NCBI GenBank assembly: GCA_965240325.2
Contig: OZ251247.1
Coordinates: 930,001-994,000, forward strand
Direction of reading: 5' to 3'
DNA length: 64,000 bases
From: Rebecca billardiae RCC1528
Taxonomy: Eukaryota > Protista > Haptophyta
Part shown: positions 1 to 64,000 of the stretch, in pieces
Numbering within the stretch: position 1 is the stretch's first letter
Layout: the number at the start of each line of letters is the position of its first letter
The notes under the pieces: model-generated
What the model was told of the DNA's origin: nothing
What the model saw: the letters and a program-made list of their open reading frames with translations, nothing else
The model's database searches: none
Made by a program: the position numbers and the translations under genes

Positions 1-1422
1 AGCAGCAGCAGGTCCCAACATGCGATATAGGCTGTGTACTGGCAGGCGGTCAAATATGTAGTTTCCTAGAAGCCACCGATCGTTACATACCCACTGTGTA
101 TATAGGCGCCATGCTGATGAATACAGCCTCATCTGATCTCGAGCTGCGAGATACGTTTTCAGACTGTGTATACGGCCACGCGTACGGCGTATTGCAGACA
201 TATTAGACCCAAAGCACCGGCCCCACGTCCTCAGCCCGGGAGTGCTCTCGGTCATAGTCAAGGTTTAAAGTCACTCGAGCCAACCGTCACCGCTCCCTGG
301 CCGAGACCTACGAGGCAGGTCAAATCTGTCGTCGTCGCAGTGCGGCACAGTGCCGAGCATGCGATTCGGCAGCAAACGTCTGCTCCAGGCGGTGGCTGGC
401 GTGTCTGCACCAAACCAGGCTGGATGGGATTGGTCCACATAGGTACGCACTACCCTGTTCCGCGCTATTTCTGGGCTTAGGGGCGGATATTCGGCCTACA
501 GAGGCTGATCCGGCGCTGTTCGGCGCTCCTGGCTGGCTGCGCGGAGCCCAACGGCAAGCGCCGGCGTGTGCAAGGTGTCAAGATTGAGACGGTCTCTGAC
601 GCTCCCGCCGGTCTTGGGCGCACCAGGGTGCATGAGGGCCCATCTGCATCTGCTTCTGCAGGCATGAGCGTCACAGGGGCGCGCTTGCAGGCACGGTCGA
701 GTGCACGTCGGACCTGTCGAATGAGCCAACCGCTGCCTGCGAGCACGTCCGCGACGTCCTGAGAGGCGAATGGGAGGCGCCCAGACGCCATCAGAGGGCA
801 CACGTGACCCATACCCAACGTACTGACCATCGCAAGTGCCACGGCAGGTGCAAACACGGGCCCTACAAGCGGAACATGACAGTTGCGAGCTCCGCGGAGG
901 TGCTGTGCGCGAGCTCGCGCCGGTCTGCTGACGGCGATTCCGGCGCAGTAGGGCAGGTTAGGCGAGCTGGGCATTCACAGACATACATGGACGATTGGTC
1001 CGAGCATCGATCTCATTGGTCCGAGTTGATCATGCGCCACACCGTGCGGTAGCGTAGCGGGCGTACGCAGCGCACCAATTCAAGCCGGCCGACGCGCGCC
1101 GCGCACGGCGCGAGGTGGCCAAGAAGCGGGTGGTGAGCCGCTGGTGGCGCAAAGGCACGGGTCAGTAGCGCCCACCAGCGTCACGCGCGCGCGCACCCGA
1201 GACCATCTCGGCGTCTCAGAGGTCGCGAGCGCGCGGCGGTCCACTGCCTCCGGCCGCTCGTGCTGGAGCGGAACCGAGCTCTGAGCGCCCGAAGGCGTCG
1301 GAGCTCGATTTTCGAGCGAGGTCCGAGAAAAAGGCTCCGCGCCACCCTAAAAGGCCGAGGGCGGAGCGAAAATGCGACGCGACTTTGCTTTTCATTTTTA
1401 AATGGGCGGTTTGGCCCCCCTA
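1..1422. mobile_element. Right part of a non-autonomous TIR DNA element (hAT-like); its left end lies outside the window
   Basis: Bases 39-1422 are a close copy of 3576-4958, and bases 1-38 match about 1720-1757. It ends in TTTGGCCCCCCTA (1410-1422), the same terminus as 4946-4958. Confidence 0.75.
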
Positions 1423-1424
1423 AG

Positions 1425-4400
1425 TAGGGGGGCCAAAGAGGCACTGTAGCGTTACTGACGGCCACGAGCGCGCGTCCTAGCGAGTGTTTAGAGCTGATTT
1501 CGGGCTGGATCATTTGCCCTCTGGAGGGGTCTGGGCCGGCCATGTAAAAAAATCAGGTGCACATACCCTGAATATAGGGCGTAACGGCTAGCATATTTAC
1601 TTATTAGAATGAGCCTGAACTTATCGGAAACGGTATGTAACGGCCGTCCTATATGTGACATATAGACCATGTCGACCTCACTTTGATAGAGCATCTCAGC
1701 GAGATCGTTCTGAGTCCCCAGCAGCAGCAGGTCCCAACATGCGATATAGGCTGTGTATAGGGGGTCCAAGCCGCGGAATTAAAAATCGAAAATCGACTGA
1801 CCGATTTCGCGGTGACCATTTCCGAACATTGTTGCCTCGAATTGCGGCAGCACGGGCCGCGGCCGTTCAGAGCACGGTCGAGCCCGAGATCGGGCGAGTA
1901 GCACGCCTGGGCGGTGGACTTCATCGTCGCGTCGGCGCGGCGGAGCGCGCTCTGGCGTCAGAGGCGCGCGGGCGGGCGAGTCAGGGTGGCCACCATGACA
2001 GCGGTCGACCAAATGATCGCTGGCAGCTCGCTCTCACCGGACATCTTGAACCTCACAGCCCCGCTCTGCGCGCCGTTCGAACTCTCATCCGGATGAGCGC
2101 GGACAACGCAGCCCCGGTTTCAGGTGAAGCGTGCACGCTGCGCGCTGGTTTACACCTGGTTTAGCTTGTCCATGATGAGCATGAATGACCCCCCGGCGCT
2201 CGGCCTGGTGCGTGCAGTGCTCACCTCCCCACGCGCTGCGCATGCACTCGCGCGATCGCTGGCCGCTCGTTCGCAAACGGGAGTGCGCGGCAGTCGTGGG
2301 TGGTAAGCAAGCTCGGCGACCCTGTGTACGCGCGGGGCCTGTCTTCCAGCTCACAGTAGTACCGCCAGAAGCTCCAGCCGGCACGTGTCGGCTTGTTTGT
2401 TGTGCCACTTGGCGTGCCGCTTGGCTGCATGCAGCAGCCGAGCTGCGCTGAGGCGAAGAGCGTGCACCTTGTCACGAACGTCAAGCTTGCTGCGGAGCAA
2501 ACGCGCGCCACCAAGCTCCGCTATGACCGCTGCCACATCTGCACACCGTGTCTTCGTCTCGGGAGTGCCTGCGCCACTGTTGGCGGCCGTCTTGGAGCAG
2601 CGCGCGGACTGCATGATGCTCGGGGCAGGACTGAGTGCTGCTGGGCGCGGCAGTGGAGGCAGAGAGCTCAACGCTCGCCACCGAGCAGCTCGCAGAGTCA
2701 GAGGTAAGCTGGAGCAGCCTCGACTGCAAGCGCTGTAGCCGCAGCAGAGGTGGACCGGCGGCGGCCTCGCGTGGGCTGGGGTACGACGAACGGCGACGGT
2801 GCCGGTGACACCTGAGTACGGGCAAGGAAGCCGCCCGGCACATGGCGAGCTAGTCTGCGCACGCCAGCCTCGACGGCGGAGAGGACTCTCACGCCGGGAT
2901 GGTGGCGGCATGTTTAGTGGCGGAGTTGGCCGTGTGCCGCAGCACGTGCAGCCCGCCACCGGCATCAGGCCCGCGTTCGCGGGCCGGCACTCACTGATGT
3001 GCTGAGTCCAGTGGCATGAGCCGTCTCGGCGCCGCCGTACTCCGTATTCGGATGACCCAGCAAGTAGTGAGCAAGGTACCCATGTATAGGCACTCACTTG
3101 AATACATATGGCAAAATTAACCGCATTCGATATATAGTGGGTAACATGGTGCTTGTATGCGGGTACATTCCCATAATTAAATGGGTAATGTGCTCGATCT
3201 TGGAGTAGTTTTTCATGGACGTCTACGCGCACAGCATTGTGCCCCACTTTTTCGGTATTTTCACCATAAAATCCTCTGGATAGAGGGCAGCGCTTGTCAA
3301 TAAGTAAGCCCGACCGCGTATCGTCATCTAGCTGCCATGACAAGTAGGTAACATTCGGCTGAATCTCTATGTGACACAGCGGGCGCCGCTGCGTGCGCGC
3401 GCGGCCGCGCGACGACACGCGGAGTCGGTTTTTAGTGCTTCTGGCGGCTGGGCTGGGCTCTGGGACATATTTGAGGGTGACTCCGCAAGCGTCACGCTCA
3501 TCAGACGCCTACATGGCATGGTTGTCAAATATCACCAATCGGTGGGCTGCTGGCTTGGACCCCCTACAGTGTGTACTGGCAGGCTGTCAAATATGTAGTT
3601 TCCTGGAAGCCACTGGTCGTTACATACCCACCGTGTATATAGCCGCCATGCTGATGAATACAGTCTCGCCTGATCTCGAGCTGCGAGATACGTTTTCAGA
3701 CTGTGTATACGGCCACGCGTACGGCATATTGCAGACATGATGGACCCAAAGCACCGGCCCCACGTCCTCAGCCCGGGAGTGCTCTCGGTCATAGTCAAGG
3801 TTTAAAGTCACCCGAGCCAACCGCCACCGCTCCCTGGCCGAGACCTACGAGGCAGGTCAAATCTGTCGTCGTCGCAGTGCGGCACAGTGCCGAGCATGCG
3901 ATTCGGCAGCAAACGCCTGCTCCAGGCGGTGGCTGGCGTCTCTGCACCAAACCAGGCTGGATGGGATCGGTCCATATAGGTACGCCCTACCCTGTTCCGC
4001 GCTATTTCTGGGCTTTGGGGCGGATATTCGGCCTACAGAGGCTGATCCGGCGTTGTTCGGCGCTCCTGGCTGGCTGCGCGGAGCCCACCGGCAAGCGCCG
4101 GCGTGTGCAAGGTGTCAAGATTGAGACGGTCTCTGACGCTCCCGCCGGTCTTGGGCGCACCACGGTGCATGGGGGCCCATCTGCATCTGCTTCTGCAGGC
4201 ATGAGCGTCACAGGGGCGCGCTTGCAGGCACGGTCCAGTGCTAGTCGGACCTGTCGAATGAGCCAACCGCTGCCTGCGAGCACGTCCGCGACGTCCTGAG
4301 AGGCAAATGGGAGGCGTCCCGACGCCATCAGCGGGCACACATGACCCATACCCAACGTGCTGACCATCGCAAGTGCCACGGCAGGTGCAAACACGGGCCC

Positions 4401-4958
4401 TACGAGCGGAAGATGGCAGTTGCGGGCTCCGCGGAGGTGTTGCGCGCGAGCTCGCGCCGGTCTGCTGACGGCGATTCCGGCGCAGTAGGGCAGGTTAGGC
4501 GAGTTGACCATGCACATACATACCTAGACACCTGCTCCGAGCACCGATCTCACCACTCCGAGTTGATCATGACCCACACCGAGCGGTAGCGTGAGAGGCG
4601 CACGCAGCGCGCCAATTCAAGCCGGCCGACGCGCGCCGCGCACGGCGCGAGGTGGCCAAGAAGCGGGTGGTGAGCCGCTGGTGGCGCAAAGGCACGGGTC
4701 AGTAGCGCCCACTAGCGTCACGCGCGCGCGCACCCGAGACCATCTCGGCGTCTCAGAGGTCGCGAGCGCGCGGCGGTCCACTGCCTCCGGCCGCTCGTCT
4801 GGAGCGGAACCGAGCTCTGAGCGCCCGAAGGCGTCGGAGCTCGATTTTCGAGCGGGGTCCGAGAAAAAGGCTCCGCGCCACCCTAAAAGCCCGAGGGCGG
4901 AGCGAAAATGCGCCGCGGCTTTGATTTTCTTTTTTAAATGGGCGGTTTGGCCCCCCTA
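1425..4958. mobile_element. Complete non-autonomous TIR DNA element (hAT-like) carrying a nested insertion
   Basis: Perfect 13-bp TIRs: TAGGGGGGCCAAA (1425-1437) and TTTGGCCCCCCTA (4946-4958). It lies 2 bp from the preceding copy. No intact transposase ORF was recognised. Confidence 0.75.
1758..3566. mobile_element. Nested non-autonomous TIR element (hAT-like)
   Basis: Perfect 15-bp TIRs: TAGGGGGTCCAAGCC (1758-1772) and GGCTTGGACCCCCTA (3552-3566). The flanks GGCTGTGTA and CAGTGTGTA form a degenerate 8-9-bp TSD. The empty site GGCTGTGTA|CTGGCAGG is visible at 30-46 in the other copy. Confidence 0.8.
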
Positions 4959-5469
4959 CCGTGAGTGAGTCGCCAGCGTCATCGGTTCGAGCGAGCAGCA
5001 TGACGAGCAGTCGTAGTCGTCGTTGCTGCTGCGCCGCGGCTTGACGACGATAATAACACGCGACGCGCGCCATATCGTCGCTGGCGCGCAGTGTTCGCAG
5101 CGGCGACCTTGTTGACGATGCGACTACTACGATATTGTGCGCGGCATCGTCAGCACTCCCGATGTTCAAAACAACGCGCGGTCGAAGACGCTGCACGAGA
5201 AGCGCGCGCGACCTGGCCAGCGTGTGCGGACGACGTCCCGCAGCCGGGCGAGGCGCCTCGGAGTTAGTATTGCAGTACATACCATAGCGTCGTGCGCCAC
5301 AGCCGTGGCGACCCACCATCGGGCGCTCATGCTCGTCGGCCTACGAGCCGCCTCGCCACGAGGGTCGCCGCCGCCCGCGAGACGGTAACGCCCTGCTGCT
5401 CACTGCGCGCACAAACTAGCGTACGTCGCACCGCAATATGGGGGTATGTATCGGCCACAACCGCCCGAC

Positions 5470-5762
5470 ACGCCGCCCGCCTCGTCCCGCCCGCCCCGTC
5501 CCGTGCGCCCGCGCGCGCCACACGCGCGCAGCCCGCTTGCAGACGAGCTCATCACCGCGGCGATGCGCGTGGCGCGACACGGCCGGGCTGCTGCTGGGGC
5601 TGCGCGCCCGGCGCGACGCGGCTGCCTGCCGAGCCGATCGCAGCGCCGCGCCTCGCCGCCTCCGCGGCGGGTGGCGGCGGCGGCGGCGGTGGCGCGTGCG
5701 CGCCGCCCGCGCCCGCGCGCGTGTTCGCCGAGGGCGCACACCGGACGCCGAGTACGGGCGGT
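5470..5762 (+). pseudogene. Displaced, degenerate fragment of the last intron/exon of the multi-domain glycan gene
   Basis: Matches about 28893-29190 (CCCGCTCGCAGACGAGCTC...GCGATGCGCGT...ACACGGCCGGGCTGCTGCT...GAGTACG) with small indels. Confidence 0.7.
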
Positions 5763-6154
5763 CGCCCTCAACATTGTACTGCCTCTCATAGAGCGGATCG
5801 TCAGACCGTTAAAAACTGCCGGATGCCATAAATATTACCCCAATACTACTATCTCGCCTGCCTGAGCTGTGTGCGACTGTGCGTCTCTTATTCTTAGTAA
5901 ACTTTATGCAAATGGGTGGAGTACCTGTCTGGTACTCATAATACTCACTGGGGAATCGCACCTGCTTATGAAAACTGGCAACCGATTTGGGCGCCAGAAT
6001 ATGATGTCATTGTTGCGTCCCAGACGCCCAAGGCTTCTCACAAAGTCATCAATGAACGCGCTCGAGCCTCGAACGAGCTCGTGGCCGATCGCAGGCTCAT
6101 CATTTGCCAGGGGCCGCCGCCATCAATCACGCGCGCTCCCCCTTACGCCCGAGC

Positions 6155-9100
6155 ATGTGGCTCTTCTGCGGCAAGAATCCCTGCGGCACGCAAGCCGGTG
6201 TGCGCTCCAGTGACGAGGAGGAGCGTGGCGACGACGGCGCGCCCGAGGCACCGCCCGATGCCCGCGCCACGCTCGTCCAAGATGGCGCCGAGCCGAGCGA
6301 CGCGGCCGCGGGCGGCGACGACGGCGCGCGGCGGGGGGTGCGCGAGCGGCTCGCGGGCTGGGGCGCGGGGCGGTGGCTGCTCGTCGTCGGCGCCGCGTGC
6401 AGCGCTGTCCTCATCACCGGCGCAGCGTACCACTGGCGGCACCACATCAAGGGCTCGCTCAGCCGGCTGCAGCAGCGAGGGACGGCGGACGTGCCCGAGG
6501 ATGCGCGCTGCCTCGGGCGCGTGGGGCGGCAGGACGGGCAGTGGCTCATGGCGCCGGGCTCGACGGTCGAGCACGCTGCGCGCTGGGCCTTTGTGTTGGA
6601 CGCGTCCATCCTCGTCCTCGCCGTCGCCGCGCTGCTGCTGCTGCGCGCGTGGAAGAGCCCGGATGCGGCCGCGTCCACGGCGAAGAGCCTCTTCTCGGCG
6701 GCCATGTCCGCGTTCGACCTGTTCACAGACGCGCTGCTGGCGTCGCAGTGGTGGCGGTGCGCGCACCGGCTGTGGGCGGGCCTCGCCTTCGTCTTCACCG
6801 CCGCGGGCGCGCTGCCCACGCTCCAAGTCGCGCGCGCCGCGGCAGAGGTGGCCGCGCTGCCGCCCGATGCTTACGAGTTTGACCGCAAAGAGGTGGAAGA
6901 GCGGCTGCGCGACGCAAAGGCGCTCGAGGCGACGGTGGAGAGCGCGCCGCAGACGTACCTGCAGGGGTACGCGATGCTGCGCATCGGCGCCGTGCACGCC
7001 ACGCCGCTGGCGCTCGCCTCGCTGCTCTTCTCCGCCTCGATGATTGGCCACCACACGTACGTGTACACCATCAGCAGCGCGCTTGATTTTGCTGGTGGTC
7101 GGCCCACCGTGCAGTGGTGGAGCGTGACCGTGCCCGTGGTCGGCTGGACGGTGGGCGTGGACGACCTGGCGTGCCGCGTGGGCACGGTGATGTCCGTGCT
7201 GTGCCGCGCGCTGACGCACGGCCTCTTCGCCTGCGCGTTCCACAGCTGGCTGCTGGCGGCGCTCTCGGCGGCGGCGCTCGCGCTGGTCGCCTCCGTGCGC
7301 TACAGCGGCCACCTCAAGGTCATGGGTGCACTCGAGCGCGGAGGGCAGCTGGCGGCCTGGCGGAGCGCGGCGTGGGAGGCGGGCATCGTGTACGCCGCCG
7401 TGGGCATGGTCGACCTGAGCTCGGCGGGGTGGCTCGCGCACACGGCGCCCACCCACGTCCTGCTCGGCTGCGCGGAGGCCGCGCTGGCGGTGGCCGCGCT
7501 GCGCTGGCCGTCCGCGTGGCGCGAGGCGCAGAGCGCGCCTGCGCTGGCGGCACTCGCGTGGGCGTGGGGCTGCGCGTGGGTGGCGCACAAGGCCGTCGTC
7601 GTGCGCTTGCTGCAGCTCAAGGCAGATCCAGTGGTCGTCAGCCTCATGTGTGCGCGCGCGCGCGTGGCGACGACGTGGCGCCTGCCGCGGCGGGCTCGGG
7701 CGCGCGCGCGGCGGCGGGCGGGCGGCGCGGCCGCGGGGCGCTGTGCCAGCGGCGCGTGCGGCGCGCTCGCGTGTGCACGGGCGGGCACGCATCGCACGCG
7801 CAAGCTCGACACCCACTCACGCCCCCGCCGCGCGCCCGCTCCTTCCGCCGCGCCTCCCGCAGTTCCAACGGGATCGGCGACGCTGGCGCCACTGCCATCG
7901 CGGACGCCGTGCGCCACAGCCGCTCCCTGCAGAGGCTTGTCCTCCAGTACGTGTGCACGCGCGTGGGGGCGGGGGCGGGGGTGGCGCGGAGGGGCGGGGG
8001 TGGGTGAGCGGGTGCCAGCTGGGGCATGCGCTGCGGAAGCATGTCGAGCGCGCCGCGCCGCGCGCGCGCGCGCCGCGCGCCCTCGCGCGGTGATGTCCGA
8101 GCGCGCGCCGCGCGCGCGGCCGCGTCGGCATGCTCGGGCGCGCGCGCGGCGGCGGGCGGGCGGCGCGGCCGCGGGCGGGCGGGCGGCGCGGCCGTGGGGC
8201 GCTGTGCCAGCGGCGCGTGCGGCTCGCTCGCGCGTGCACGGGCGGGCACGCGCCGCGCGCGCGCGCTCGACACCCACTCACGCCCCCGCCGCGCGCCCGC
8301 CCCTCCCGCCGCGCCTCCCGCAGTGGCAACGGGATCGGCGACGCTGGCGCCACTGCCATCGCGGACGCCGTGCGCCACAGCCCCTCCCTGCAGGAGCTCC
8401 ACCTCGAGTACGTGTGCACGCGCGCGGGAGCGGGCACGGGGGTGGCGCGGAGGGGTGGGGGTGGGTGGGCGGGTGCCAGCCGAGGCATGTGCTGCGGACG
8501 CACGTCGAGCGCGGCGCGCCGCGCGCGCGCGCGCCGCGCGCCCTCGCGCGGTGATGTCCGAGCGCGCGCCGCGCGCGCGGCCGCGTCGGCGGGCTCGGGC
8601 GCGCGCGCTGCGGCGGGCGGGCGGCGCGGCGGCGGGCGGGCGGGCGGCGCGGCCGTGGGGCGCGCTCGCGTGTGCTCGGGCGGGCTCGCACCGCGCGCGC
8701 GCACTCGACACCCACTCACGCCCGCGCCGCGCGCCCGCCCCTCCCGCCGCGCCTCCCGCAGTTTCAACGGGATCGGCGACGCTGGCGCCACTGCCATCGC
8801 GGACGCCGTGCGCCACAGCCGCTCCCTGCAGGAGCTTGTCCTCTAGTACGTGTGCACGCGCGCGGGGGTGGGCGCGGAGGTGGCGCGGAGGGGTGGGGGT
8901 GGGTGGGTGGGCGCCAGCTGGGGCATGTGCTGCGGACGCACGTCGAGCGCTGCGCGCCGCGCGCGCGCGCGCCGCGCGCCCTCGCGCGGTGATGTCCGAG
9001 CGTGCGCCGCGCGCGCGGCCGCGTCGGCGTGCTCGGGCGCGCGCGCTGCGTCGGGCGCGGCCGCGGTGGCGGGGCGCTGTGGCAGCGGCGCAGGCGGCGC

Positions 9101-9290
9101 GCTCGCGCGTGCTCGGGCGGGCACGCTGCGCGTGCGCGCGCTCTGCCCTTGCTCACGCCCCAGCCGCGCGCCCGACACCCGTCCCCCACTGCGCGCCTCC
9201 CGCAGTTACAATCGCCTCAGCGAGGCGGGCAAGAAGGCGGTGCGCGAGGCGTGGGAGCAGAGCGGCAAGGAGGGCAGGCTGGAGCTGTGA
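6155..9290 (+). CDS. XK/Xkr-like multipass membrane protein fused to a C-terminal RI-type LRR array, paralogue A (3 LRR cassette exons)
   Basis: Exons: 6155-7647, 7863-7946, 8324-8407, 8762-8845, 9206-9290 (TGA). All introns are GT-AG and phase 2. XK-family-like motifs are FDLFTDALLA and LEATVESAPQTYLQGY, with many hydrophobic helices. The repeat unit is xNxIGDAGATAIADAVRHSRSLQxLxLx. An apparent TAG at 8844-8846 is removed by splicing (TA|T = Tyr), which supports the model. Confidence 0.85.
7648..9205 (+). repeat. Tandem intron-exon repeat, ~438-461-bp period (LRR cassette array A)
   Basis: Exon starts at 7863, 8324, 8762 and 9206; the introns are near-identical to one another. Confidence 0.9.
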
Positions 9291-10828
9291 TGTGCAGCTC
9301 CGGTGCCGCCGAGAGGCGATGGGTGGGGAGACTGCTTGCGTCGGCAGGGCCTGGGACGAGCACCGGCCCGCCCGCGCTGCGCTGGCGCTGCTCGGGCAGT
9401 GGCAGTGCATGCAGTCGTCGGTGATGAGGGCACCGCGCGGCGCCGTGGGCGGCGCCGCCCAACCGACGAGCGCTTGCGCGCTGCACGGCGGCAGTGACGA
9501 CGGCCGGCATCGTTCGAGAGCGGCGGGCGTAGACGGCGCGGGCGCAGGTCGGCGCGCACAAGTGGAGGCGTCGTTTTTCATTCGATCGGCGTGGCGCCGT
9601 GCGCAGTGCTCGCCTCCGGCTTCCGACTCGACTCGACTCGGCCCAGCGCGCCGCGGGCTCGGCCGGCGCCGCGGCGCGGCGCGCGGTATTGGCCGAGCTC
9701 GCACGCCGCACGGCTACGGTGACGACGGGCTCGGCGGAAAGTGGGTGTCGTCAGCGTTGGCGAAGCTCTGCGCGCACGGGTGGAGGCGTTTCGACCAGGT
9801 CACATGGCGTGGAGCCGTGCTCGCTCGCCGGCTTCGGAAATCGACTCGGTCGGCGCTCAGTCAGCAGCGCGTGCGCGTGGTCGCGCAGAAGAGGCCGCGC
9901 GTGGCGACGCCGCAGCTGCGCAGTGCTGATGTGAGGAGTAGTCATCGCAGCGACGAAACAGCCCAGCAGTGCCGCCCCGCTTCGAATCGGCTTCGATCTC
10001 GCTCGGAGCTGATCGACACCCGGACGATCACGATCGGACCTGTCGTCAGCGTTAATGGTGGTGCGCTCGGCAGCACCACTAGCTGGTGCCGTTCGAAACA
10101 GTGCGCACGACGGCGCACGCAGCAAGCAGCTAGTAAGATGGCGCGGCCGAGCAAGCCGTGTGCATGCAGCTACAGCCTACAGGATCGCGCAGTGGGCGCG
10201 CGCCGCACCACCACTGCTGACCGCACCGCGACGCACGCCCCGCAGAGCCCGGAGCTCGTCGTCAGCGTGACGCCGGCACGGCAGCGCCCACAGAATCCGC
10301 CAGCTCGTCCGGGGCGAGGCGAGCGCCGTCGATTCGCGCCGCGGCACCGAGCTCAGCCGCTCCCGCTGCAGCCGCCGCCGCCGTGAGACTTCACTCGTGC
10401 GACGTCTCCAACGACGTGCTGCGCGAGCTGCACCCTGAAATCGGAGGGGGCCGCCGGCGCGCCATGCTCGCGCGCCTCCCAGCACAGTGAGGATCTGCAT
10501 CGCAGTGGGTCAGCGTGTGCGAAGTGCTGTGCACGTCCACGCGCATGGTGCCACACGACACGACGCTCAATCATCGTCAAGGACAGCCAGCCGCCGCGAG
10601 TAACGCCGCCATCGTTGCTCGGCGGCGGAGAAGAGTACCAGACAGACGTGTGTCCTCTGGTTTTGATGACGATGCTGAAATAAAAGCCGCCCGGGCGCCG
10701 CATCCAAAGTGCCGGAGCCACGGGTTTAAATTGCATGATGATTTACAAGTGCGGCATCTCCGCCGCCGCCGCAGGAGCCAGGACGCAGCGATCCGGTGTG
10801 ACGCTGGCCCACACGCGACGAATCGACG

Positions 10829-11605
10829 ATGGCCGTCATCACCAGCATCAGCTCGGGGGCGGTGGGCGCCGCTGCGCCCACCGCGCGCCCGCACGCGCGT
10901 GCGTGGCGGGGAACGCCGTGGCGAGGGACGCCGTGCCGGGGCGACGTCGGCCCGCGCCCCGCGCCGTGCGCCGCCTCGGCGCCCGCGCGTCGCCCTGTGG
11001 CTGTGGCAGCGCGTGCGCGGCTGCTGCTGCTGCCGCTGCTGCTCGGCGGCGCGACGGGCGCGGCGGCGGCTGCGGCGGCAGCAGCGCCGCCACCGACGTA
11101 CGCGGCGGGGGCGGACGCGCTGCTGCTCGACGACGTGCACGCAGGCGACTTTGTGCTCGGCGCCCGCGCCAGCCTCGCCACCGCACCGCCGCCGCCGGCC
11201 CCGTCCGCGCGCTGCCTCGCCGCTGTAGCAGCGATGCCGCGCGCGCCCGCCGCCGACGGCGGCGGCCCCGGCGCCGGCGGCGACGGGGCGGGGCGCGCGC
11301 GCCCCGCGCCGCTGCTCCCGCCCGAGTGCGCGTGGCAGGCGGCCGCGCTGTGGGCGTTCCCCGCCTCCGGGGTGGGCTGGGTGGGCGCGCTGCTGCAGAG
11401 GGCGGCGGGCTGGGCGGTGGGGGTGGCGCCGGGCGCGGGGAGGGGCGCGGGCGCGGCGGGGCGGCAGGGCGGGCGGACGCGCGGGTGCGAGCACCGCGCG
11501 CTCGCCATCGTCGCCGAGTCCACCGCCACGCCACACGCGGTGCTGCGCCACTGGGCGGGCGCCAACAGGGCGCGCGCCCTCACGCACGCGGCGCCGCGCG
11601 GGCTG

Positions 11606-11644
<39 letters not shown>

Positions 11645-12195
11645 TGGGCGGAGCTGCCGCCGGTGCAGCCGCGCTCGGCGCGCAACATCCCGTGGCACGG
11701 CGCGCAGTCCGAGGCGCTCGCGCCGCACGGCACCGCGCACGCAGCCATCAGGCAAGCCGCGCGAGCGCGCCGCGCCGCCGCCGCCGCCTCAGCCGCGCCG
11801 CGCCCCGCGCGCGGCTGCGGCAGCTCAGCAGCGCGCGGCCGCCTGCCAACCGAGCGCGCGCGTGCCCCTCCGCCCGGACACCCACACCCCCCGCGCGCCA
11901 CGCGCCCCCGCAGCCGCCACCTCGTTGAGTGCAGCGCGTGGCGCCCCGCGCGCGCCCTGCTCGTGGAGCGCTGTCCGTACGCGGCGATCGGCGCGCTGCT
12001 CGGCGCACACGCACACGCGGGGGGCGGCGGCGCGGAGGGCGCGGAGGGCGGGGGGGGCGGTGTTGAGGATGCGGCGGCGGGGGGCTCGCTCGAGCCGGTG
12101 GACGCGGAGGCGACCGCGCTCGAGCTCGCGGCCGACTACGCGGCCGCGTGGGCGAGGTGGGTGCGCACCGCCCGCTGCTGCTGTGCTGCTGCGCT
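10829..12195 (+). pseudogene. 3'-truncated duplicate of the multi-domain glycan gene (sulfotransferase-like part only)
   Basis: Near-identical to 22435-23795. Similarity stops within intron 2, where unrelated sequence begins. Confidence 0.75.
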
Positions 12196-12231
12196 GCTGT
12201 GTGGAAGCACTGTCTGTGGCGCGTGGCACTG

Positions 12232-12798
12232 TCAGCAGGCCAGACTAGTGTCGCCTTGCGCGGCCCCGCGTTGCAAGAGCTCGGCGGCATCCGCCTTGGG
12301 CTCTGCGCGCGACGCGCCGTCCGGCCTAATCCCACCGCCACCGCCGCCCGAATCCGCCGCGCCACGCGGGCTGCCGGCGGCGCCGACGAGCGCGCAGCAC
12401 AGCGCGCCGAGCAGCGCGAGCGAGCCGCCGCACAGCCGCTCGAGCCAGGTGGCGGCGAGCAGGGTGGCGGCGAAGCTGAGCGCCATGAGCAGCGCGCCGG
12501 CCTACGTCGCGGCGGTGAGCGCCGGGCTCCGCACCCCGTCGCGCAGCGCCACGCCCTTGCTGTACACGCCGAGCGCGAGCGCGAGCATCACGGGCACGAA
12601 GAGCGCAGCGAGCACGCGCAGCGCCCACGGCGAGCGGCCCGTGCGCGGGTCGTAGTGGCGGCCGCCGTAGGTGACGCGTCCGAGGGGCACGCCGGACGCG
12701 ATGGCGACCTGGAGGAGGGCCATCAGCCCGAAGATCGCCGCCGCCGCGCGCGCGCAGGCGAGCACCACCGACGGCGGCAGCGGGCACGGCGACGACAT
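12232..12798 (-). pseudogene. Small ~4-TM membrane protein with one in-frame stop
   Basis: Reads MSSPCPLPPSVVLACARAAAAIFGLMALLQVAIASGVPLGRVTYGG...ALTAAT*AGALLMALSFAATLLAATWLERLCGG... The TAG at 12502-12504 interrupts an otherwise continuous hydrophobic frame and is probably TGG>TAG. Confidence 0.65.
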
Positions 12799-12885
12799 GC
12801 CGGCGTCCGTCGGCGTCGAGCTTTGCCGCCACTGTGCGGTGCTGCCCAAACGGAAAGGCGGTCCGGTCCGGCCGCAGCCCGATGG

Positions 12886-14600
12886 ATGGCACGAGGGGCC
12901 GGTCGGGGCGGCGGGCCGCACGATGGGGTTCGGGCGCACCGCGCCGCCCTGGCGCTGTGCGTGCTCGCGCCGCCCGTGCTGACCGCCGAGCCGCCGCGCG
13001 CGCGCGGCGACGTCGCGGGCGTCCCGGACGTCGGCGTCACGCCCTCGCCGTGCGCGGTGCTGTGGCGCGCCAAGCAGGCGCGCGCGCCGCGCGCGCCGCT
13101 CGGCTCTGTCGCTGCTGCACGGCGAGCACGAGCTGCACGCGGGGGCGAAGCAGTCGGTGTTCGACTTGTTCGAGCCCGAGTGGGCGTGCGAGTCGGAGGA
13201 GCGCCTCGGCGGCCCCGTCTTCCCCCAGCTCGACCCGCCGTACCTCGCGTACGGCGACGGCCCCAAGTGTGTGTGCGCCGTGGACAGGCTGCCCGCGCCC
13301 TGCCTGGTGTACAGCGTGGGCAGCGACGACGACTGGACGTTCGAGGCGGCGGTGCGCAGCCGCACGCCGTGCGAGGTGCACACGTTCGACAGCACGCTCG
13401 CGCGCCGCGGGCTCAGCTTCAGCGGCGCCGCCGTCGCCGCCTTCCACCCGCTCGGGCTGAGCGACCGCGACGGCGCAGACGCGGAGGAGGCGGCGGAGGC
13501 GCGCCGGGCAGAGGCGCGCGCGGCCGCGGCGGCGGCGGCGCGGGCGGGTGACGGTGGCGGTGGTGGTGGCAGCGGCAGCAGTGCTGCGCGGCCCGCCTCC
13601 GCCGGCGCCGCGCCCGCCGCGCCAGCGGGCGCGCGGCGCGGCCTAGAGCCCGGAGTGGCCGAGGCGGAGGGCGGGCCTATGCGCACGCTGCAGTCGATGA
13701 TGCGCGCGCTCGGGCACAGCGGCCGCGTGCTCGACGTGCTCAAGGTGGACTGCGAGGGGTGCGAGTGGCGCGCGCTGCCGCCCGTGCTGCGCGCCATCCG
13801 CGACGGCCGACTGCGCGTCGGCCAGCTGCTCGTGGAGCTGCACATGCAGTGGGAGGCGGGCATCTACGGCCGCCCCAAGTACGCGCGCGCGCTGCCCAAC
13901 GCGAGCGCGCTCTGGCGCGGGGCGGACGGCGCGCGGCTGCGCGCGTTCCACAAGGAGCGCAACGGCTGGGGCTGCGGCGGCTGGCGCTGCGCCGAGTACG
14001 CCTACGCGCGCCATATCGTCGCTGGCGCGGCGCGTGGGCCACGTGCGCGCGCATCGCCGTCACCACCGCCTCGAGCACGCCCGCGCGCGGCGGCGCGCGC
14101 GCGCTCGGCGGCGCACCGCCCAGCAGCGCGCAGCGCGGCCGCGCGCGCGCCAGGGCGGCGAGCGCCTCGGCGGCGCGGGCGGCCTCCGCCGCTGCGCTCC
14201 ATGGGGTTCGGGCGCACCGCGCCGCCCTGGCGCTGTGCGTGCTCGCGCCGCCCGTGCTGACCGCCGAGCCGCCGCGCGCGCGCGGCGACGTCGCGGGTGG
14301 CCTGGACGTCGGCGTCACGCCCTCGCCGTGCGCGGTGCTGTGGCGCGCCAAGCAGGCGCGCGCGGCGCGCGCGCGCCGCGCGCGCCGCTCGGCTCGCAAC
14401 GGCTGGGGCTGCGGCGGCTGGCGCTGCGCCGAGTACGCCTTTGTGCACGAGGCGCACGCGTGCAGGGCGTTCGTCTCCACGCACTGCCCGGGGCGCCGCG
14501 CTGAGGCGGAGGTGTGCGGCGGCGCCGGCGCCGCCGCCGCGCGCCGATCTGCTCGACGACGTGCGTCCGCCGCTACTCCGCCTGCAAGATTGCTCTGATG
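12886..14600 (+). pseudogene. Methyltransf_22/METTL24-like SAM-dependent methyltransferase, internally rearranged
   Basis: The frame at 13157-14003 has FDLFEPEWAC, GDGPKCVC, CLVYSVGSDDDWTFE, CEVHTFD, LDVLKVDCEGCEW and QLLVELH. The C-terminus (CAEYAFVHEAHAC) is displaced to 14398-14500 by an insertion of duplicated 5' sequence. Confidence 0.75.
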
Positions 14601-15284
14601 GGCGGCCTAGTAGTAGTGCCCCGCCGTGAGTCCGCGGCACGGCCGTGGCCGCCCTGGTGCCCGTACCCGTGCTGAGTAGTAGATAAGTCCCGCGCGGCGC
14701 ACGCGCGCGTCGTAACGGTCATGATGTCGCGTCTTCGCGCGGGCCAAATCACGGGCTGCGTGAATCAGTGGCGGTTCGAGCGAGCAGCTAATGAGCAGCC
14801 AGTAGTCGCGTCGTCGTAGTTGCTGCTGCGCCGCGGCTTGACGATAACAACACGCGACGCGCGCCATATCGTCGCTGGCGCGCAGTGTTCGCAGCGGCGA
14901 CCTTGTTGACGATGCGACTGCGACTACGATATATATATTGTGCGCGGCATCGTCAGCACTCCCGACCGATGTTCAAAACAACGCGCGGTCGAAGACGCTG
15001 CACGAGAAGCGCGCGCGACCTGGCCAGCGTGTGCGGACGACGTCCCGCGGCCGGGCGAGGCGCCTCGGAGTTAGTACTGCAGTACATACCATAGCGTCGT
15101 GCGCCACTGCCGTGGCGACCCACCATCGGGCGCTCATGCTCGTCGGCCTACGAGCCGCCTCCGGCCACGAGGGTCGCCGCCGCGGCCCGCGAGACGGTAA
15201 CGCCCTGCTGCTCACTGCGCGCACAAACTAGCGTACATCGCACCGCAATATGGGGGTATGTATCGGCCACAACCGCCCGACCCG

Positions 15285-15575
15285 CCGCCCGCCTCGTCCC
15301 GCCCGCCCCGTCCCGTGCGCCCGCGCGTGCCGCGTGCGCGCAGCCCGCTTGCAGACGAGCCGCCGTCACCGCGGCGATGCGCGTGGCGCGACACGGCCGG
15401 GCTGCTGCTGGGGCTGCGCGCCCGGCGCGACGCGGCTGCCTGCCGAGCCGATCGCAGCGCCGCGCCTCGCCGCCTCCGCGGCGGGTGGCGGCGGCGGCGG
15501 CGGTGGCGCGTGCGCGCCGCCCGCGCCCGCGCGCGTGTTCGCCGAGGGCGCACAGGACGCCGAGTACGGGCGGTC
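15285..15575 (+). pseudogene. Second displaced fragment of the last exon of the glycan gene
   Basis: Paralogous to 5470-5762 and to about 28893-29190. Confidence 0.7.
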
Positions 15576-15966
15576 GCCCTCAACATTGTACTGCCTCTCA
15601 TAGAGCGGATCGTCAGACCGTTAAAAACTGCCGGATGCCATTAATATTACCCCAATACTACTATCTCGCCTGCCTGAGCTGTGTGCGACTGTGCGTCTCT
15701 TATTCTTAGTAAACTTTATGCAAATGGGTGGAGTACCTGTCTGGTACTCATAATACTCACTGGGGAATCGCACCTGCTTATGAAAACTGGCAACCGATTT
15801 GGGCGCCAGAATATGATGTCATTGTTGCGTCCCAGACGCCCAAGGCTTCTCACAAAGTCATCAATGAACGCGCTCGAGCCTCGAACGAGCTCGTGGCCGA
15901 TCGCAGGCTCATCATTTGCCAGGGGCCGCCGCCATCAATCACGCGCGCTCCCCCTTACGCCCGAGC

Positions 15967-18900
15967 ATGTGGCTCTTCTGCGGCAAGAACCCCTGCGGCA
16001 CGCAAGCCGGCGTGCGCTCCAGTGACGAGGAGGAGCGTGGCGACGACGGCGCGCCCGAGGCACCGCCAGATGCCCGCGCCACGCTCGTCCAAGATGGCGC
16101 CGAGCCGAGCGACGCGGCCGCGGGCGGCGACGACGGCGCGCGGCGGGGGGTGCGCGAGCGGCTCGCGGGCTGGGGCGCGGGGCGGTGGCTGCTCGTCGTC
16201 GGCGCCGCGTGCGGCACTGTCCTCCTCACCAGCGCAGCGTACCACTGGCGGCACCACATCAAGGGCTCGCTCAGCCTGCTGCAGCAGCGAGGGACGGCGG
16301 ACGTGCCCGAGGATGCGCGCTGCCTCGGGCGCGTGGGGCGGCAGGACGGGCAGTGGCTCATGGCGCCGGGCTCGACGGTCGAGCACGCTGCGCGCTGGGC
16401 CTTTGTGTTGGACGCGTCCATCCTCGTCCTCGCCGTCGCCGCGCTGCTGCTGCTGCGCGCGTGGAAGAGCCCGGATGCGGCCGCGTCCACAGCGAAGAGC
16501 CTCTTCTCCGCGGCCATGTCCGCGTTCGACCTGTTCACAGACGCGCTGCTGGCGTCGCAGTGGTGGCGGTGCGCGCACCGGCTGTGGGCGGGCCTCGCCT
16601 TCGTCTTCACCGCCGCGGGCGCGCTGCCCACGCTCCAAGTCGCGCGCGCCGCGGCAGAGGTGGCCGAGCTCGCCGCGGAAGAGGTGGCCGCGGAGCCACC
16701 CGATGCTGAGGTGGAGTATCACCGCAAAGAGGCGGAAGGGAAGCTGCGCGACGCGAAGGCGCTCGAGGCGACGGTGGAGAGCGCGCCGCAGACGTACCTG
16801 CAGGGGTACGCGATGCTGCGCATCGGCGCCGCGCACGCCACGCCGCTGGCGCTTGCCTCGCTGCTCTTCTCCGCCTCGATGATTGGCCACCACACGTACG
16901 TGTACACCACCAGCAGCGTGGCTGTTGATGCTGCTGGTCGGCCCGCCGTGCAGTGGTGGAGCGTGACCGTGCCCGTGGTCGGCTGGGCGGTGGGTTTGGA
17001 CGACCTGGCGTGCCGCGTGGGCACGGTAGCGTCCGTGCTGTGCCGCGCGCTGACGCACGGCCTCTTCGCCTGCGCGTTCCACAGCTGGCTGCTGGCGGCG
17101 CTCGCTGCGGCGGCGCTCGCGCTGGTCGCCTCCGTGCGCTACAGCGGCCACGTCGAGGTCATGGGTGCACTCGAGCGCGGAGGGCAGCTGGCGGCCTGGC
17201 GGAGCGCGGCGTGGGAGGCGGGCATCGTGTACGCCGCCGTCGGCATGGTCGACCTGAGCTCGGCGGGGTGGCTCGCGCGCACGGCGCCCACCCACATCCT
17301 GCTCGGCTGCGCGGAGGCAGCGCTGGCGGGGGCCGCGCTGCGCTGGCCGTCCGTGTGGCGCGAGGCGCAGAGCGCGCCGGCGCTCGCGGCACTCGCGTGG
17401 GCGTGGGGCTGCGCGTGGGTGGTGCACAAGGCCGTCGTCGTGCGCTTGCTGCAGCTCAAGGCAGATCCAGTGTTCGTCGACCTCAGGTGTGCGCGCGCGC
17501 GCGTGGCGACGACGCGGCGCCTGCCGCGGCGGGCTCGGGCGCGCGCGCGGCGGCGGGCGGGCGGCGCGGCAGTGGGGCGCTGTGCCAGCGGCGCGTGCGG
17601 CGCGCTCGCGCGTGCTCGGGCGGGCACGCATCGCGCACGTGCGCTTGACACCCACTCACGCCCCCGCCGCGCGCCCGCCCCTCCCGCCGCGCCTCCCGCA
17701 GTGACAACCAGATCGGCGACGCTGGCGCCACTGCCATCGCGGACGCCGTGCGCCACAGCCGCTCCCTGCAGACGCTTGTCCTCGGGTACGTGTGCACGCG
17801 CGCGGGGGCGGGGGCGGGGGTGGCGCGGAGGGCCGGGGGTGGGTGAGCGGGCGCCAGCCGGAGCATGTGGTGCTGCGGACGCACGTCGAGCGCGGCGCGC
17901 CGCGCGCGCGCGCGCCGCGCGCCCTCGCGCGGTGATGTCCGAGCGTGCGCCGCGCGCGCGGCCCGTCGGCGGGCTCGGGCGCGCGCGCGGCGGCGGGCGC
18001 GCGCGCGGCGGCGGGCGGGTGGCGCGGCCGCGGGGCGCTGTGGCAGCGGCGCGTGCGGCGCGCTCGCGCGTGCTCGGGCGAGCACGCATCGCGCGCGCGC
18101 GCTCGACACCCACTCACGCCCGCGCCGCGCACCCGCCCCTCCCACCGCGCCTCCCGCAGTGACAACCAGATCGGCGACGCTGGCGCCACTGCCATCGCGG
18201 ACGCCGTGCGCCACAGCCGCTCGCTGCAGACGCTCTGGCTCGAGTACGTGTGCACGCGCGCGGGGCCGGGCGCGGGGGTGGCGCGGAGGGGCGGGGGTGG
18301 GTGGGCGGGCGCCAGCCGGGGCATGTGCTGCGGGCGCACGTCGAGTGCGGCGCGCCACGCGCGCGCGCGCCGCGCGCCCTCGCGCGGTGATGTCCGAGCG
18401 TGCGCCGCGCGCGCGGCCGCGTCGGCGGGCTCGGGCGCGCGCGCGGCGGCGGGCGGGCGGCGCGGCCGCGGGGCGCTGTGGCAGCGGCACGGGCGGCGCG
18501 CTGGCGCGTGCACGGGTGGGCATGCGCCGCGCGCGCGCGCCCCACACCCACTCACGCCCCCACCGCGCGCCCGCCCCTTCCGCCGCGCCTCCCGCAGTTC
18601 CAACGCGATCGGCGACGCTGGCGCCACCGCCATCGCGGACGCAGTGCGCCACAGCCGCTCCCTGCAGTGGCTCCGCCTCAGGTACGTGTGCACGCGCGCG
18701 GGGGCGGGCGCGGGGGTGGCGCGGAGGGGCGGGGCTGGGTGGGCGGGCGCCAGCCGGGGCATGCGCTGTGGACGCACGTCGAGCGCGGCGCGCCGCGCGC
18801 GCGCGCGCCGCGCGCCCTCGCGCGGTGATGTCCGAGCGTGCGCCGCGCGCGCGGCCGCGTCGGCGGGCTCGGGCGCGCGCGCGGCGGCGGGCGGGCGGCG

Positions 18901-20877
18901 CGGCCGCGGGGCGCTGTGGCAGCGGCGCGTGCGACGTGCTCGCGCGTGCTCGGGCGAGCACGCGCCGCACGCGCGCGCCCGACACCCACTCACGCCCGCG
19001 CGGCGCGCCCGCCCCTCCCGCCGCGCCTCCCGCAGTGACAACCAGATCGGCGACGCTGGCGCCACTGCCATCGCGGACGCCGTGCGCCACAGCCGCTCGC
19101 TGCAGGAGCTCTGGCTCGAGTACGTGTGCACGCGCGCGGGGGCGGGCGCGGGGGTGGCGCGGAGGGGCGGGGGTGGGTGGGCGGGCGCCAGCCGGGGCAT
19201 GCGCTGTGGACGCACGTCGAGCGCGGCGCGCCGCGCGCGCGCGCGCCGCGCGCCCTCGCGCGGTGATGTCCGAGCGTGCGCCGCGCGCGCGGCCGCGTCG
19301 GCGGGCTCGGGCGCGCGCGCTGCGACGCGCGGGCGGCGCGGCCGCGGGGCGCTGTGGCAGCGGCGCGTGCGGCTTGCTCGCGCGTGCTCGGGCGGGCACG
19401 CGCCGCGCGCGCGCGCTCGACACCCACTCACGCCCGCGCGGCGCGCCCGCCCCTCCCGCCGCGCCTCCCGCAGTACCAACCAGATCGGCGACGCTGGCGC
19501 CACTGCCATCGCGGACGCAGTGCGCCACAGCCGCTCCCTGCAGGGGCTTGACCTCCGGTACGTGTGCACGCGCGCGGGGGCGGGGGCGGGGGTGGCGCGG
19601 AGGGGCGGAACTGGGTGGGCGGGCGCCAGCCGGGGCATGCGCTGTGGAAGCATGTCGAGTGCGGCGCGCCGCGCGCGCGCGCGCCGCGCGCCATCGGGCG
19701 GGCGGTGATGTCCGAGCGCGCGCCGCGCGCGCGGCCGCGTCGGCGGGCTCGGGCGCGCGCGCTGCGGCGGGCGGGCGGCGCGGCCGCGGGGCGCTGTGGC
19801 AGCGGCGCGTGCGGCGCGCGTGCACGGGCGGGCACGCATCGCACGTGCGCGCTCGACACCCACTCACGCCCGCGCCGCGCGCCCGCCCCTCCCGCCGCGC
19901 CTCCCGCAGTCGCAACCAGATCGGCGACGCTGGCGCCACCGCCATCGCGGACGCCGTGCGCCACAGCCGCTCCCTGCAGGAGCTCTGGCTCAAGTACGTG
20001 TGCACGCGCGCGGGGGCGGGGGCGGGGGTGGCGCGGAGGGGCGGGGGTGGGTGAGCGGGTGCCAGCTGGGGCATGCGCTGCAGAAGCATGTCGAGTGCGG
20101 CGCGCCGCGCGCGCGCGCGCCGCGCGCCCTCGCGCGGTGATGTCCGAGCGTGCGCCGCGCGCGCGGCCGCGTCGGCGGGCTCGGGCGCGCGCGCGGCGGC
20201 GGGCGGGCGGCGCGGCCGCGGGGCGCTGTGGCAGCGGCGCGTGCGGCGCGCTCGCGCGTGCTCGGGCGGGCACGCGCCGCGCGCGCGCGCCCTACACCCA
20301 CTCACACTCGCGCGGCGCGCCCGCCCCTCCCGCCGCGCCTCCCGCAGTTCCAACCAGATCGGCGACGCTGGCGCCACTGCCATCGCGGACGCCGTGCGCC
20401 ACAGCCGCTCCCTGCAGACGCTTGGCCTCGGGTACGTGTGCACGCGCGCGGGGGCCGGGGCGGGGCTGGCGTGGAGAGGCGGGGGTGGGTGGGTGGGCGC
20501 CAGCCGGGGCATGCGCTGCGGACGCACGTCGAGCGCGGCGCGCAGCGCGCGCGCGCGCCGCGCGCCCTCGCGCGGTGATGTCCGAGCGTGCGCCGCGCGC
20601 GCGGCCGCGTCGGCGGGCTCGGGCGCGCGCGCGGCGGCGGGCGGGCGGCGCGGCCGCGGGGCGCTGTGGCAGCGGCGCGTGCGGCTTGCTCGCGCGTGCA
20701 CGGGCGGGCACGCTGCGCGCGCCGCGCTCTGCCCTTGCTCACGCTCCCGCCGCGCGCCCGACACCCGTACCCCGACCGCTCGCCTCCCGCAGTTCCAATG
20801 ACCTCAGCGAGGCGGGCGAGAAGGCGGTGCGCGAGGCGTGGGAGCAGAGCGGCAAGGAGTACGGGCTGGATGTGTGA
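15967..20877 (+). CDS. XK/Xkr-like multipass membrane protein fused to a C-terminal RI-type LRR array, paralogue B (7 LRR cassette exons)
   Basis: Exons: 15967-17486, 17702-17785, 18160-18243, 18598-18681, 19036-19119, 19474-19557, 19910-19993, 20348-20431, 20793-20877 (TGA). Every internal exon is 84 nt, bounded by CCCGCAG|T and NN|GTACGT. The XK-like motifs are the same as in paralogue A. Confidence 0.85.
17487..20792 (+). repeat. Tandem intron-exon repeat, ~438-bp period (LRR cassette array B)
   Basis: Successive exon-start spacings are 458, 438, 438, 438, 436, 438 and 445 bp. Confidence 0.9.
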
Positions 20878-22434
20878 TGTGCACCTCCGCTGCTGCCGAG
20901 AGGCGATGGGTGGGGAGACTGCTTGCGTCGGCAGGGCGTGGGACGAGCACCGGCCCACCCGCGCTGCGCTGGCGCTGCTCGGGCAATGGCAGTGCATGCA
21001 GTCGTCGGTGATGCGGGCACCGCGCGGCGCCGTGGGCGGCGCCGCGCAACTGACGAGCGCTCGCGCGCCGCACGGCGGCAGTGACGACGGCCGTCATCGT
21101 TCGAGAGCGGCGGGCGTAGACGGCGCGGGCGCAGGTCGGCGCGCACAAGTGGAGGCGTCGTTTTCCATTCGATCGGCGTGGCGCCGTGCGCAGTGCTCGC
21201 CTCCGGCTTCCGACTCGACTCGACTCGGCCCAGCGCGCCGCGGGCTCTGCCGGCGCCGCGGTGCGGCACGCGGTATTGGCCGAGCTCGCGCGCCGCACGG
21301 CTACGGTGACGACGGGCTCGGCGGAAAGCGGGTGTCGTCAGCGTTGGCGAAGCTCTGCGCGCGCACGGGTGGAGGCGTTTCGACCAGGTCACATGGCGTG
21401 GAGCCGTGCTCGCTCGCCGGCTTCTGACTCGACTTGGTCCGGGCGCTCAGTCAGCTAGCTAGCAGCACTGCGTGCGCGTGGTCCCGCAGAAGAGGCCACG
21501 CGTGGCGACGCCGCAGCTGCGCAGTGCTGATGTGAGGAGTAGTCATCGCAGCGACGAAGCAGCCCAGCAGTGCCGCCCCGCTTCGAATCGGCTTCGATCT
21601 CGCTCGGAGCTGATCGACACCCGGACGATTGGCACGATCGCGGACCTGTCGTCAGCGTGGTGCGCCGGGCACCACTAGCTGGTGCCGTTCGAAACAGTGC
21701 ACGACGGCGCACTACGCAAGCAGCTAGTAAGATGGCGCGGCCGAGCAAGCCGTGTGCATGCAGCTACAGCCTACAGGATCGCGCAGTGCGGGCGCGCGCC
21801 GCACCACCACTGCTGACCGCACCGCGACGCCACGCGGCCCCGAGCCGAGCTCGTCGTCAGCGTGACGCCGCACGGCAGCGCCCACAGAATCCGCCAGCTC
21901 GTCAGGGGCGAGGCGAGCGCCGTCGATTCGCGCCGCGGCACCGAGCTCAGCTGCTCCCGCTGCAGCCGCCGCCGCCGTAAGACTTCACTAGTGCGACGTC
22001 TCGTCCAACGACGTGCTGCGCGAGCTGCACCCTGAAATCGGAGGGTCGGCCGCCGGCGCGCCATGCTCGCGCGCCTCCCAGCACAGTGAGGATCTGCATC
22101 GCAGTGGGTCAGCGTGTGCGAAGTGCTGTGCACGTCCACGCGCATGGTGCCACACGACACGACGCTCAATCATCGTCAAGGACAGCCAGCCGCCGCGAGT
22201 AACGCCGCCATCGTTGCTCGGCGGCGGAGAAGAGTACCAGACAGACGTGTGTCCTCTGGTTTTGATGACGATGCTGATCGAAATAAAAGCCGCCCGGGCG
22301 CCGCATCCAAAGGGCCGGAGCCACGGGTTGAAATTGCATGATGATTTACATCAAGTGCGGCATCTCCGCCGCCGCCGCAGGAGCCAGGACGCAGCGATCC
22401 GGTGTGACGGTGGCCCACACGCGACGAATCGACG

Positions 22435-23211
22435 ATGGCCGTCATCACCAGCATCAGCTCGGGGGCGGTGGGCGCCGCTGCGCCCACCGCGCGCCCGCAC
22501 GCGCGTGCGTGGCGGGGGACGCCGTGGCGAGGGACGCCTCGCAGGGGCGACGTCGGCCCGCGCCCCGCGCCGTGCGCCGCCTCGGCGCCCGCGCGTCGCC
22601 CTGTGGCTGTGGCAGCGCGTGCGCGGCTGCTGCTGCTGCCGCTGCTGCTCGGCGGCGCGACGGGCGCGGCGGCGGCGGCGGCGGCCGCAGCGCCGCCACC
22701 GACGGGGGCGGCGGGGGCGGACGCGCTGCTGCTCGACGACGTGCACGCGGGCGACTTTGTGCTCGGCGCCCCCGCCAGCCTCGCCACCGCACCGCCGCCG
22801 CCGGCCCCGTCCGCGCGCTGCCTCGCCGCGGTGGCAGCGATGCCGCGCGCGCCCGCCGCCGACGGCGGCGGCCCCGGCGCCGGCGGCGAAGGGGCGGGGC
22901 GCGCGCGCCCCGCGCCGCTGCTCCCGCCCGAGTGCGCGTGGCAGGCGGCCGCGCTGTGGGCGTTCCCCGCCTCGGGGGTGGGCTGGGTGGGCGCGCTGCT
23001 GCAGAGGGCGGCGGGCTGGGCGGTGGGAGTGGCGCCGGGCGCGGGGAGGGGCGCGGGCGCGGCGGGGCGGCAGGGCGGGCGGACGCGCGGGTGCGAGCAC
23101 CGCGCGCTCGCCATCGTCGCCGAGTCCACCGCCACGCCGCACGCGGTGCTGCGCCACTGGGCGGGCGCCAACAGGGCGCGCGCGCTCACGCACGCGGCGC
23201 CGCGCGGGCTG

Positions 23212-23247
<36 letters not shown>

Positions 23248-24775
23248 TGGGCGGAGCTGCCGCCGGTGCAGCCGCGCTCGGCGCGCAACATCCCGTGGCA
23301 CGGCGCGCAGTCCGAGGCGCTCGCACCGCACGGCACCGCGCACGCAGCCATCAGGCGAGCCGCGCGAGCGCGCCGCGCCGCCGCCTCTGCCTCAGCCGCG
23401 CCGCGCCTCGCGCGGCTTCGGCAGCTCAGCAGCGCGCGGCCGCCTGCCAACCGCGCGCGCGCGTGCCCCTCCGCCCGGACACCCACCCCCCGCGCGCCGC
23501 GCGCCCGCGCAGCCGCCACCTCGCCGAGTGCAGCGCGTGGCGCCCCGCGCGCGCCCTGCTCGTGGAGCGCTGTCCGTACGCGGCGATCGGCGCGCTGCTC
23601 GGCGCACACGCACACGCGGGGGGCGGCGGCGCGGAGGGCGCGGGGGGCGGGGGGGGCGGTGTTGAGGATGCGGCGGCGGGGGGCTCGCTCGAGCCGGTGG
23701 ACGCGGAGGCGACCGCGCTCGAGCTCGCGGCCGACTACGCGGCCGCGTGGGCGAGGTGGGTGCGCACCGCCCGCTGCTATGTGCTGCTGCGCTGCCCCGC
23801 TGCACACGCCGCGGCCGCCCGCCGCACCGCTCTGGCTCGTCCCGGCTGCCGCGCGCTGCCGCCCACACGGCCGCGCACGCCACGCACTCAGTGCGCCCGC
23901 GCGTGTGTGCGCGCGTGTGCGCGCGCGCCCGCAGCCACAAGGCGCTGCTGCGCGAGGCGGAGGAGGCGGCGGTGCGCGCGCGCGCGGAGGCGGCGCGCGC
24001 GGCGCTGGGCGCGGGGCGGGGCGGCGCGCGCGCGCCGCCCGACGCCGCCACCGCCGCGCTGCTCGGCGCGGACGCGCGGCGCGCGCGGCACGCCGCGCTG
24101 AGCGGCGCGGACACGCGCGGCGCGGGCGGTGCCGTGCTGCCGCTGAGCCACCTGCTCGAGCCGCCGGGCGGCGGCGGCGAGGGCGGCGGGTGCGCGGCCG
24201 CGCTCGCGCGCGCGCTGGCGTGGCTGGGCGCACCGCCTCCGCCGGGCGAGGCGTGGGGCGCGGAGGTGTGGGGGCGCGCGCACAGCGCCGCCGCCGCCAA
24301 CGCAAGTGGCGGCGCCGCGGAGGCGGATGCGGCGGCGGCGCGCTGGCTGCCGCGCGCGCGCGCCGCGTGCGCCGCGCTGCCGGCGCCGGCGGTGCTGCGC
24401 AGCGGCGCGCCCGCGCCCGCACCCGCGCCGCTCGCGCCCGCCTCCGCCCGCCCCGCCGCCGCCCCCGCCGCCCCCGCGCGCGGCGGCGTGTGGCGCGGGC
24501 GCGCGCTCACGTGCCGCGTGTGGGGCGCGCTCGGCCACATCGCGGCGCAGCTCGGCCACACGCCGCCGCACGGCCACCGGTGCGGGCGCGGCGCGGACGC
24601 GCGGGCGTGGGCGCGGCGGTGCGGACGGCTGCGGGGTCGGCCCCTCGCCCTTGCAGGCCGTTGCGTGCGCTGCGCGGGCGCGGCCGTGCGCGCCGGGTGC
24701 AGCCGCTGCCCGCGCGGCTCACGGTGCGCTGCGCCCTCCGCCCCCGCTGCCGCCGCTACCGCTGCCTGCGGCCGC

Positions 24776-24808
<33 letters not shown>

Positions 24809-27800
24809 CTGATTGGCTGGCGCTGTGCTGCTGCTGCCCTCTGATTGGCCGGCGCTGTGCTGCTGCTGCTGCGCAGCTGCCAGCAGCGCGACGAGCTGCT
24901 GCTGGCGCTGGGCAGGAGGGCGGCCCCCGCCTCGCCCGACGGGCGCACTGTGCTACTCACCTCGACCAACCTGCAGGTGCAACACGGCACACGGCACACT
25001 GCCTAGCGCACACCCCAGCATCACACCCCGGCACAGCGCGCACTCGGGTGGCGGCGTTGTTGAGCGCACGCCGCCCGCCCGCCGCCCGCCCGCGCGCGCG
25101 CGTGCCGCGCCGCTGCCGCGTGTGCGCCTGTGCAGTACCTGGACGTGTGGCTCAACTGGCTGCTCGCCGTGCGCACGCACGCGCCCCCGCTCGCGGCCGC
25201 GGTGGTGGTGGGCGCGCTCGACTGGCGCGCGCACGACGCGCTGCGCGCGCTGCACGCGCCCGCCTTCCCGCTGCTGCCGCGGTACCGGCGCGGCACCCTG
25301 CGCGCGGCGGAGGGGCAGCGCGCGCTGGACGGCGTGTGGGTGGAGCGCGGCGAGGTGACGCTGACCCTCCTCCGCGCGGGGCTGGGCGTGCTCCTCTGCG
25401 ACACAGACGCCGTGTTCACACGGGACGCCCTCACGCCGCTGCTCAGCCTGAGCGCGCACGCGCACGCGCACGCGGGCGCGGCCTCCGCCACGGCCCCTCT
25501 CGCCGTGGGCGCGGACGCGGTCGCCTCCGCCGGCACCTTCCCCCGCTGGGCCGCGCGCGCGCTGGGCGGCAGCAGCGCGGTGATGGGCCTGGTCCTGCTC
25601 GCGCCCACGCGCGCGGCAACAGGGCTGCTGGGCGCGGCGCAGAGGCTGGCGCACGCGGTGGGGGACGACCAGACGGCGTTCAACGCGCAGCTCGCCGCGG
25701 CGGAGGAGGTGCTCGTGGCGGACGCGCCGCTCGGCCGCGCGCGCGCCGCCGCGCCGGCCGCGCCGCCGGTGGCGCGGCTGGTGCGAGCGACGACGCGCGG
25801 CGCCGCGGCGCCCTGGCCGCACGGCGGAGGGCGCGCGGGCGGCTGGGCGGTGCGCGTGCTCATCCTGCCAGAGGCGCTCGTCGTGCGCAACTGCACGCCA
25901 AGGCTGCGCACGCTGCGCGCGGCGGCGGCGGCGGCGCGCGGCGGCGGCTCGGCGCGCGGCGGCGGCGGCGACGCGGCGGGTGCGGCGGGCGGCGCGCTGG
26001 GCGTCCATTACGTCGACGATGACGGCGGCGGCGCGGGCGTGCACGGCGGGGGCGGCGCCGGCGCCGCCGCCGGCTTGCGGCTCTCGAGCAGTGGCACCGG
26101 TGGCGATGGTGGCAGCCGCAATGGCAGCAGCAGCAATAGCGGCAGCGGCAGCAGCGGCCGCTTCTCGAGCGCGCTGGTGGCGCACTGCCTCTCCTCCAAG
26201 TCCGGGGTGGCCAAGTGGGAGCAGCTCGAGGCGGCGGGGCTGTGGCGCTGCCCGGGCGCGTGGGCGCGCGAGTGGAGCGGCGCGGGCGCGCGCGAGCCCG
26301 CGCGCCGCGCGCCGGGCCTCGCGGCGCCCGCGGCGGCGCCGGCCGGCGGCGGCGCGCTCGGCGCGCCGCCGCGCGCCGCCGCGCTCGGCGCGCCGCTCGC
26401 GGCGGCAAACATCAGCGCGGAGGGCGGCGCGCCGCCCGAGCCCGGCACGCCGGACGCCGAGCCCGCCGCGTTTGGCGCGGGCCTGGACCGCGTGCTCGCC
26501 GCCTCGCGCGTCGCCGCCTCGGTGGTGGTCTGCTCCGAGCTGCTGGCTGCACCCGCGCCGCTGGCGGAGGGCGGCGGCGCGGCGGCGGGCGCGGCGGCGG
26601 CGGCGGCGGCGGCGGCGGAGGCGGTGCGCAGCGGGGCGCGCGGCGGCGGCGGCGCGGCGGGAGCTGCCGCCGCCGGCCTGCTCGAGGCCGGCGGGGCGAC
26701 CGGCGGCGGCGGCGCGTCGGCGGAGGCGGCGGGCGGCGGCGCCGTGCCCGCGGCCGAGTGGTGGCGCGCGCTCGGCGCGCTCGGCGCCGGCCTCGGCCGC
26801 GGCGCGGCGGGCGCGGGCGTGGCGCTCGAGCTCGTAGCGGTGCGCTGGGCGGGCGTGGGCGAGGGCCCGGCCGAGTCGGCGGCGATCGACGGCGCGGCGG
26901 CGCGCGCGCTGCGCGCCGCGCTGCCCGCCGCGCACTCGGCCGCGCTGCCCGCCGTGCGCCTCGTGACGGTGCCGCGCGCCGCGGCCGCGCTCGGCGCGCC
27001 GCTCGGCGCGGCGGCGCCGAGCGCGCTCCTCAACGCGGGCGTGCGCCTCGCCACGTCGGAGCGCGTGCTGCTATGCAGCGCGGCCGTGCGCCTCGCGCCC
27101 GGGCTCTTCCGCGCGCTGCGCACGCTGCAGCGCGCGGGCGTCGGCCGCGCCGCGCACGTGCTCGGCGCGTGCGCGCTGCCCGGCGCGGCCGGCGCGGCCG
27201 CGCTGCGCGCCCTCACCGAGCGCGGCGCCGCGGCGGCGGCGGCGGCGGCGCGCTGCGGCCGGCTCGGCGCGCCGAGCGGCGCGGCGGGGATGCTGCTGCC
27301 GCGCGCGATGTGGGCGGCGGCGCGCGGCATGCCCGAGGGGCCCGTCGTGCAGCCGCACGCCGACCGGTGCGCGCGGCACCGCGCACCGCGCGCCGCGACA
27401 CACCGCGACCACGCGCCGCCGCCCTGCCCCGCCCGCTCACACTGCGCGCCCGCCGCGCCGCCGCCCGCCGCGCGCCGCGGCCGCAGCTACCTCGCGCACC
27501 GGCTGTCCGCGCGCGACGTGTCGGTGGGCTGGCTCGACTGCGGCGGCCTCGGCACGCAGCCGTGCGCGTACGCGCCGGGCGGCGCGGGCGGCGCGCGCTG
27601 GTGGCGCGTGGGCGCGGCCACGCTGCGCGAGCGCGACTCGGTGGTGGGCGCGCGCGCGCGGCACGTGGCCGAGCTCGCCGCCAACAGGCGCGCGCGCGAG
27701 GCGGCGGCGGCGCGCGCGCGCGCGGCGGCCGCGTCGGCGCGCGGCGGCGCGCCGCCCGACGCGAGCGGCCCCGCGAGCCCGACGCCCCCCGGCGGCGAGC

Positions 27801-29714
27801 CCGCGGCCATCGCGCCCGCGCTGCGCTCGGAGGTGGAGGTCGCCTTCCTGAGGCGCGCGCGCGCGGCCGCGGCGCTGGACGGCGCGTGCGCGTGGGGCGC
27901 GCTCGGGCGCGTGGCGCTGCGGCACACAGCGAGCTTCGACGCGCGCGCGGCCGAGGGCGCGGCGCCGGGCCCCAGCGCTGCAGCGGCGTCGGAGGGCGCG
28001 GTCTCGCTCGTGCAGGACGCAGCGCCCGCGCCAGAGGTCGAGGCGTGGGACACCACGGCAGGCGGCGCGGCACCGCCGACCGACCGCGGACCCGCCGCGG
28101 CGGCGGCGGGCGGCGCGGGCGCGCGCGGCGCCGCGGCTGCGCACGCGGAGGACGACGCGGGCGGCGCGGGCGGGTGCTGGTCGCGCGCGCGCGAGACTTC
28201 CGCGTACGCCGCGTGGGCCGCGGCGGGGCGGGTGCGCCGCGGGCGCGTGCTGCTGCGCGTGCGCGGGCCGCTGCCCGAGCGGCTGCTCGCGCTCGCGTCC
28301 GGCTGGGCGCTGGCGGACGCGCTCGCCGCCAAGCTCACGCTCGTGTGGGCGCCGGACGGCGCGTGCGGCGCGATGTACGACGACCTGCTCGAGCGCAACA
28401 CCTCCGCCTTCCTCGCCGTGCGCGCCGCGCCGCGCAGCCTGCGCCGGCGCAAGCGCGGCGGCGCGGCCGAGCGCGGCGGCGGCGCGCCGCGCTGGCGCGC
28501 GCTCGACGCGCGCGCGACAGGCGCGCCGCTCAGCGCGGCCGAGCTCGGGCTGCGCTCCGCCGCCGAGCCGCGCCACGGCGGGCCCGCCGCCCCCGCCGTG
28601 CGCCTCGAGATCAGCGCGGACGGCGCCATCCGAGTCGAGCCCGACGCGCTCGCGCCCGACGGCGCGCGGCTCGCCGACCGCGTCGGCCCCGCGGCGCTGG
28701 CGGTGCGGCTGGCGTGGCTCAGCCCGAGGCGCGCAGACCTGCTGTGCGCGCGGCGCCCGACGCGCGCCCGCGCACCGCCGCGCTGCCACGCGCGCGTCCC
28801 CCGCCACGCGTGACGCGCGCGGCGCGCACACGCCGCGCGCCACGACCCGTTGCCCGCCCGGCGCGCGCGCCGAGACCGCCGCCGACCGCCCGATGCGCCG
28901 CCCGCCTCGTCCCGCCCGCCCCGTCGCGCCCCGCCTGCGCGCGCCGCGCGCGCGCAGCCCGCTCGCAGACGAGCTCACCGCGGCGATGCGCGTGCGCGAC
29001 ACGGCCGGGCTGCTGCTCGGCGGAACGGCGCTCGGCTGCGCCCCCGGCGCGACGCGGCTGCCGCCCGTGCCGATCGCGGCGCCGCGCCTCGCCGCCTCCG
29101 CGGCGGGCGGTGGCGGCGGCGGCGGCGGCGCATGCGTGCCGCTCGCACCCGCGCGCGTGTTCGCCGTGTGCGCGCAGGACGACGAGTACGTGGCGCTGCG
29201 CCGAGCCCTGCAGCGGCAGCCGTGGCACCGCGCGGCGCGACGGCGCGGCGGCAGCGGTGCCGCCGAGCAGCACGCGTGCGCGCCGCCGGCCGGCCCGCGC
29301 CACGTCCAACGCCCTCGCGGCGGTGGCCGTGGCGCCCAAGCTGGCCCCAAGGTGTACACCCTGCGCTCCTTCCTGCCCGCCGAGTGGGGCCAGGACTGCA
29401 AGGCCGGCGTGGGGCGCGCGGGCAGCCCCACGTGCGCGCGGCTTCAGCTGCTGCAGCTCACGCTGCTCGCGCGCGCGCGCACGCTCCACCTCGCCGCGCC
29501 ACCGGCGTCGGCGCTCGCGCGCGCCGCCGCGCTGCTGTTTGCGGGCGTGCGCGGTGGTGGGGGCGCCGCGCTGCCGGGCGACGCGGAGGGCGGCGCGCTG
29601 CTCGTGCCCGGCGGGGGCGCGCCGACAGGCGGCGCGGACGGCGCGCGCGTCATCTGGCGCGCCGCCGCGCCCGGCGGGGACGCGCGCGTGACGCGCGACG
29701 CGTGTGGCCTCTGA
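22435..29714 (+). CDS. Large multi-exon, multi-domain glycan-modifying protein: WSCD-like sulfotransferase, nucleotide-diphospho-sugar transferase (PF03407-like), GT2-like and fucosyltransferase-like domains
   Basis: Approximate exons: 22435-23354 (GC donor), 23513-23755, 23935-24579, from 25136 (probable further intron near 27367-27486) to about 28743, and about 28958-29714. Motifs: LWAFPASGVGWVGALLQRAAG, LLVERCPYAAI, GLGVLLCDTDAVF, DDQTAFN, VAHCLSSKSGVAKWEQLEAAGLW, LLNAGVRLATSERVLL and GPLPERLLALASGWALADALAAKLTLVWAPDGACGAMYDDLLE. The start codon and some junctions are uncertain. Confidence 0.6.
24778..24905 (+). repeat. (CTG)n-rich microsatellite with a duplicated CTCTGATTGGC unit, probably intronic
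   Basis: Read directly from the sequence. Confidence 0.7.
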
Positions 29715-29739
29715 GCTCGACTGTGGCGCGCCGCGCGCT

Positions 29740-29774
<35 letters not shown>

Positions 29775-31231
29775 TGACGGGCCGGCAATACTTTGCCGCC
29801 AACGTTCGCTGCGCGCGCGCTGCGCGCGCCGCGCACGGCGTGGCGCGGCTCGCCGTGCAGCTGTGTCGTCGCAGTTGTCCCTCTGAGGTCAGCCGCGCAG
29901 CACATAGCATTCGCGCTTCGTGGGCCTCGGGGATGCGCAGTAGTCCGTCTGATTAAATTGTCGCCATGCTCGTCGTCGATGAGCATTGCCGGGCGAAGGA
30001 AACCTGCAAGCTTCAGTGGCGGCCTGTAGCGGATACGAGTGCTGCCAGCACGCCGTGTGCGGAGCGCGTTCAAGCGTGGAGGTACTGATTGTAGCAGTGC
30101 GTGTGGGTCACGGCAGCCGTGGTCTCCTCTTCAGCCATCAATCGTGCCCGCGGGCAGTATCACCCGCAGGGGAATTATTCGTAGTGCAAGACAAGTGGCA
30201 ACCCGCTGACAGTGCACACGCGCCGACTGCGGCTGGGCATGCATGCGTCTCAACGCCCCGACCGGCGACCTTGCTGCGGCTCTCCAAGGAGACTCGCGTC
30301 TCACTCAACACGTCCGCTATGTTGCTGAACCACAGGGTGCAGAACCTGAGTCGCGCGCACAGTGGCGCACGCGCTGCCGCAACCGCAGATCCCGGGCGCG
30401 TATCACATGCTTCTGCACGCGCTCACATGCCAACGACACGCCTCCGAGCTTAGCAGTGTCGTGCTTGTGCGCAATGCTCACGCTCGAGGCTGCCGCCTTG
30501 CTCAGCGCTCAAGTGGCACGGCCCAACCGACGTTAGCCCTGTCAGCGCTGACACTGCTTCGAAGCTGTGCGCGCGTGCTCTGAACGCCGCCCCGAGGTCG
30601 CCACGCAGTAACTTCTGCGTATGACTGCAACTTCTGCGTATGACCGCGCGCCAGCCTCTTGGACAGCGCGCTCAAGCGTGGAACACCCCGCGGTGCCATC
30701 AGACAAGCGGCCGAGCAGCTAGAGAGGGAGCGTCGAGGAGCTGACAGCGATGCCCGACCGAGCCAGGGCGGCGAATCAGCACCCGCGGCGCACCCGCGGC
30801 GCTCTCAGCCACGCCGGCGCCCTTAGCCACCCGTGGCCGGGCCGCCTCGCGCGCACTATGCCCAGCCTTGCGGCTGGGGGCGGGGCCGTTACCTCGACTT
30901 AGCAACCGAGCCAGTAGGCAATACGTCGCCCTCCGCGCGCTGGGGCATGCACGCGCTCGCGCTCATGTCGCCCGCGATGCTGGGATTCGTGCCGTGCACT
31001 TGGCGACGTGCAGCTTCGCGCACAGAGGACGCACTCCGTGCACTGGCTGGCGCGGACTGTCAAGGTTAGGGTAAGGGCGCGCGATGATTGCTCAGCTTTT
31101 TTCGTCGCGCGTGTGTTGGCTGCGCAGGCAAACCTGCAGCCTGTCCAAAGGAAGGACCTGCTTTTGGATGACAGTGTGGCATTGCCTACATGGACGCATT
31201 TATAGCCGTGCGTTAACCAAGGCCGATCTCA

Positions 31232-32132
31232 ATTGACACTGGCCCAGAAGGGGGGTCCCGAATTGGTCCCCCGACCTCGAGCTCGATGGCTGCCGCACGT
31301 GCGTGCCCAGCGTGCCTCGCGCGTGTACGTGCACGGTAGGGCGTCCCGACAGCGCCGGGGTGGCGTAGATGGTCGCATGGGAGGTGCATCCGTGTGCCCG
31401 AGACGCCTCGGCGCCTCGGTGGCCTGCCCACACCTCTCCTTGTCGCCGCTTGCCTGCTGCGTGTTCGGCCAGCCGTCTGCGGAGTGCACACCTGCACGTG
31501 CACGGCCAGTGTCGGGCGGATCGAGCCGTAGTGAGTGTGCTTGCGGGTACTCCCACCTGATGCGGCTCTCTGCCGCCGTCGCAAGCCCTCGCGCGTGTCC
31601 TGGAACCTGCCGAATCTACTAGTCGGGGATGCGCCCAACATGCTCGCGAACATTGCCCAGGAATCGCATCAGAAATGCGCTATTTGAAAATAAAACTGGA
31701 CAGCATGTGGTGTACGTACCACCATGACAACACTGAACACGTCGTGAGTTAGAGTGCACGGCTTGGGATTGATGCACGAGAGCTACTACGACGGCGGCAG
31801 AGAGCCGCATCAGGTGGGAGTACCCGCAAGCACACTAACTACGGCTCGATCCGCCCGACACTGGCCGTGCACGTGCAGGCGTGCACTCCACACGGCTGGC
31901 CGAGCACGCAGCAGGCAAGCGGCGACAAGGAGAGATGTGGGCACGCCACCGAGGCGCCGATGCGTCTCGGACACACGGATACACCTCCCATGCGACCACC
32001 CCGCCCTCGCTGTCGGTACGCCCTACCGTGCACGTACACGCGCGAGGCACGCTGGGCACGCACGTGCGGCAGCCATCGAGCTCGAGGTCGGAGGACCAAT
32101 TCGGGACCCCCCCCTTCTGGGCCAGTGTCAAT
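31232..32132. repeat. Long inverted repeat (foldback/MITE-like) with ~350-bp arms and a ~205-bp spacer
   Basis: 31232-31581 (ATTGACACTGGCCCAGAAGGGGG...CTCTCTGCCGCCGTCG) is the reverse complement of 31789-32132, with scattered mismatches. No clear TSD. Confidence 0.85.
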
Positions 32133-34711
32133 GGCTGTTCAGTTGACGCCGACCACTCGCGTGCGGCCTGTGTATCATAGAAGGAGGAGCGCTCCGATTG
32201 TTCTGCCAAACGCGCTGAGCGCGCGGGGACACGTGTACACAACCCGTTGTTGCTGACTGCTTCCGTTCCCGCGCAGCTGTTGGGGTGTGAGCGGCTGACG
32301 AGCCGGTTGCGGCGTCCTCGGCGAGCGAGGGGTGTGCGTGCGCCGTGGCGCCTTGGTCTGCGGCGCCCTTGGTACCGCGCCGCCGGCCCCGCTCTGCCAC
32401 GGGCACGACCGGGCGGGATACCGAGGAGCCGAGCCATCTTTAAAAGCAGGCGACCATCCCGCGAAGGGCGCAGTTCGCTTGCTACTCCGACCTACGGCCG
32501 AACGCTGCCGCAGCGACCCTGTAACGCGCGCAGATCGGCGCCTGGTCCACCTGGTCCGTACGAAAGCTGACTTTGCTACACGTGGCATGTAACTTCGATG
32601 GCCTTCGGCGATTAGGGTTGTGTCGGCCTGGGACGGGACGGAGGCTGGATGGATGGCACAGCCCAACGGCGCTGCCGTGCGCCGCGCCGCCAGGGGCGAC
32701 GAGTCGACTCTGCCCCACTGGGCTCTGGCCGGCAGGCGTGTGACTTCCCTCGCGCCACGGTGCTTGAGGTTCGTGTTGCTGGGTCAACGCGCCATCTTCT
32801 GAGCGGCGCTGCGAACGCGGTCTGGGGGCTCTGCGTGAACGCGAATGCTGGAGCGTGCGTATGCAAGCTGGCTTCCTCAATCAGAGGCAAGCCGATGCGA
32901 ACGAGCAATCGCCTTCTCTTGGCGGGGTTGCGACGCGCGACGCGCGTCGTGGGGCCATGCGCTGCGCACTGACACGCGCGAGAACAAGCCCGCGCCGTAC
33001 CCGGCAGGCAGTCTGAAGTCGGCCTCGCACCCAGGGGGTTGAAGCTCAGAGTTGCAGCGGCGAATTGGCACCGCTCGCGGATGACGCCCTACTACAGTAC
33101 GCCATGGTGAGAACTCTGGTGGCGCAGTACCAGGAAGGTTCGATCGCACAGGTCGAGGCGCGCGTAGCTGAATTCAGTGATGAGCCGCAGCGGGCAACAG
33201 CATGGGTTCGGCCTGTGCCACGGCTGGCGTGGACGCAGCCGCGCGATCGCGCGGGACGAGGTCGAGGCGCGCAGCACCTGGGTCATCAGCCGCTAGTAGT
33301 ACAGTGCGCTGTCCCTGTGCGAGCGACGCCTTCTACCGCGACCGGGCGCCGCATCGTGCGCGCAACCCCCACTAGTGGAGGACCTTGTCCATATGTGGCG
33401 GTGCAGGCCCTACCGGTACCAGTACCAATCGTCATGTTGACGTGGACATGGGAGGTTGGCTGTGGACGACGATGAACCGTCGTCGCACTTTGTTCGGCCC
33501 GTTGAAGCAAACCCTGGCACCGGCGCACAGCGGCTTCAAAGGGCCCAGCCAGTGGAGGACGCGCGTGCTGGAATTGCTGAGCTGCGGTGCATGCCGAGGG
33601 CAGACGTGGCGGTGGCGGGCACGGCGCCGTCGCAAGCCGTGGAGCTCGTCCGCAGCCGTGAAGGACCCGCACGCGGCTCTTCCATCGTCGGCTGGCGTTC
33701 GGCGTGGCGTTCATGCGCGCGTGTGCACGTACGTGCGTGCGCGCTCTCAATCACAACATCGCAAGGCAGGCCTGCCACGAGGGGGGCTGGCCGGACGGAA
33801 AGTTCGGGCTCTGGCTCGTGTGGAATTGAAGCAGGCCGGTAGGCGGCGCCAGCATTACAGCACACGCGCGCACCTCAGCTTCAAGCCGCTGGCTTGGCTG
33901 TGCAGCGCAGCCTGGGCGCAGAGCGCGCGCGCCCACCCCTCGCCCGCCGTGGTTCACCCTCGGGGCTCCACAATGAACCAATGAAGGGTTGGTTCCCACT
34001 ACGCATGCCTGCCGCCCTGCCGCGTGCGCACCGGCTTGCACCGATGAGCCGGGGCGGGGCGCGCGCCGCGCACGGTGGCGTGGCTGCTGGCTGCTGGCGT
34101 GTGGCAGCCAAGCGCACAGCCCGCGTGCGCCCAGGTCACTCACTCGCGCGAGGAGCTCGTAAGGGACGCGATGTCCGCGGCGCGCCGACGGACCGCAGCA
34201 TCCACGGCAGCGCTCAAAGCGCTCGAGCGGCGGCCGAGTGGGACGGGCGGCTGCGCTCGCGCCCGTCCGCCGCCGGTCACACGAGCCGCAGCGCGCGCAC
34301 ACTGTGTGTGACGCGCGTTTCTGCGGGGAGCGGCGCCGGCGGGCTCTCGGCGGAAGGAGCGGCGAGTGCCATGATGCTCGCCGGCTGGCGTGCGCGGCCG
34401 CGCTGGGCGTGCGGCTCGGGGCCATCACCGGAGCGGCGCAAGCCGCCATCGCCCATCGCCGCCATCAAATCGCCCAACGCCCGTCGCCCATTGGCTTCCG
34501 CGCACGTTCAATTATCGTAAATAGCGCGGGCGTGTCGCTCGTCCTATTCGGCGTCGGACGAATTTACCCGCGCGTCGTGCGGTACGGCCTGGCGCGGCGG
34601 CGGCCGTCGCGCCGCGCGCCGCGCTCGCGCTGTCCTGGCTGACGCGGCGTCGGCGGCGCGCGCGCGCGCGCGCGCGCAGGCCCGCGCCGCCGCTGCCCTC
34701 CCTCCGCGCCC

Positions 34712-36233
34712 ATGTCCGCCTCCTCCGTCCCGCTCGCCGCGATCGGCGTCGGCGCGGCCGCGGTCGGTCTGTGCGCCCTGCTGCGCGTGCGCGCGGCGCG
34801 CAAGGCCAGGCCGGGCGCGCGCGGCGCGGGCGCCGGCGGCTCGACCGCGCCGATCGTCTCTGTCGCACCACACAACATCTCCAAGCTCGCGTCCATGAGC
34901 GCGGCCGACATGTGCGCGCGGCGCGCGCGGCGCGCGCGCGGCGCGATGCGCGCGGACGCGGCGCGCGCTGAGCTGAGCCGAGCCGCGGCGCGCGCGCGCA
35001 GGACGGTGAAGAACCTGCCGCCGAAGGACAAGGGGTTCGTGGGCGTGTGCATCGCCGGCACCGGCCGCATCGCCGAGGTGCACGCGCGCGCCATCCTGGG
35101 CAACCGCCGCGCGCGCCTCGTGCACGTGGTGGACGTGCTGGGCGACCGCGCGAAGGCGTTTGGGGCCAAGTACGGCTGCGTCACCTACTCGACGGACGTG
35201 GCGCAGGCGTGCCAGGACCCGGCGGTGGACGCGGTGATGGTGTGCACGCCCACGCAGTTCCACGCGCCCGTGTGCAAGGTCGCCGCCGAGTACGGCAAGC
35301 CCATCTTCTGCGAGAAGCCCGTCGCCGCGCTCACGGACGAGCTGATCAAGGTCTACAGGCACGCGGCCGCGTGCGACGTGCCGCTGCTGTGCGGCTTCCA
35401 CCGCTCGTACGACCCCAACTTTGCGGAGGTGGTCGAGCTCGTGCAGTCGGGCGCGCTGCCGGGCGTCTCGCTGCTCAAGTCCACGTCGCGCGGTGCGCGC
35501 GGCGCGGCGCGCGGCGCGGCGGGCGCGGGCGACGCCGCCGTCGCCGCCGCCGCCGCCGCCGGCGCGCTCGTCTCAGCTCACTGGAGCGCCGGGCCGCGCT
35601 CGGCGCCGCCCGCGCCCGCCGCGCGCCGCGCCGCGCGCAGACCACCCGCTGCCCTCGTTCGAGTTCCTCAAGAAGGGCGGCGGCGAGCTGCTGTACGACT
35701 TCACCGTGCACGACTTTGACCAGCTGCTCTGGCTCACCGGCGACGGCGCGGACATGCCCGCCGCCGTGTTTGCGGCGGTGGGCACCTGCCTGCAGGAGCT
35801 CAAGGGCTCGGGCGTGGACGACACCTGCCTCGTGGTCGTCAAGTTCAGCTCGGGCGCGCTGGCGTGCATCGACAACTCGCGGTTCGCGCCGTACGGGTAC
35901 GACGCGCGGTGCGAGGTCTTCGGCCGCGGCGGGATGGTCTCGATGAACAACCCGTCCACCTCCGCCGTCATCCTGCAGTCCAACAGGCAGGGCGCGCTCG
36001 GCGGCGCGGTCGACGAGTCGTTCCCGCAGCGGTACGCGCAGGCGTATGCCAACCAGGCGGACCACTTCCTCGACATCTGCATGTTCGGCGCGGCGGAGAA
36101 GGTGACCTTCAAGCACGCGCTGCTCGTCAACCTGCTCGCGGACGCGGCGATGGAGTCGAAGAAGAAGGGCGGCTTCGTCGACTTCAAGGCGTTCGCGCAG
36201 GCCAAGATGGCGGCGGCCGGCTTCCCGATGTGA
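34712..36233 (+). CDS. iolG: Gfo/Idh/MocA family oxidoreductase, myo-inositol 2-dehydrogenase-like
   Basis: Exons: 34712-34911, 35002-35492, 35641-36233. Motifs: GTGRIA, VCTPTQFH, IFCEKP, GFHRSYDP, TSRDHP (created by splicing), DFTVHDFD and YGYDARCEVFG. Confidence 0.85.
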
Positions 36234-36900
36234 GCGCTGCCGTGAGCGCGGCAGCGCGGCAGCGCCGCAGCGCGGCAGCGCCGCAGCGTGCCAGCGCGCA
36301 CGCGTGCGCATGCACCGAGCATGCACGCACCCTGTGCATACAGGCAGACGGGCGCTCTCGCGGAAGGGCGCCCGCCCGGCGGCGCGGGCTGCGCGCGCCG
36401 CTGGCACGGTCCCGCGTGACGCCTGCGCCGGACGCGGCGGCCGCGCGCTCAGCGCTGCTCTGTGCTCAGCGGCAGCCGCGTCGTGGGCGCGCTGCGCGCA
36501 GTCGTCTGCTGATTTGGCGCCCGCGGGCGGCGCGTAGCCAGCGCGGGCAGCAGCGCCCGCGCCGCCGCGTCAGCCGTGAGTGTGGCGCCGTGCGCATGCC
36601 GCGCAATAAGCGGATAACGCGGATATGCGCCTGTCGTCAGCTGCGGCGCGCGCTGCGAGCCCAGCCACCGTTCCGCATCAGTAGTGCGTGACGACAGTCA
36701 TTGTCATCGTCAGCCCCGTACCGTATTCATTTTGAATTTGTTCAGCATCAGTCGTCGATCTAACCAACTCGCGCGTGCGCCGCGAGTTGGGCGCGCTTCA
36801 TTCGAGTTGGGCGCCCGAACGATGGCCGTGGCCCGTTGAGCAGGCAATCGTCGTCCTCGTCACGACGGCCCTCCCCCCCGCCGCCCGACGCCCGCCGAGC

Positions 36901-37443
36901 ATGCGCGCCGCGCGCTCCCGCGCGGTGGGCGCGGCGACGCTCGCGGCGCTCCTCCTCGGCTGCGCCGCCGCGCCGCCCTCGCCCGCCGTGCGCGGCGGCT
37001 GGGAGGTGCGGTACGTGCCGGGGCGCGCCGAGCTGCCGTGGTTCCACGGCGGCCCGATCGACGGGCGGATCTGCGACGTGGCGGCGGAGCCGACGATGGT
37101 GGCGCGGCAGCGCGAGGCGCTCCAGGCCGCCACCGCGCTGCGCCTCGCGCCGCACGCCTTCGCCGCCACCTCGCTCGACGCGCGCTCGGCGCTGTCCCAC
37201 CTCGTCGCGTGCCCGCGCGGGCGCGCCGCGCAGCCGGGCGCGTGCCGCGTGGAGCCGATCGAGCCGCTGCACGCGTTCGGCCGGCACCCGTTCGCCGAGG
37301 TGGGCTGCCTGCTCGGCGAGCGCGCCACCGGCGTCTCCGAGGTCACCATCTTCGACATCGACTACCTCGTGCTCGCGTCGCGCTGCGAGCAGGAGCAGCC
37401 GCCCACGCAGCCGCCCACGCCGACGCCCGGCCTGCGGCTGCCG

Positions 37444-37475
<32 letters not shown>

Positions 37476-38079
37476 GCCGCCGCCGCGCGTGCACACGGGG
37501 CGCTCGCTGCTCTTCGACGCGGGGTGCTCCGTGTGGGGCCGCGGCAAGCGCGGCACCCAGCCGCTCCCGCCGCCCGGCCAGTCGCTGGGCGCGTCCGCGC
37601 TCGGCCCGTCGATGCCGCTGTTCATGCAGCTGTACGCGCGGCAGTGCGTGCACTTCGACGCGATCTACGGGTGGGAGGCGCGGACGTTCGAGCCGAACAA
37701 GTGGTGGCAGCACGTGCCCGCGGACGTGCGCACCAAGCTGCACTTCTACAACGTGCCCATCACCAACGGCGGCCCCGCCGACCCGCTGCTCGCCATCGGC
37801 CTCGTGGCGCGCGTGGACGACTTTGTGGTGCTCAAGCTCGACATCGACACGTACGACGTGGAGCGCGCGGTGATGGAGGAGATCCGGACGAACGCGCGGC
37901 GGACGAACGCGTCGCTGCTCATCGACGAGCTCTTCTTCGAGTACCACTTCCTCACGCCCGCCGAGCCCAAGCTCATGCGCTTCTGGCCCACGCGCACGCG
38001 CGGCGGCTCCATCGACGACGCGATGGCGCTCATGCAGCAGCTGCGCGAGAAGGGCGTGCGCACGCACTTCTGGATCTGA
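36901..38079 (+). CDS. FkbM-like SAM-dependent methyltransferase-fold protein with an N-terminal signal/anchor
   Basis: Single ORF with strong GC3 codon bias and a hydrophobic N-terminus. Motifs: LLFDAG, IYGWEA, FVVLKLDID and LIDELFFEYH. Confidence 0.75.
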
Positions 38080-38960
38080 GGCGGGGGCAGGAGAGAGGGA
38101 GGGGAAAGGGGGCAGGGCGGGGCAGGGAGGGGCGGCACGCGCGGCCTGCGGGCGGCGGGTCTGGCGCACGGGCGGGCCAGCCGGGCGGCGGGCCGGCGCG
38201 GCGGCGCGGCGACGGCACGCCCGGCCCGGCGCGTGCGTGGGCGGCCACACCCGCTCTGACACCGGCTCTGCGCCACACGGGCAGCCGCGCTCCGGCTGCT
38301 GCACCAGGAAGCCCAGACAGCGTGCCTGCGTGCCGCCCGGGGTTCACTGCCGCTGTCTGCCGCTGCCGGCTGTGTGCCCACGTGACGCCCACCGCTCAGG
38401 CCCGAGCGACGGCAGAGCCAAGACAGTCGTACCGCGCCGGCCCGGGCGCGGCGGCGCGGGGGCCGGGACGACTGGACGAGTCGAGTCACTCGCGTCGGCC
38501 GGGCCCTGGCCCTGGCCCTGAGCGTGCCGGCCGTCGGGCCAGTCTGACGACCTGCGCGCCGAGTATAGTCGAACGTCGATCGTCGTCATTTACTATACAT
38601 ATCATCATCGATCGTCCTCGTCGTAATTTATATCGATCGCTTATTCGCGTCGCCCCGCGCCGCGGGCGCGCGGCGACGGCACGGCGGCCAATAATATATA
38701 TATCGTCACGACTGCGCTGATGACATACACTTAGCTACTGACTGACGAGTCGCACGTACTCGTCGCAGTAGTCGATATGACGATATATCTGCGCTGTGCG
38801 CGTTATTCGCCCTGCCGCCGGGCGAATGCCGTCGCGAACCTAAGGACGGCGAACCAGTCAACATTGACTCGGTTCTGACAGTGAGTCGGGGCCCCGCGCC
38901 CGCCCGGGCGGACCGGGTCTAAGCAGTGCCGTCCGTGGCAGTGGTCAACCGCAGTGGTAA

Positions 38961-39639
38961 AGAGGGTTCAGGAAAGGTTGTGCCCCCGGCTTCAGCGGGT
39001 ACCCAGTGGCGGCATGCCGCCCGGCTCGTCGCCCCAGCGCACCTCGCCTACTGTGAGCGCTCAGAGTCCCGGCGTCATCGCCGGATCGTCCGGCGGGGTG
39101 GATGCCGGGCAAGTAGACACCGATTGGAAGGGCATGCGCTGCATCGGCATGCTGTCATCTGTCGTCTCTGCCACCTTGTCCTCGACGCGCAGTCTGCACG
39201 GCAGAAAAAAGTTACAGCTTGCACGTGCTAGCTGCCGACGTTGCACGCCCGAAATAGGTGTGTGTGCGTGCTGACGCCGCTGGAGTAGCAACGCGCAGCG
39301 CTTTGGCCCTGGTAGAGAAGAGCCGAGCGGCTGATGCGTCCTGTAGCTGCTCTCATTTCTATTTTGAACCGTGCACGCGATGACGATCGGCATCCGATGG
39401 CTGCCACGTTGCTCACGGTGTATGGCTTACAGGCTGTCGTGAGAGGCGAGTGCCAGAGGCCGGTCTGCCAGAGGCGGCTACCGTCCGGGCTGGACGGTGG
39501 GTATGGGGCGATGCTACTGGGGCCTCTACTCTAGCGACGCTCAGGCCCGACAGCGGCGCGTGGCGTTGCGCTCATCGCTATTTCAAGCGGCCATCGGCCG
39601 GGCGGTCGCTGCTGGGGCACAACCTTTCCTGAACCCTCT
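38961..39639. mobile_element. Non-autonomous TIR element (~680 bp), possibly Kolobok-like
   Basis: Perfect inverted repeats AGAGGGTTCAGGAAAGGTTGTGCCCC (38961-38986 and 39614-39639), flanked by GTAA and TTAA. An alternative reading is a TA TSD with a TIR one base longer. Confidence 0.75.
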
Positions 39640-39967
39640 TTAACTGGTCCGACGGTGCCTGCCGGCGGCACCGTCTCACCGCCGCCTCCGCCGCGCGGGT
39701 CCGCCCCGGGCATGAACAGTCGACGTCGTCTGAATCGGGTCCGCCGGTCGGCTCCCGTGGGCAGGCATGCAGGCAGGGGCGCTGCAGACCACGACCCCGG
39801 ACCGCTCCATCCGCCAGGCGTTTGGCACTGCGCAGAGTGCGCAGACAGACAGACAGAAATGCCGAGTAGAGGCGCGCGGTGCGTGCGCGCGTGCCGCCCT
39901 CCCTCCTTCCTCGGCACGCGCGCGCGCGCGCGCGCGCGCGCCGCGCCGCGCCGCGCCGGGCTGGGCG

Positions 39968-40043
39968 TCAGAGGGTACCCCTCAGAGGGTACCCCTCAGA
40001 GGGCACCCCTCAGAGGGTACCCCTCAGAGGGCACCCCTCAGAG
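39968..40043. repeat. 14-bp minisatellite (CAGAGGGT/CACCCCT) x ~5, overlapping the stop codon of the adjacent gene
   Basis: Read directly from the sequence. Confidence 0.85.
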
Positions 40044-41033
40044 CATCGCCCCGGCCGACGGCGGCGCGCTCGGCGCCGACGGCGGCGCGGGCGGCGCGCG
40101 CCGCGCGGCGGAGGCCGCCGCGGCGCCGAGGGCGAGGAGCGCGAGCAGGCCGACGGAGAGCACGAGCAGCGCGGGCACGCCCGCGCTGCCGCCCTCGCGC
40201 GCGGCCGCGCCCGCTCGCGCGCCGAGCGCGGGCTGCTGCGCGACCACGCGCGCGCCGCGCTTGGGCGGAGGGCTCGGCGGCGGCGGGCTTGGCGACGGCG
40301 GCGGCGGCGGCGGCGGGCTTGGCGAGGGCGGCGGCGGGGGCGGCGGGCTGGGCGAGGGCGGCGGGGGCGAGGCGGGCGGCGCGGGCGGCGGCTTGGGCAC
40401 CGGCGACGGCGGCGCGGGCGGCGAGGCGGGCGGCGCGGGCGGCGGCGACGGCGATGCGGGCGGCGAGGGCGGCGCGGGCTTGAGCGGGCACTCGCCCTCG
40501 GACATGCGCGCGCAGAGGTCGATGACCTGCTGCGCCTGCCAGGGCCACGGGTCGCGCCCGCCGAGCAGGTTGTGCTTCACCGAGTTGCGCACCGCGTACG
40601 CGTTCAGCTTCGTGTTCACCTCGGGGTGCGCCGCGTTGAGCAGCGACGCGACCGAGCAGCTGGTCGCAGACTTCCACTCGTCGCCGAGCGCGTTGGTGGC
40701 GGGGCGGCCGCCGTTGCGCTCGGCGCCGAGCGTGAGCACGTCGCGCAGCGTGTAGTCCTCCGGCCACCCCGTCGCGCCCGTCGGCAGCTGGAAGTACTCG
40801 GTGTACACCGCCGCCGGGTCGACGGTGGTCGCCGCCCAGTGCGACGGGTTGGCCGCCCAAAACTCGGGCGGGCAGCTCGAGAACGGGTCGCGGAAGCCGG
40901 AGACGGCGAGCGCGCGGCGGGGCGCGGGCGCGCCGTTGGAGGCGGCGCCCGCGCCGGCCGGCGGCACGTGCGCGCTCGCGCGCGCGGCGGCACCGAGCAC
41001 GAGCAGCGCGGTGCACCCCGACGTCCTCGCCAT
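40038..41033 (-). CDS. Secreted/cell-surface protein: signal peptide, PDF1-like globular domain, Ser-Pro(n) extensin-like stalk, C-terminal TM
   Basis: 331-aa ORF. Signal MARTSGCTALLVLGAAARA; domain SCPPEFWAANPSHW...TLRDVL...SVASLLNAAHPEV; PPSPPPPP tract; hydrophobic VPALLVLSVGLLALLALG. Confidence 0.75.
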   Translation of the reverse strand: MARTSGCTALLVLGAAARASAHVPPAGAGAASNGAPAPRRALAVSGFRDPFSSCPPEFWAANPSHWAATTVDPAAVYTEYFQLPTGATGWPEDYTLRDVLTLGAERNGGRPATNALGDEWKSATSCSVASLLNAAHPEVNTKLNAYAVRNSVKHNLLGGRDPWPWQAQQVIDLCARMSEGECPLKPAPPSPPASPSPPPAPPASPPAPPSPVPKPPPAPPASPPPPSPSPPPPPPPSPSPPPPPPPSPSPPPPSPPPKRGARVVAQQPALGARAGAAAREGGSAGVPALLVLSVGLLALLALGAAAASAARRAPPAPPSAPSAPPSAGAML

Positions 41034-42803
41034 CGCGGAACTTCCTTTGGGCGGCGGCGGGCGCGACGCGCCCGAAGCCGGCGGCGTGCGGCGACCACCT
41101 TTCGCGGCTCGGATCTCCGCGGATCAGTCCGGGAGACGACGGTTACGCGGGTTAATTGGCTTGCTGCCCGCCTGCCAGCTTCCTCCCGGACCAAGCGTGA
41201 CGAAAGGGCGACGACGTCCGCTTGCACGTGAAAGGGGCACCCTGGATGGACGTGCGCGGCCGCGGTCTCCTCTCCTCTCGTTAGCACGCCTCGCCTGCCG
41301 ACTTGCCACGCCACACCACTCCTCGGCCAAGAGCCGTTGCCTGCACCCTTGCGCGAGTGCGCGCGGGGACAGACGGACAGACAGACAGGCACTGCGTCCT
41401 CGCCCTCTTTCCGGCGAGCGCGCACCTGGCTCGTGCAGCACACCCCGGACGAAGGGAGCCACTACGCCAGCGCATGCCCGCACGCCGCCCGGACGACTCG
41501 GCTCGGGCCGCACGGACCGCAGCCATCACGCGCGCCGGCACCGCGAGTGCGCACGGCCGAGCGCGCGCGCTGCCGCGGGGGAGAAGCCCGTGCTGGCCGC
41601 GCTGGACAAGCGCGCGCCGGGGCCGCGCGGCCGACGCCTTGGCGCGACGCCGGCGCGTGCGTGCTCGCCATGGGCGCCACACCACGGCGCATGTGTCCAC
41701 TGCCGCGGCAGTTCCCACGCGCAGCGCAGCTCCCCCGCTCCCCTGCGGCGCATGCGCCCCAGCCGACGCGTCCCCCACCCGGCGCGCAGCGCACTGCCGT
41801 CCGAGGGGTCGTCGTCCGAGGGCGAGGGCGCGGCACGTGCTCGCACGGCGTGCGCGTTGCGTGCTCTCGCGATCTGCCCACCGCGCCCTGACACCAATCC
41901 GTGCCTCAGAATCGGCCCGCGCCGGCGGGGCTGCGCGGACGGCACGCATCGCACGCGTGCGGGCGGCACGGGCGGCACGGGCCATGTGGCGTGTCCGGTC
42001 GCTGTGCCTCCGCGCACCCGCTGCGCGGCGGGCATGCGCAGTAGACAAGGAGTGAGCTGCGCGTGGCTGAGGCACTATGGACGTGCACATTCGATGTGGC
42101 ATCCCATCCCATCTCGACCGCCTTGGAGCGCACGCCAGTTCGACCGGCGGCGGCGGCCGCGCCGAGTGGCCGCGCCGAGTACTCACTGTAGTACTCTCAG
42201 TCGGGCGCATGCCCGGTGTCGCGAGCGGTGCGGGGCAGCGCAGATACGCACGGGTATGAGCTACTTGTGTGCACTGTGCTTCTCATCCACGCGCGCCTCC
42301 TTGGCTCGCGCATGCACTGCGCGATGAGTAGTGCAGCAGCCCGCGGCGCGCTGCGCAGCCGGAGTCGCCATCCGACGCCCGCCCGGGGCGGCGCACGGCG
42401 GCACGGACTTGGACGGACCCGGGGCGGGTGGGCCGCCATGGCAGCCCATGGCTGATATGAAAAAAATAATCTGCACGCACGCAGCAAGCTGTCAGCGAAT
42501 GACGATGCGCGCGTGATCATCATCGACGCGATGCGCGCGACGAATAAATGATGTCGTTTTAATTGACGACGCGAATGTACGACATATACGCGACGCGTCG
42601 TCGCGTATCGCGTCGTCATGGCGTACGTCAGTACCGTCACGCGATATCGTGATCTCGGATCTACCTGTAATCTGATCGATGTATACCGCCTTCGTCATTA
42701 TGACGTATACTGAGTTTATTGATACACTCCGCGACGCGGCCCGTTTGCAGCCGCCAGGGCGGCCGATGCGGCGGCTGGCGCCCAGCCGGCGGCACCCCCG
42801 TGC

Positions 42804-44531
42804 TCAGCCGCACACGCGGCGGGCGCGGCTGAGCGCGCGCGCGGCGGCGGCCTCGGCGGCGGCCTCGGCGGCGGCGGCGGCGCCGTGCCTTGCGGGCGGC
42901 GGCGGCGCGTCGTCGCCCGCGTCGGCGAGCGGCACGTGCGGCGGGAGGTGGCGCAAGCGCGGCACGTGCTCGACGCGCGTGGGCGTGGCGACGTCGGCCA
43001 TCCCCACCCCGCGGTGCGCGCCGAGGCTCGCGCCGTGCCCCAGCGCCGCCGCCTGCACGCCGCACGAGTACACGCCGCCGTCGGCCGCGACGTAGAGCGC
43101 GTGCGTGACGGCCAGGCAGCAGCCGACCACGCGCGCGGCCGCGAGCGCGGCGACGGGCGTGGGGAGGAGGGCGGTGGCGGGCTGGCCGAGGCCGAGGAGG
43201 CCGCAGCGGCCGCGGCCGAACGTGCGCACCGAGCCGTCCGCGCACACCACCGCGCTCGCCGAGTCGCCCGCGCACGCGCGCAGCGCGCGCGCGCCCGCGA
43301 GCGCGGCCACGCGCTTGGGCAGCAGCTGGCTCGCCTCGTCGCCGTGGCCGAGCCGGCCGCGCCGGCCGTGGCCGAAGGAGTAGACGGCGCCCGCGGCGTC
43401 GACGACGAGCGAGTGGTCCTCGCCCGCGCTCGCGTGCACCGCGCGCACGCCCGCCAGCGCCTCCACCCGCCTCGGCGCGTACTGGTGCGCCTCGTCCCCG
43501 TGCCCCAGCCGCCCGTTGTGCCCGCACCCAAACGAGTAGAGCGCGCCCGCGGTCGAGAGGGCGAGCGCGTGCGCGGGGCCGGCGGAGAGGCCGCCGACGC
43601 GCACGGCGCCGAGGCCGGGGATGCGCTGCGGCCAGCGGCGCTTGCGCGTGTCGCCGTGGCCCAGCTGCCCGCCCCGGTTCGCGCCCCAGCTGTACGCGTC
43701 GCCCGCCGCGCCGAGCGCGAGGCTATACCGCCGCCCCGCGCACACGCACACCACCGGCTGGGCCGCGAGCGCGGCCACGAGGCGGAAGGCGAGAGCGGGC
43801 GCCTCGTCGCCCAGGCCGAGCTGGCCCGCGTCGTTGCCGCCGCACGCGTACACGCCGCCCGCGTCGCTCAGCGCGAGCAGGTGGTCGTACCCCGCCGCCA
43901 CCGCGCGCACGCGCACGCCGCACAGCGAGGGCACGCGCGTGGGCACGAGCACGGGCGCGCGCCCGCCGCCGCGGCCGCCGCCGGGCCGAGCGCCGCCGTG
44001 GTGGCCGAGGGCGGCGGGTGCCTGGTACCCGTCGGCGTCGGGGTCGTCGTCGTCGGAGAGCACCTCCACGCCGTCCTCCTCCTCGCCGCACGTGTGCAGC
44101 CCGCCCTCCGCGTCGACGAACGCGCTCATGTCGCGCGCGCGGTCGTCCGCGCCCGAGCACGCGGCGACGGCGCTGTGCGCGGCCGCGAGCTCGAGGACGC
44201 GCTCGCGCGCGAGGAGCTCGTGCGTCCACGAGCGCGCGCACGGGGGCAGCTCGGCGGGCAGCGTGCCCGCGTGCCCGCGCCGCCGCGCGCGCGCGCGCAG
44301 CGCGTCCTCGAGCGGCGAGCTCGACGCGCCGGGCGCGCCGCGGAAGAGCCGCGCCGTCGCGTTCGCGGCCGCGAGGTCGCGCGCGCTCTCGAGGTGCGCG
44401 CCGATGCGCACGACGAGCTCGTCGGGCAGATCGGCCAGCCCGAGCGCGCGCGCGCCGCCGTGGGCGCGCGCTTTTCGCGCGTGCCGCGCGGGCTTGGCCG
44501 GCGGTGTTCGTGGCATGCTGGCGAGCAGCAT
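42804..44531 (-). CDS. F-box-like plus RCC1-repeat (UVR8/HERC-like propeller) protein
   Basis: LADLPDELVVRIGAHL is followed by several RCC1 blades (VAAGYDHLLAL...VYACGGNDAGQLGLGD, YSWGANRGGQLGHGD, YSFGCGHNGRLGHGD). First ATG is at 44531. Confidence 0.85.
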   Translation of the reverse strand: MLLASMPRTPPAKPARHARKARAHGGARALGLADLPDELVVRIGAHLESARDLAAANATARLFRGAPGASSSPLEDALRARARRRGHAGTLPAELPPCARSWTHELLARERVLELAAAHSAVAACSGADDRARDMSAFVDAEGGLHTCGEEEDGVEVLSDDDDPDADGYQAPAALGHHGGARPGGGRGGGRAPVLVPTRVPSLCGVRVRAVAAGYDHLLALSDAGGVYACGGNDAGQLGLGDEAPALAFRLVAALAAQPVVCVCAGRRYSLALGAAGDAYSWGANRGGQLGHGDTRKRRWPQRIPGLGAVRVGGLSAGPAHALALSTAGALYSFGCGHNGRLGHGDEAHQYAPRRVEALAGVRAVHASAGEDHSLVVDAAGAVYSFGHGRRGRLGHGDEASQLLPKRVAALAGARALRACAGDSASAVVCADGSVRTFGRGRCGLLGLGQPATALLPTPVAALAAARVVGCCLAVTHALYVAADGGVYSCGVQAAALGHGASLGAHRGVGMADVATPTRVEHVPRLRHLPPHVPLADAGDDAPPPPARHGAAAAAEAAAEAAAARALSRARRVCG

Positions 44532-45544
44532 GATGTGGGGGTGGATGTTCGATGTGGTTGAGTGGGGCCGCTTGGGTTTGGCGGGCTGCGGGGAGCGTCG
44601 AAGGGCGCCAATTTTTCTCCGGGCCCAAGCGATTGATTCTCGTTCGGCCAAGCCTCGCGTCTATCTTTTTTAGGCAACCGGCACAATTCCGAGCGCCGCC
44701 ACGCGCATCTTCAGCGCCACTCACGATCTATCCCAACGGCGTGGCATGTAGCGCGATATGATAATGTGCGCATCGCGCGACCCCCATCATTTAGGCGAAG
44801 CGTGGTAATCGGAGCGGTCCGCTTAAAACGATCACACCGGTTCGCCAAGTGCGGCGAATCTAATGAGCAACGAGCCAATCGAAGCCCATAAGAGCGACGT
44901 CGGCCCAGGGTCATCAGCGCCGCATGATTGCAGCCGCGTTGAATACGGTGTTTCACATTTGGGACCCGCATCTCCCCTCGATGTGCGAACGGCGTACCCG
45001 CCCGAAGACATCAGTCATCAGCGGAATGATCTCAGCCGCAGTACGTGGAATCGTCTCAGCTTTAATGCGCTCCGTATAGTCATCGACGAGAACCGTCTCG
45101 GGGAAGGTCCAGCCCAATATTCATGTTCACGTCGGTTCGCTCATCAAGCGACCCTTCGTGGGCGTGCCGATATATCATGACCGTCATCCTCAATCTATGA
45201 CTGGAGAGTGAGTTGCAGCCGCCGCTGCACGCCGGCGGCAGCTTCACGAATCAGTCGAATCACGACCATCACCTTCAGACGTTGATAGCCGGGTGCGGAC
45301 AGCGCGCTGCAGACTCGGCACTCGCTGATGCAGACGACGCCGCCGTGCGCACGTGCCAGCCCTGAGGACTTCTTAAATGAACTGCTCAGATAGTGATGGT
45401 TAGCTGGCAGCCGCAGCGTCATACTAAGTAATAGACTAAGACAGCTGGCGGTCCGGTCCGATTCACATTTACGTCAAGGTAGCTGCTGCCGGCCACGGTC
45501 CCGCCGTGCTGCGGACGCTGGGGCGGGTGGCGGGTGCAGCCTGC

Positions 45545-46100
45545 GTTGACAACTGCGCAGGGCACGCATCAAGCGCGCGCCCCTACTGTCTACTGAGCCT
45601 CGCACCGTGTATGTAGGGCTGGTGGACGGCCGTACTGAACCGACTTGCAGGCGACGCCCGGTGCGCAGTAATCCAGTCGAGCAACACTGATTCGGCGCAC
45701 CGCCGTCGAGAGTTCGGCAGCAGCAGGGCCAGGCAGCCAGGTGTCAACCGCGCAGGGCACGGCACGCATCAAGCGCGCGCGCCGACTGAGCCTCGGACCG
45801 TAGGGCTGGTGGACGGCCGTAAACACTTGCAGGTGAGGCCCGGTGCGCACATCCAGTCGAGCAACACTGATCGGCGCGCCGCCGTCGAGAGTTGCAGCAG
45901 CAGGGGCAGGCAGCCAGGTGCCAACCGCGCAGGGCATGGCACGCATCAAAACAGTTGCAGGCGAGGCCCGGTGCGCAGATCCAGTCGAGCAACGCGGACG
46001 GCGGCGCGCCACTCCGTCGAGAGATGTAGAGAGTTGCAACCGCCGGGGCAGGTCGTTAGGTGACAACCGCGCAGGACACGCATCAAGCGTGCGCCTCCTG
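45545..46100. repeat. Degenerate ~150-200-bp tandem repeats, possibly a decayed repeat-protein gene on the minus strand
   Basis: Recurrent blocks GCACGCATCAAGCGCGCG, TTGCAGGCGA.GCCCGGTGCGCA and ATCCAGTCGAGCAAC. Confidence 0.55.
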
Positions 46101-46623
46101 AGCGCCGGGCAGGAGAGCGGCCGTGATCAGTTGCAAGCGACGCCCGTCGTGCGGATCACTCGATCACTCGTCGAGCCGTCGGGATCACTCGTCGAGCGTT
46201 ACAGATCGGTCATCCGGGCACCCGGTCGTGAGGTGCAGGCGAGGTGCAGGTGGAGGACGGCCGTCGACAGTTGCAGGTGACAGGGCGTGAACATCTTGCT
46301 CACACATCACCCCGACGGTCCACACCCTCGGTCGCAGCCCCGCGGCGCCCGCGGTGGCATCTCGACCTCCCGTCACGGCGGTCAGCCTGGCCCGAGCGCC
46401 CCCTCTATTTCTTTGGAGCGGGCCCCTCTTGACGAGCGAGTATCTTCGCGGTTGCTGTTCAAATAATGAGCCACCAATTAACTTGAGTCGCGTCGGCTGT
46501 AATCGATCGACGAATACGACCCCTGCGTTGAATACTTGTACCTCGCAGCTGTATATTGAACAATACTCATGGCCGCGCGGGGCCCAAATAGCGGCAACTC
46601 AAGCAGGAAAGGACAAACGCATA

Positions 46624-48547
46624 CAGGTCGCTGCTTCAACTTTCGGACCCGATTGCTGTTCACTTTTTGTGCACGATGGCGGCGGCGCCCCCGGGGGTCT
46701 GCGGCGCTCGAGATCGCGTCTGGCGGCACCCCCAGGGTGTGCCTGAGGTACAACCCAGCGGGTATGTACCATTTAGACGACTTTGTTCCACTACCATGTG
46801 CCCCACGGACGCCACGAGGTCCACGACGGGGCCGCCGACGGCATGCTTCAACTTTCAGACCCGCGGGCTCTCAGCGCGCGCGCCGAGTCAGAGCCGCTGT
46901 CTGGTGAGCCGTGTGAGTCGGGCTAACGGCATCATGCACTCTAGATACCACATACCTGCAGCAGACCACCTCAGGGATTCACTAGGCTTCCGCGCCACCG
47001 CCAGCCGGCGCTGCGGCTGCGCGGCCAGCACGGTCGACGACGACAGCTCATACTGACGCGGCGGTGCCCGGCGCGGCCGGCGCCGGCGCCGACTGCTTGC
47101 GAGCTTCCGAGCACTCGGCCTTCTTGCACAGCCACCCTCGGAGATCGATCTTCTGGCACGTCGGGCAGCGTCTCGCCTTCGCCATCGGGCAGGGCGACAC
47201 GCCGCACGAGCAGGTCTGGTGACAGCGGTCGAAGCTCGCCTCGAGCTCAGCAGCAGCTGCCTCCGCCTCCGCCTTCTTCCGCGCACGCTCGGATGCGGCC
47301 GCCGCCTTGCGCGCCGCCTCGGCCTCCTTCTGCGCGGTCTGCGCGGCCTTCTGCGTGTTGATCTCACGCAACGACCACGAGCCGTTTTGGCTGTCGAGCC
47401 GCGTGTTGTCCGGCTTCGGCGCGGCGAGCTCCACGGCGGGCACTGGAAGGACACCGAGCTGGTCTGCGAGCTCACCCGGGTCGAACCTCACCGCCTTGCG
47501 CACCGCGGCGAGCTCGGCGTCGTGCTCATCACGCTCGCGCACGAGCTTGGCGGCCTGGCGGCCGGAGTACTCCTTGGCGAGCTCGAGCTTGGCGCGGAGG
47601 GCTGGAGCAGTGTTCGAGCGCATCCCCGCAGGCGTGGCTGTGAACGCACTAAACGTAGGTGATGCGTGCGCGCCAGAGGGCTCGCCGTCGTCGGCCGAGC
47701 GCGCAGCCCCGCGCTCCGGAGTGCTTGGCGCCGCTGCCGGCGCCGCCGCCGCGAGCGACGCGGCATCGGCCTCCTCCTCTTGCCGCCTGCGCTCCGCCTT
47801 CGCCTGTGCGGCATCGAGACGATCCACGAAGTCCTTCCTGTTGATCTGGTCCGGGTCCAACACGTTGCCCGTGATGCCCACCTTGCGCCACGCGTTGATG
47901 ATGTCAAAGGTGTCACACCACGAGAACCACGCACCCGGCGTGGACAGCTCCTCACAGCCGCCGAGGATCTGGAGGAACTCGCGGAGGCCGATCGTGGGCT
48001 CCTTGCCGTAGCTCGCCGTGTACGCGTGCTTGAAAGACGCCAGGCCCTTCTGGTATTGCGAGTGGAACTTGTGGTTGTACTGATCGAGAGCCTTCACGGT
48101 GCGTGCGGCCGCGCGAGGGCGGAGAGGTGATTGTGCGCGCGTCGCGCGCGCGCGCCGGGCCGATTGCACGCCAGGTACACCCGGGGCACGCGCGCGCGCC
48201 GGAGAGGCGCTGCAGCCGTCCGCGCGCACGGGCGCCTACCTGTAGGAAGTGCGACGTGTTCGGCTCCTCGGTGAAGATGCGGATGCCGAACTCGGACTCA
48301 GCAGTGCCGAGGGCTGCGAGCACGTCCTCCGTGTACCGCGACGAGTGGTTGTCGAGCAGCAGCACGATCGGGAAGGCGATGGGCTCCAGCCCCGCAGCCA
48401 CCAGAGCTGCGTTGAGGTCACCAGACGCGCCGACAGGCCGCCTAGCCCTGCCGCGCGGCGCCCGCCACACAGCAGCCGCTGCGCGAGGTGCGTCGCCATC
48501 GCCGGGTCTGAAAGACGAAGCAGTCCGAAAAACGAAGCAGCGACCTG
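46624..48547 (-). mobile_element. Internally deleted pogo/Tigger-like (Tc1-mariner superfamily) DNA transposon
   Basis: 25-bp TIRs CAGGTCGCTGCTTCnnnTTTCGGAC (46624-46648 and 48523-48547), with a TA TSD at 46622-46623 and 48548-48549. Inner partial TIR repeats lie near 46844 and 48502. Confidence 0.9.
47048..48425 (-). pseudogene. 5'-truncated DDE_1 (pogo-type) transposase with a spliceosomal intron and a C-terminal Cys-rich finger
   Basis: PIVLLLDNHSSR...EEPNTSHFLQ|ALDQ is joined across a GT-AG intron at 48239-48092. The C-terminus reads CHQTCSCGVSPCPMAKARRCPTC...CKKAEC. The HTH region and first catalytic Asp region are missing. Confidence 0.85.
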
Positions 48548-49754
48548 TACCCTCTCTCCCCTGATGCGCTGCGCAGCTTCGGCAGCGGCGAATCTGTCCG
48601 GGTTCTTTCGGCTGTCCGGGTTCTACACTGTCTTCCGCGGGTTCTTTTGGCCGGATCTTTATTCTTTCCCGCTTGGAGCTCCCGGCTTGGGGGGGGCGGC
48701 GCCGCGCGCGTGACCGGCGCTCGGCACCCCGCGCCTGCTTGCCCCGAGCGCCGCCGCCGCCGCGTGCGCGTGCGGCTGCCGCCCGTCGCGCCTCGTTCGC
48801 GCCCCAGGACCAGGCGGGCTGCGCCTGTGCCCCGCGGCGCCGCCACTGACGGGGCGTGCCCGGCGGCGTGGCGGCCCGGGCGGCATCGGGCGCCGGGCGT
48901 CCGGTGGCTGCTCCCAGCCACAGCGTCGCGCTGGTTGGCGCGGTGCGGGCGCACACCTCGCGCCGCCCCTCGTGCGCGCCCAACACGGCCACGCCGACCG
49001 CGCACCAGCAGGCCGGTGCCGCGCCGGCCAGAGCGGGCGCGCGCGGACGGGCGGCGCGCGCGCGCCGTCGCGCACGCACCGACGGTGCGCGCCGGCGCGC
49101 CCAGCGCGCGTGCGCGTGGCGCGCCGCCCGCTCTGGCAGCCGTGCGGCCCGTGGCCTGGCGCGTGCGCCGGGCGCCGCGCCGCTCGCGCCGCTCGTGCGC
49201 TGCGGGCCGCGGCGGCTCTGGTCCGCCGGTCCCACATCGAGGCGGCGCGTGGGCGCACGGCCGCGCACGCCGCGCGGCCCGGCGCGCGCGTGACGGGCGC
49301 GCGGGCGCGCGCTGCGTGCAGGGCGTAGCGCGAGGGAGGGGTAGGGATGCGGGTACGGGGAGCGCGCGCCCGTCGGGACCAGCCACTCAGTGGCAGGGTA
49401 CGGACGGCTCATCCGCCGGTAGGGCGGGGGGGGGCAGCAGCCTGCGCAGACGCGCCGCCTCGGTCCGTGCGGCCCCGCAGCCGGCGGCACTCCGCACTCA
49501 GCGGCGCCGCGAGGGCGGCCGCGCCGGCGCGCGGGGGTGCTGGCCTCTGGCGCGAGGGGGTGCGACGGCCAGGCCAGCTGCGACTGGCTGTGATACCGAT
49601 GCTCATTCAAAGTGGTGCCAGCTTGGCGCACGCGATCAGTCCGGGCACACCAGCCGCCACCTGGCTCCGCCGGACTCGCCTCGGATCGGGGGCGTTCAGT
49701 AGCTTGCCGTTACGCGCTCGAGCCGGCCCCGGCCGGCCCCTTCAGAGCTGCGCG

Positions 49755-52700
49755 ATGGCGGCCGCGGCCGCCCCATCAGCCGCGGCCGATGGAGACGAGG
49801 CGGACGCACCGGCGGCGCCGCCGCGCGCGGTGGAGCTGGCGATGCCCATCGACGAGCCCCTGCTGGTGCCGCTCGGCGCGGCGGGCGCGGCGGGCGCGTC
49901 CGTGCCCGCGGCCGCGGCGGCCGTGGGCGCGCCGAGCGCGGCCGCGTCGCCGCCGCCGCCGCCGCCGCCGCCGCCATCTTGCGCGACGGGCGTGGCGGCG
50001 TGCGCGAGCGGCGCGCACACCGACGCACCGCGCACCACCTCCGCCCGCCCCGCGCCCGCCGCGCCGCCCCTCCGCCCGCCGTCCGCCGGGCCGGAGCGCG
50101 CGCACGGCGTGATTGCGGCGCGCGCGGCCGGCGGCGACGAGCCGCCCGACTCGCCGCGTGCGTGGGGCGAGGCGGCGCGGTCGGGCGCGGCGCCGGACTC
50201 GCCGGCGGGGTCGGGCGCGTCCGAGGCCGCCGCGGCGGCGATGGCCGCGGCGATGGCCTCGGCCGAGCTCTCGCCGCCCGCGCGCGGCGGCGGCGGCGGC
50301 GGCGCGGGCGCTTACGGCGGCGGCGGCGGGTGCGGCGGCACCGTGTTTGGGATCGCGCGCGGCAGCGCCTCGGCCTCGGCCGCCTCCGCCGCCGCGCTCG
50401 CGGCGGGGATCGGCGCGGCGCCGGGCGCGCTCGCGCCCGCGGCCGCGCCGGCGGCCGCGCCGGCGGCCGGCGGCGGCGGCGCGCTCCGCGGCGCGCTGCG
50501 CTCGGCGGGCGCGGACGCGGCGGAGGCGCTGGCCACCGTCTCCGCGGCGGAGGCGCTCGGCGACGGCGGCGGCGGGCTCGAGCTGGCGTCGGCGCCAGGC
50601 GCGGCGGCGATGCTCGCGCTGGCGCACGCGGCGCCGCCGCCGCACCCCGCCGGCGCGAGCGCGCGCGCGCCCGACGGCGGCGCGCCGCCGCCGCCGCAGC
50701 CGCCGCCGCCTTCGCCGCCGCCCGGCTCGGCGGCGGCGCGCGCGGCGCTCGCGCGCGCGCGGCCGCGGCGGCTCGGCGCGGCGGCGGGCAACGTGGAGGC
50801 CGCGGTGTCGAGCGCGCACGCCACGCTGCGCGCGTCCGCGCCCCGCGGCGCCGCGCCGGCCGACCCCGCCGCCGCCGAGGCCGTGGCGGTCGCGTCGCGC
50901 GCCGCGCGCGCGGGCGCGCGGCGCGGTACGCGCGAGGCGCGCGAGCGCGCGCGGCCGGCGCGCGCGCGCGCGGCGCTCGAGGCGCGCGCGAGCGCGGGGC
51001 GCGGCGCGGCGGCGCTCGCGCGCGCGGGCGCGGAGCCGCGCGCCGGCGTGCGCCTGCGCTCGCCGCCGCCGCCCACCTCCGCCACGCCCAACGACGGGCC
51101 GCGCGCGCGCACCGCCGGCCGCGCCGCCGAGGATGCGCGGCGCGCGGCGCTGCTCGGCGCGGCCGCGGGCGAGGCGCGCGCGGCGACGCTCGCGCAGTCG
51201 GCGGCGGACGCGCGCGCGGCGCGCGGGCGCGCCGCGCCGACGGCGGGGCTCGCGTCCGGCTGGGCGCGATGCGCCGCCGCCGCCGTGCTGCCCATGTCCG
51301 CACCCGCCGTCGCCGCTTCGCTCGGCGGCGCAGCACTCTTGCCCGACGCGCCGCGCCGCCGCTCGGCGCGCGGCGGCTCGGCCGCCGCCGCCGCGCGCCG
51401 CGCGCGCGGCGAGGGCGGCGGGGGCGGCGGCGGCGCACTCGGCGCACTCGGCGGCAGCGCGGCCAGCGACAGCGAGCTGGGCAGCGACGCCGCCGCCGCC
51501 GACTGGCTGGCGGGCGGCGCGCGGCCGCTCCCGCCCATCGGCGGCGGCGGCGGCGCGCAGGGCGCGCACGGCGGCGGCTGCTGCGCGCACGGCGGCGGCG
51601 TGCAGCTGCACGGGCCGTCGATCCAGATCGAGCTGGCGATGCCGGCGCTGCCCGCGGCGCTGCCGCCCGGCACCACCGCCACCGCCTCCGCCTCCGCGCC
51701 GACCGACGTCGCCAGCGTCGCCGGCGCGGCGGGGTCGCCCTCCGCCGCGCCCGCCGCCGCGCCCGCCGCCGCGCCCGCCGCGCCCGCGCCCGCGCCGCCG
51801 CCGCCCTCGCCGCCGGCGCAGCCGCGCGCGGCGCACCACCACCACGCGCAGCCCACCGCCGCCTCGCTCGCCGCCGCGGCCGCGACCGCGCGCGGCGGCC
51901 GCAGCGGCGGCCTCAGCGCGCAGCCCAGCGGCTGCCTCGGAGCGCAGCCAAGCGCCCTCTCCTCCTCCGCGTCCGCTGCGTCGCAGCCGGCCGCGGGCAG
52001 CTCGGTGCACGCGGCCGCAGCGGGGCGGCAGCACTCGCTGTATGCGCCGTCGGGCGGCAGCGGCCTCGGGTACGGCGGCGCGGCGTACGGCGGGCTCGGC
52101 GCGGGCTCGGCGCCGCGCGCGCCCACCGCCTTCGCCGGCCTCGGCCCCTGCCGCTCCGCCGCCCTCTTCGTCGCCCTCGACGACCTGCGCGCGCCGTTTG
52201 CGCGCCTGCCGCCTGCGGTGCTCGAGGCGGCGGCCGCGTCGGTGGGGGCGCCGCTGTGGGTGGCGGCGCCCAAGCCGCGCCGGGCGGCGACGCCCGCCGA
52301 GGCGGCCGCGGCCGAGGCGGAGCGCCGCGCCGCCGACGCCGACGCCGACCTCGACGCGCGCGCCGCGTCCGCGCCCGCGCAGCAGCAGCAGCCGCAGCAG
52401 CCGCAGCAGCCGCAGCAGCAGCAGCAGCAGCAGCAGCAGCCGCAATGGTTTGCCCCGCTGTGCGCGCCCGTGCCCATGCCACTCGCGCCGCTCGCGCTGC
52501 CGCCGGCGGCGGCGGCGCCGCAGCACCCGCCGCACCGCCCGCCCCGCGGCGGCGTGCAGCTCCCCGCCGCCGTCCTCGCCTCCACCGCCTGGCCCGTGGG
52601 CGCGCGGCCCGCGCCGGCCGAGGCGGCGCGCGCGCGCGGCGGCTCGGCGCGCGGCGCGGCCGACGCGCGCTCGCCGCCGCGGCACGCGGCGCTGGCGGAG

Positions 52701-53811
52701 GCGGCGGCGGCGACGCGCGCGGCGGGGGGCAGCGTGGGCGGCGCGCACCGCCGCGCGCGCACCGCCGCGATCGCCGCCTCCGCCGCCGCGCGCGCCGCCG
52801 CCACCGCCGTCGCCGCCGCCGAGGCCGCGCGGCAGCACGGCCCGCGCGCGGCGCAGGCGGCGGCGGCCGCGGCCGCGGCGGCGGACGCGGAGGCGGCCGC
52901 GGCGGAGGCGGCGGTGGTGGCGGCCGCGGCGGGCGGCGAGGCGTCGGGCGGCTGGCAGCAGCCCGCGGACGAGCGCGCGGCCGCCGGTGCGCGCGCGTGC
53001 CGTCCCCGCGCCGCCGCGCCGCGACCGCCGCGCCGCGACCTTTGCGCCACGGCCGCGCTCACCGCCGCCGCGTCACCGCGCGCCGCCGCGCCCGCGCCCG
53101 CGCCCGCGCCTGCCGCGCCGCGCCGCGCCGCGCCGCGCCGCGCGCGCAGCCTTCTGGGGGTCGGTGCGCCGCGCGGCGCCGCGGCCGCACGTGGTGCCCG
53201 CGGGCGTGCGCCCGCGCAGGCCGCGCCGCGCGCGCGCTGCGCGCCCGTCCATCGCGCTCGTCGCGACAGCCGGCGTGCTCGGCGGTGCGCGCGCCGCCGC
53301 CGCGCCGCGCCGCCGCCGCCGCCGCCGCGCCGCGGCGCCGCCGCCGCCGCCGCGCCGCCGCGCCGCCGCGCCGCCGCGCCGCCGCGCTCACACGCCGCCG
53401 CCGCCGCCGCGCCGCGCGCCGCCGCAGGGTTTGGCGGGTACGGCGGGTATGCGCCCGTGGGCGAGGGCGGCGGCAGCCCGCCCGGCCGCTCGCCCCGCGC
53501 CGGCGCGCACGCGCACGCGGCCGACGCGGCGGACGGCGGCGGCGGCGGCGGCGGCGGCGGCGCGGACGCGGGCTCGGCCGCGGCGGCGCGCGCGGCGCGC
53601 GCGCACGCGGGCGCGGCGGCCGAGGCGGCGGCGGAGGCGGTGGCGTTGGGGCTGAAGCAGCAGGCGGCGGTGGACGCCGCCGCCGCCGCGGAGCTGGCGG
53701 AGGCCGCACGGCCGGCTGGCGCGCGCCCGCCGGCCATGCACATTGGCGCCGACGCCGACGCCGGCGCGGACGCGCTCGCCGCCGCCGCCGCCGCCGCCTC
53801 GCCCGCGCGCC

Positions 53812-53847
<36 letters not shown>

Positions 53848-54210
53848 GGTTGGCGGCGGTGCGGCCGCGCTCGGCGAGCCCGCCCGACGTCGGCGGCGGC
53901 GGCGGCGCGCGGCTGGGCGTGGGCTCGCCGCTCCGCCGCGGCGGCTCGCCGCCGCCGCCCGCGCCGCCGCACTCCCCCGCGCGCGCCGCCGGCAGCGCGC
54001 AGCAGCAGCAGCCGCCGCACGCGCGGCCGCCGTCCGCCGCGGCGCGCGCGTCGCGCGCCGCGGCCGAGGCGGCGCTGCACACGCGGTACGGCGCGGCGGC
54101 GGCGGCGGAGGAGGCGGACGTGGCGCGCGGGGTGGCGCGGCAGGCGGCGCCGACGCCGCTCGGCGAGGCGTCGGCGCGCACGCCGCGCGCATCGCTCGTC
54201 CTCGGCTGGC

Positions 54211-54247
<37 letters not shown>

Positions 54248-54764
54248 GGCGGCCGACGCGGCCGGCGCGCGGCCGCCGAGCGTCGGCGGCGCGGAGGAGG
54301 GCGGCGGCGGCGGCGGCGGCGCGCTCGCGCCGCCGGGCGCGGGCCACGCGAGCGCGCGCGCCGCCGACAGCGCCGCCGCGAGCGCCGCCGCCTCGCTCGC
54401 GCGCCAGGCGCGCGGCCTCCCGCGGCCGCGCGCCGCCACCGCGCAGCGGCCGCTGCGCTTGCACGCGGCAGCGACCGCGGGCCGCAGCGCGCCGGTGGGC
54501 GCGGCGGCGCGCGCGCAGGGGCTGCCGCCCGCGCGGGCGCGGACGGGGGGCGCGGACGAGGCGGGAAGGCCGCCCGCCTCGCCCGCGCCGCGCGGCAAGC
54601 CCGTCGCCGCCGCCGCCGCGCAGCAGCAGCAGCAGGCGCGCCGCTGGCCAAGCCGCGGCGGCGGCGGCGGCGCGGACGACGACGACGGCGGCGCCGATGC
54701 CGCGGCCACGACCGGCGGCGGCGCGTCGCTGCTGCCGCCGCCGATCGGCCGCGGCAGCGGCTGA
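49755..54764 (+). CDS. Long low-complexity Ala/Pro/Gly-rich protein of unknown function
   Basis: A 5-kb frame from the ATG at 49755 with GC3-biased codons and a poly-Gln tract at about 52380-52446. Probable short introns lie within about 52987-53427 (GTGCGC...CGCAG). Confidence 0.55.
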
Positions 54765-55032
54765 CGAGCTGTGGGCGATGGCGGCTGCTGGCGCTGCTGC
54801 TGGGGAAGACCGGCTCGCTGGAGCGGCCGGTCCGGGCGACGCCGGCCGCTCCGACGGACGTCCTGCATACTATCATAGGACCAAGTGTCGTTTTACCCAT
54901 CACATGGCGAGGTGATGAGTAAATTAGACGATCCGTCGTAGTACGCGGGTAACCTGCTGCATACTCGCGAAGCTACTCCGAAGCGCCGTCCGCGCCCCAG
55001 CCCGCCCCGCGCCGCCACGCGCCGCGCGCGCC

Positions 55033-57045
55033 ATGGCGGACGACGCGACGACGACGACGCCCGCCGCGCAGCGCGCGGCGTCGCCGGCGCGCGACGACCA
55101 CACCGCCGCCGCCCCTCCGGCCGACACGGCCGCGACGCCCCCGCCGACGAGGCTCACCGACCTCCCCGCCGACGCGCTCGAGCGCATCGCGTCCAGCCTC
55201 GCGAGCGCGCGCGACCTCGCGGCCGCGAACGCGACCGCGCGGCTCTTCCGCGGCGCGGCGGGGGCGGGCGGGCGCTCGGCGGTGGAGGCGGCGCTGCGGC
55301 AGCGCGCGGCGGCGCGCGCCCACGCCGCCGCCCTCCCGCCCGCCCTCCCGCCCGCCGCCGCCACCTGGACCGCCGAGCTGTTTGCGCGCGAGGCGACGCT
55401 CGAGCGCGCCGCCGCGCACCGCCGCGCGGCCGCGGCGTCGACGACGGCGGCGGGGCCGTTCTCGGCGGTGGCGGACGGCGCGGGGCGGCTGCGCGTGTGC
55501 GGCGAGGCGACGGCGTGCGACGCGAGCGCCGCCGCCGGCGCCGAGCGCCGCACCGCGCCCGCCGCTCTCGGGCTCGGGCACGGCGGCGGCGGCGGCGCGG
55601 CGGACGCCCCGGCCGCCGAGCCGCCGCCGCCCGTGCGCACGCCGACGCTCGTGCCGTCGCTCGGCGGCGTGTCGGTGCTCAGCGTCGCGGCGGGCTCGGC
55701 GCACCTCCTCGCCCTCGGCCGCTGCGGCGCGCTGTACGCGTGCGGCGAGGGCTGGTGCGGCCAGCTCGGGCTGGGGGACACGGCCGCGCGCTCGACCTTC
55801 TGCCGGGTGCCGCCGGCGGCGCTCGGGGGCGGTGCGCCGGTGGTGTGCGTGGCGGCGGCGGGGTACCGCTCGCTCGCGAGCGACGTGGGCGGCGTGGCGT
55901 ACAGCTGGGGCAGCGGCGCGCTCGGCCACGCCGACGGCTCCGAGTTTTCCCTCCGGCCGCGCGCCGTGCGCGCGCTGCAGCGAGCGGGCGCGCGCGTGTG
56001 TGGCCTCAGCGCGGGGTTTGAGCACACGCTCTTCCTCGCGGCCCTGCCCTGCCCCAGCCGTGCCCCGAGTCCTGCTCAGCACGCCCACGCGCCACCCGCG
56101 CGCGCGCCGGGTGCAGCCGACGACGCCGCGGCCGCGGCCGCGTCCGCGCTGGGCGCCGTGTACGCGTGCGGCCGCGGCGACAGCGGCCAGCTCGGGCTGG
56201 GCGACGCGCGCGCGCCGGGTGCAGCCGACGACGGCGACGCCGCGGCCGCGTCCGCGCTGGGCGCCGTGTACGCGTGCGGCCGCGGCGACAGCGGCCAGCT
56301 CGGGCTGGGCGACCGGCGCGAGCGCGCCGCGCCGACGCGCGTGCTCGGCACGCTCGCGGGCGTGCGCGCCGCGCACGTGAGCGCGGGCGACGCGCACTCC
56401 CTCGTCGTCGGCGCCGACGGCAGCGTGTACACCTTCGGCGCGGGCGCGTGCGGCCGGCTCGGCCACGGCGACGGCCGCGAGCGGCTGGCGCCCGCGCGCG
56501 TGGAGGCCCTGTGGCGCGGGCGCGTGCGCGCGCGCGTCGGGTGCGCGGGCGGCGAGTGCAGCGCGGTGCTCGGCGCGGACGGCAGCGTGCACGTCTTCGG
56601 GCACAACGCGTGCGGGCAGCTCGGCCTCGGGCCCGCCGCGCCCTCCGACGTGCCCACGCCCACGCGGCTGCCCGGATTCGGCACACCGCCGCACCCGCAC
56701 CCGCCATCCGAGGGACGGCGGCGGCGCGCCGCCGACGGCGCAGCCGGTGGCGCGGGCGCCGCCGCCGACGCCGACGCCGACGGCGGCGGTCTCGTTGCGC
56801 CCGCGGCGGTGGTGGACGCGTCGGTGTGCGGCTCGCACGCGCTGCTCGTCACGGCGGACGGCGGCGTGCACTCGTGCGGCCGCCAGTCGGCGGCGCTCGG
56901 CCACGGCTTCAGCATGGCTGCCGGGCTGGGGCCCCTGACCGTCCCGTCGCGGATCGGCGCGCTCGACGCCGCCGCCGCGCCGCCGCCGCCGCGGCGGACG
57001 CGCACGCCGCGCGAGGACGTGGCGGCGGCCACCGACGGCTGGTGA
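55033..57045 (+). CDS. F-box-like plus RCC1-repeat protein (paralogue of 42804-44531)
   Basis: Contains LTDLPADALERIASSLASARDLAAANATARLFRG and RCC1 blades (LYACGEGWCGQLGLGD, VYTFGAGACGRLGHGD). There is a 108-nt in-frame internal duplication at about 56098-56313. Confidence 0.85.
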   Translation: MADDATTTTPAAQRAASPARDDHTAAAPPADTAATPPPTRLTDLPADALERIASSLASARDLAAANATARLFRGAAGAGGRSAVEAALRQRAAARAHAAALPPALPPAAATWTAELFAREATLERAAAHRRAAAASTTAAGPFSAVADGAGRLRVCGEATACDASAAAGAERRTAPAALGLGHGGGGGAADAPAAEPPPPVRTPTLVPSLGGVSVLSVAAGSAHLLALGRCGALYACGEGWCGQLGLGDTAARSTFCRVPPAALGGGAPVVCVAAAGYRSLASDVGGVAYSWGSGALGHADGSEFSLRPRAVRALQRAGARVCGLSAGFEHTLFLAALPCPSRAPSPAQHAHAPPARAPGAADDAAAAAASALGAVYACGRGDSGQLGLGDARAPGAADDGDAAAASALGAVYACGRGDSGQLGLGDRRERAAPTRVLGTLAGVRAAHVSAGDAHSLVVGADGSVYTFGAGACGRLGHGDGRERLAPARVEALWRGRVRARVGCAGGECSAVLGADGSVHVFGHNACGQLGLGPAAPSDVPTPTRLPGFGTPPHPHPPSEGRRRRAADGAAGGAGAAADADADGGGLVAPAAVVDASVCGSHALLVTADGGVHSCGRQSAALGHGFSMAAGLGPLTVPSRIGALDAAAAPPPPRRTRTPREDVAAATDGW

Positions 57046-58494
57046 CGACGGCGCGCGCCCGTGCGTCCGCGCGCCCGCGCGGAGGCCGGAGCCGTGCGTG
57101 CGCGGCGTCGGGCGTTCGGCGCGCGCACAGACGCCAGCGGCCGCGGGGGGCGCGGGGGCCGGAGGGGCGGGCGCGTGGAGGCACTGCCGCCCAGCGGAGG
57201 CATGCATCGCTATCGCAGTGAACACGCCCCGGCAGCGAAGCGGCGGACCAATGACGCAACGTGGCTCGGGAACCGGTCAGGCGCCCGCACCGGATGGCGC
57301 CTGGCCGGCCCCACGCCGGCCACGCGGGGCCACGGAGGCCGGACCGGATGCGGTTTCACGTTCAGCCGGCGTCCGGCCGGCCCGGGCTGACGCCGCCGAC
57401 GGACTCGTTATCGTCGTCTTAATATTGCTGAGTCGCGGCCGCCTGTTCGTCCGCCAGTTGACGCGTATTACCAGCAGCAGTCGTCGTAAGTATCAGTAGT
57501 AGTATAGCGTAGTACTGTACGTATATAGTACTGGTCAGCGTCGCCTCGTCGTATACGCCCGAATACGGCGCGGCGGCGGACGCCACGCGGTATAATAATA
57601 TAACGTCGTACGACTATACTACTAGTCACCATCAAGCATCAGTCATTCCGAATTCGTTATATATTGGGTAATCTGCGCGCTCCGTAGTGCTGCAGCGTGC
57701 TAACGCAGCGCGCGTCACCGGTCACGCAGCCATATCAGTAGGGGGTCCATGGCGGCAGCAGCCCACTCTGCCCAGCAGCATCATCATTGACTTTTGTGCC
57801 GTGATTTATAGATTATTTCGACGACAACCATGCCAGCATGTATTGTGTCTGACGAGCGTGGCGCTTGCGGAGTCACTTACAAATATGTCCCAGAGCCCAG
57901 CCCAGCCGTCGGAAGCGCACTCAAAACCGACGACTCCGCGCGCCGTCGCGCGGTCATGCGCGCACGCCAGCTCGGCACCACTGTGTCACATACACTATAC
58001 ATACAGATTCAGCCAAACGTCAACGACTTGTTATGGCGGCTAATATAAATGACGGTATATGTCGTCGGACTTACTTATTCATAAGCGTTGCAACCCGCCC
58101 CAACAAAATTAGTATGGAATTGCTGCTAAATTTTAGTAGCAGGCATGATGAGGCGGCATCAGCAGCTCTTCCACTGCGACTTCCGCGAACTTCCGAAGAG
58201 CTATAGCGCGCGCTGATGCGCGCTATATGCGCCGGCGGGCCCGCATCGGGATCTAATCGGGCGCCGCCGCGGATCGATCACCACGGATGCGCCCGACTCA
58301 TGCGGGATGGGGGCCGCGCAGACTGGTCATCTGGTCAGCGTCCGCTTATTGCGCACGGCCGTCACTCGCCCTGCCGCCGGGCCCGCCGCGCACAGTACGT
58401 CCGCGCGTCCACCTCGGACAGGCTGACTATAAGCAGTGATTACGCGCGCGGCGCTGATGACTGACAATATCTATATCGATGATGAACTCTACTA

Positions 58495-59421
<927 letters not shown>

Positions 59422-59696
59422 GTTTGTGAGCAGGAGAGATCCCGTTGAGGATGAGGGCGCTGCAGCGAGATGCTGGAGGCGAGCGACACGGAGGAGGCCG
59501 AAGGTGGCGAGGTGGCACGTCCTCGTGTTTTTTTTGGTTTTTTTTTTTGGGGGTAGGTTGTGTGTGTCCTGTGCGCGCGCGCGCGCACGCGCGCGCCGGT
59601 GCGTTGGGCAGAAAAGCCAGAGGCAGCAGCCCCAGCCAGACGGGCAGAAAAGCCTGCAGCAGCTGGATGGGGCAGCTGCTTTCCGCCGAGCATTTG

Positions 59697-60366
59697 CATG
59701 CTCCACTGAACAGGAACAAAACAAAGTCACCTGGGCAGAAAAGCTCGGGCCAGTAGGGCAGAAAAGCCTGGGGCAGCTGCCAAGGGGCCGCCCCCCGCCG
59801 AGCATATGCATGCTGCGGAACTGGAACAAAACAAAGTCACCTGGGCAGAAAAGCCCGGGCCAGTCGGGCAGAAAAGCCCGGAGCAGCCGCGGAGGGGCCG
59901 CCCCCCCGCCGAGCATACGCATGCTGCGGAACTGGAACAAAACAAAGTTACCCGGGCAGAAAAGCCCGGGCCAGTCGGGCAGAAAAGCCCGGGGCAGCCG
60001 CGAAGGGGCCGCCCCCCGCCGAGCATACGCATGCTGCGGAACTGGAACAAAACAAAGTTACCCGGGCAGAAAAGCCCGGGCCAGTCGGGCAGAAAAGCCC
60101 GGAGCAGCCGCGGAGGGGCCGCCCCCCGCCGAGCATACGCATGCTGCGGAACTGGAACAAAACAAAGTTACCCGGGCAGAAAAGCCCGGGCCAGTCGGGC
60201 AGAAAAGCCCGGGGCAGCCGCGAAGGGGCCGCCCCCCGCCGAGCATACGCATGCTGCGGAACTGGAACAAAACAAAGTTACCCGGGCAGAAAAGCCCGGG
60301 CCAGTTGGGCAGAAAAGCCCGGGGCAGCCGCGAAGGGGCCGCCCCCCGCCGAGCATATGCATGCTG
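59697..60366 (+). repeat. 110-bp satellite, array 1 (~6 units, degenerate on the left)
   Basis: Unit: ATGCTGCGGAACTGGAACAAAACAAAGTTACCCGGGCAGAAAAGCCCGGGCCAGTCGGGCAGAAAAGCCCGGGGCAGCCGCGAAGGGGCCGCCCCCCGCCGAGCATACGC. Confidence 0.95.
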
Positions 60367-60511
60367 GCTCTGGCTTCGGTTGACCCCTGCCAGAGACGGG
60401 CACTGTGAGCTCCTTCATGAAGTCACTCGTGAAAACTGCACAGGAGGACCTCAATGGATGCCTAGATGATGACTTCAGAGCGATATTGGGCCAACAAGCA
60501 CTTCCTCTATA

Positions 60512-60652
60512 GTTCAGACTCTATTTTTACTATGTATTTACCCATTTCAGACTCTGGTCAGAACACGGTCCGGGAGCGATCCGGATGCACCCGTAGCTAT
60601 TGGAAATATGTCACCGGACTGGGTAAATAGCTATGAAAAATAGAGTCTGAAG
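60512..60652. mobile_element. Small MITE-like hairpin element
   Basis: 32-bp imperfect inverted repeats TTCAGACTCTATTTTT......TATTTACCCA (60513-60544 and 60620-60651), with TA just outside on both sides. Confidence 0.6.
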
Positions 60653-60824
60653 TAGTCACAAACTGAGTTTCACACCCTGGGCACTTATTGGCCATCCATA
60701 GTAACCCTACTTGGAGCCCTGTGGGACACTTCGGGCGTTCATTCGGCCGCAGGAATGCGAAGATCATTTTCGGTACGCCCGGTTTCTATGACCGGACTGG
60801 CAGGGGTCAACCGGAGCCAGAGCC

Positions 60825-61957
60825 TGCTGCGGAACTGGAACAAAACAAAGTCACCCGGGCAGAAAAGCCCGGGCCAGTCGGGCAGAAAAGCCAGGGGCAG
60901 CCGCGAAGGGGCCGCCCCCCGCCGAGCATACGCATGCTGCGGAACTGGGACAAAACAAAGTTACCCGGGCAGAAAAGCCCGGGCCAGTCGGGCAGAAAAG
61001 CCCGGGGCAGCCGCGAAGGGGCCGCCCCCCGCCGAGCATACGCATGCTGCGGAACTGGAACAAAACAAAGTTACCCGGGCAGAAAAGCCCGGGCCAGTCG
61101 GGCAGAAAAGCCCGGGGCAGCCGCGAAGGGGCCGCCCCCCGCCGAGCATACGCATGCTGCGGAACTGGAACAAAACAAAGTCACCCGGGCAGAAAAGCCC
61201 GGGCCAGTCGGGCAGAAAAGCCCGGGGCAGCCGCGAAGGGGCCGCCCCCCGCCGAGCATACGCATGCTGCGGAACTGGAACAAAACAAAGTTACCCGGGC
61301 AGAAAAGCCCGGGCCAGTCGGGCAGAAAAGCCCGGGGCAGCCGCGAAGGGGCCGCCCCCCGCCGAGCATACGCATGCTGCGGAACTGGAACAAAACAAAG
61401 TTACCCGGGCAGAAAAGCCCGGGCCAGTCGGGCAGAAAAGCCCGGGGCAGCCGCGAAGGGGCCGCCCCCCGCCGAGCATATATGCATGCTGCGGAACTGG
61501 AACAAAACAAAGTCACCCGGGCAGAAAAGCCCGGGCCAGTCGGGCAGAAAAGCCCGGGGCAGCTGCGAAGGGGCCGCCCCCCGCCGAGCATACGCATGCT
61601 GCGGAACTGGAACAAAACAAAGTCACCCGGGCAGAAAAGCCCGGGCCAGTCGGGCAGAAAAGCCCGGGGCAGCCGCGAAGGGGCCGCCCCCCGCCGAGCA
61701 TACGCATGCTGCGGAACTGGAACAAAACAAAGTCACCCGGGCAGAAAAGCCCGGGCCAGTCGGGCAGAAAAGCCCGGGGCAGCCGCGAAGGGGCCGCCCC
61801 CCGCCGAGCATATATGCATGCTGCGGAACTGGAACAAAACAAAGTCACCCGGGCAGAAAAGCCCGGGCCAGTGGGGCAGAAAAGCCCGGGGCAGCCGCGA
61901 AGGGGCCGCCCCCCGCCGAGCATACGCATGCTGCGGAACTGGAACAAAACAAAGTCG
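60825..61957 (+). repeat. 110-bp satellite, array 2 (~10 units, two of them 112-bp variants)
   Basis: Same unit as array 1. Confidence 0.95.
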
Positions 61958-62004
61958 CCAAAACCAAGTGCCAGTCAGGCAGAGAACGTCGCTGACTGAG
62001 CAGT

Positions 62005-64000
62005 GTCGAGGCAGGAGCGCTGCGGCAGCGAGCGCGCCGGCGGGGCGGCCGCAGGCCGTTGTTGAGCTGCGCGAGCGCGCGCTCGCCCTGCTGCGGGCGA
62101 GCGGCAGCGAGCGGCGGTGCGAATGGAGCGTGCGGCGAGCACGGCCACGCCGAGTGCGAGCGGCACCGCCACCGCGCGCCGAGGAGGCAGCAGCGGGCGG
62201 CGAGCTGTCGAGGCCGGAGCGCGGCGGCGGCGAGCGCGGCGGCGGCGCTGCAGCAGGCTGTGTCGAGCTGCGCGAGCGTGCGCTCACCCTGCTGCGGGCG
62301 AGCGGCAGCAAAAGCGAGCGGCGGCGCGAATGGAGCGTGCGGCGAGCACGGCCACGCCGAGTGCACGCGGCACCACCACCGCGTGCTGTGGCGGCAGCAG
62401 GCGCAGCGGGCAGCGAGCCGTCGAAACAGGAGCGCGGCAGCAGCGAGCGCGGCGGCAGTGTGGCAGCAGGCTGTTGTTGGGCTGCGCGAGTGCGCGCTCG
62501 CCCTGCTGCGGGCGAGCGGCAGCGAGCGGCGGCGCGAATGGAGTGTGCGGCGAGCACGGCCACGCCGAGTGCAAGCGGCACCACCACCGCGTGCTGTGGC
62601 GGCAGCAGGCGCAGCGGGCAGCGAGCCGTCGAGGCAGGAGCGCGGCAGCAGCGAGCGCGGCGGCAGTGTGGCAGCAGGCTGTGTCGAGCTGCGCGAGCGT
62701 GCGCTCACCCTGCTGCGGCCGAGCGGCAGCAAAAGCGAGCGGCGGCGCGAATGGAGCGTGCGGCGAGCACGGCCACGCCGAGTGCAAGCGGCACCACCAC
62801 CGCGTGCTGTGGCGGCAGCAGGCGCAGCGGGCAGCGAGCCGTCGAGGCAGGAGCGCGGCAGCAGCGAGCGCGGCGGCAGTGTGGCAGCAGGCTGTTGTTG
62901 GGCTGCGCGAGTGCGCGCTCGCCCTGCTGCGGGCGAGCGGCAGCGAGCGGCGGCGCGAATGGAGCGTGCGGCGAGCACGGCCACGCCGAGTGCAAGCGGC
63001 ACCACCACCGCGTGCTGTGGCGGCAGCAGGCGCAGCGGGCAGCGAGCCGTCGAGGCAGGAGCGCGGCAGCAGCGAGCGCGGCGGCAGTGTGGCAGCAGGC
63101 TGTTGTTGGGCTGCGCGAGTGCGCGCTCGCCCTGCTGCGGGCGAGCGGCAGCGAGCGGCGGCGCGAATGGAGCGTGCGGCGAGCACGGCCACGCCGAGTG
63201 CAAGCGGCACCACCACCGCGTGCTGTGGCGGCAGCAGGCGCAGCGGGCAGCGAGCCGTCGAGGCAGGAGCGCGGCAGCAGCGAGCGCGGCGGCAGTGTGG
63301 CAGCAGGCTGTGTCGAGCTGCGCGAGCGTGCGCTCACCCTGCTGAGGCCGAGCGGCAGCAAAAGCGAGCGGCGGCGCGAATGGAGCGTGCGGCGAGCACG
63401 GCCACGCCGAGTGCAAGCGGCACCACCACCGCGTGCTGTGGCGGCAGCAGGCGCAGCGGGCAGCGAGCCGTCGAGGCAGGAGCGCTGCAGCAGCGAGCGC
63501 GGCGGCAGTGTGGCAGCAGGCTGTTGTTGGGCTGCGCGAGTGCGCGCTCGCCCTGCTGCTGGCGAGCGGCAGCGAGCGGCGGGGCGAATGGAGCGTGCGG
63601 CGAGCACGGCCACGCCGAGTGCAAGCGGCACCACCACCGCGTGCTGTGGCGGCAGCAGGCGCAGCGGGCAGCGAGCCGTCGAGGCAGGAGCGCGGCAGCA
63701 GCGAGCGCGGCGGCAGTGTGGCAGCAGGCTGTTGTTGGGCTGCGCGAGTGCGCGCTCGCCCTGCTGCGGGCGAGCGGCAGCGAGCGGCGGGGCGAATGGA
63801 GCGTGCGGCGAGCACGGCCACGCCGAGTGCAAGCGGCACCACCACCGCGTGCTGTGGCGGCAGCAGGCGCAGCGGGCAGCGAGCCGTCGAGGCAGGAGCG
63901 CGGCAGCAGCGAGCGCGGCGGCAGTGTGGCAGCAGGCTGTTGTTGGGCTGCGCGAGTGCGCGCTCGCCCTGCTGCGGGCGAGCGGCAGCAAAAGCGAGCG
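62005..64000 (+). repeat. 208/213-bp satellite running off the end of the window
   Basis: The GAATGGAG anchor occurs at 62121, 62328, 62536, 62749, 62957, 63165, 63378, 63586 and 63794. Confidence 0.95.

Follow-up and report, generated by a model that had tools for sequence, protein, structure and literature searches.

Our analysis of a 64-kb window, by which we mean the whole stretch of DNA studied, supports the reading that the variable (x) codons and the number of LRR cassettes in two genes, A and B, outpace their surroundings. On balance, we consider it probable that these are young LRR cassettes under diversifying selection, carried on a putative Xkr-type scramblase, and that A and B would be receptors of differing specificity.

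Genes A and B are tandem segmental duplicates whose silent sites are ~4% diverged. In a blastn self-comparison of the window, positions 4983-9211 matched 14772-19041 at 93.4% identity and positions 7688-12197 matched 19299-23795 at 93.5%. For each gene we assembled a model from GT..AG splice sites, all of them canonical, and the reading frame is intact in both. The predicted exons, given below, yield products of 609 aa for gene A, whose exon 1 measures 1493 nt, and 730 aa for gene B. Each protein is predicted to combine a multi-pass membrane domain of a divergent XK-related type (Xkr/CED-8 family) with a short RI-type LRR solenoid and a divergent capping LRR. The features are:

4983-12197, + strand: duplicon A, the segmental duplicate with gene A (blastn self-comparison)
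5770-6154, + strand: upstream segment, AT-rich (GC ~0.46-0.59), candidate promoter/5'UTR, 384/385 identical to 15582-15966
6155-7647, + strand: gene A exon 1, encoding the XK-related membrane domain preceded by an N-terminal extension and followed by the first LRR beta-strand (PVVVSL), ending in phase 2
7648-7862, + strand: gene A intron 1, 215 nt with GT..AG borders, its 3' ~175 nt homologous to the cassette introns
7863-7946, + strand: gene A cassette exon 1, 84 nt, phase 2-2, SNGIGDAGATAIADAVRHSRSLQRLVL plus 2 nt
7947-8323, + strand: gene A cassette intron Ai2, 377 nt including a 23-nt insertion, mosaic
8324-8407, + strand: gene A cassette exon 2, 84 nt, with the sole scaffold replacement (R to P, column 60)
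8408-8761, + strand: gene A cassette intron, 354 nt
8762-8845, + strand: gene A cassette exon 3, 84 nt
8846-9205, + strand: gene A last intron (Ai4), 360 nt, orthologous to B intron 8
9206-9290, + strand: gene A cap exon, divergent terminal LRR (YNRLSEAGKKAVREAWEQSGKEGRLEL), then stop codon
14772-23795, + strand: duplicon B, the segmental duplicate with gene B (blastn self-comparison)
15967-17486, + strand: gene B exon 1, XK-related domain, with a 27-nt insertion relative to A
17702-20431, + strand: gene B array, seven 84-nt cassette exons (17702-17785, 18160-18243, 18598-18681, 19036-19119, 19474-19557, 19910-19993 and 20348-20431) with introns of 352-374 nt
20793-20877, + strand: gene B cap exon, SNDLSEAGEKAVREAWEQSGKEYGLDV, then stop codon

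These models bear out much of what a first-pass annotation had described: three cassettes in A versus seven in B, gene A strands that read exactly VSL-I-SNGI, RLVL-H-GNGI, ELHL-D-FNGI and ELVL-Y-YNRL, and caps ending in GRLEL in A and YGLDV in B. The two cap exons differ at 9/85 nt. It had also stated that no cassette is identical across the paralogues, and indeed any A-B cassette pair has at most one of the five x residues in common.

All ten cassette exons are 84 nt long and phase 2-2, with every boundary splitting a codon 2+1; each encodes one 28-codon RI-type LRR and is followed by a homologous intron of ~354 nt. Since every cassette exon is phase-symmetric, a change in cassette number is always in frame. 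The tandem period is 438 bp, with a copy number of 3.3 in A and 7.3 in B (TRF). A motif scan of the 64-kb window recovered exactly 10 cassettes, all within genes A and B, and none outside them. Each cassette reads L-Q-x-L-x-L-x-x-N-x-I-G-D-A-G-A-T-A-I-A and matches the RI-type pattern LxxLxLxxNxIgdxGaxxla with its 28-29-residue period, and the intron splits the variable strand of the LRR. With four B cassettes read through in frame, Pfam LRR_6 (PF13516) reached 32.9 bits (cut-off 23.4), whereas single cassette exons alone gave 16-18 bits; weak PDB matches include NOD2.

As a neutral yardstick for the x codons we used introns and third positions. The upstream DNA, which the first-pass annotation had correctly called almost identical between the paralogues (384/385 bases for 5770-6154 vs 15582-15966), was dropped for this purpose as a probable conversion or constraint block. 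It sits within ~1.2 kb of low divergence (5583-6780, 0.9%), flanked by 4-7% on either side, as one would expect if the paralogues had recently undergone conversion here or if constraint were strong. Rfam returned no match for the whole window, including this conserved AT-rich block, which is therefore not a known RNA gene.

When the duplicons were aligned, x codons had diverged by 0.40-0.53, cassette introns by 0.06-0.10, the scaffold by 0.02-0.03 and silent sites of exon 1 by 0.044 (dS). The proposal that the x codons turn over faster than the flanks (0.003-0.046) thus finds clear support, and they also diverge clearly faster than the introns. The excess over silent DNA is about 8-10 as a raw ratio and >20 after correction.

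The same contrast appears when the five x codons, i.e., the x positions of L-Q-x-L-x-L-x-x-N-x-I, are compared among the 10 cassettes. At their first and second positions, pi reaches 0.676, which is near saturation, and all 10 sites are variable; at their third position it is 0.093. The corresponding values for the scaffold are 0.004 (positions 1+2) and 0.071 (position 3), and full-intron pi amounts to 0.057 within B, 0.082 between genes and 0.102 within A. Variable columns comprise 10/10 of the first and second x-codon positions vs 6/74 of the other exon columns (Fisher p = 3e-9). Furthermore, each x position has its own characteristic third base (C for x2 and x27, G for x4 and x25, T for x1), and this is true even of four-fold degenerate x codons; we therefore conclude that these third bases were inherited from one prototype. 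The cassettes are young copies of that prototype, with differences of only 6-10% in introns, at scaffold third positions and even at x-codon third positions. Saturated first and second x-codon positions next to conserved third positions speak for point substitutions that became fixed under positive selection. Overall, the pattern fits strong diversifying selection acting, in an array amplified recently, on residues that the LRR motif places on the predicted concave face.

At the array edges, where orthologous introns anchor the comparison, 16/28 x-codon bases and 10/10 x residues differ, although the adjoining introns are only 6-10% diverged (binomial p <= 6e-10 for a difference of this size at the intron rate). 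Likewise, the first 137 nt of Ai2 differ from B intron 7 at 4 bases, and the adjoining x codons differ at 5/8. Two observations sit less easily with selection: the adaptive rate implied by the x codons is extreme, which counts against it, and the uniformity of x4 within each gene is left unexplained by simple diversifying selection.

This uniformity at x4 is what survives of the earlier suggestion that cassettes are homogenised within each gene. Its description was accurate, NGI being present in 3/3 cassettes of A, and NQI in 6/7 and NAI in 1/7 of B. Homogenisation nevertheless holds for x4 alone (Gly in A, Gln in B); without x4 the cassettes do not cluster by gene, 51/120 labelings being at least as clustered. 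The tree of the repeat units, built from introns, does not group them by gene either. Its supported pairs across genes are Ai1+Bi1 (support 100/99) and Ai4+Bi8 (92/97), and within B only Bi4+Bi5 (85/91), the remaining internal introns forming a star; the gene label requires 4 changes on this tree, equal to shuffled labels. Both the intron tree and the permutation of labels with x4 left out thus speak against whole-cassette homogenisation per gene, which we rejected. An Ai2+Ai3 clade was not rejected by the AU test (p = 0.19), so that homogenisation of this kind is unsupported rather than excluded.

Intron 1 of A is 6.0% diverged from intron 1 of B, and the last intron of A is 8.4-9.7% diverged from B intron 8. 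That the array predates the gene duplication follows from its first and last introns, which are orthologous by position in the two genes. We infer that the difference of 3 versus 7 cassettes arose by unequal recombination between 438-bp units. Ai2 is a mosaic, its 5' third being 97% identical to B intron 7 and its 3' third nearest to Bi5/Bi6, and this mosaic star of internal introns blocked our attempt to match A cassettes to B cassettes and to place the crossover point. The first-pass annotation had invoked unequal crossover or within-array conversion for both repeat number and specificity residues. Unequal crossover can account for the former; neither process can be a source of new x codons that are present in no other cassette.

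An alternative that we judge rather improbable is concerted evolution, in which the x diversity would be old, or imported from a genome-wide cassette reservoir, while conversion homogenises introns and scaffolds and selection spares the x codons. The mosaic structure of Ai2 would agree with such a history, and the ~1.2-kb low-divergence block suggests active conversion at the locus. However, conversion would need to act on the third base of the x codons alone and leave the first two untouched, no x-codon set of A recurs in B, where the x4 codon GGG is absent, and the positional orthology of the edge introns across genes argues against strong homogenisation.

A 438-bp unit repeated in tandem at 90% identity is difficult to assemble, and the most similar B introns are only 2.5% apart. 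The array-length difference might thus be an artefact of repeat collapse or expansion, or A and B might be mis-joined haplotypes of one locus. We regard this as quite unlikely: the window is without N, no two of the 10 cassettes are alike in exon or in intron, with A units ~10% apart, and between the duplicons, which are 2-10% diverged along their length and carry indels in exon 1, lie 2.6 kb of unique DNA with a methyltransferase ORF.

We also considered relaxed constraint, with the LRR tail as a generic interaction or spacer module, its x positions unconstrained, and A as a decaying, shortened copy. In a protein-guided alignment of exon 1, dS is 0.044 and dN 0.036, and the resulting dN/dS of 0.82 could reflect relaxed constraint in one copy; in addition, A is the shorter gene and carries the R to P scaffold replacement. 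Still, neutral x codons cannot outpace introns and third positions, as they do here 8-10-fold, and A has an intact frame, four canonical introns and 68/69 scaffold residues retained, so that we find this explanation very doubtful. Programmed diversification, i.e., somatic or clonal cassette rearrangement or targeted x-codon mutation in the style of lamprey VLRs, is hardly credible: the hypervariability is extreme and sharply localised, and the cassettes are phase-locked with the variable strand split by an intron, but A and B are complete germline genes with ordinary introns, the window holds the 10 in-gene cassettes only and no silent donors, and variation that touches just the first two codon positions marks selection rather than mutation.

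Diversifying selection on young cassettes thus remains the reading we favour, and the domain to which they are attached bears on what they might do. Pfam PF09815 scored 29.5 bits in gene A and 31.8 bits in gene B against a cut-off of 24.8, and it was also found in a homologue (P0001). Among the 100 best nearest clusters of the Atlas, 83 are XK-related, and the Atlas features agree with this assignment. The AF2 model of the XK part has low confidence (pLDDT 49.6, pTM 0.50). Foldseek against the PDB placed XKR8, XKR4 and XKR9 at ranks 1, 3 and 4 with a probability of 0.97-0.99, but with weak E-values of 0.13-0.5; the target TM-scores were 0.40 for XKR8 and 0.52 for XKR4 and XKR9. A PDB profile search gave rXKR9 as its only sequence match (E = 0.21), and identity to the solved XK structures is 11-14%.

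Relatives are few: only 4 were found among 1.84 billion representative proteins. A word-indexed protein search with exon 1 gave no match, and a metagenome locus scan with a single-protein query found no relative. On the other hand, in a transcript contig from another organism (L006) an XK-like half is joined to one LRR and to a cap like those of A and B, and the XK-LRR fusion is therefore real in that organism. A literature search for XK-related-LRR fusions in algae yielded no description of one.

Xkr proteins have cytoplasmic N- and C-termini, the C-terminal tail plugging or inhibiting the scramblase, and in their fold a unit of four helices that span the membrane occurs twice, together with one helix that is partly inserted. 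We argued topology from this fold, as simple hydropathy gave nothing usable. Given that exon 1 encodes a divergent XK-related (Xkr/CED-8) domain, the LRR tail of A and B is probably cytosolic, by analogy with Xkr proteins. The inhibitory C-terminus of Xkr proteins has been placed in the cytosol (PMC8298096, PMC10938166).

The mechanism we propose is as follows. The x positions would be solvent-exposed residues of the LRR beta-sheet, driven apart through point substitutions by intense diversifying selection on putative ligand binding, while unequal recombination of 438-bp units would shift cassette number with the frame kept. The LRR tail may act as a cytosolic sensor in place of the animal Xkr regulatory tail, its putative ligand binding leading to lipid scrambling or another membrane response, and A and B would be receptors with different specificities. 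More tentatively, and as a possibility to which we give only limited credence, XK-LRR might be an undescribed intracellular immune or recognition receptor of algae, in which a hypervariable LRR sensor replaces the Xkr tail and a pathogen or viral ligand triggers scrambling, i.e., an NLR-like sensor and effector in one protein, in which a membrane scramblase would play the executioner. Scrambling would in that case mean phosphatidylserine exposure, membrane remodelling or cell death.

If this functional reading is true, a unicellular alga would couple pathogen or ligand recognition without intermediaries to the lipid asymmetry of its membranes, with a bearing on microalgal virus sensing and cell-death control. 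As an evolutionary pattern alone, the result is strong yet expected, LRR copy-number change and diversifying selection being already known. The locus nonetheless represents an unusually clean natural case of a repeat protein that evolves like a designed binder library, with scaffold, introns and third bases of the x codons frozen or neutral and the five putative binding-face residues of each repeat randomised.

Both components of the pattern have precedents in plant resistance genes. In their LRRs (Cf-4/9, Cf-2/5, flax L/M, NLRs), diversifying selection acts on the solvent-exposed x of xxLxLxx, and LRR copy number shifts through unequal crossing-over between tandem paralogues. These genes differ from A and B in having mostly large exons without a one-repeat-per-exon design, a plant-specific or typical repeat class, and NB-ARC or kinase effectors. 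Animal RI-type LRR genes (ribonuclease inhibitor, NLRP/NLRC) have the 28-29-residue LRR_6 repeats in common with A and B, and they encode cytosolic proteins, as A and B probably do in their LRR part. Their exons are modular and phase-symmetric, with in-frame gain, loss or skipping. However, an exon there encodes a repeat pair (about 171 nt) and here a single repeat; they are not known to have comparable near-identical scaffolds with hypervariable x codons, and the effector is another one.

The VLRs of jawless vertebrates likewise use LRR cassettes with hypervariable concave-face residues as the unit of diversity. They are, however, assembled somatically from silent donors into an incomplete germline gene, whereas A and B are complete genes whose cassettes are predicted to be spliced exons and whose diversity lies in the germline. 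With the XK-related scramblases (Xkr8, Xkr4, Xkr9, CED-8), A and B have in common Pfam PF09815, and they would also resemble them in fold and in having a regulatory element at the cytosolic C-terminus (PMC8298096, PMC10938166). A and B are nevertheless very divergent, with extra N-terminal hydrophobic helices, and in place of the short caspase-cleaved tail they bear an LRR array on what is a putative scramblase only.

A literature search for one-LRR-per-exon arrays in microalgae retrieved no paper; in brown algae, by contrast, ROCO receptors encode one LRR per 72-bp phase-2 exon, with positively selected concave-face sites (PMC3341825, PMC11378527). The LRR-ROCO as well as NB-ARC-TPR candidate immune receptors of Ectocarpus and Saccharina, whose repeats are exon-shuffled (PMC3341825, PMC11378527), resemble A and B in having one LRR per phase-2 symmetric exon. 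ROCO genes further show repeat numbers that vary across paralogues at tandemly duplicated loci, and diversifying selection on concave beta-sheet sites, a placement that here follows from the motif; as would be the case here, they encode an intracellular protein with an attached effector domain. On the other hand, the 72-nt exon and 24-residue typical repeat of the brown algae contrast with the 84-nt exon and 28-residue RI-type repeat found here, and their ROC-COR GTPase effector, absent from A and B, with an N-terminal XK-related membrane domain. Scaffolds and introns are also nearly identical between cassettes here, so that the x codons stand out against them far more strongly. Because of the 84-nt exons, the 28-residue repeats, the XK-related effector and the absence of ROC-COR, we conclude that the XK-LRR genes are an analogue of the brown-algal ROCO-type receptors and not a member of that group. 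The one-LRR-per-exon logic reaches beyond the ROCO genes of brown algae in two respects, the RI-type repeats and the new effector in the form of a putative scramblase of XK-related type.

The window is very GC-rich (GC 0.6-0.88), contains no N bases and is eukaryotic, with spliced genes. Self-comparison revealed two tandem duplicons of about 93.4% identity, with about 2.6 kb of unique DNA between them. They carry the paralogous genes A and B, each of which joins an XK-related first exon to LRR cassette exons and a terminal cap exon. We set the gene models from canonical splice sites (donors GTACGTGTGCACGCGC, with GTGTGCGCGC at intron 1; acceptors CCTCCCGCAG), which predict proteins of 609 aa for A and 730 aa for B.

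Features of the window
4983-12197: duplicon A
6155-7647: gene A, exon 1
7863-7946, 8324-8407 and 8762-8845: gene A, three cassette exons of 84 nt
9206-9290: gene A, cap exon, 85 nt
12983-14257, forward strand: Methyltransf_22 ORF (79 bits) inside the unique inter-duplicon spacer; short internal segments of this region recur in ORF translations
14772-23795: duplicon B
15967-17486: gene B, exon 1
between 17702 and 20431: gene B, seven cassette exons of 84 nt
20793-20877: gene B, cap exon
25064-28810, forward strand: open frame of 1249 codons, GC 0.85, with an N-terminal nucleotide-diphospho-sugar transferase domain (PF03407, 29 bits)
42807-44660, reverse strand, and 54928-57042, forward strand: inverted pair of RCC1-repeat (RLD) genes, 73-77% DNA identity
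50800-53650: GC 0.88, with its own internal repeats; 74-78% blastn matches to the cassette introns, probably low-complexity similarity
58496-58672: (TA)88 microsatellite
59683-61956: 110-bp satellite, about 20 copies in two blocks
62005-64000: 208/421-bp satellite reaching the window end

All introns of A and B are in phase 2, splitting a codon 2+1 at each boundary. The cassette introns measure 352-377 nt and thereby account for the 438-bp period detected by TRF (3.3 copies in A, 7.3 in B). A six-frame motif scan found exactly ten cassettes in the window, all within the two genes. Each encodes the 28-residue unit x1-x2-N-x4-I-G-D-A-G-A-T-A-I-A-D-A-V-R-H-S-R-S-L-Q-x25-L-x27-L, where x marks the five variable codons and the remaining codons form the scaffold. 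By sequence, the unit is an RI-type LRR: the pattern LxxLxLxxNxI and then a helix. Pfam LRR_6 scored 32.9 bits (cut-off 23.4) when four B cassettes were read through their in-frame introns, and 16-18 bits on lone cassette exons; the weak PDB matches of the repeat were LRR proteins, NOD2 among them. In LRR motifs of the Kobe and Kajava type, the x positions line the concave ligand-binding sheet.

The intron falls within the variable beta-strand, so that each exon contributes to two strands: x2 and x4 of one, and x25, x27 plus two bases of x1 of the following one. Since every cassette and cap exon begins with T (7863, 8324, 8762 and 9206 in A; 17702 through 20793 in B), x1, the codon that the intron splits, invariably reads NNT; GC3 of the gene is 0.92.

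Among the ten cassettes, 16 of the 84 exon columns vary, and these are strongly enriched at the first two positions of the x codons (Fisher p = 3e-9).

Diversity (pi) by site class
x-codon positions 1+2: 10 sites, all variable, 0.676
x-codon position 3: 5 sites, 1 variable, only where Trp forces TGG, 0.093
scaffold position 3: 23 sites, 0.071
scaffold positions 1+2: 46 sites, one replacement (R to P, A cassette 2), 0.004
full introns: 0.057 within B, 0.082 between genes, 0.102 within A

The excess of x-codon replacements over silent and intron sites amounts to a raw ratio of 8-10, and to more than 20 after Jukes-Cantor correction. Silent and intron sites agree on a young age for the cassettes, with the x-codon replacement sites near saturation. 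These data show a recently amplified, phase-locked array of exon cassettes with an extreme replacement excess at five motif positions.

Which third base an x codon carries depends on its place in the repeat (C for x2 and x27, G for x4 and x25, T for x1), even in four-fold degenerate codons: ACC stands at x2 against ACG at x25, and GGC at x2 and x27 against GGG at x4 and x25. The third bases therefore seem to descend from a single prototype cassette and not to reflect codon bias. They also bear on the only serious rival explanation, namely that the x diversity is old or imported and everything else was homogenised. We disfavour it, as a conversion tract could not spare two bases of an x codon while homogenising the third base of the same codon. 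Assembly artefact as the source of the array-length difference, relaxed constraint and programmed diversification are not among the serious rivals.

The two genes can be compared at the array edges with no assumption on which internal cassettes are orthologous. In the intron tree, the first introns pair across genes (Ai1 with Bi1, support 100/99), as do the last (Ai4 with Bi8, 92/97), and the adjoining exon ends are therefore positional orthologues. A and B agree in none of the ten residues encoded by the edge x codons and differ at 16 of their 28 bases, against 6.0% and 8.4-9.7% divergence in the adjoining introns and a dS of 0.044 in exon 1 (binomial p <= 6e-10). Likewise, the first 137 nt of Ai2 differ from Bi7 at 4 positions, and the x codons directly upstream at 5 of 8 bases. 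The first-pass annotation would have been refuted by x codons that diverge no faster than the introns; they are clearly faster. All the details it quoted were correct: I, H, D and Y at the junctions, NGI in A versus NQI in B, the cap ends GRLEL (A) and YGLDV (B), and near-identical upstream DNA (384 of 385 bases). While its observation thus stands, its interpretation finds support only in part.

Divergence between duplicons A and B (A coordinates)
4983-5582: 1.5-4.6%
5583-6780 (GC-rich stretch, AT-rich upstream segment and first ~620 nt of CDS; B counterpart 15395-16592): 0.9%
5583-6382, inside this low-divergence block: 0.5%
rest of exon 1: 3.5-7%
intron 1: 6.0%
last intron: 8.4%
cap exon: 10.6%
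3' flank: 4.6% in the first 1 kb, 2.0% in the next 1.9 kb

The near-identical upstream DNA belongs to a low-divergence block of about 1.2 kb, with 4-7% divergence on both sides. Its most plausible explanation is a tract of recent conversion between the paralogues, or strong constraint on the promoter and 5' region. The flanks are not a simple clock. Exon 1 gives a dN of 0.036 to the dS of 0.044 (dN/dS 0.82), and its replacements, together with a 27-nt indel, concentrate in two predicted loops (residues ~233-250 and ~315-345). Upstream of duplicon A lies another tandem duplicate (33-1422 and 3570-4958, 94.8% over 1.39 kb). A GC-rich dispersed repeat (~85% identity) precedes both paralogues (5460-5766 and 15272-15578), with a third copy at 28885-29202.

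The tree leaves the internal introns as an unresolved star. Since the edge introns pair across the genes, the array is older than the gene duplication. The four-unit difference in copy number arose after that duplication, most simply via unequal recombination of 438-bp units, which were either lost from A or gained by B. The only supported within-gene intron pair, Bi4 and Bi5 (85/91, 2.5% divergence), points to one recent duplication in B. Ai2 is a mosaic, its 5' third being nearest Bi7 and its 3' third nearest Bi5/Bi6.

Homogenisation within each gene, as initially proposed, holds for x4 and is not supported for whole cassettes. Divergence at the x codons is 0.53 between genes versus 0.40-0.44 within them, and over all 120 labelings this clustering was matched by 3 with x4 included versus 51 without it. 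Only x4 clusters by gene, being Gly (GGG) in all three A cassettes, and Gln (CAG) in six and Ala (GCG) in one of the seven B cassettes; whole-cassette concerted evolution within each gene is consequently unsupported. On the intron tree, the gene label changes four times, as often as with shuffled labels, and an AU test did not reject grouping the two internal A introns as a clade of their own (p = 0.19). The gene-specific x4 ladder may reflect a row along the solenoid with a structural or functional role, or may stem from very short conversions.

Several searches point to the XK-related family for the first-exon membrane domain. Exon 1 of A and B scored 29.5 and 31.8 bits against Pfam PF09815 (curated cut-off 24.8), and a profile built from few homologues matched a single PDB sequence, rat XKR9 (E = 0.21). 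On a low-confidence AlphaFold model (pLDDT 49.6, pTM 0.50), Foldseek retrieved human XKR8, XKR4 and rat XKR9 at probability 0.97-0.99, with E-values of only 0.13-0.5 and target TM-scores of 0.40 for XKR8 and 0.52 for XKR4 and XKR9. In the ESM-Atlas, 83 of the 100 nearest clusters were XK-related.

This membrane-domain family is both rare and divergent: HMMER, run exhaustively against 1.84 billion representatives, returned 4 matches, the best at 35% identity. One Logan sample (ERR14847148), probably from a related species, holds a stand-alone XK-related paralogue that lacks LRRs and adjoins a glutaredoxin gene (P0001, L004:546-1874), and an 82%-identical fragment of the A/B gene family (L001:3051-3672) in which an internal deletion joins window 6330-6646 to 7248-7555. 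A transcript-like sequence from another organism (L006:1-1171, JGI 3300016802), its reading frame broken by one frameshift, combines an XK-like C-terminal half (43% identity) with a single RI-type LRR and a cap like that of A and B, of type LDLSRNGLSDESKSVVQQAW. The XK-LRR fusion therefore predates this genome and has fewer repeats in that organism, which suggests that the long arrays are an expansion in this lineage. A literature search found no published description of an XK-related-LRR fusion in algae.

XKR9 has eight membrane-spanning and two partly inserted helices, and its inhibitory C-terminus sits in a hydrophobic pocket on the intracellular side until freed by caspase cleavage (PMC8298096); the XKR8 tail is termed a plug (PMC10938166). 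By inference, the LRR array would begin right after the last XK-core helix, in the cytosol, in place of this regulatory tail. Its "surface residues" would thus belong to the surface of a cytosolic solenoid, not to that of the cell. We propose that the five x positions line the concave ligand-binding sheet, where diversifying selection on ligand recognition would push them apart, while repeat number would shift in frame through unequal recombination. A cytosolic ligand might then act through the LRRs to regulate the XK domain.

A comparable organisation is known from the brown-algal LRR-ROCO candidate immune receptors, in which each 72-bp phase-2 exon encodes one LRR and the concave sites are positively selected (PMC3341825; PMC11378527). 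Phase-2 exons with one LRR each are shared with A and B, as is selection on the concave sites, here inferred. In contrast, exon and repeat size differ and the ROC-COR effector is absent; with two defining features failing, the XK-LRR genes are an analogue of this family, not a member. Altogether, these genes evolve in a way that is striking, yet recognisable as a variant of what is known from LRR receptors. What is new in them is the combination of XK and LRR domains and how sharply the x codons contrast with silent sites.

Follow-up and report, generated by a model that had tools for sequence, protein, structure and literature searches.

The stretch of DNA between positions 15967 and 20877 raises the question of whether a membrane protein of the XK/Xkr type is joined, within one gene, to an array of exons each coding for a single LRR, and of what such a protein would do. 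This gene (gene B) and a paralogue (gene A) were both found in the window, which is the whole 64,000-nt stretch that was analysed. The genome stretch carrying the two genes is very GC-rich and resembles that of an alga-like eukaryote.

Exon structure of the two paralogues

The features of the two genes and of the duplicated block that holds them are the following.

15967..17486, + strand: exon 1 of paralogue B, 1520 nt, encoding a 506-aa N-terminal region with the putative XK domain and, at its end, the predicted first LRR beta-strand (VFVDL-S)
17487..17701, + strand: intron 0 of paralogue B, 215 nt, GT..AG, homologue of the cassette introns
17702..20431, + strand: cassette array of paralogue B, seven 84-nt phase-2 exons, each predicted to encode one 28-aa RI-type LRR, with introns of 352-374 nt
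17702-17785, 18160-18243, 18598-18681 and 19036-19119, + strand: cassette exons 1-4 of B
19474-19557, 19910-19993 and 20348-20431, + strand: cassette exons 5-7 of B
20432..20792, + strand: last intron of paralogue B, 361 nt, GT..AG, its 3' part diverged with respect to the array introns
20793..20877, + strand: terminal exon of paralogue B, putative C-terminal degenerate LRR or cap (SNDLSEAGEKAVREAW...) and stop codon
6155..9290, + strand: paralogue A, 609-aa product, three cassettes with other face residues
6155-7647 (exon 1), 7863-7946, 8324-8407 and 8762-8845 (cassettes) and 9206-9290 (terminal exon), + strand: exons of A
14772..23795, + strand: copy 2 of a segmental duplication, extending from about 1.2 kb before gene B to about 2.9 kb beyond it
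4983-12197: copy 1 of the segmental duplication, with 93.4-93.5% identity to copy 2 by self-BLAST

The seven symmetric 84-nt exons, the near-identical introns between them and the invariant scaffold described in the original prediction are all present. All eight introns of gene B are GT..AG and all of its exon boundaries are in phase 2; when both paralogues are taken together 12/12 introns are GT..AG, with identical phase. The 730-aa ORF of gene B is intact only once these introns are removed. The six inter-cassette introns of B show 92-97% mutual identity (89-97% across both paralogues), and TRF described the array as 7.3 copies of a 438-nt period with 91% matches.

The earlier claim that exon 1 is spliced to the LRR exons is likely to be right, the support being indirect. 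It comes from the matching phase, from the homology of the introns (intron 0 of B is 82-89% identical to the cassette introns and 94% identical to intron 0 of A), from the same layout in the paralogue and from the fact that exon 1 stops at the same x-L-x-L position as the end of every cassette, giving a half-repeat. In addition, on a foreign contig (L004) an XK C-terminus runs directly into a RI-type LRR and a similar tail.

Exon 1 and the array might be separate transcription units, or the array a non-coding tandem repeat. Since the 438-nt period is a multiple of three, the array holds long ORFs in several frames of both strands. An ORF of 566 aa also lies antisense to exon 1, and the GC content is so high that ORF length and integrity carry little weight. 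Nevertheless we regard a mistaken gene model of this kind as very improbable, since the LRR motif is restored only across the proposed junctions, where exon 1 contributes the first half-repeat in the correct phase, since paralogue A is arranged identically and XK and LRR are contiguous in L004, and since no ATG-initiated alternative start of the array was evident. Moreover, the GC content by codon position (1/2/3) of the cassettes (0.73/0.52/0.91) agrees with that of exon 1 (0.75/0.56/0.91), the introns being flatter at about 0.86. We thus hold with good confidence that the gene model (exon 1, cassettes and terminal exon) and the family assignments given below are correct.

Two other possibilities were considered and rejected. 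Translation of the array by read-through would bring the frame of exon 1 to a stop at 18162, and the LRR periodicity appears only after splicing. Junctional diversity at the cassette joins was ruled out because every downstream exon begins with T, so that the upstream exon alone sets the split codon.

The putative XK-related membrane domain and its relatives

The XK fold consists of two repeats, each with four TM helices and one helix partly inserted in the bilayer, and scramblase activity has been demonstrated for only part of the XK family. The original prediction placed exon 1 in this family through an ExxxESxPQxxLQxY motif, which was found and could be aligned with the corresponding region in rat XKR9 and in human XK. 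The Pfam check that it proposed was run and agrees: PF09815 scored 31.8 bits for B and 29.5 bits for A, over profile positions 121-237 only, with a gathering threshold of 24.8 bits. For the homologues P0001 and P0002 the scores were 51.8 and 48.5 bits, with profile positions 3-288 covered.

In a profile search of the PDB (HMMER, family profile) the sole matches were XKR9 (7p14, E 0.17) and XK (9yg5, E 1.6), both weak and made through the ExxPQxxLQxY motif. The AlphaFold2 models, built from the single sequence and from a five-sequence alignment, were poor (pLDDT 45.6 and 46.6), which explains why the fold matches reached TM scores of only 0.28-0.41 (E 0.01-0.2). With these low-confidence models the top three Foldseek matches in the PDB were XKR9 (twice) and Xkr4, and the first-ranked match in AFDB was human XK, labelled there as an ER membrane adapter, with residues 166-502 of the query aligned. 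Among the nearest ESM-Atlas clusters 83/100 were XK-related, and searches of NCBIfam and Rfam gave no matches. The Pfam score above threshold and the convergence of weak PDB, Foldseek and language-model evidence support the assignment of exon 1 to the XK/Xkr family.

Hydropathy places two further hydrophobic segments, aa 73-93 and aa 140-169, ahead of the XK-related domain, which corresponds to about aa 170-500 of B. The last predicted helix covers about aa 470-497, the first LRR strand follows some 9 residues further on, and about 225 aa of LRR come after it. The short C-terminal tail of the caspase-activated Xkr4/8/9 type is absent in B, the predicted LRR following the helix instead.

Relatives of this family are very rare, with 4 matches among 1.84 billion representatives. 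The two nearest ones elsewhere look decayed, as the gene on L004 has two frame breaks and L001 has stops and an internal deletion. When exon 1, P0001 and the family alignment A1 served as queries in word-indexed protein searches, P0001 itself was the sole match, the Ala/Arg-rich words having probably swamped the candidates. The metagenome contigs held no match to the XK alignment or to the exact cassette core, the viral contigs held none to the XK alignment, and a Pfam search of the long ORFs across the rest of the duplicated block gave none. The earlier statement that no XK-LRR system has been described still stands for the literature searched, and the protein collections searched held no intact protein of this kind. 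An XK partner for a one-LRR-per-exon array thus appears to be undescribed.

LRR cassettes, constraint and the predicted ligand face

After splicing, the product of B has eight in-register 28-aa repeats with the consensus LxxLxLxxNxIgxxGaxxla, with which an alignment of the 10 cassettes agrees. The eight strands read exactly as first reported (VDL-S-DNQI, TLVL-G-DNQI, TLWL-D-SNAI, WLRL-S-DNQI, ELWL-D-TNQI, GLDL-R-RNQI, ELWL-N-SNQI and TLGL-G-SNDL), and the scaffold I-G-D-A-G-A-T-A-I-A-D-A-V-R-H-S-R-S-L-Q is constant in 7/7 B cassettes. When single cassettes were searched against Pfam, LRR_6 (PF13516) alone was matched, at 13.9-17.8 bits against a cut-off of 23.4 with each exon holding half a profile register, and the only PDB match of the cassette profile was Chlamydomonas RSP15 (E 1.6e-6). 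These results bear out the RI-type class proposed earlier and support the reading of the cassettes as RI-type LRRs, one per symmetric exon, in predicted LRR domains of eight strands in B and four in A. The window holds 10 copies of the 36-nt cassette core, where shuffles predict 0; all copies are on the + strand and within the two paralogues, and a search of both strands revealed no cassette remnants in the remainder of the window.

The cassettes are under strong protein-level constraint, given that dN in the scaffold is 0.004 versus a dS of 0.095 (dN/dS about 0.04). Exon 1 behaves differently between A and B: its dN/dS is about 0.83 (bootstrap 0.46-1.57) and its differences are distributed 19/20/17 over the three codon positions. 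Only 2/33 replacements fall on the 105 family-conserved positions, versus 7 expected, which suggests a residual constraint confined to those sites. The terminal exons are 77% identical at the protein level, and identity reaches 99.8% in the 555 nt that precede the two ATGs.

The even spread over codon positions and the high dN/dS of exon 1 are what would be expected if A and B were young duplicates drifting to pseudogenes, either unexpressed or expressed without function. The broken state of L001 and L004, the extreme rarity of the family and the small weight of ORF integrity at such GC content point in the same direction. Nevertheless we consider this reading improbable, because 24/24 splice sites, all frames and 10/10 cassettes are intact and A and B differ by indels of 24 and 3 nt, which keep the frame, and because the upstream identity, the scaffold constraint and the avoidance of family-conserved positions all argue against it. 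Taken together, the evidence shows or strongly indicates a real, lineage-restricted, tandemly duplicated eukaryotic gene.

Variation is concentrated in five face codons per cassette, which by motif correspond to the x positions of LxxLxLxxNxI. Their nucleotide diversity is 0.44-0.48, whereas the scaffold has 0.026-0.029 and the introns have 0.057-0.069, and 11/15 of their nucleotides are polymorphic compared with 5/69 in the scaffold (Fisher p 2.5e-7) and 72/347 in the introns (p 3e-5). The prediction that the variable sites would lie at these positions with an excess of non-synonymous change is borne out, the face being assigned by motif, and the data support a mapping of the variable codons to the putative concave face. 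It is strongly indicated that these five predicted concave-face codons are kept highly diverse. It is equally strongly indicated that array length shifts by unequal exchange (3 vs 7 cassettes) and that gene conversion homogenises the array.

The introns were found to be mosaic, 140/210 site pairs failing the four-gamete test, so that homogenisation is active. Because conversion homogenises them the introns are not a clean neutral clock, and the face diversity could therefore be old, unconstrained variation spared by conversion. An alternative is a constitutive adaptor, whose XK-like domain would serve to anchor it in the membrane or as an adaptor and whose LRR would be an ordinary protein-interaction scaffold, where the apparent hypervariability reflects the normal freedom of the x positions combined with concerted evolution. 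The x positions vary in all LRR proteins, RI-like LRRs are frequently structural (the best PDB match is the axonemal RSP15), and the first-ranked AFDB match carries an adapter name. However, the face codons approach saturation, with dN about 1.2 and about 3 alleles at each polymorphic site, whereas the introns lying only a few bases off show differences of about 6%, and A and B have wholly different face sets as well as different repeat numbers. We therefore see the adaptor as unlikely, although the most probable of the rival readings. A ligand-recognition role of the LRR under diversifying selection has, in our view, slightly better than even chances.

Working model and comparison with known systems

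As a whole, the best explanation of the locus is, tentatively and with somewhat less than even confidence, an XK-LRR gene whose diverse-face LRR serves as a recognition or regulatory module controlling lipid handling by the XK domain. The protein most probably consists of an XK/Xkr multi-pass membrane domain followed, about 9 residues past the last helix, by a RI-type LRR. By homology to XKR9 and XKR8 its C-terminus would be cytoplasmic, so that the LRR would take the place of the short autoinhibitory plug tail, and in the likeliest model the variable LRR would act inside the cell. Binding of a variable protein ligand would then control lipid handling, that is, scrambling or the recruitment of lipid-transfer machinery.

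The analogy with the tail plug of XKR8 and XKR9 makes a recognition-gated scramblase plausible; the original proposal that the LRR gates a scramblase or death output remains, on balance, doubtful. Less probable still is a sensor and executioner in one polypeptide, where the LRR would have replaced the caspase-cleaved tail and binding of a protein from a pathogen or virus would directly release the plugged membrane domain, setting off phospholipid scrambling or cell death in a unicellular alga. The faces of the paralogues would then represent specificities and the exchange of cassettes would make new ones.

XK/Xkr proteins are known nearly exclusively from animals, where proteolysis or phosphorylation of the short tail of Xkr turns scrambling on, and most innate immune receptors use diversifying LRR arrays for recognition. 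A natural fusion of both would suggest a new coupling of recognition to membrane-lipid output and would give a testable candidate for the way in which microalgae sense intracellular threats and commit themselves to remodel their membranes or die, a matter that bears on the viral termination of blooms. Even without an immune role the locus is a clean case of concerted evolution and site-specific diversification a few bases apart.

Human XK, to which nearly the whole domain could be aligned, is an ER membrane adaptor and partner of VPS13A, and members of the XK family can thus be adaptors via cytosolic contacts. XK has no LRR and binds its partner through a cytosolic loop. The scramblases XKR8, XKR9, Xkr4 and CED-8 share PF09815 and the ExxPQxxLQxY region with gene B and gave the top structural and sequence matches, although the sequence identity is only about 11-15% and gene B carries about 170 aa of additional N-terminal sequence that include two hydrophobic segments. 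In both cases a regulatory element, putative in B, follows the last TM helix on what by homology is the cytoplasmic side. In XKR9 (PMC8298096) and XKR8 (PMC10938166) the short tail that follows TM8 carries a caspase site and, lying on the cytoplasmic side, inhibits the protein by plugging a cytoplasmic pocket, whereas here a 4- or 8-strand LRR is predicted.

The repeats of Chlamydomonas RSP15 and the cassettes have in common the consensus NxIGDxGAxAxAD...SLxxLxL, but RSP15 is soluble and axonemal, its repeats have diverged, and it lacks a membrane domain and near-identical cassettes. The LRR-ROCO and NB-ARC-TPR genes of Ectocarpus (PMC3341825, PMC11378527) also have fixed-length one-repeat exons, homologous introns and variable repeat numbers, with positively selected concave-face sites. 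Their exons are of 72 nt (24-aa LRR), multiple-of-three exons being treated as 'phase 0' pairs, whereas those described here are of 84 nt (28 aa, RI-type, phase 2), and their effectors are a ROC-COR GTPase, a kinase or NB-ARC in place of an XK-related membrane domain. Young LRR genes of the ciliate Tetrahymena likewise have tandem exons of exact length, phase-2 introns and split codons; their arrays grow by unequal crossing-over, and in some of the genes another domain, for example a protein kinase, is attached, but the exons are of 90 bp and an XK fusion is not reported there (PMC6564038). Since Ectocarpus (72-nt) and Tetrahymena (90-bp, phase-2) have such exons the array architecture is not in itself new, and what gene B adds to the one-LRR-per-exon design is a third lineage of eukaryotes and a new effector domain.

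Structure and coding evidence of the duplicated gene

The original prediction described seven symmetric 84-nt exons between near-identical introns in gene B, and these were found within 15967-20877 as described; joining all exons gave a single 730-aa ORF without interruption. The start string of exon 1 occurs again at 6155, where a tandem copy of the gene, paralogue A, begins.

Predicted exons of gene B and its paralogue
15967, + strand: exon 1 of gene B, XK-like, ATG at 15967, 1520 nt, GT donor at 17487
Downstream of exon 1, + strand: seven 84-nt cassette exons, then an 85-nt terminal exon with the stop at 20877
6155-9290, + strand: paralogue A, same layout as B with only three cassettes, 609 aa

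All introns of gene B are GT..AG with an acceptor identical in type (pyrimidine-rich, ...CCTCCCGCAG), and all exon boundaries are in phase 2. Exon skipping would keep the frame, since every cassette is symmetric. Tandem Repeats Finder described the array as a 438-nt unit in 7.3 copies with 91% matches, the six inter-cassette introns being 352-374 nt long and 92-97% identical. A 36-nt cassette core occurs 10 times within the window (0 expected from shuffles), and a search of both strands of the window found no cassettes or remnants beyond A and B.

The two genes are carried by a segmental duplication in which 4983-12197 matches 14772-23795 at about 93% identity. The copies are separated by a unique spacer of about 2.6 kb that contains a tRNA-Arg (CCG) gene at 14153-14228. 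Identity between A and B is 96.3% in the coding exon, 94% in intron 0 (between exon 1 and the first cassette) and 96% in the downstream flank; it reaches 99.8% in the 555 nt upstream of the ATG (5600-6154 and 15412-15966), and the first 82 codons show no amino-acid differences. This identity of promoter and 5' end suggests that the tract was recently converted or is under strong constraint.

The window is very GC-rich eukaryotic sequence (60-88% in 2-kb windows), a composition at which ORF length is uninformative and codon-position GC is informative. Antisense to exon 1 of B there is an ORF of 566 aa, the array is crossed by ORFs in several frames, and one of 1093 aa runs antisense through the whole array (17483-20764, - strand). 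The latter is most likely an artefact of composition and periodicity, because the 438-nt unit is divisible by 3 and GC is extreme. A rival reading, that the gene model is itself an artefact, has against it the GC at codon positions 1/2/3 (0.75/0.56/0.91 for exon 1, 0.73/0.52/0.91 for the cassettes, the introns being flatter at about 0.86) and the LRR periodicity, which appears only in the spliced sequence. Exon 1 and all cassettes end at one x-L-x-L position and in one phase, so that exon 1 gives the first half-repeat, and intron 0 and the cassette introns are homologous. Between A and B the first exon differs by indels of 24 and 3 nt, so that the frame is kept. A foreign contig (L004, JGI sample 3300016802, from an accession range which we take to be culture transcriptomes) runs from an XK-like C-terminus through an RI-type repeat into a tail like the last exon of gene B, with no intron. 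This contiguity lends partial support to the joining of exon 1 and cassettes, and a weak one, because the contig has two frame breaks.

Other features of the window
59683-61956: tandem array of a 110-nt unit in about 6 plus 10 copies (95-97% matches); its composition is relatively AT-rich and strongly skewed to A over T, the unit holding GGGCAGAAAAGCCCGGG-type inverted motifs
62005-64000: second tandem array, about 9.5 copies of a 208-nt unit with a higher order of 421 nt, 93% matches, reaching past the window end
33-1422 and 3570-4958: two direct copies of a stretch of about 1.4 kb, 95% identical and 3.5 kb apart
49347-54922: 88% GC, very long ORFs in several frames (maximum 1805 aa) that gave no Pfam match, internal diverged repeats (about 72% identity, offsets about 400 and 690 nt); possibly a gene of low complexity, possibly non-coding
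34712-35719 and 25130-28813: ORFs that are each probably part of a multi-exon gene; the domains are GFO_IDH_MocA oxidoreductase at 79 bits and glycosyltransferase-like Nucleotid_trans (PF03407) at 29 bits

The XK-related membrane domain

Exon 1 matches the Pfam XK-related family (PF09815) at 31.8 bits in B and 29.5 bits in A (cut-off 24.8), with partial coverage of the profile. Only four relatives came out of an exhaustive search with phmmer against 1.84 billion representatives. The full-length ones, P0001 and P0002 (with the MMETSP cluster-mate P0005), have no LRR; the XK profile matches P0001 and P0002 along most of its length, at 51.8 and 48.5 bits. Against the PDB the family profile found only rat XKR9 (E 0.17) and human XK (E 1.6), weak values, both alignments passing through the ExxPQxxLQxY region. 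XK-related clusters make up 83 of the 100 nearest in ESM-Atlas (the top score is 0.90, with 201 of 256 features in common). AlphaFold2 models were poor (pLDDT 45.6 and 46.6); searched with Foldseek, these low-confidence models gave XKR9 twice and Xkr4 as the top three in the PDB, human XK at rank 1 in AFDB/Swiss-Prot (query 166-502), and matches to XKR5, XKR6 and XKR8 with probability 0.92-0.99. Taken together, these matches make it well supported that exon 1 encodes a member of the XK family; its XK fold is putative. Ahead of the XK core are two additional hydrophobic segments (aa 73-93 and 140-169). P0005 begins instead with a stretch that resembles a signal peptide as judged by eye, which may point to an N-terminal ectodomain and one TM helix before the core.

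The 56 sites at which A and B differ in exon 1 are spread 19/20/17 over the codon positions, and dN/dS is 0.83 (bootstrap 0.46-1.57). Distant homologues conserve 105 positions; only 2 of 33 replacements fall there, 7 being expected, and dN/dS is about 0.38 at these family-conserved positions against about 0.88 elsewhere. Constraint acts on the conserved core, the remainder being fast-evolving. That A and B are decaying duplicates is an alternative for which the overall ratio of 0.83 leaves room, as do the in-frame stops and internal deletion of the closest relative elsewhere (about 65% identity):
L001:3061-3675 (Logan ERR14847148): decayed copy, middle of the XK domain lost, no LRR
This contig comes from a related organism with contigs of about 64-68% GC, and samples that have it also have P0001, an intact LRR-less XK-related gene adjoining a glutaredoxin gene. 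The pattern fits a family with fast birth and death, decay being possible too.

Variation and position of the LRR cassettes

The original prediction's eight beta-strand strings and its invariant scaffold of 20 residues were exactly reproduced. Among the ten cassettes variation is confined to five codons, at x positions 3, 5, 7, 8 and 10 of L-x-x-L-x-L-x-x-N-x-I. Such positions lie on the ligand face of LRR proteins.

Nucleotide variation in cassettes and introns
Five face codons (15 nt): diversity 0.44-0.48; 11/15 sites polymorphic
Scaffold (69 nt): diversity 0.026-0.029, 0.11-0.13 at 4-fold sites; 5/69 polymorphic (p 2.5e-7 against face)
Introns: diversity 0.057-0.069; 72/347 polymorphic (p 3e-5 against face)

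The scaffold is under strong protein-level constraint, because its dN is 0.004 against a dS of 0.095; dN at face codons is about 1.2. Polymorphic sites carry about three alleles at the face and about two in the introns. The introns are mosaic, 140 of 210 informative site pairs failing the four-gamete test, so gene conversion or unequal exchange is at work and the identity of the introns cannot serve as a clean clock. Face diversity may thus be read as diversifying selection or as old unconstrained variation that conversion left unerased; under either reading, it is specifically the predicted ligand face, as assigned by motif and LRR knowledge, at which diversity is maintained. The split codon at cassette junctions is always NN+T: every downstream exon starts with T, so splicing adds no junctional diversity.

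Single cassettes matched only LRR_6 in Pfam, below threshold because each exon has half the register. The one PDB protein that the ten-cassette profile matched is radial spoke protein 15 of Chlamydomonas (E 1.6e-6), an intracellular (axonemal) protein whose repeats align with the cassette motif NxIGDxGAxAxAD...SLxxLxL. The LRR starts about 9 residues past the last predicted helix. In XKR9 and XKR8 the C-terminus beyond TM8 is cytoplasmic (PMC8298096, PMC10938166), and by homology the LRR of B would therefore be cytosolic.

Possible mechanism and comparison with known systems

The short C-terminal tail of XKR9 and XKR8 acts as the plug of a cytoplasmic pocket until caspase cleavage or phosphorylation frees it (PMC8298096, PMC10938166), whereas gene B has the LRR in the place of this tail. 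We favour a model in which the intracellular LRR would act as a recognition or regulatory module controlling an XK-type lipid-handling domain. Alternatively, the protein might work as a constitutive adaptor, a role comparable to that of XK for VPS13A. The original prediction of a diversifying LRR that gates a scramblase or death effector was borne out in its architecture, in the XK and LRR families and in the diversification, which occurs together with homogenisation; topology, ligand binding and any coupling to lipid scrambling are putative, and the strong form, ligand-gated scrambling or death, we consider unlikely.

No description of an XK partner for an LRR array was found in the literature, none of the few relatives found in protein collections carries an LRR except the fragment P0004, and scans of metagenome and viral contigs gave no matches. 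The XK-LRR pairing appears to be undescribed. The Ectocarpus ROCO genes have one LRR per exon, as does gene B, and selected concave-face sites, although their exons are of 72 nt and not 84 (PMC3341825, PMC11378527). Tetrahymena has exact-length LRR exon arrays that share phase-2 introns with gene B, with exons of 90 bp (PMC6564038). Because of these two precedents, the design of the LRR exon array is of a type already known.

Follow-up and report, generated by a model that had tools for sequence, protein, structure and literature searches.

Does a gene whose presumed binding strands are each split between two modular exons diversify within a clone, at the RNA or the DNA level, or is its variety built in the germline and expressed as a single protein? 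The question is raised by two paralogous genes in the 64,000-nucleotide stretch of Rebecca billardiae DNA analysed here (the window), for one of which a preliminary description had proposed built-in combinatorial and junctional diversity. The two genes and the segmental duplication that carries them have the following features.

4983..12197, + strand: segmental duplication copy 1, with gene A (self-megablast)
6155..7647, + strand: gene A exon 1, XK-related membrane domain (93% amino acid identity to gene B)
7863..8845, + strand: gene A cassette array, 84-nt phase 2-2 LRR exons at 7863-7946, 8324-8407 and 8762-8845
9206..9290, + strand: gene A terminal exon, starting with T as does that of gene B at 20793
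14772-23795: segmental duplication copy 2, with gene B (self-megablast against copy 1)
15967..17486, + strand: gene B exon 1, 506 codons plus 2 bases, frame open from the ATG
17487..17701, + strand: gene B intron 1, 215 nt, GTGTGC donor
17702..20431, + strand: gene B cassette array, seven 84-nt phase 2-2 exons
17702, 18160, 18598, 19036, 19474, 19910, 20348, + strand: starts of the gene B cassette exons (regular-expression scan)
20432..20792, + strand: gene B last intron, 361 nt, 5' part like the cassette introns and 3' end distinct
20793..20877, + strand: gene B terminal exon, T + SNDLSEAGEKAVREAWEQSGKEYGLDV + stop, a C-terminal capping half-repeat

Gene structure and the repeat encoded by each cassette

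Gene B (15967-20877, + strand) has seven cassette exons and its paralogue, gene A (6155-9290), has three, each of 84 nt. Exon 1 of gene B encodes an XK-related, predicted multi-pass membrane domain, and its 3' end forms the first LRR beta-strand (FVDL + AG|T). The introns between cassettes measure 374, 354, 354, 354, 352 and 354 nt in gene B, and 377 and 354 nt in gene A. Spliced as predicted from the DNA sequence, gene B gives an open frame of 2193 nt (730 aa) and gene A one of 1830 nt (609 aa).

A regular-expression scan of the window, with CCCGCAG before and GTACGT after an 84-nt exon, matches exactly ten exons, all on the + strand. Every one of them is phase 2-2, is preceded by a CCTCCCGCAG acceptor and followed by a GTACGT donor, opens with T then x-N-x, and closes with x-L-x-L plus two bases (GG, GA, AG, GA, CG, AA and GG in gene B; CA, GA and TA in gene A), which is the exon pattern, with the same list of dinucleotides, that had been described beforehand. 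The window contains 12 instances of the CCTCCCGCAG|T acceptor where 1.8 would be expected, and none of 100 shuffles reaches 12. All introns had also been said to be phase 2 with identical donors; this holds for the cassette introns (GTACGT/CCTCCCGCAG), but the shared donor does not extend to intron 1, where GTGTGC in both genes is the sole departure from GTACGT. The introns appear to be non-coding, because their lengths mostly differ from the modal 354 nt by amounts that are not multiples of 3 (374, 377, 352 and 361 nt, with 360 nt as the exception) and they carry a CTCAC branch-like motif, at -47 in 10 of the 12 introns and at -54/-55 in the remaining two. About 80% of intron columns are invariant among the gene B copies. 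All of this regularity stems from shared descent by tandem duplication, so that neither the fixed T nor the uniformity of the splice sites counts as an independent observation.

Each cassette exon encodes one 28-residue leucine-rich repeat of the ribonuclease-inhibitor (RI) type, the 84 nt being 28 codons including the split codon (10/10). Codon 7 of LxxLxLxxNxI is interrupted by the intron, and all 12 junctions have the exon border at this point. A binding strand is indeed built from two exons, as had been claimed, with positions 3, 5 and 7 in the upstream exon and positions 8 and 10 in the next. Junctional diversity is another matter: since the third base is always T, the residue of the split NN|T codon is set wholly by the upstream exon, and the junction yields no new residue. 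The fixed T does keep the split codon from ever being a stop, but this needs no special explanation; the copies differ by just 3–6% elsewhere.

The spliced units all read SLQxLxLxxNxIGDAGATAIADAVRHSR, which matches the RI-type pattern of LxxLxLxxN/CxL followed by an xxxGxxxLxxxL helix. One 27-aa exon matches NOD2 (5irm, E 1.5e-6), radial spoke protein 15 (RSP15) and RI-like chains in the PDB. With single exons as queries, LRR_6 is the sole Pfam family match, at 13.9–17.8 bits (cut-off 23.4). The XK-related family PF09815 scores 31.8 bits in gene B and 29.5 bits in gene A (cut-off 24.8), its matches covering only positions 121–237 of the 337-position profile. Exon 1 was modelled with AlphaFold2 from an alignment of six sequences; at a mean pLDDT of 49.5, the model is too poor to be used in a fold search. 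The LRR domain is probably cytosolic, where it would sense a ligand and regulate the membrane domain.

Tandem duplication of the cassettes and selection on the binding face

Tandem Repeats Finder detects a period of 438 across 17527-20760 (7.3 copies, 91% matches), and the 438-bp unit consists of one 84-nt exon and one intron of ~354 nt. The array arose by tandem duplication of this exon and intron. Introns within gene B are 89–97% identical, or 92–97% without the divergent last intron, which departs at its 3' end only, while intron 1 matches just the 3' part of the unit (its last ~205 nt share ancestry with the corresponding 3' part of the cassette introns). On a larger scale, the two copies of the segmental duplication are 93.4–93.5% identical (self-megablast), with flanks at 96.5–98.8%, and the gap in their lengths is equivalent to about four 438-bp cassettes, the paralogues having three and seven.

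The proposal that introns recombine with one another is borne out on an evolutionary time-scale, given the three versus seven cassettes and the mosaic intron A_i2, whose 5' part shares five derived variants with B_i7 and whose 3' part shares derived variants with intron 1. Of 253 site pairs, 150 fail the four-gamete test. Incompatible sites remain in excess irrespective of distance (PHI-like test, p = 0.67), and therefore recurrent mutation, in DNA that is CpG-rich and ~85% G+C, could explain part of the mosaic instead of gene conversion. Searches with blastn and tblastn place cassette matches at the 10 coding positions and the 2 terminal exons only, all on the + strand, with no stray, donor, pseudo-, inverted or dead cassettes in the 64 kb. 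Within the window, the introns do not behave as introner elements: close intron matches (~88% identity or more) are confined to the two arrays, and other intron matches there are low-complexity GC repeats.

Differences among the exons are concentrated on the predicted ligand face, defined as codons 3, 5, 7, 8 and 10 of LxxLxLxxNxI (hypervariable), as against the other 23 codons (framework). Pairs of copies within gene B differ by 0.44 at hypervariable codons, as against 0.029 for the framework and 0.056–0.067 for the introns (Fisher tests: hypervariable vs intron, p = 1e-5; hypervariable vs framework, p = 8e-8). All 58 pairwise codon differences at hypervariable codons are nonsynonymous (0 synonymous), while all 42 in the framework are synonymous (0 nonsynonymous). 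Nei-Gojobori estimates are dN 0.73 and dS 0.10 for the hypervariable codons, and dN 0 and dS 0.118 for the framework, the latter dS coming from four variable sites only. These substitutions show strong diversifying selection on the ligand-face codons, set in a conserved scaffold.

It is very improbable that the array results from misassembly of a GC-rich tandem repeat, or that these are pseudogenes with leftover similarity. Extreme G+C, here 83% over 18–20 kb, and tandem repeats are difficult to assemble, and no whole-protein homologue was found in large protein sets. However, the copies differ by 3–8%, with copy-specific variants and indels, and so are not collapsed duplicates; the architecture is the same in two independent paralogues; both spliced frames are intact; the framework of gene B shows synonymous change only; and the XK-related domain is above the Pfam threshold. 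An Xkr-like domain followed by an LRR tail is also present in a distant relative, whose C-terminal tail is similar to that of gene B.

Probable germline turnover, and possible exon skipping or rearrangement

The likely account is one of recently duplicated Xkr-LRR genes, with germline turnover of cassettes, diversifying selection and probably constitutive splicing. Both genes encode an Xkr-like membrane domain followed by a predicted C-terminal RI-type LRR solenoid, the latter probably built, and still being remodelled, in the germline. An ancestral cassette with a phase-2 intron within the beta-strand, in the general layout of vertebrate NOD/NLRC LRR exons, would have passed its intron position, phase, donor, acceptor and first-base T to all copies, and the 438-bp unit would be gained or lost in tandem by unequal homologous recombination between near-identical intron copies. 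After duplication, selection held the 23 framework codons unchanged and favoured rapid residue replacement at the solvent-exposed positions 3, 5, 7, 8 and 10, on either side of the intron. Each gene most likely makes a single full-length protein from constitutively spliced mRNA, with eight strands in B and four in A. Constitutive splicing is an assumption, as symmetric exons and equal splice sites would permit skipping too.

Cassettes might instead be skipped, stochastically or under regulation, as happens with exon 5 of NLRP3 or in the ROCO splice variants of Ectocarpus, so that one gene would yield several solenoid lengths and new chimeric strands at new junctions. Every cassette is 84 nt long and symmetric in phase (2-2), and the frame would therefore survive, as had been claimed, the skipping or duplication of any one of them. 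Any donor could serve any acceptor; base pairing between the G-rich 5' arm of each intron and the C-rich 3' arms of all the copies is possible, which could loop out exons; and comparable splice variants have been reported in brown-alga ROCO genes (PMC11378527) and human NLRs (PMC6642158). Nevertheless, regulated or stochastic skipping is rather unlikely. The cassette splice sites are all equally strong and share the branch-like motif, and therefore no exon is singled out as weak. The predicted intron fold shows no significant gain over shuffles (z = -1.72), and no docking/selector asymmetry of the Dscam type is apparent among introns that are 92–97% identical. In unicellular algae with short introns, moreover, alternative splicing is mostly intron retention, not exon skipping.

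Nor is it probable that the array is a contingency locus rearranging at high frequency, VLR-like in effect, in which mitotic unequal exchange or single-strand annealing among the intron repeats would alter cassette number and order in clones and so create receptor diversity between cells. Direct repeats of ~354 nt, 92–97% identical and spaced at 438 bp, are good substrates for exchange, the paralogues are four cassettes apart despite their closely similar flanks, many site pairs among the units are incompatible, and somatic recombination has been proposed for similar brown-alga genes (PMC3341825). Against this, the assembly contains each gene as a complete open frame; in contrast to VLR loci and Ectocarpus ROCO introns, the 64 kb hold neither a store of donor cassettes nor any that are inverted or dead; the 3–8% divergence of the intron copies argues against very rapid turnover; and somatic recombinants in brown algae are still unreported (PMC11378527).

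Were the array a fast-switching recognition locus by either route, whether mitotic intron recombination or stochastic skipping driven by intron-arm pairing, a clonal population would express a mixture of Xkr-linked LRR sensors with a chimeric strand at each new junction, and a unicellular alga would have a diversity system that resembles VLR or Dscam but is unprogrammed; this is an unlikely prospect. As far as sequence can tell, nothing in the locus shows built-in diversification at the RNA or DNA level, and it fits ordinary germline birth-and-death evolution of recognition genes. If skipping or clonal switching of copy number did occur, it would bear on the long-standing idea that algal receptors diversify beyond the germline.

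Relation to other arrays with one repeat per exon

The design of one LRR per exon with phase-2 introns has precedents in vertebrate NLRs, in brown algae and in ciliates (PMC6642158, PMC3341825, PMC11378527, PMC6564038). In NOD/NLRC genes, one 28-aa RI-type LRR is encoded per exon with the frame strictly preserved (Hoss et al. 2019, PMC6642158), and that study of NOD/NLRC, NLRP and RNH1 had already pointed to the potential for in-frame skipping and to the VLR analogy. The same 28-aa, RI-type, one-repeat-per-exon design is seen here, the likeness being one of layout rather than a comparison of the exact intron residue or phase in NLRs. There, however, the LRR is fused to NACHT and here to an XK-related membrane domain; the cassettes here are far more alike (framework 97%, introns 92–97% identical); the host is a GC-rich alga; and alternative splicing, shown for NLRP3, is here only a possibility.

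In Ectocarpus and other brown algae, ROCO, LRR-kinase and NB-ARC-TPR genes have an exon for each LRR and phase 2 introns; their LRR exons have been duplicated and shuffled, with 13 vs 17 repeats in recent paralogues, diversifying selection acts on the concave face, "type II" exons start inside the strand, and somatic recombination and alternative splicing have been proposed, as they were in the preliminary description of the present locus (Zambounis et al. 2012, PMC3341825; Teng et al. 2024, PMC11378527). The R. billardiae genes share the one-LRR-per-exon, phase 2 organization, the change in repeat number between paralogues (here 3 vs 7), the selection on the concave face and the exon start inside the strand. 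They differ in exon length and LRR class (84 nt and RI type, against 72-nt exons and 24-aa repeats of another class) and in the partner domain, and the extra, inverted and dead LRR exons found in Ectocarpus ROCO introns have no counterpart within the 64 kb.

The LRR exon arrays of Tetrahymena are exactly 90 bp, with >96% of introns in phase 2, a "junction" amino acid made of two bases from one exon and one from the next, and clonal expansion ascribed to unequal crossing-over (Xiong et al. 2019, PMC6564038). Fixed exon length and phase 2 introns are shared with that ciliate, which has tens of thousands of such exons, of 90 rather than 84 bp, and a suggested part for a retrotransposon. With lamprey VLR and insect Dscam the shared logic is only the general one of modular, combinable cassettes. 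At VLR loci the germline gene is incomplete, with banks of donor cassettes alongside it, whereas here the genes are complete and donors are absent from the 64 kb; Dscam selects one exon per cluster through docking-selector RNA pairing, whereas here the exons are consecutive structural repeats separated by indistinguishable introns.

Fungal NLRs, reportedly described by Dyrka and colleagues in 2014, are said to carry WD40, ANK and TPR repeats that are highly conserved internally apart from a few hypervariable, positively selected surface positions, and whose number reportedly changes by unequal recombination. Those repeats lie within single exons and have other folds, whereas the recombination substrate here is mostly intron. 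The locus extends the one-LRR-per-exon, phase-2 design to RI-type LRRs joined to an Xkr-like domain in a very GC-rich alga, and is an unusually clean case in which intron homology would let a repeat protein grow, shrink and re-pair its strands while selection rewrites the ligand-contact residues only.

A tandem pair of Xkr-LRR genes

Two paralogous genes on the forward strand, genes A and B, combine an XK-related membrane domain with a C-terminal array of leucine-rich repeats (LRRs), each full repeat unit being carried by an 84-nt exon (cassette).

15967–17486, + strand: exon 1 of gene B, from the ATG at 15967, 506 codons
17702–20431, + strand: cassette array of gene B, seven 84-nt exons at 17702, 18160, 18598, 19036, 19474, 19910 and 20348
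20793–20877, + strand: terminal exon of gene B, ending in a TGA stop
6155–9290, + strand: gene A, on the plan of gene B, with three 84-nt exons only, at 7863, 8324 and 8762

After joining of the exons the frames of both genes are intact, at 2193 nt (730 aa) in gene B and 1830 nt (609 aa) in gene A, and that the locus is an artefact or a pseudogene is highly improbable. The two genes are held within a tandem segmental duplication (4983–12197 vs 14772–23795, ~7.2 and 9.0 kb), the copies of which are ~93.4% identical overall and differ in length by four cassettes. The paralogues are 98.8% identical in the 5' flank and 96.5% in the 3' flank, and 94% in intron 1, while their LRR arrays differ by these four cassettes and at every ligand-face residue. 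Between the two copies of exon 1 (15967–17486 vs 6155–7647), dN is 0.037 and dS 0.044 (dN/dS 0.83), and the membrane domain may also be fast-evolving or under relaxed constraint. The replacements in exon 1, together with a 9-residue indel, are concentrated in two segments, at about residues 231–260 and 315–325 of gene B.

Exon 1 of the two paralogues matches the Pfam XK-related family (PF09815) with 31.8 and 29.5 bits, relative to a gathering score of 24.8; its structure model is poor (mean pLDDT 49.5). A word-based protein search with exon 1 gave no match at E <= 0.001, and an exhaustive phmmer search of 1.84 billion representatives found only four weak or partial relatives, none from this organism. 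Exon 1 and a 35-nt core of the cassette were also scanned against metagenomes, with no match. Among the relatives, a contig of 1171 nt from JGI 3300016802 (L001, nt 277–946) codes for a distant relative, ~40% identical, with Xkr-like C-terminal helices and one RI-type LRR. Its terminal motif (LDLSRNGLSDESKSVVQQAW) resembles those of genes A and B, and there is an apparent frameshift near nt 830–855. As L001 joins an Xkr-like domain to an LRR, the fusion is not limited to this genome, and the contig lends weak outside support to the domain join and the gene model. Another relative, 65–70% identical to the Xkr-like domain, is found at L002:3061–3675 and also in L003 and L004 (contigs from Logan ERR14847148, ERR14847149 and ERR14847152). 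In it, residues 62–140 run straight into 386–477, residues 141–385 being missing, and no LRR cassette is detectable downstream in these three contigs. The copy is truncated or has lost an internal part, unless the gene was mis-called.

The repeat unit, S-L-Q-x-L-x-L-x-x-N-x-I-G-D-A-G-A-T-A-I-A-D-A-V-R-H-S-R, is a 28-residue LRR of the ribonuclease-inhibitor (RI) type with LxxLxLxxNxI as its conserved segment. One cassette by itself can be aligned to repeats of NOD2, radial spoke protein 15 and ribonuclease-inhibitor-like proteins (best E 1.5e-6); its sole Pfam match is LRR_6, below threshold with one repeat alone as the query. An intracellular location is typical of RI-type LRRs that lack a signal peptide and cysteine caps. 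The intron interrupts codon 7 of the conserved segment. Exon 1 has the first strand at its end (FVDL + AG|T in gene B, VVSL + AT|T in gene A), and the last half-repeat is coded by the terminal exon.

Cassette exons, introns and splicing

The regularity of the cassettes that had been described from the sequence is real. All ten exons are 84 nt long, start with T followed by x-N-x and end with x-L-x-L plus two bases; the terminal dinucleotides match those first listed exactly, and the introns are in phase 2, falling after the second codon base. Donors had been called identical (GTACGT), which holds after all ten cassette exons, but intron 1 of both genes starts with GTGTGC. The acceptor CCTCCCGCAG is present in 12 of 12 introns, relative to a chance expectation of 1.8, and none of 100 shuffles reaches 12. 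Tandem Repeats Finder describes the gene B array as 7.3 copies of a 438-bp period with 91% matches. This regularity is the common descent of the copies, rather than many independent coincidences.

Each intervening segment shows the canonical GT..AG boundaries. In 10 of the 12 a branch-like CTCAC is found at -47; in the last intron of each gene it is at -54/-55. A C/T-rich tract comes after it. The segments measure 215, 374/377, 354 (five times), 352 and 360/361 nt, and the departures from the modal 354 nt are, except for 360, not multiples of three. They have diverged about twice as much as the exon framework (the cassette outside the ligand-face codons), and only splicing yields the perfectly periodic 28-residue repeat. 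Taken together, the sequence features indicate that the segments are introns. A coding role was rejected because of the non-triplet length differences, the conserved splice and branch motifs and a divergence exceeding that of the framework. Long open frames run through them on both strands, as expected at ~85% G+C. The five 354-nt introns are a multiple of three in length, and four of them (B_i3, B_i4, B_i5 and A_i3, numbered within their gene) would be stop-free in frame if retained.

As the preliminary description had proposed, each binding strand is built from two exons, the upstream exon supplying positions 3, 5 and 7 and the downstream exon positions 8 and 10. It was also right that the cassettes are all symmetric: losing or duplicating one leaves the frame intact. 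The junctional diversity that it envisaged is nil. Since the split codon invariably has T in third place, the residue coded by NN|T is set entirely by the upstream exon, and exons paired anew therefore give no new residue at the junction. Exon re-pairing can alter only which set of residues at 3, 5 and 7 goes with which at 8 and 10. An NNT codon is indeed never a stop, but no special selection is needed to explain the T, since many other sites, too, are invariant in such young copies, and the T also abuts the acceptor.

Skipping of cassettes at the RNA level, by a logic like that of Dscam, is an unlikely source of diversity here. In each cassette intron (e.g. 19120–19473) a G-rich 5' arm pairs end to end with a C-rich 3' arm in a predicted fold of -273 kcal/mol, and such arms could in principle pair across introns too; however, the fold is not significantly better than in shuffles (z = -1.72). 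The exons here are structural repeats that follow one another, with indistinguishable introns and splice signals.

Diversification of the ligand face and history of the array

Variation within gene B is sharply partitioned. The five hypervariable codons, at positions 3, 5, 7, 8 and 10 of LxxLxLxxNxI (the ligand face), differ far more than either the framework or the introns.

Table. Variation among repeat units of gene B.
Class; mean pairwise difference; variable sites
Five hypervariable codons; 0.44; 11/15
Framework (other 69 exon positions); 0.029; 4/69
Introns; 0.056–0.067; 47–64 of ~346

By Fisher tests, the hypervariable codons are distinct from the introns (p = 1e-5) and from the framework (p = 8e-8), as is the framework from the introns (p = 0.007). 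All 58 pairwise codon differences in the hypervariable codons are nonsynonymous (0 synonymous), whereas all 42 in the framework are synonymous (0 nonsynonymous). The Nei-Gojobori estimates are dN 0.73 and dS 0.10 for the hypervariable codons, and dN 0 and dS 0.118 for the framework. The Leu codons lying between the hypervariable ones show synonymous change only (CTT/CTC), which points to selection and not to locally targeted mutation. Such a pattern is the classic mark of LRRs whose concave face is under diversifying selection while the scaffold is strongly constrained.

The introns retain traces of how the array was built. Intron 1 resembles just the 3' part (~205 nt) of a cassette intron, while the last intron has the 5' part common to cassette introns and a different 3' end, as expected if the breakpoints of the duplicated unit fall inside the intron. 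Apart from the divergent last intron, the cassette introns of gene B are 92–97% identical; those of gene A are 86–90% identical. Intron A_i2 is nearer to the gene B introns (94–95%) than to its gene A neighbours, its 5' 100 nt having five derived variants in common with B_i7, and its 3' part contains a variant found elsewhere in intron 1 only. These identities and variants imply that the ancestral gene already had several cassettes, and that remodelling of the arrays took place at about the time of the gene duplication or later. Recombination between intron copies, as had been suggested, has altered cassette number over evolutionary time. Among the seven gene B units the four-gamete test fails at 150 of 253 informative-site pairs (Rmin 13), with no dependence of the failures on distance (PHI-like p = 0.67), which makes short-tract conversion inseparable from recurrent mutation in CpG-rich DNA. 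A two-cassette period of 876 bp, prompted by Trp at position 5 in the third, fifth and seventh cassettes of gene B, was rejected, as the intron identities do not alternate. Within the window, close intron matches and all cassette matches are confined to the two arrays, and a dispersed introner was rejected on this scope.

The best explanation, and a probable one, is that tandem duplication of exon plus intron in the germline would have made the modular array, all copies inheriting the intron position; the cassettes would be spliced constitutively, and strong diversifying selection would drive the five ligand-face positions. Clonal switching at the DNA level, by a VLR-like logic, is distinctly unlikely: the germline genes here are complete, and the window contains no store of spare cassettes to act as donors on either strand.

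Known LRR arrays and other features of the window

Most NOD and NLRC genes have one 28-aa LRR per exon, and an explicit parallel with VLRs has been drawn for them (Hoss et al. 2019, PMC6642158). The ROCO genes of brown algae are made of one-LRR-per-exon, phase-2 cassettes of 72 bp, with recent paralogues having 13 vs 17 cassettes and positively selected concave-face residues; splice variants have been reported, and somatic recombination, although put forward, still awaits confirmation (Zambounis et al. 2012, PMC3341825; Teng et al. 2024, PMC11378527). In Tetrahymena, ~50,000 LRR exons measure exactly 90 bp and have introns in phase 2, and a "junction" amino acid has been named (Xiong et al. 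2019, PMC6564038). The present locus is of the same kind, and both the one-LRR-per-exon design and the diversification hypothesis are already in the literature. What sets it apart from these arrays is that its 84-nt cassette is of the RI type and comes from an alga, that identity of framework and introns is very high, that stray cassettes are lacking and that the LRRs are fused to an XK-related domain. Its noteworthy points are how clean the selection signature is and how unusual the partner domain.

Upstream of gene A, a region of lower G+C contains a ~1.39-kb direct repeat (33–1422 and 3570–4958, 94.8% identity), which may mark where a mobile element starts and stops, or be a further duplication. 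Two regions (24000–30000 and 50000–56000) reach 82–88% G+C, and on both their strands several frames are open for >1000 codons; those sampled gave no Pfam match. There are two RCC1-like repeat genes, at 42804–44648 (- strand) and 55033–57042 (+ strand), with Pfam RCC1 matches of 6e-59 and 1.5e-41 and WD40_RLD above the cut-off. The first is intronless, and its N-terminus has a weak F-box-like match; in the second, a 108-bp tandem repeat (56097–56320) codes for a GDSGQLGLG motif. A perfect (TA)88 microsatellite is located at 58496–58672 in a window that is otherwise very GC-rich. Two long tandem arrays follow, the first (59683–61955) with ~20 copies of a 110-bp unit, up to 97% matches and an A-rich strand, and the second (62005–64000) with a 208/421-bp unit that continues past the end of the window.
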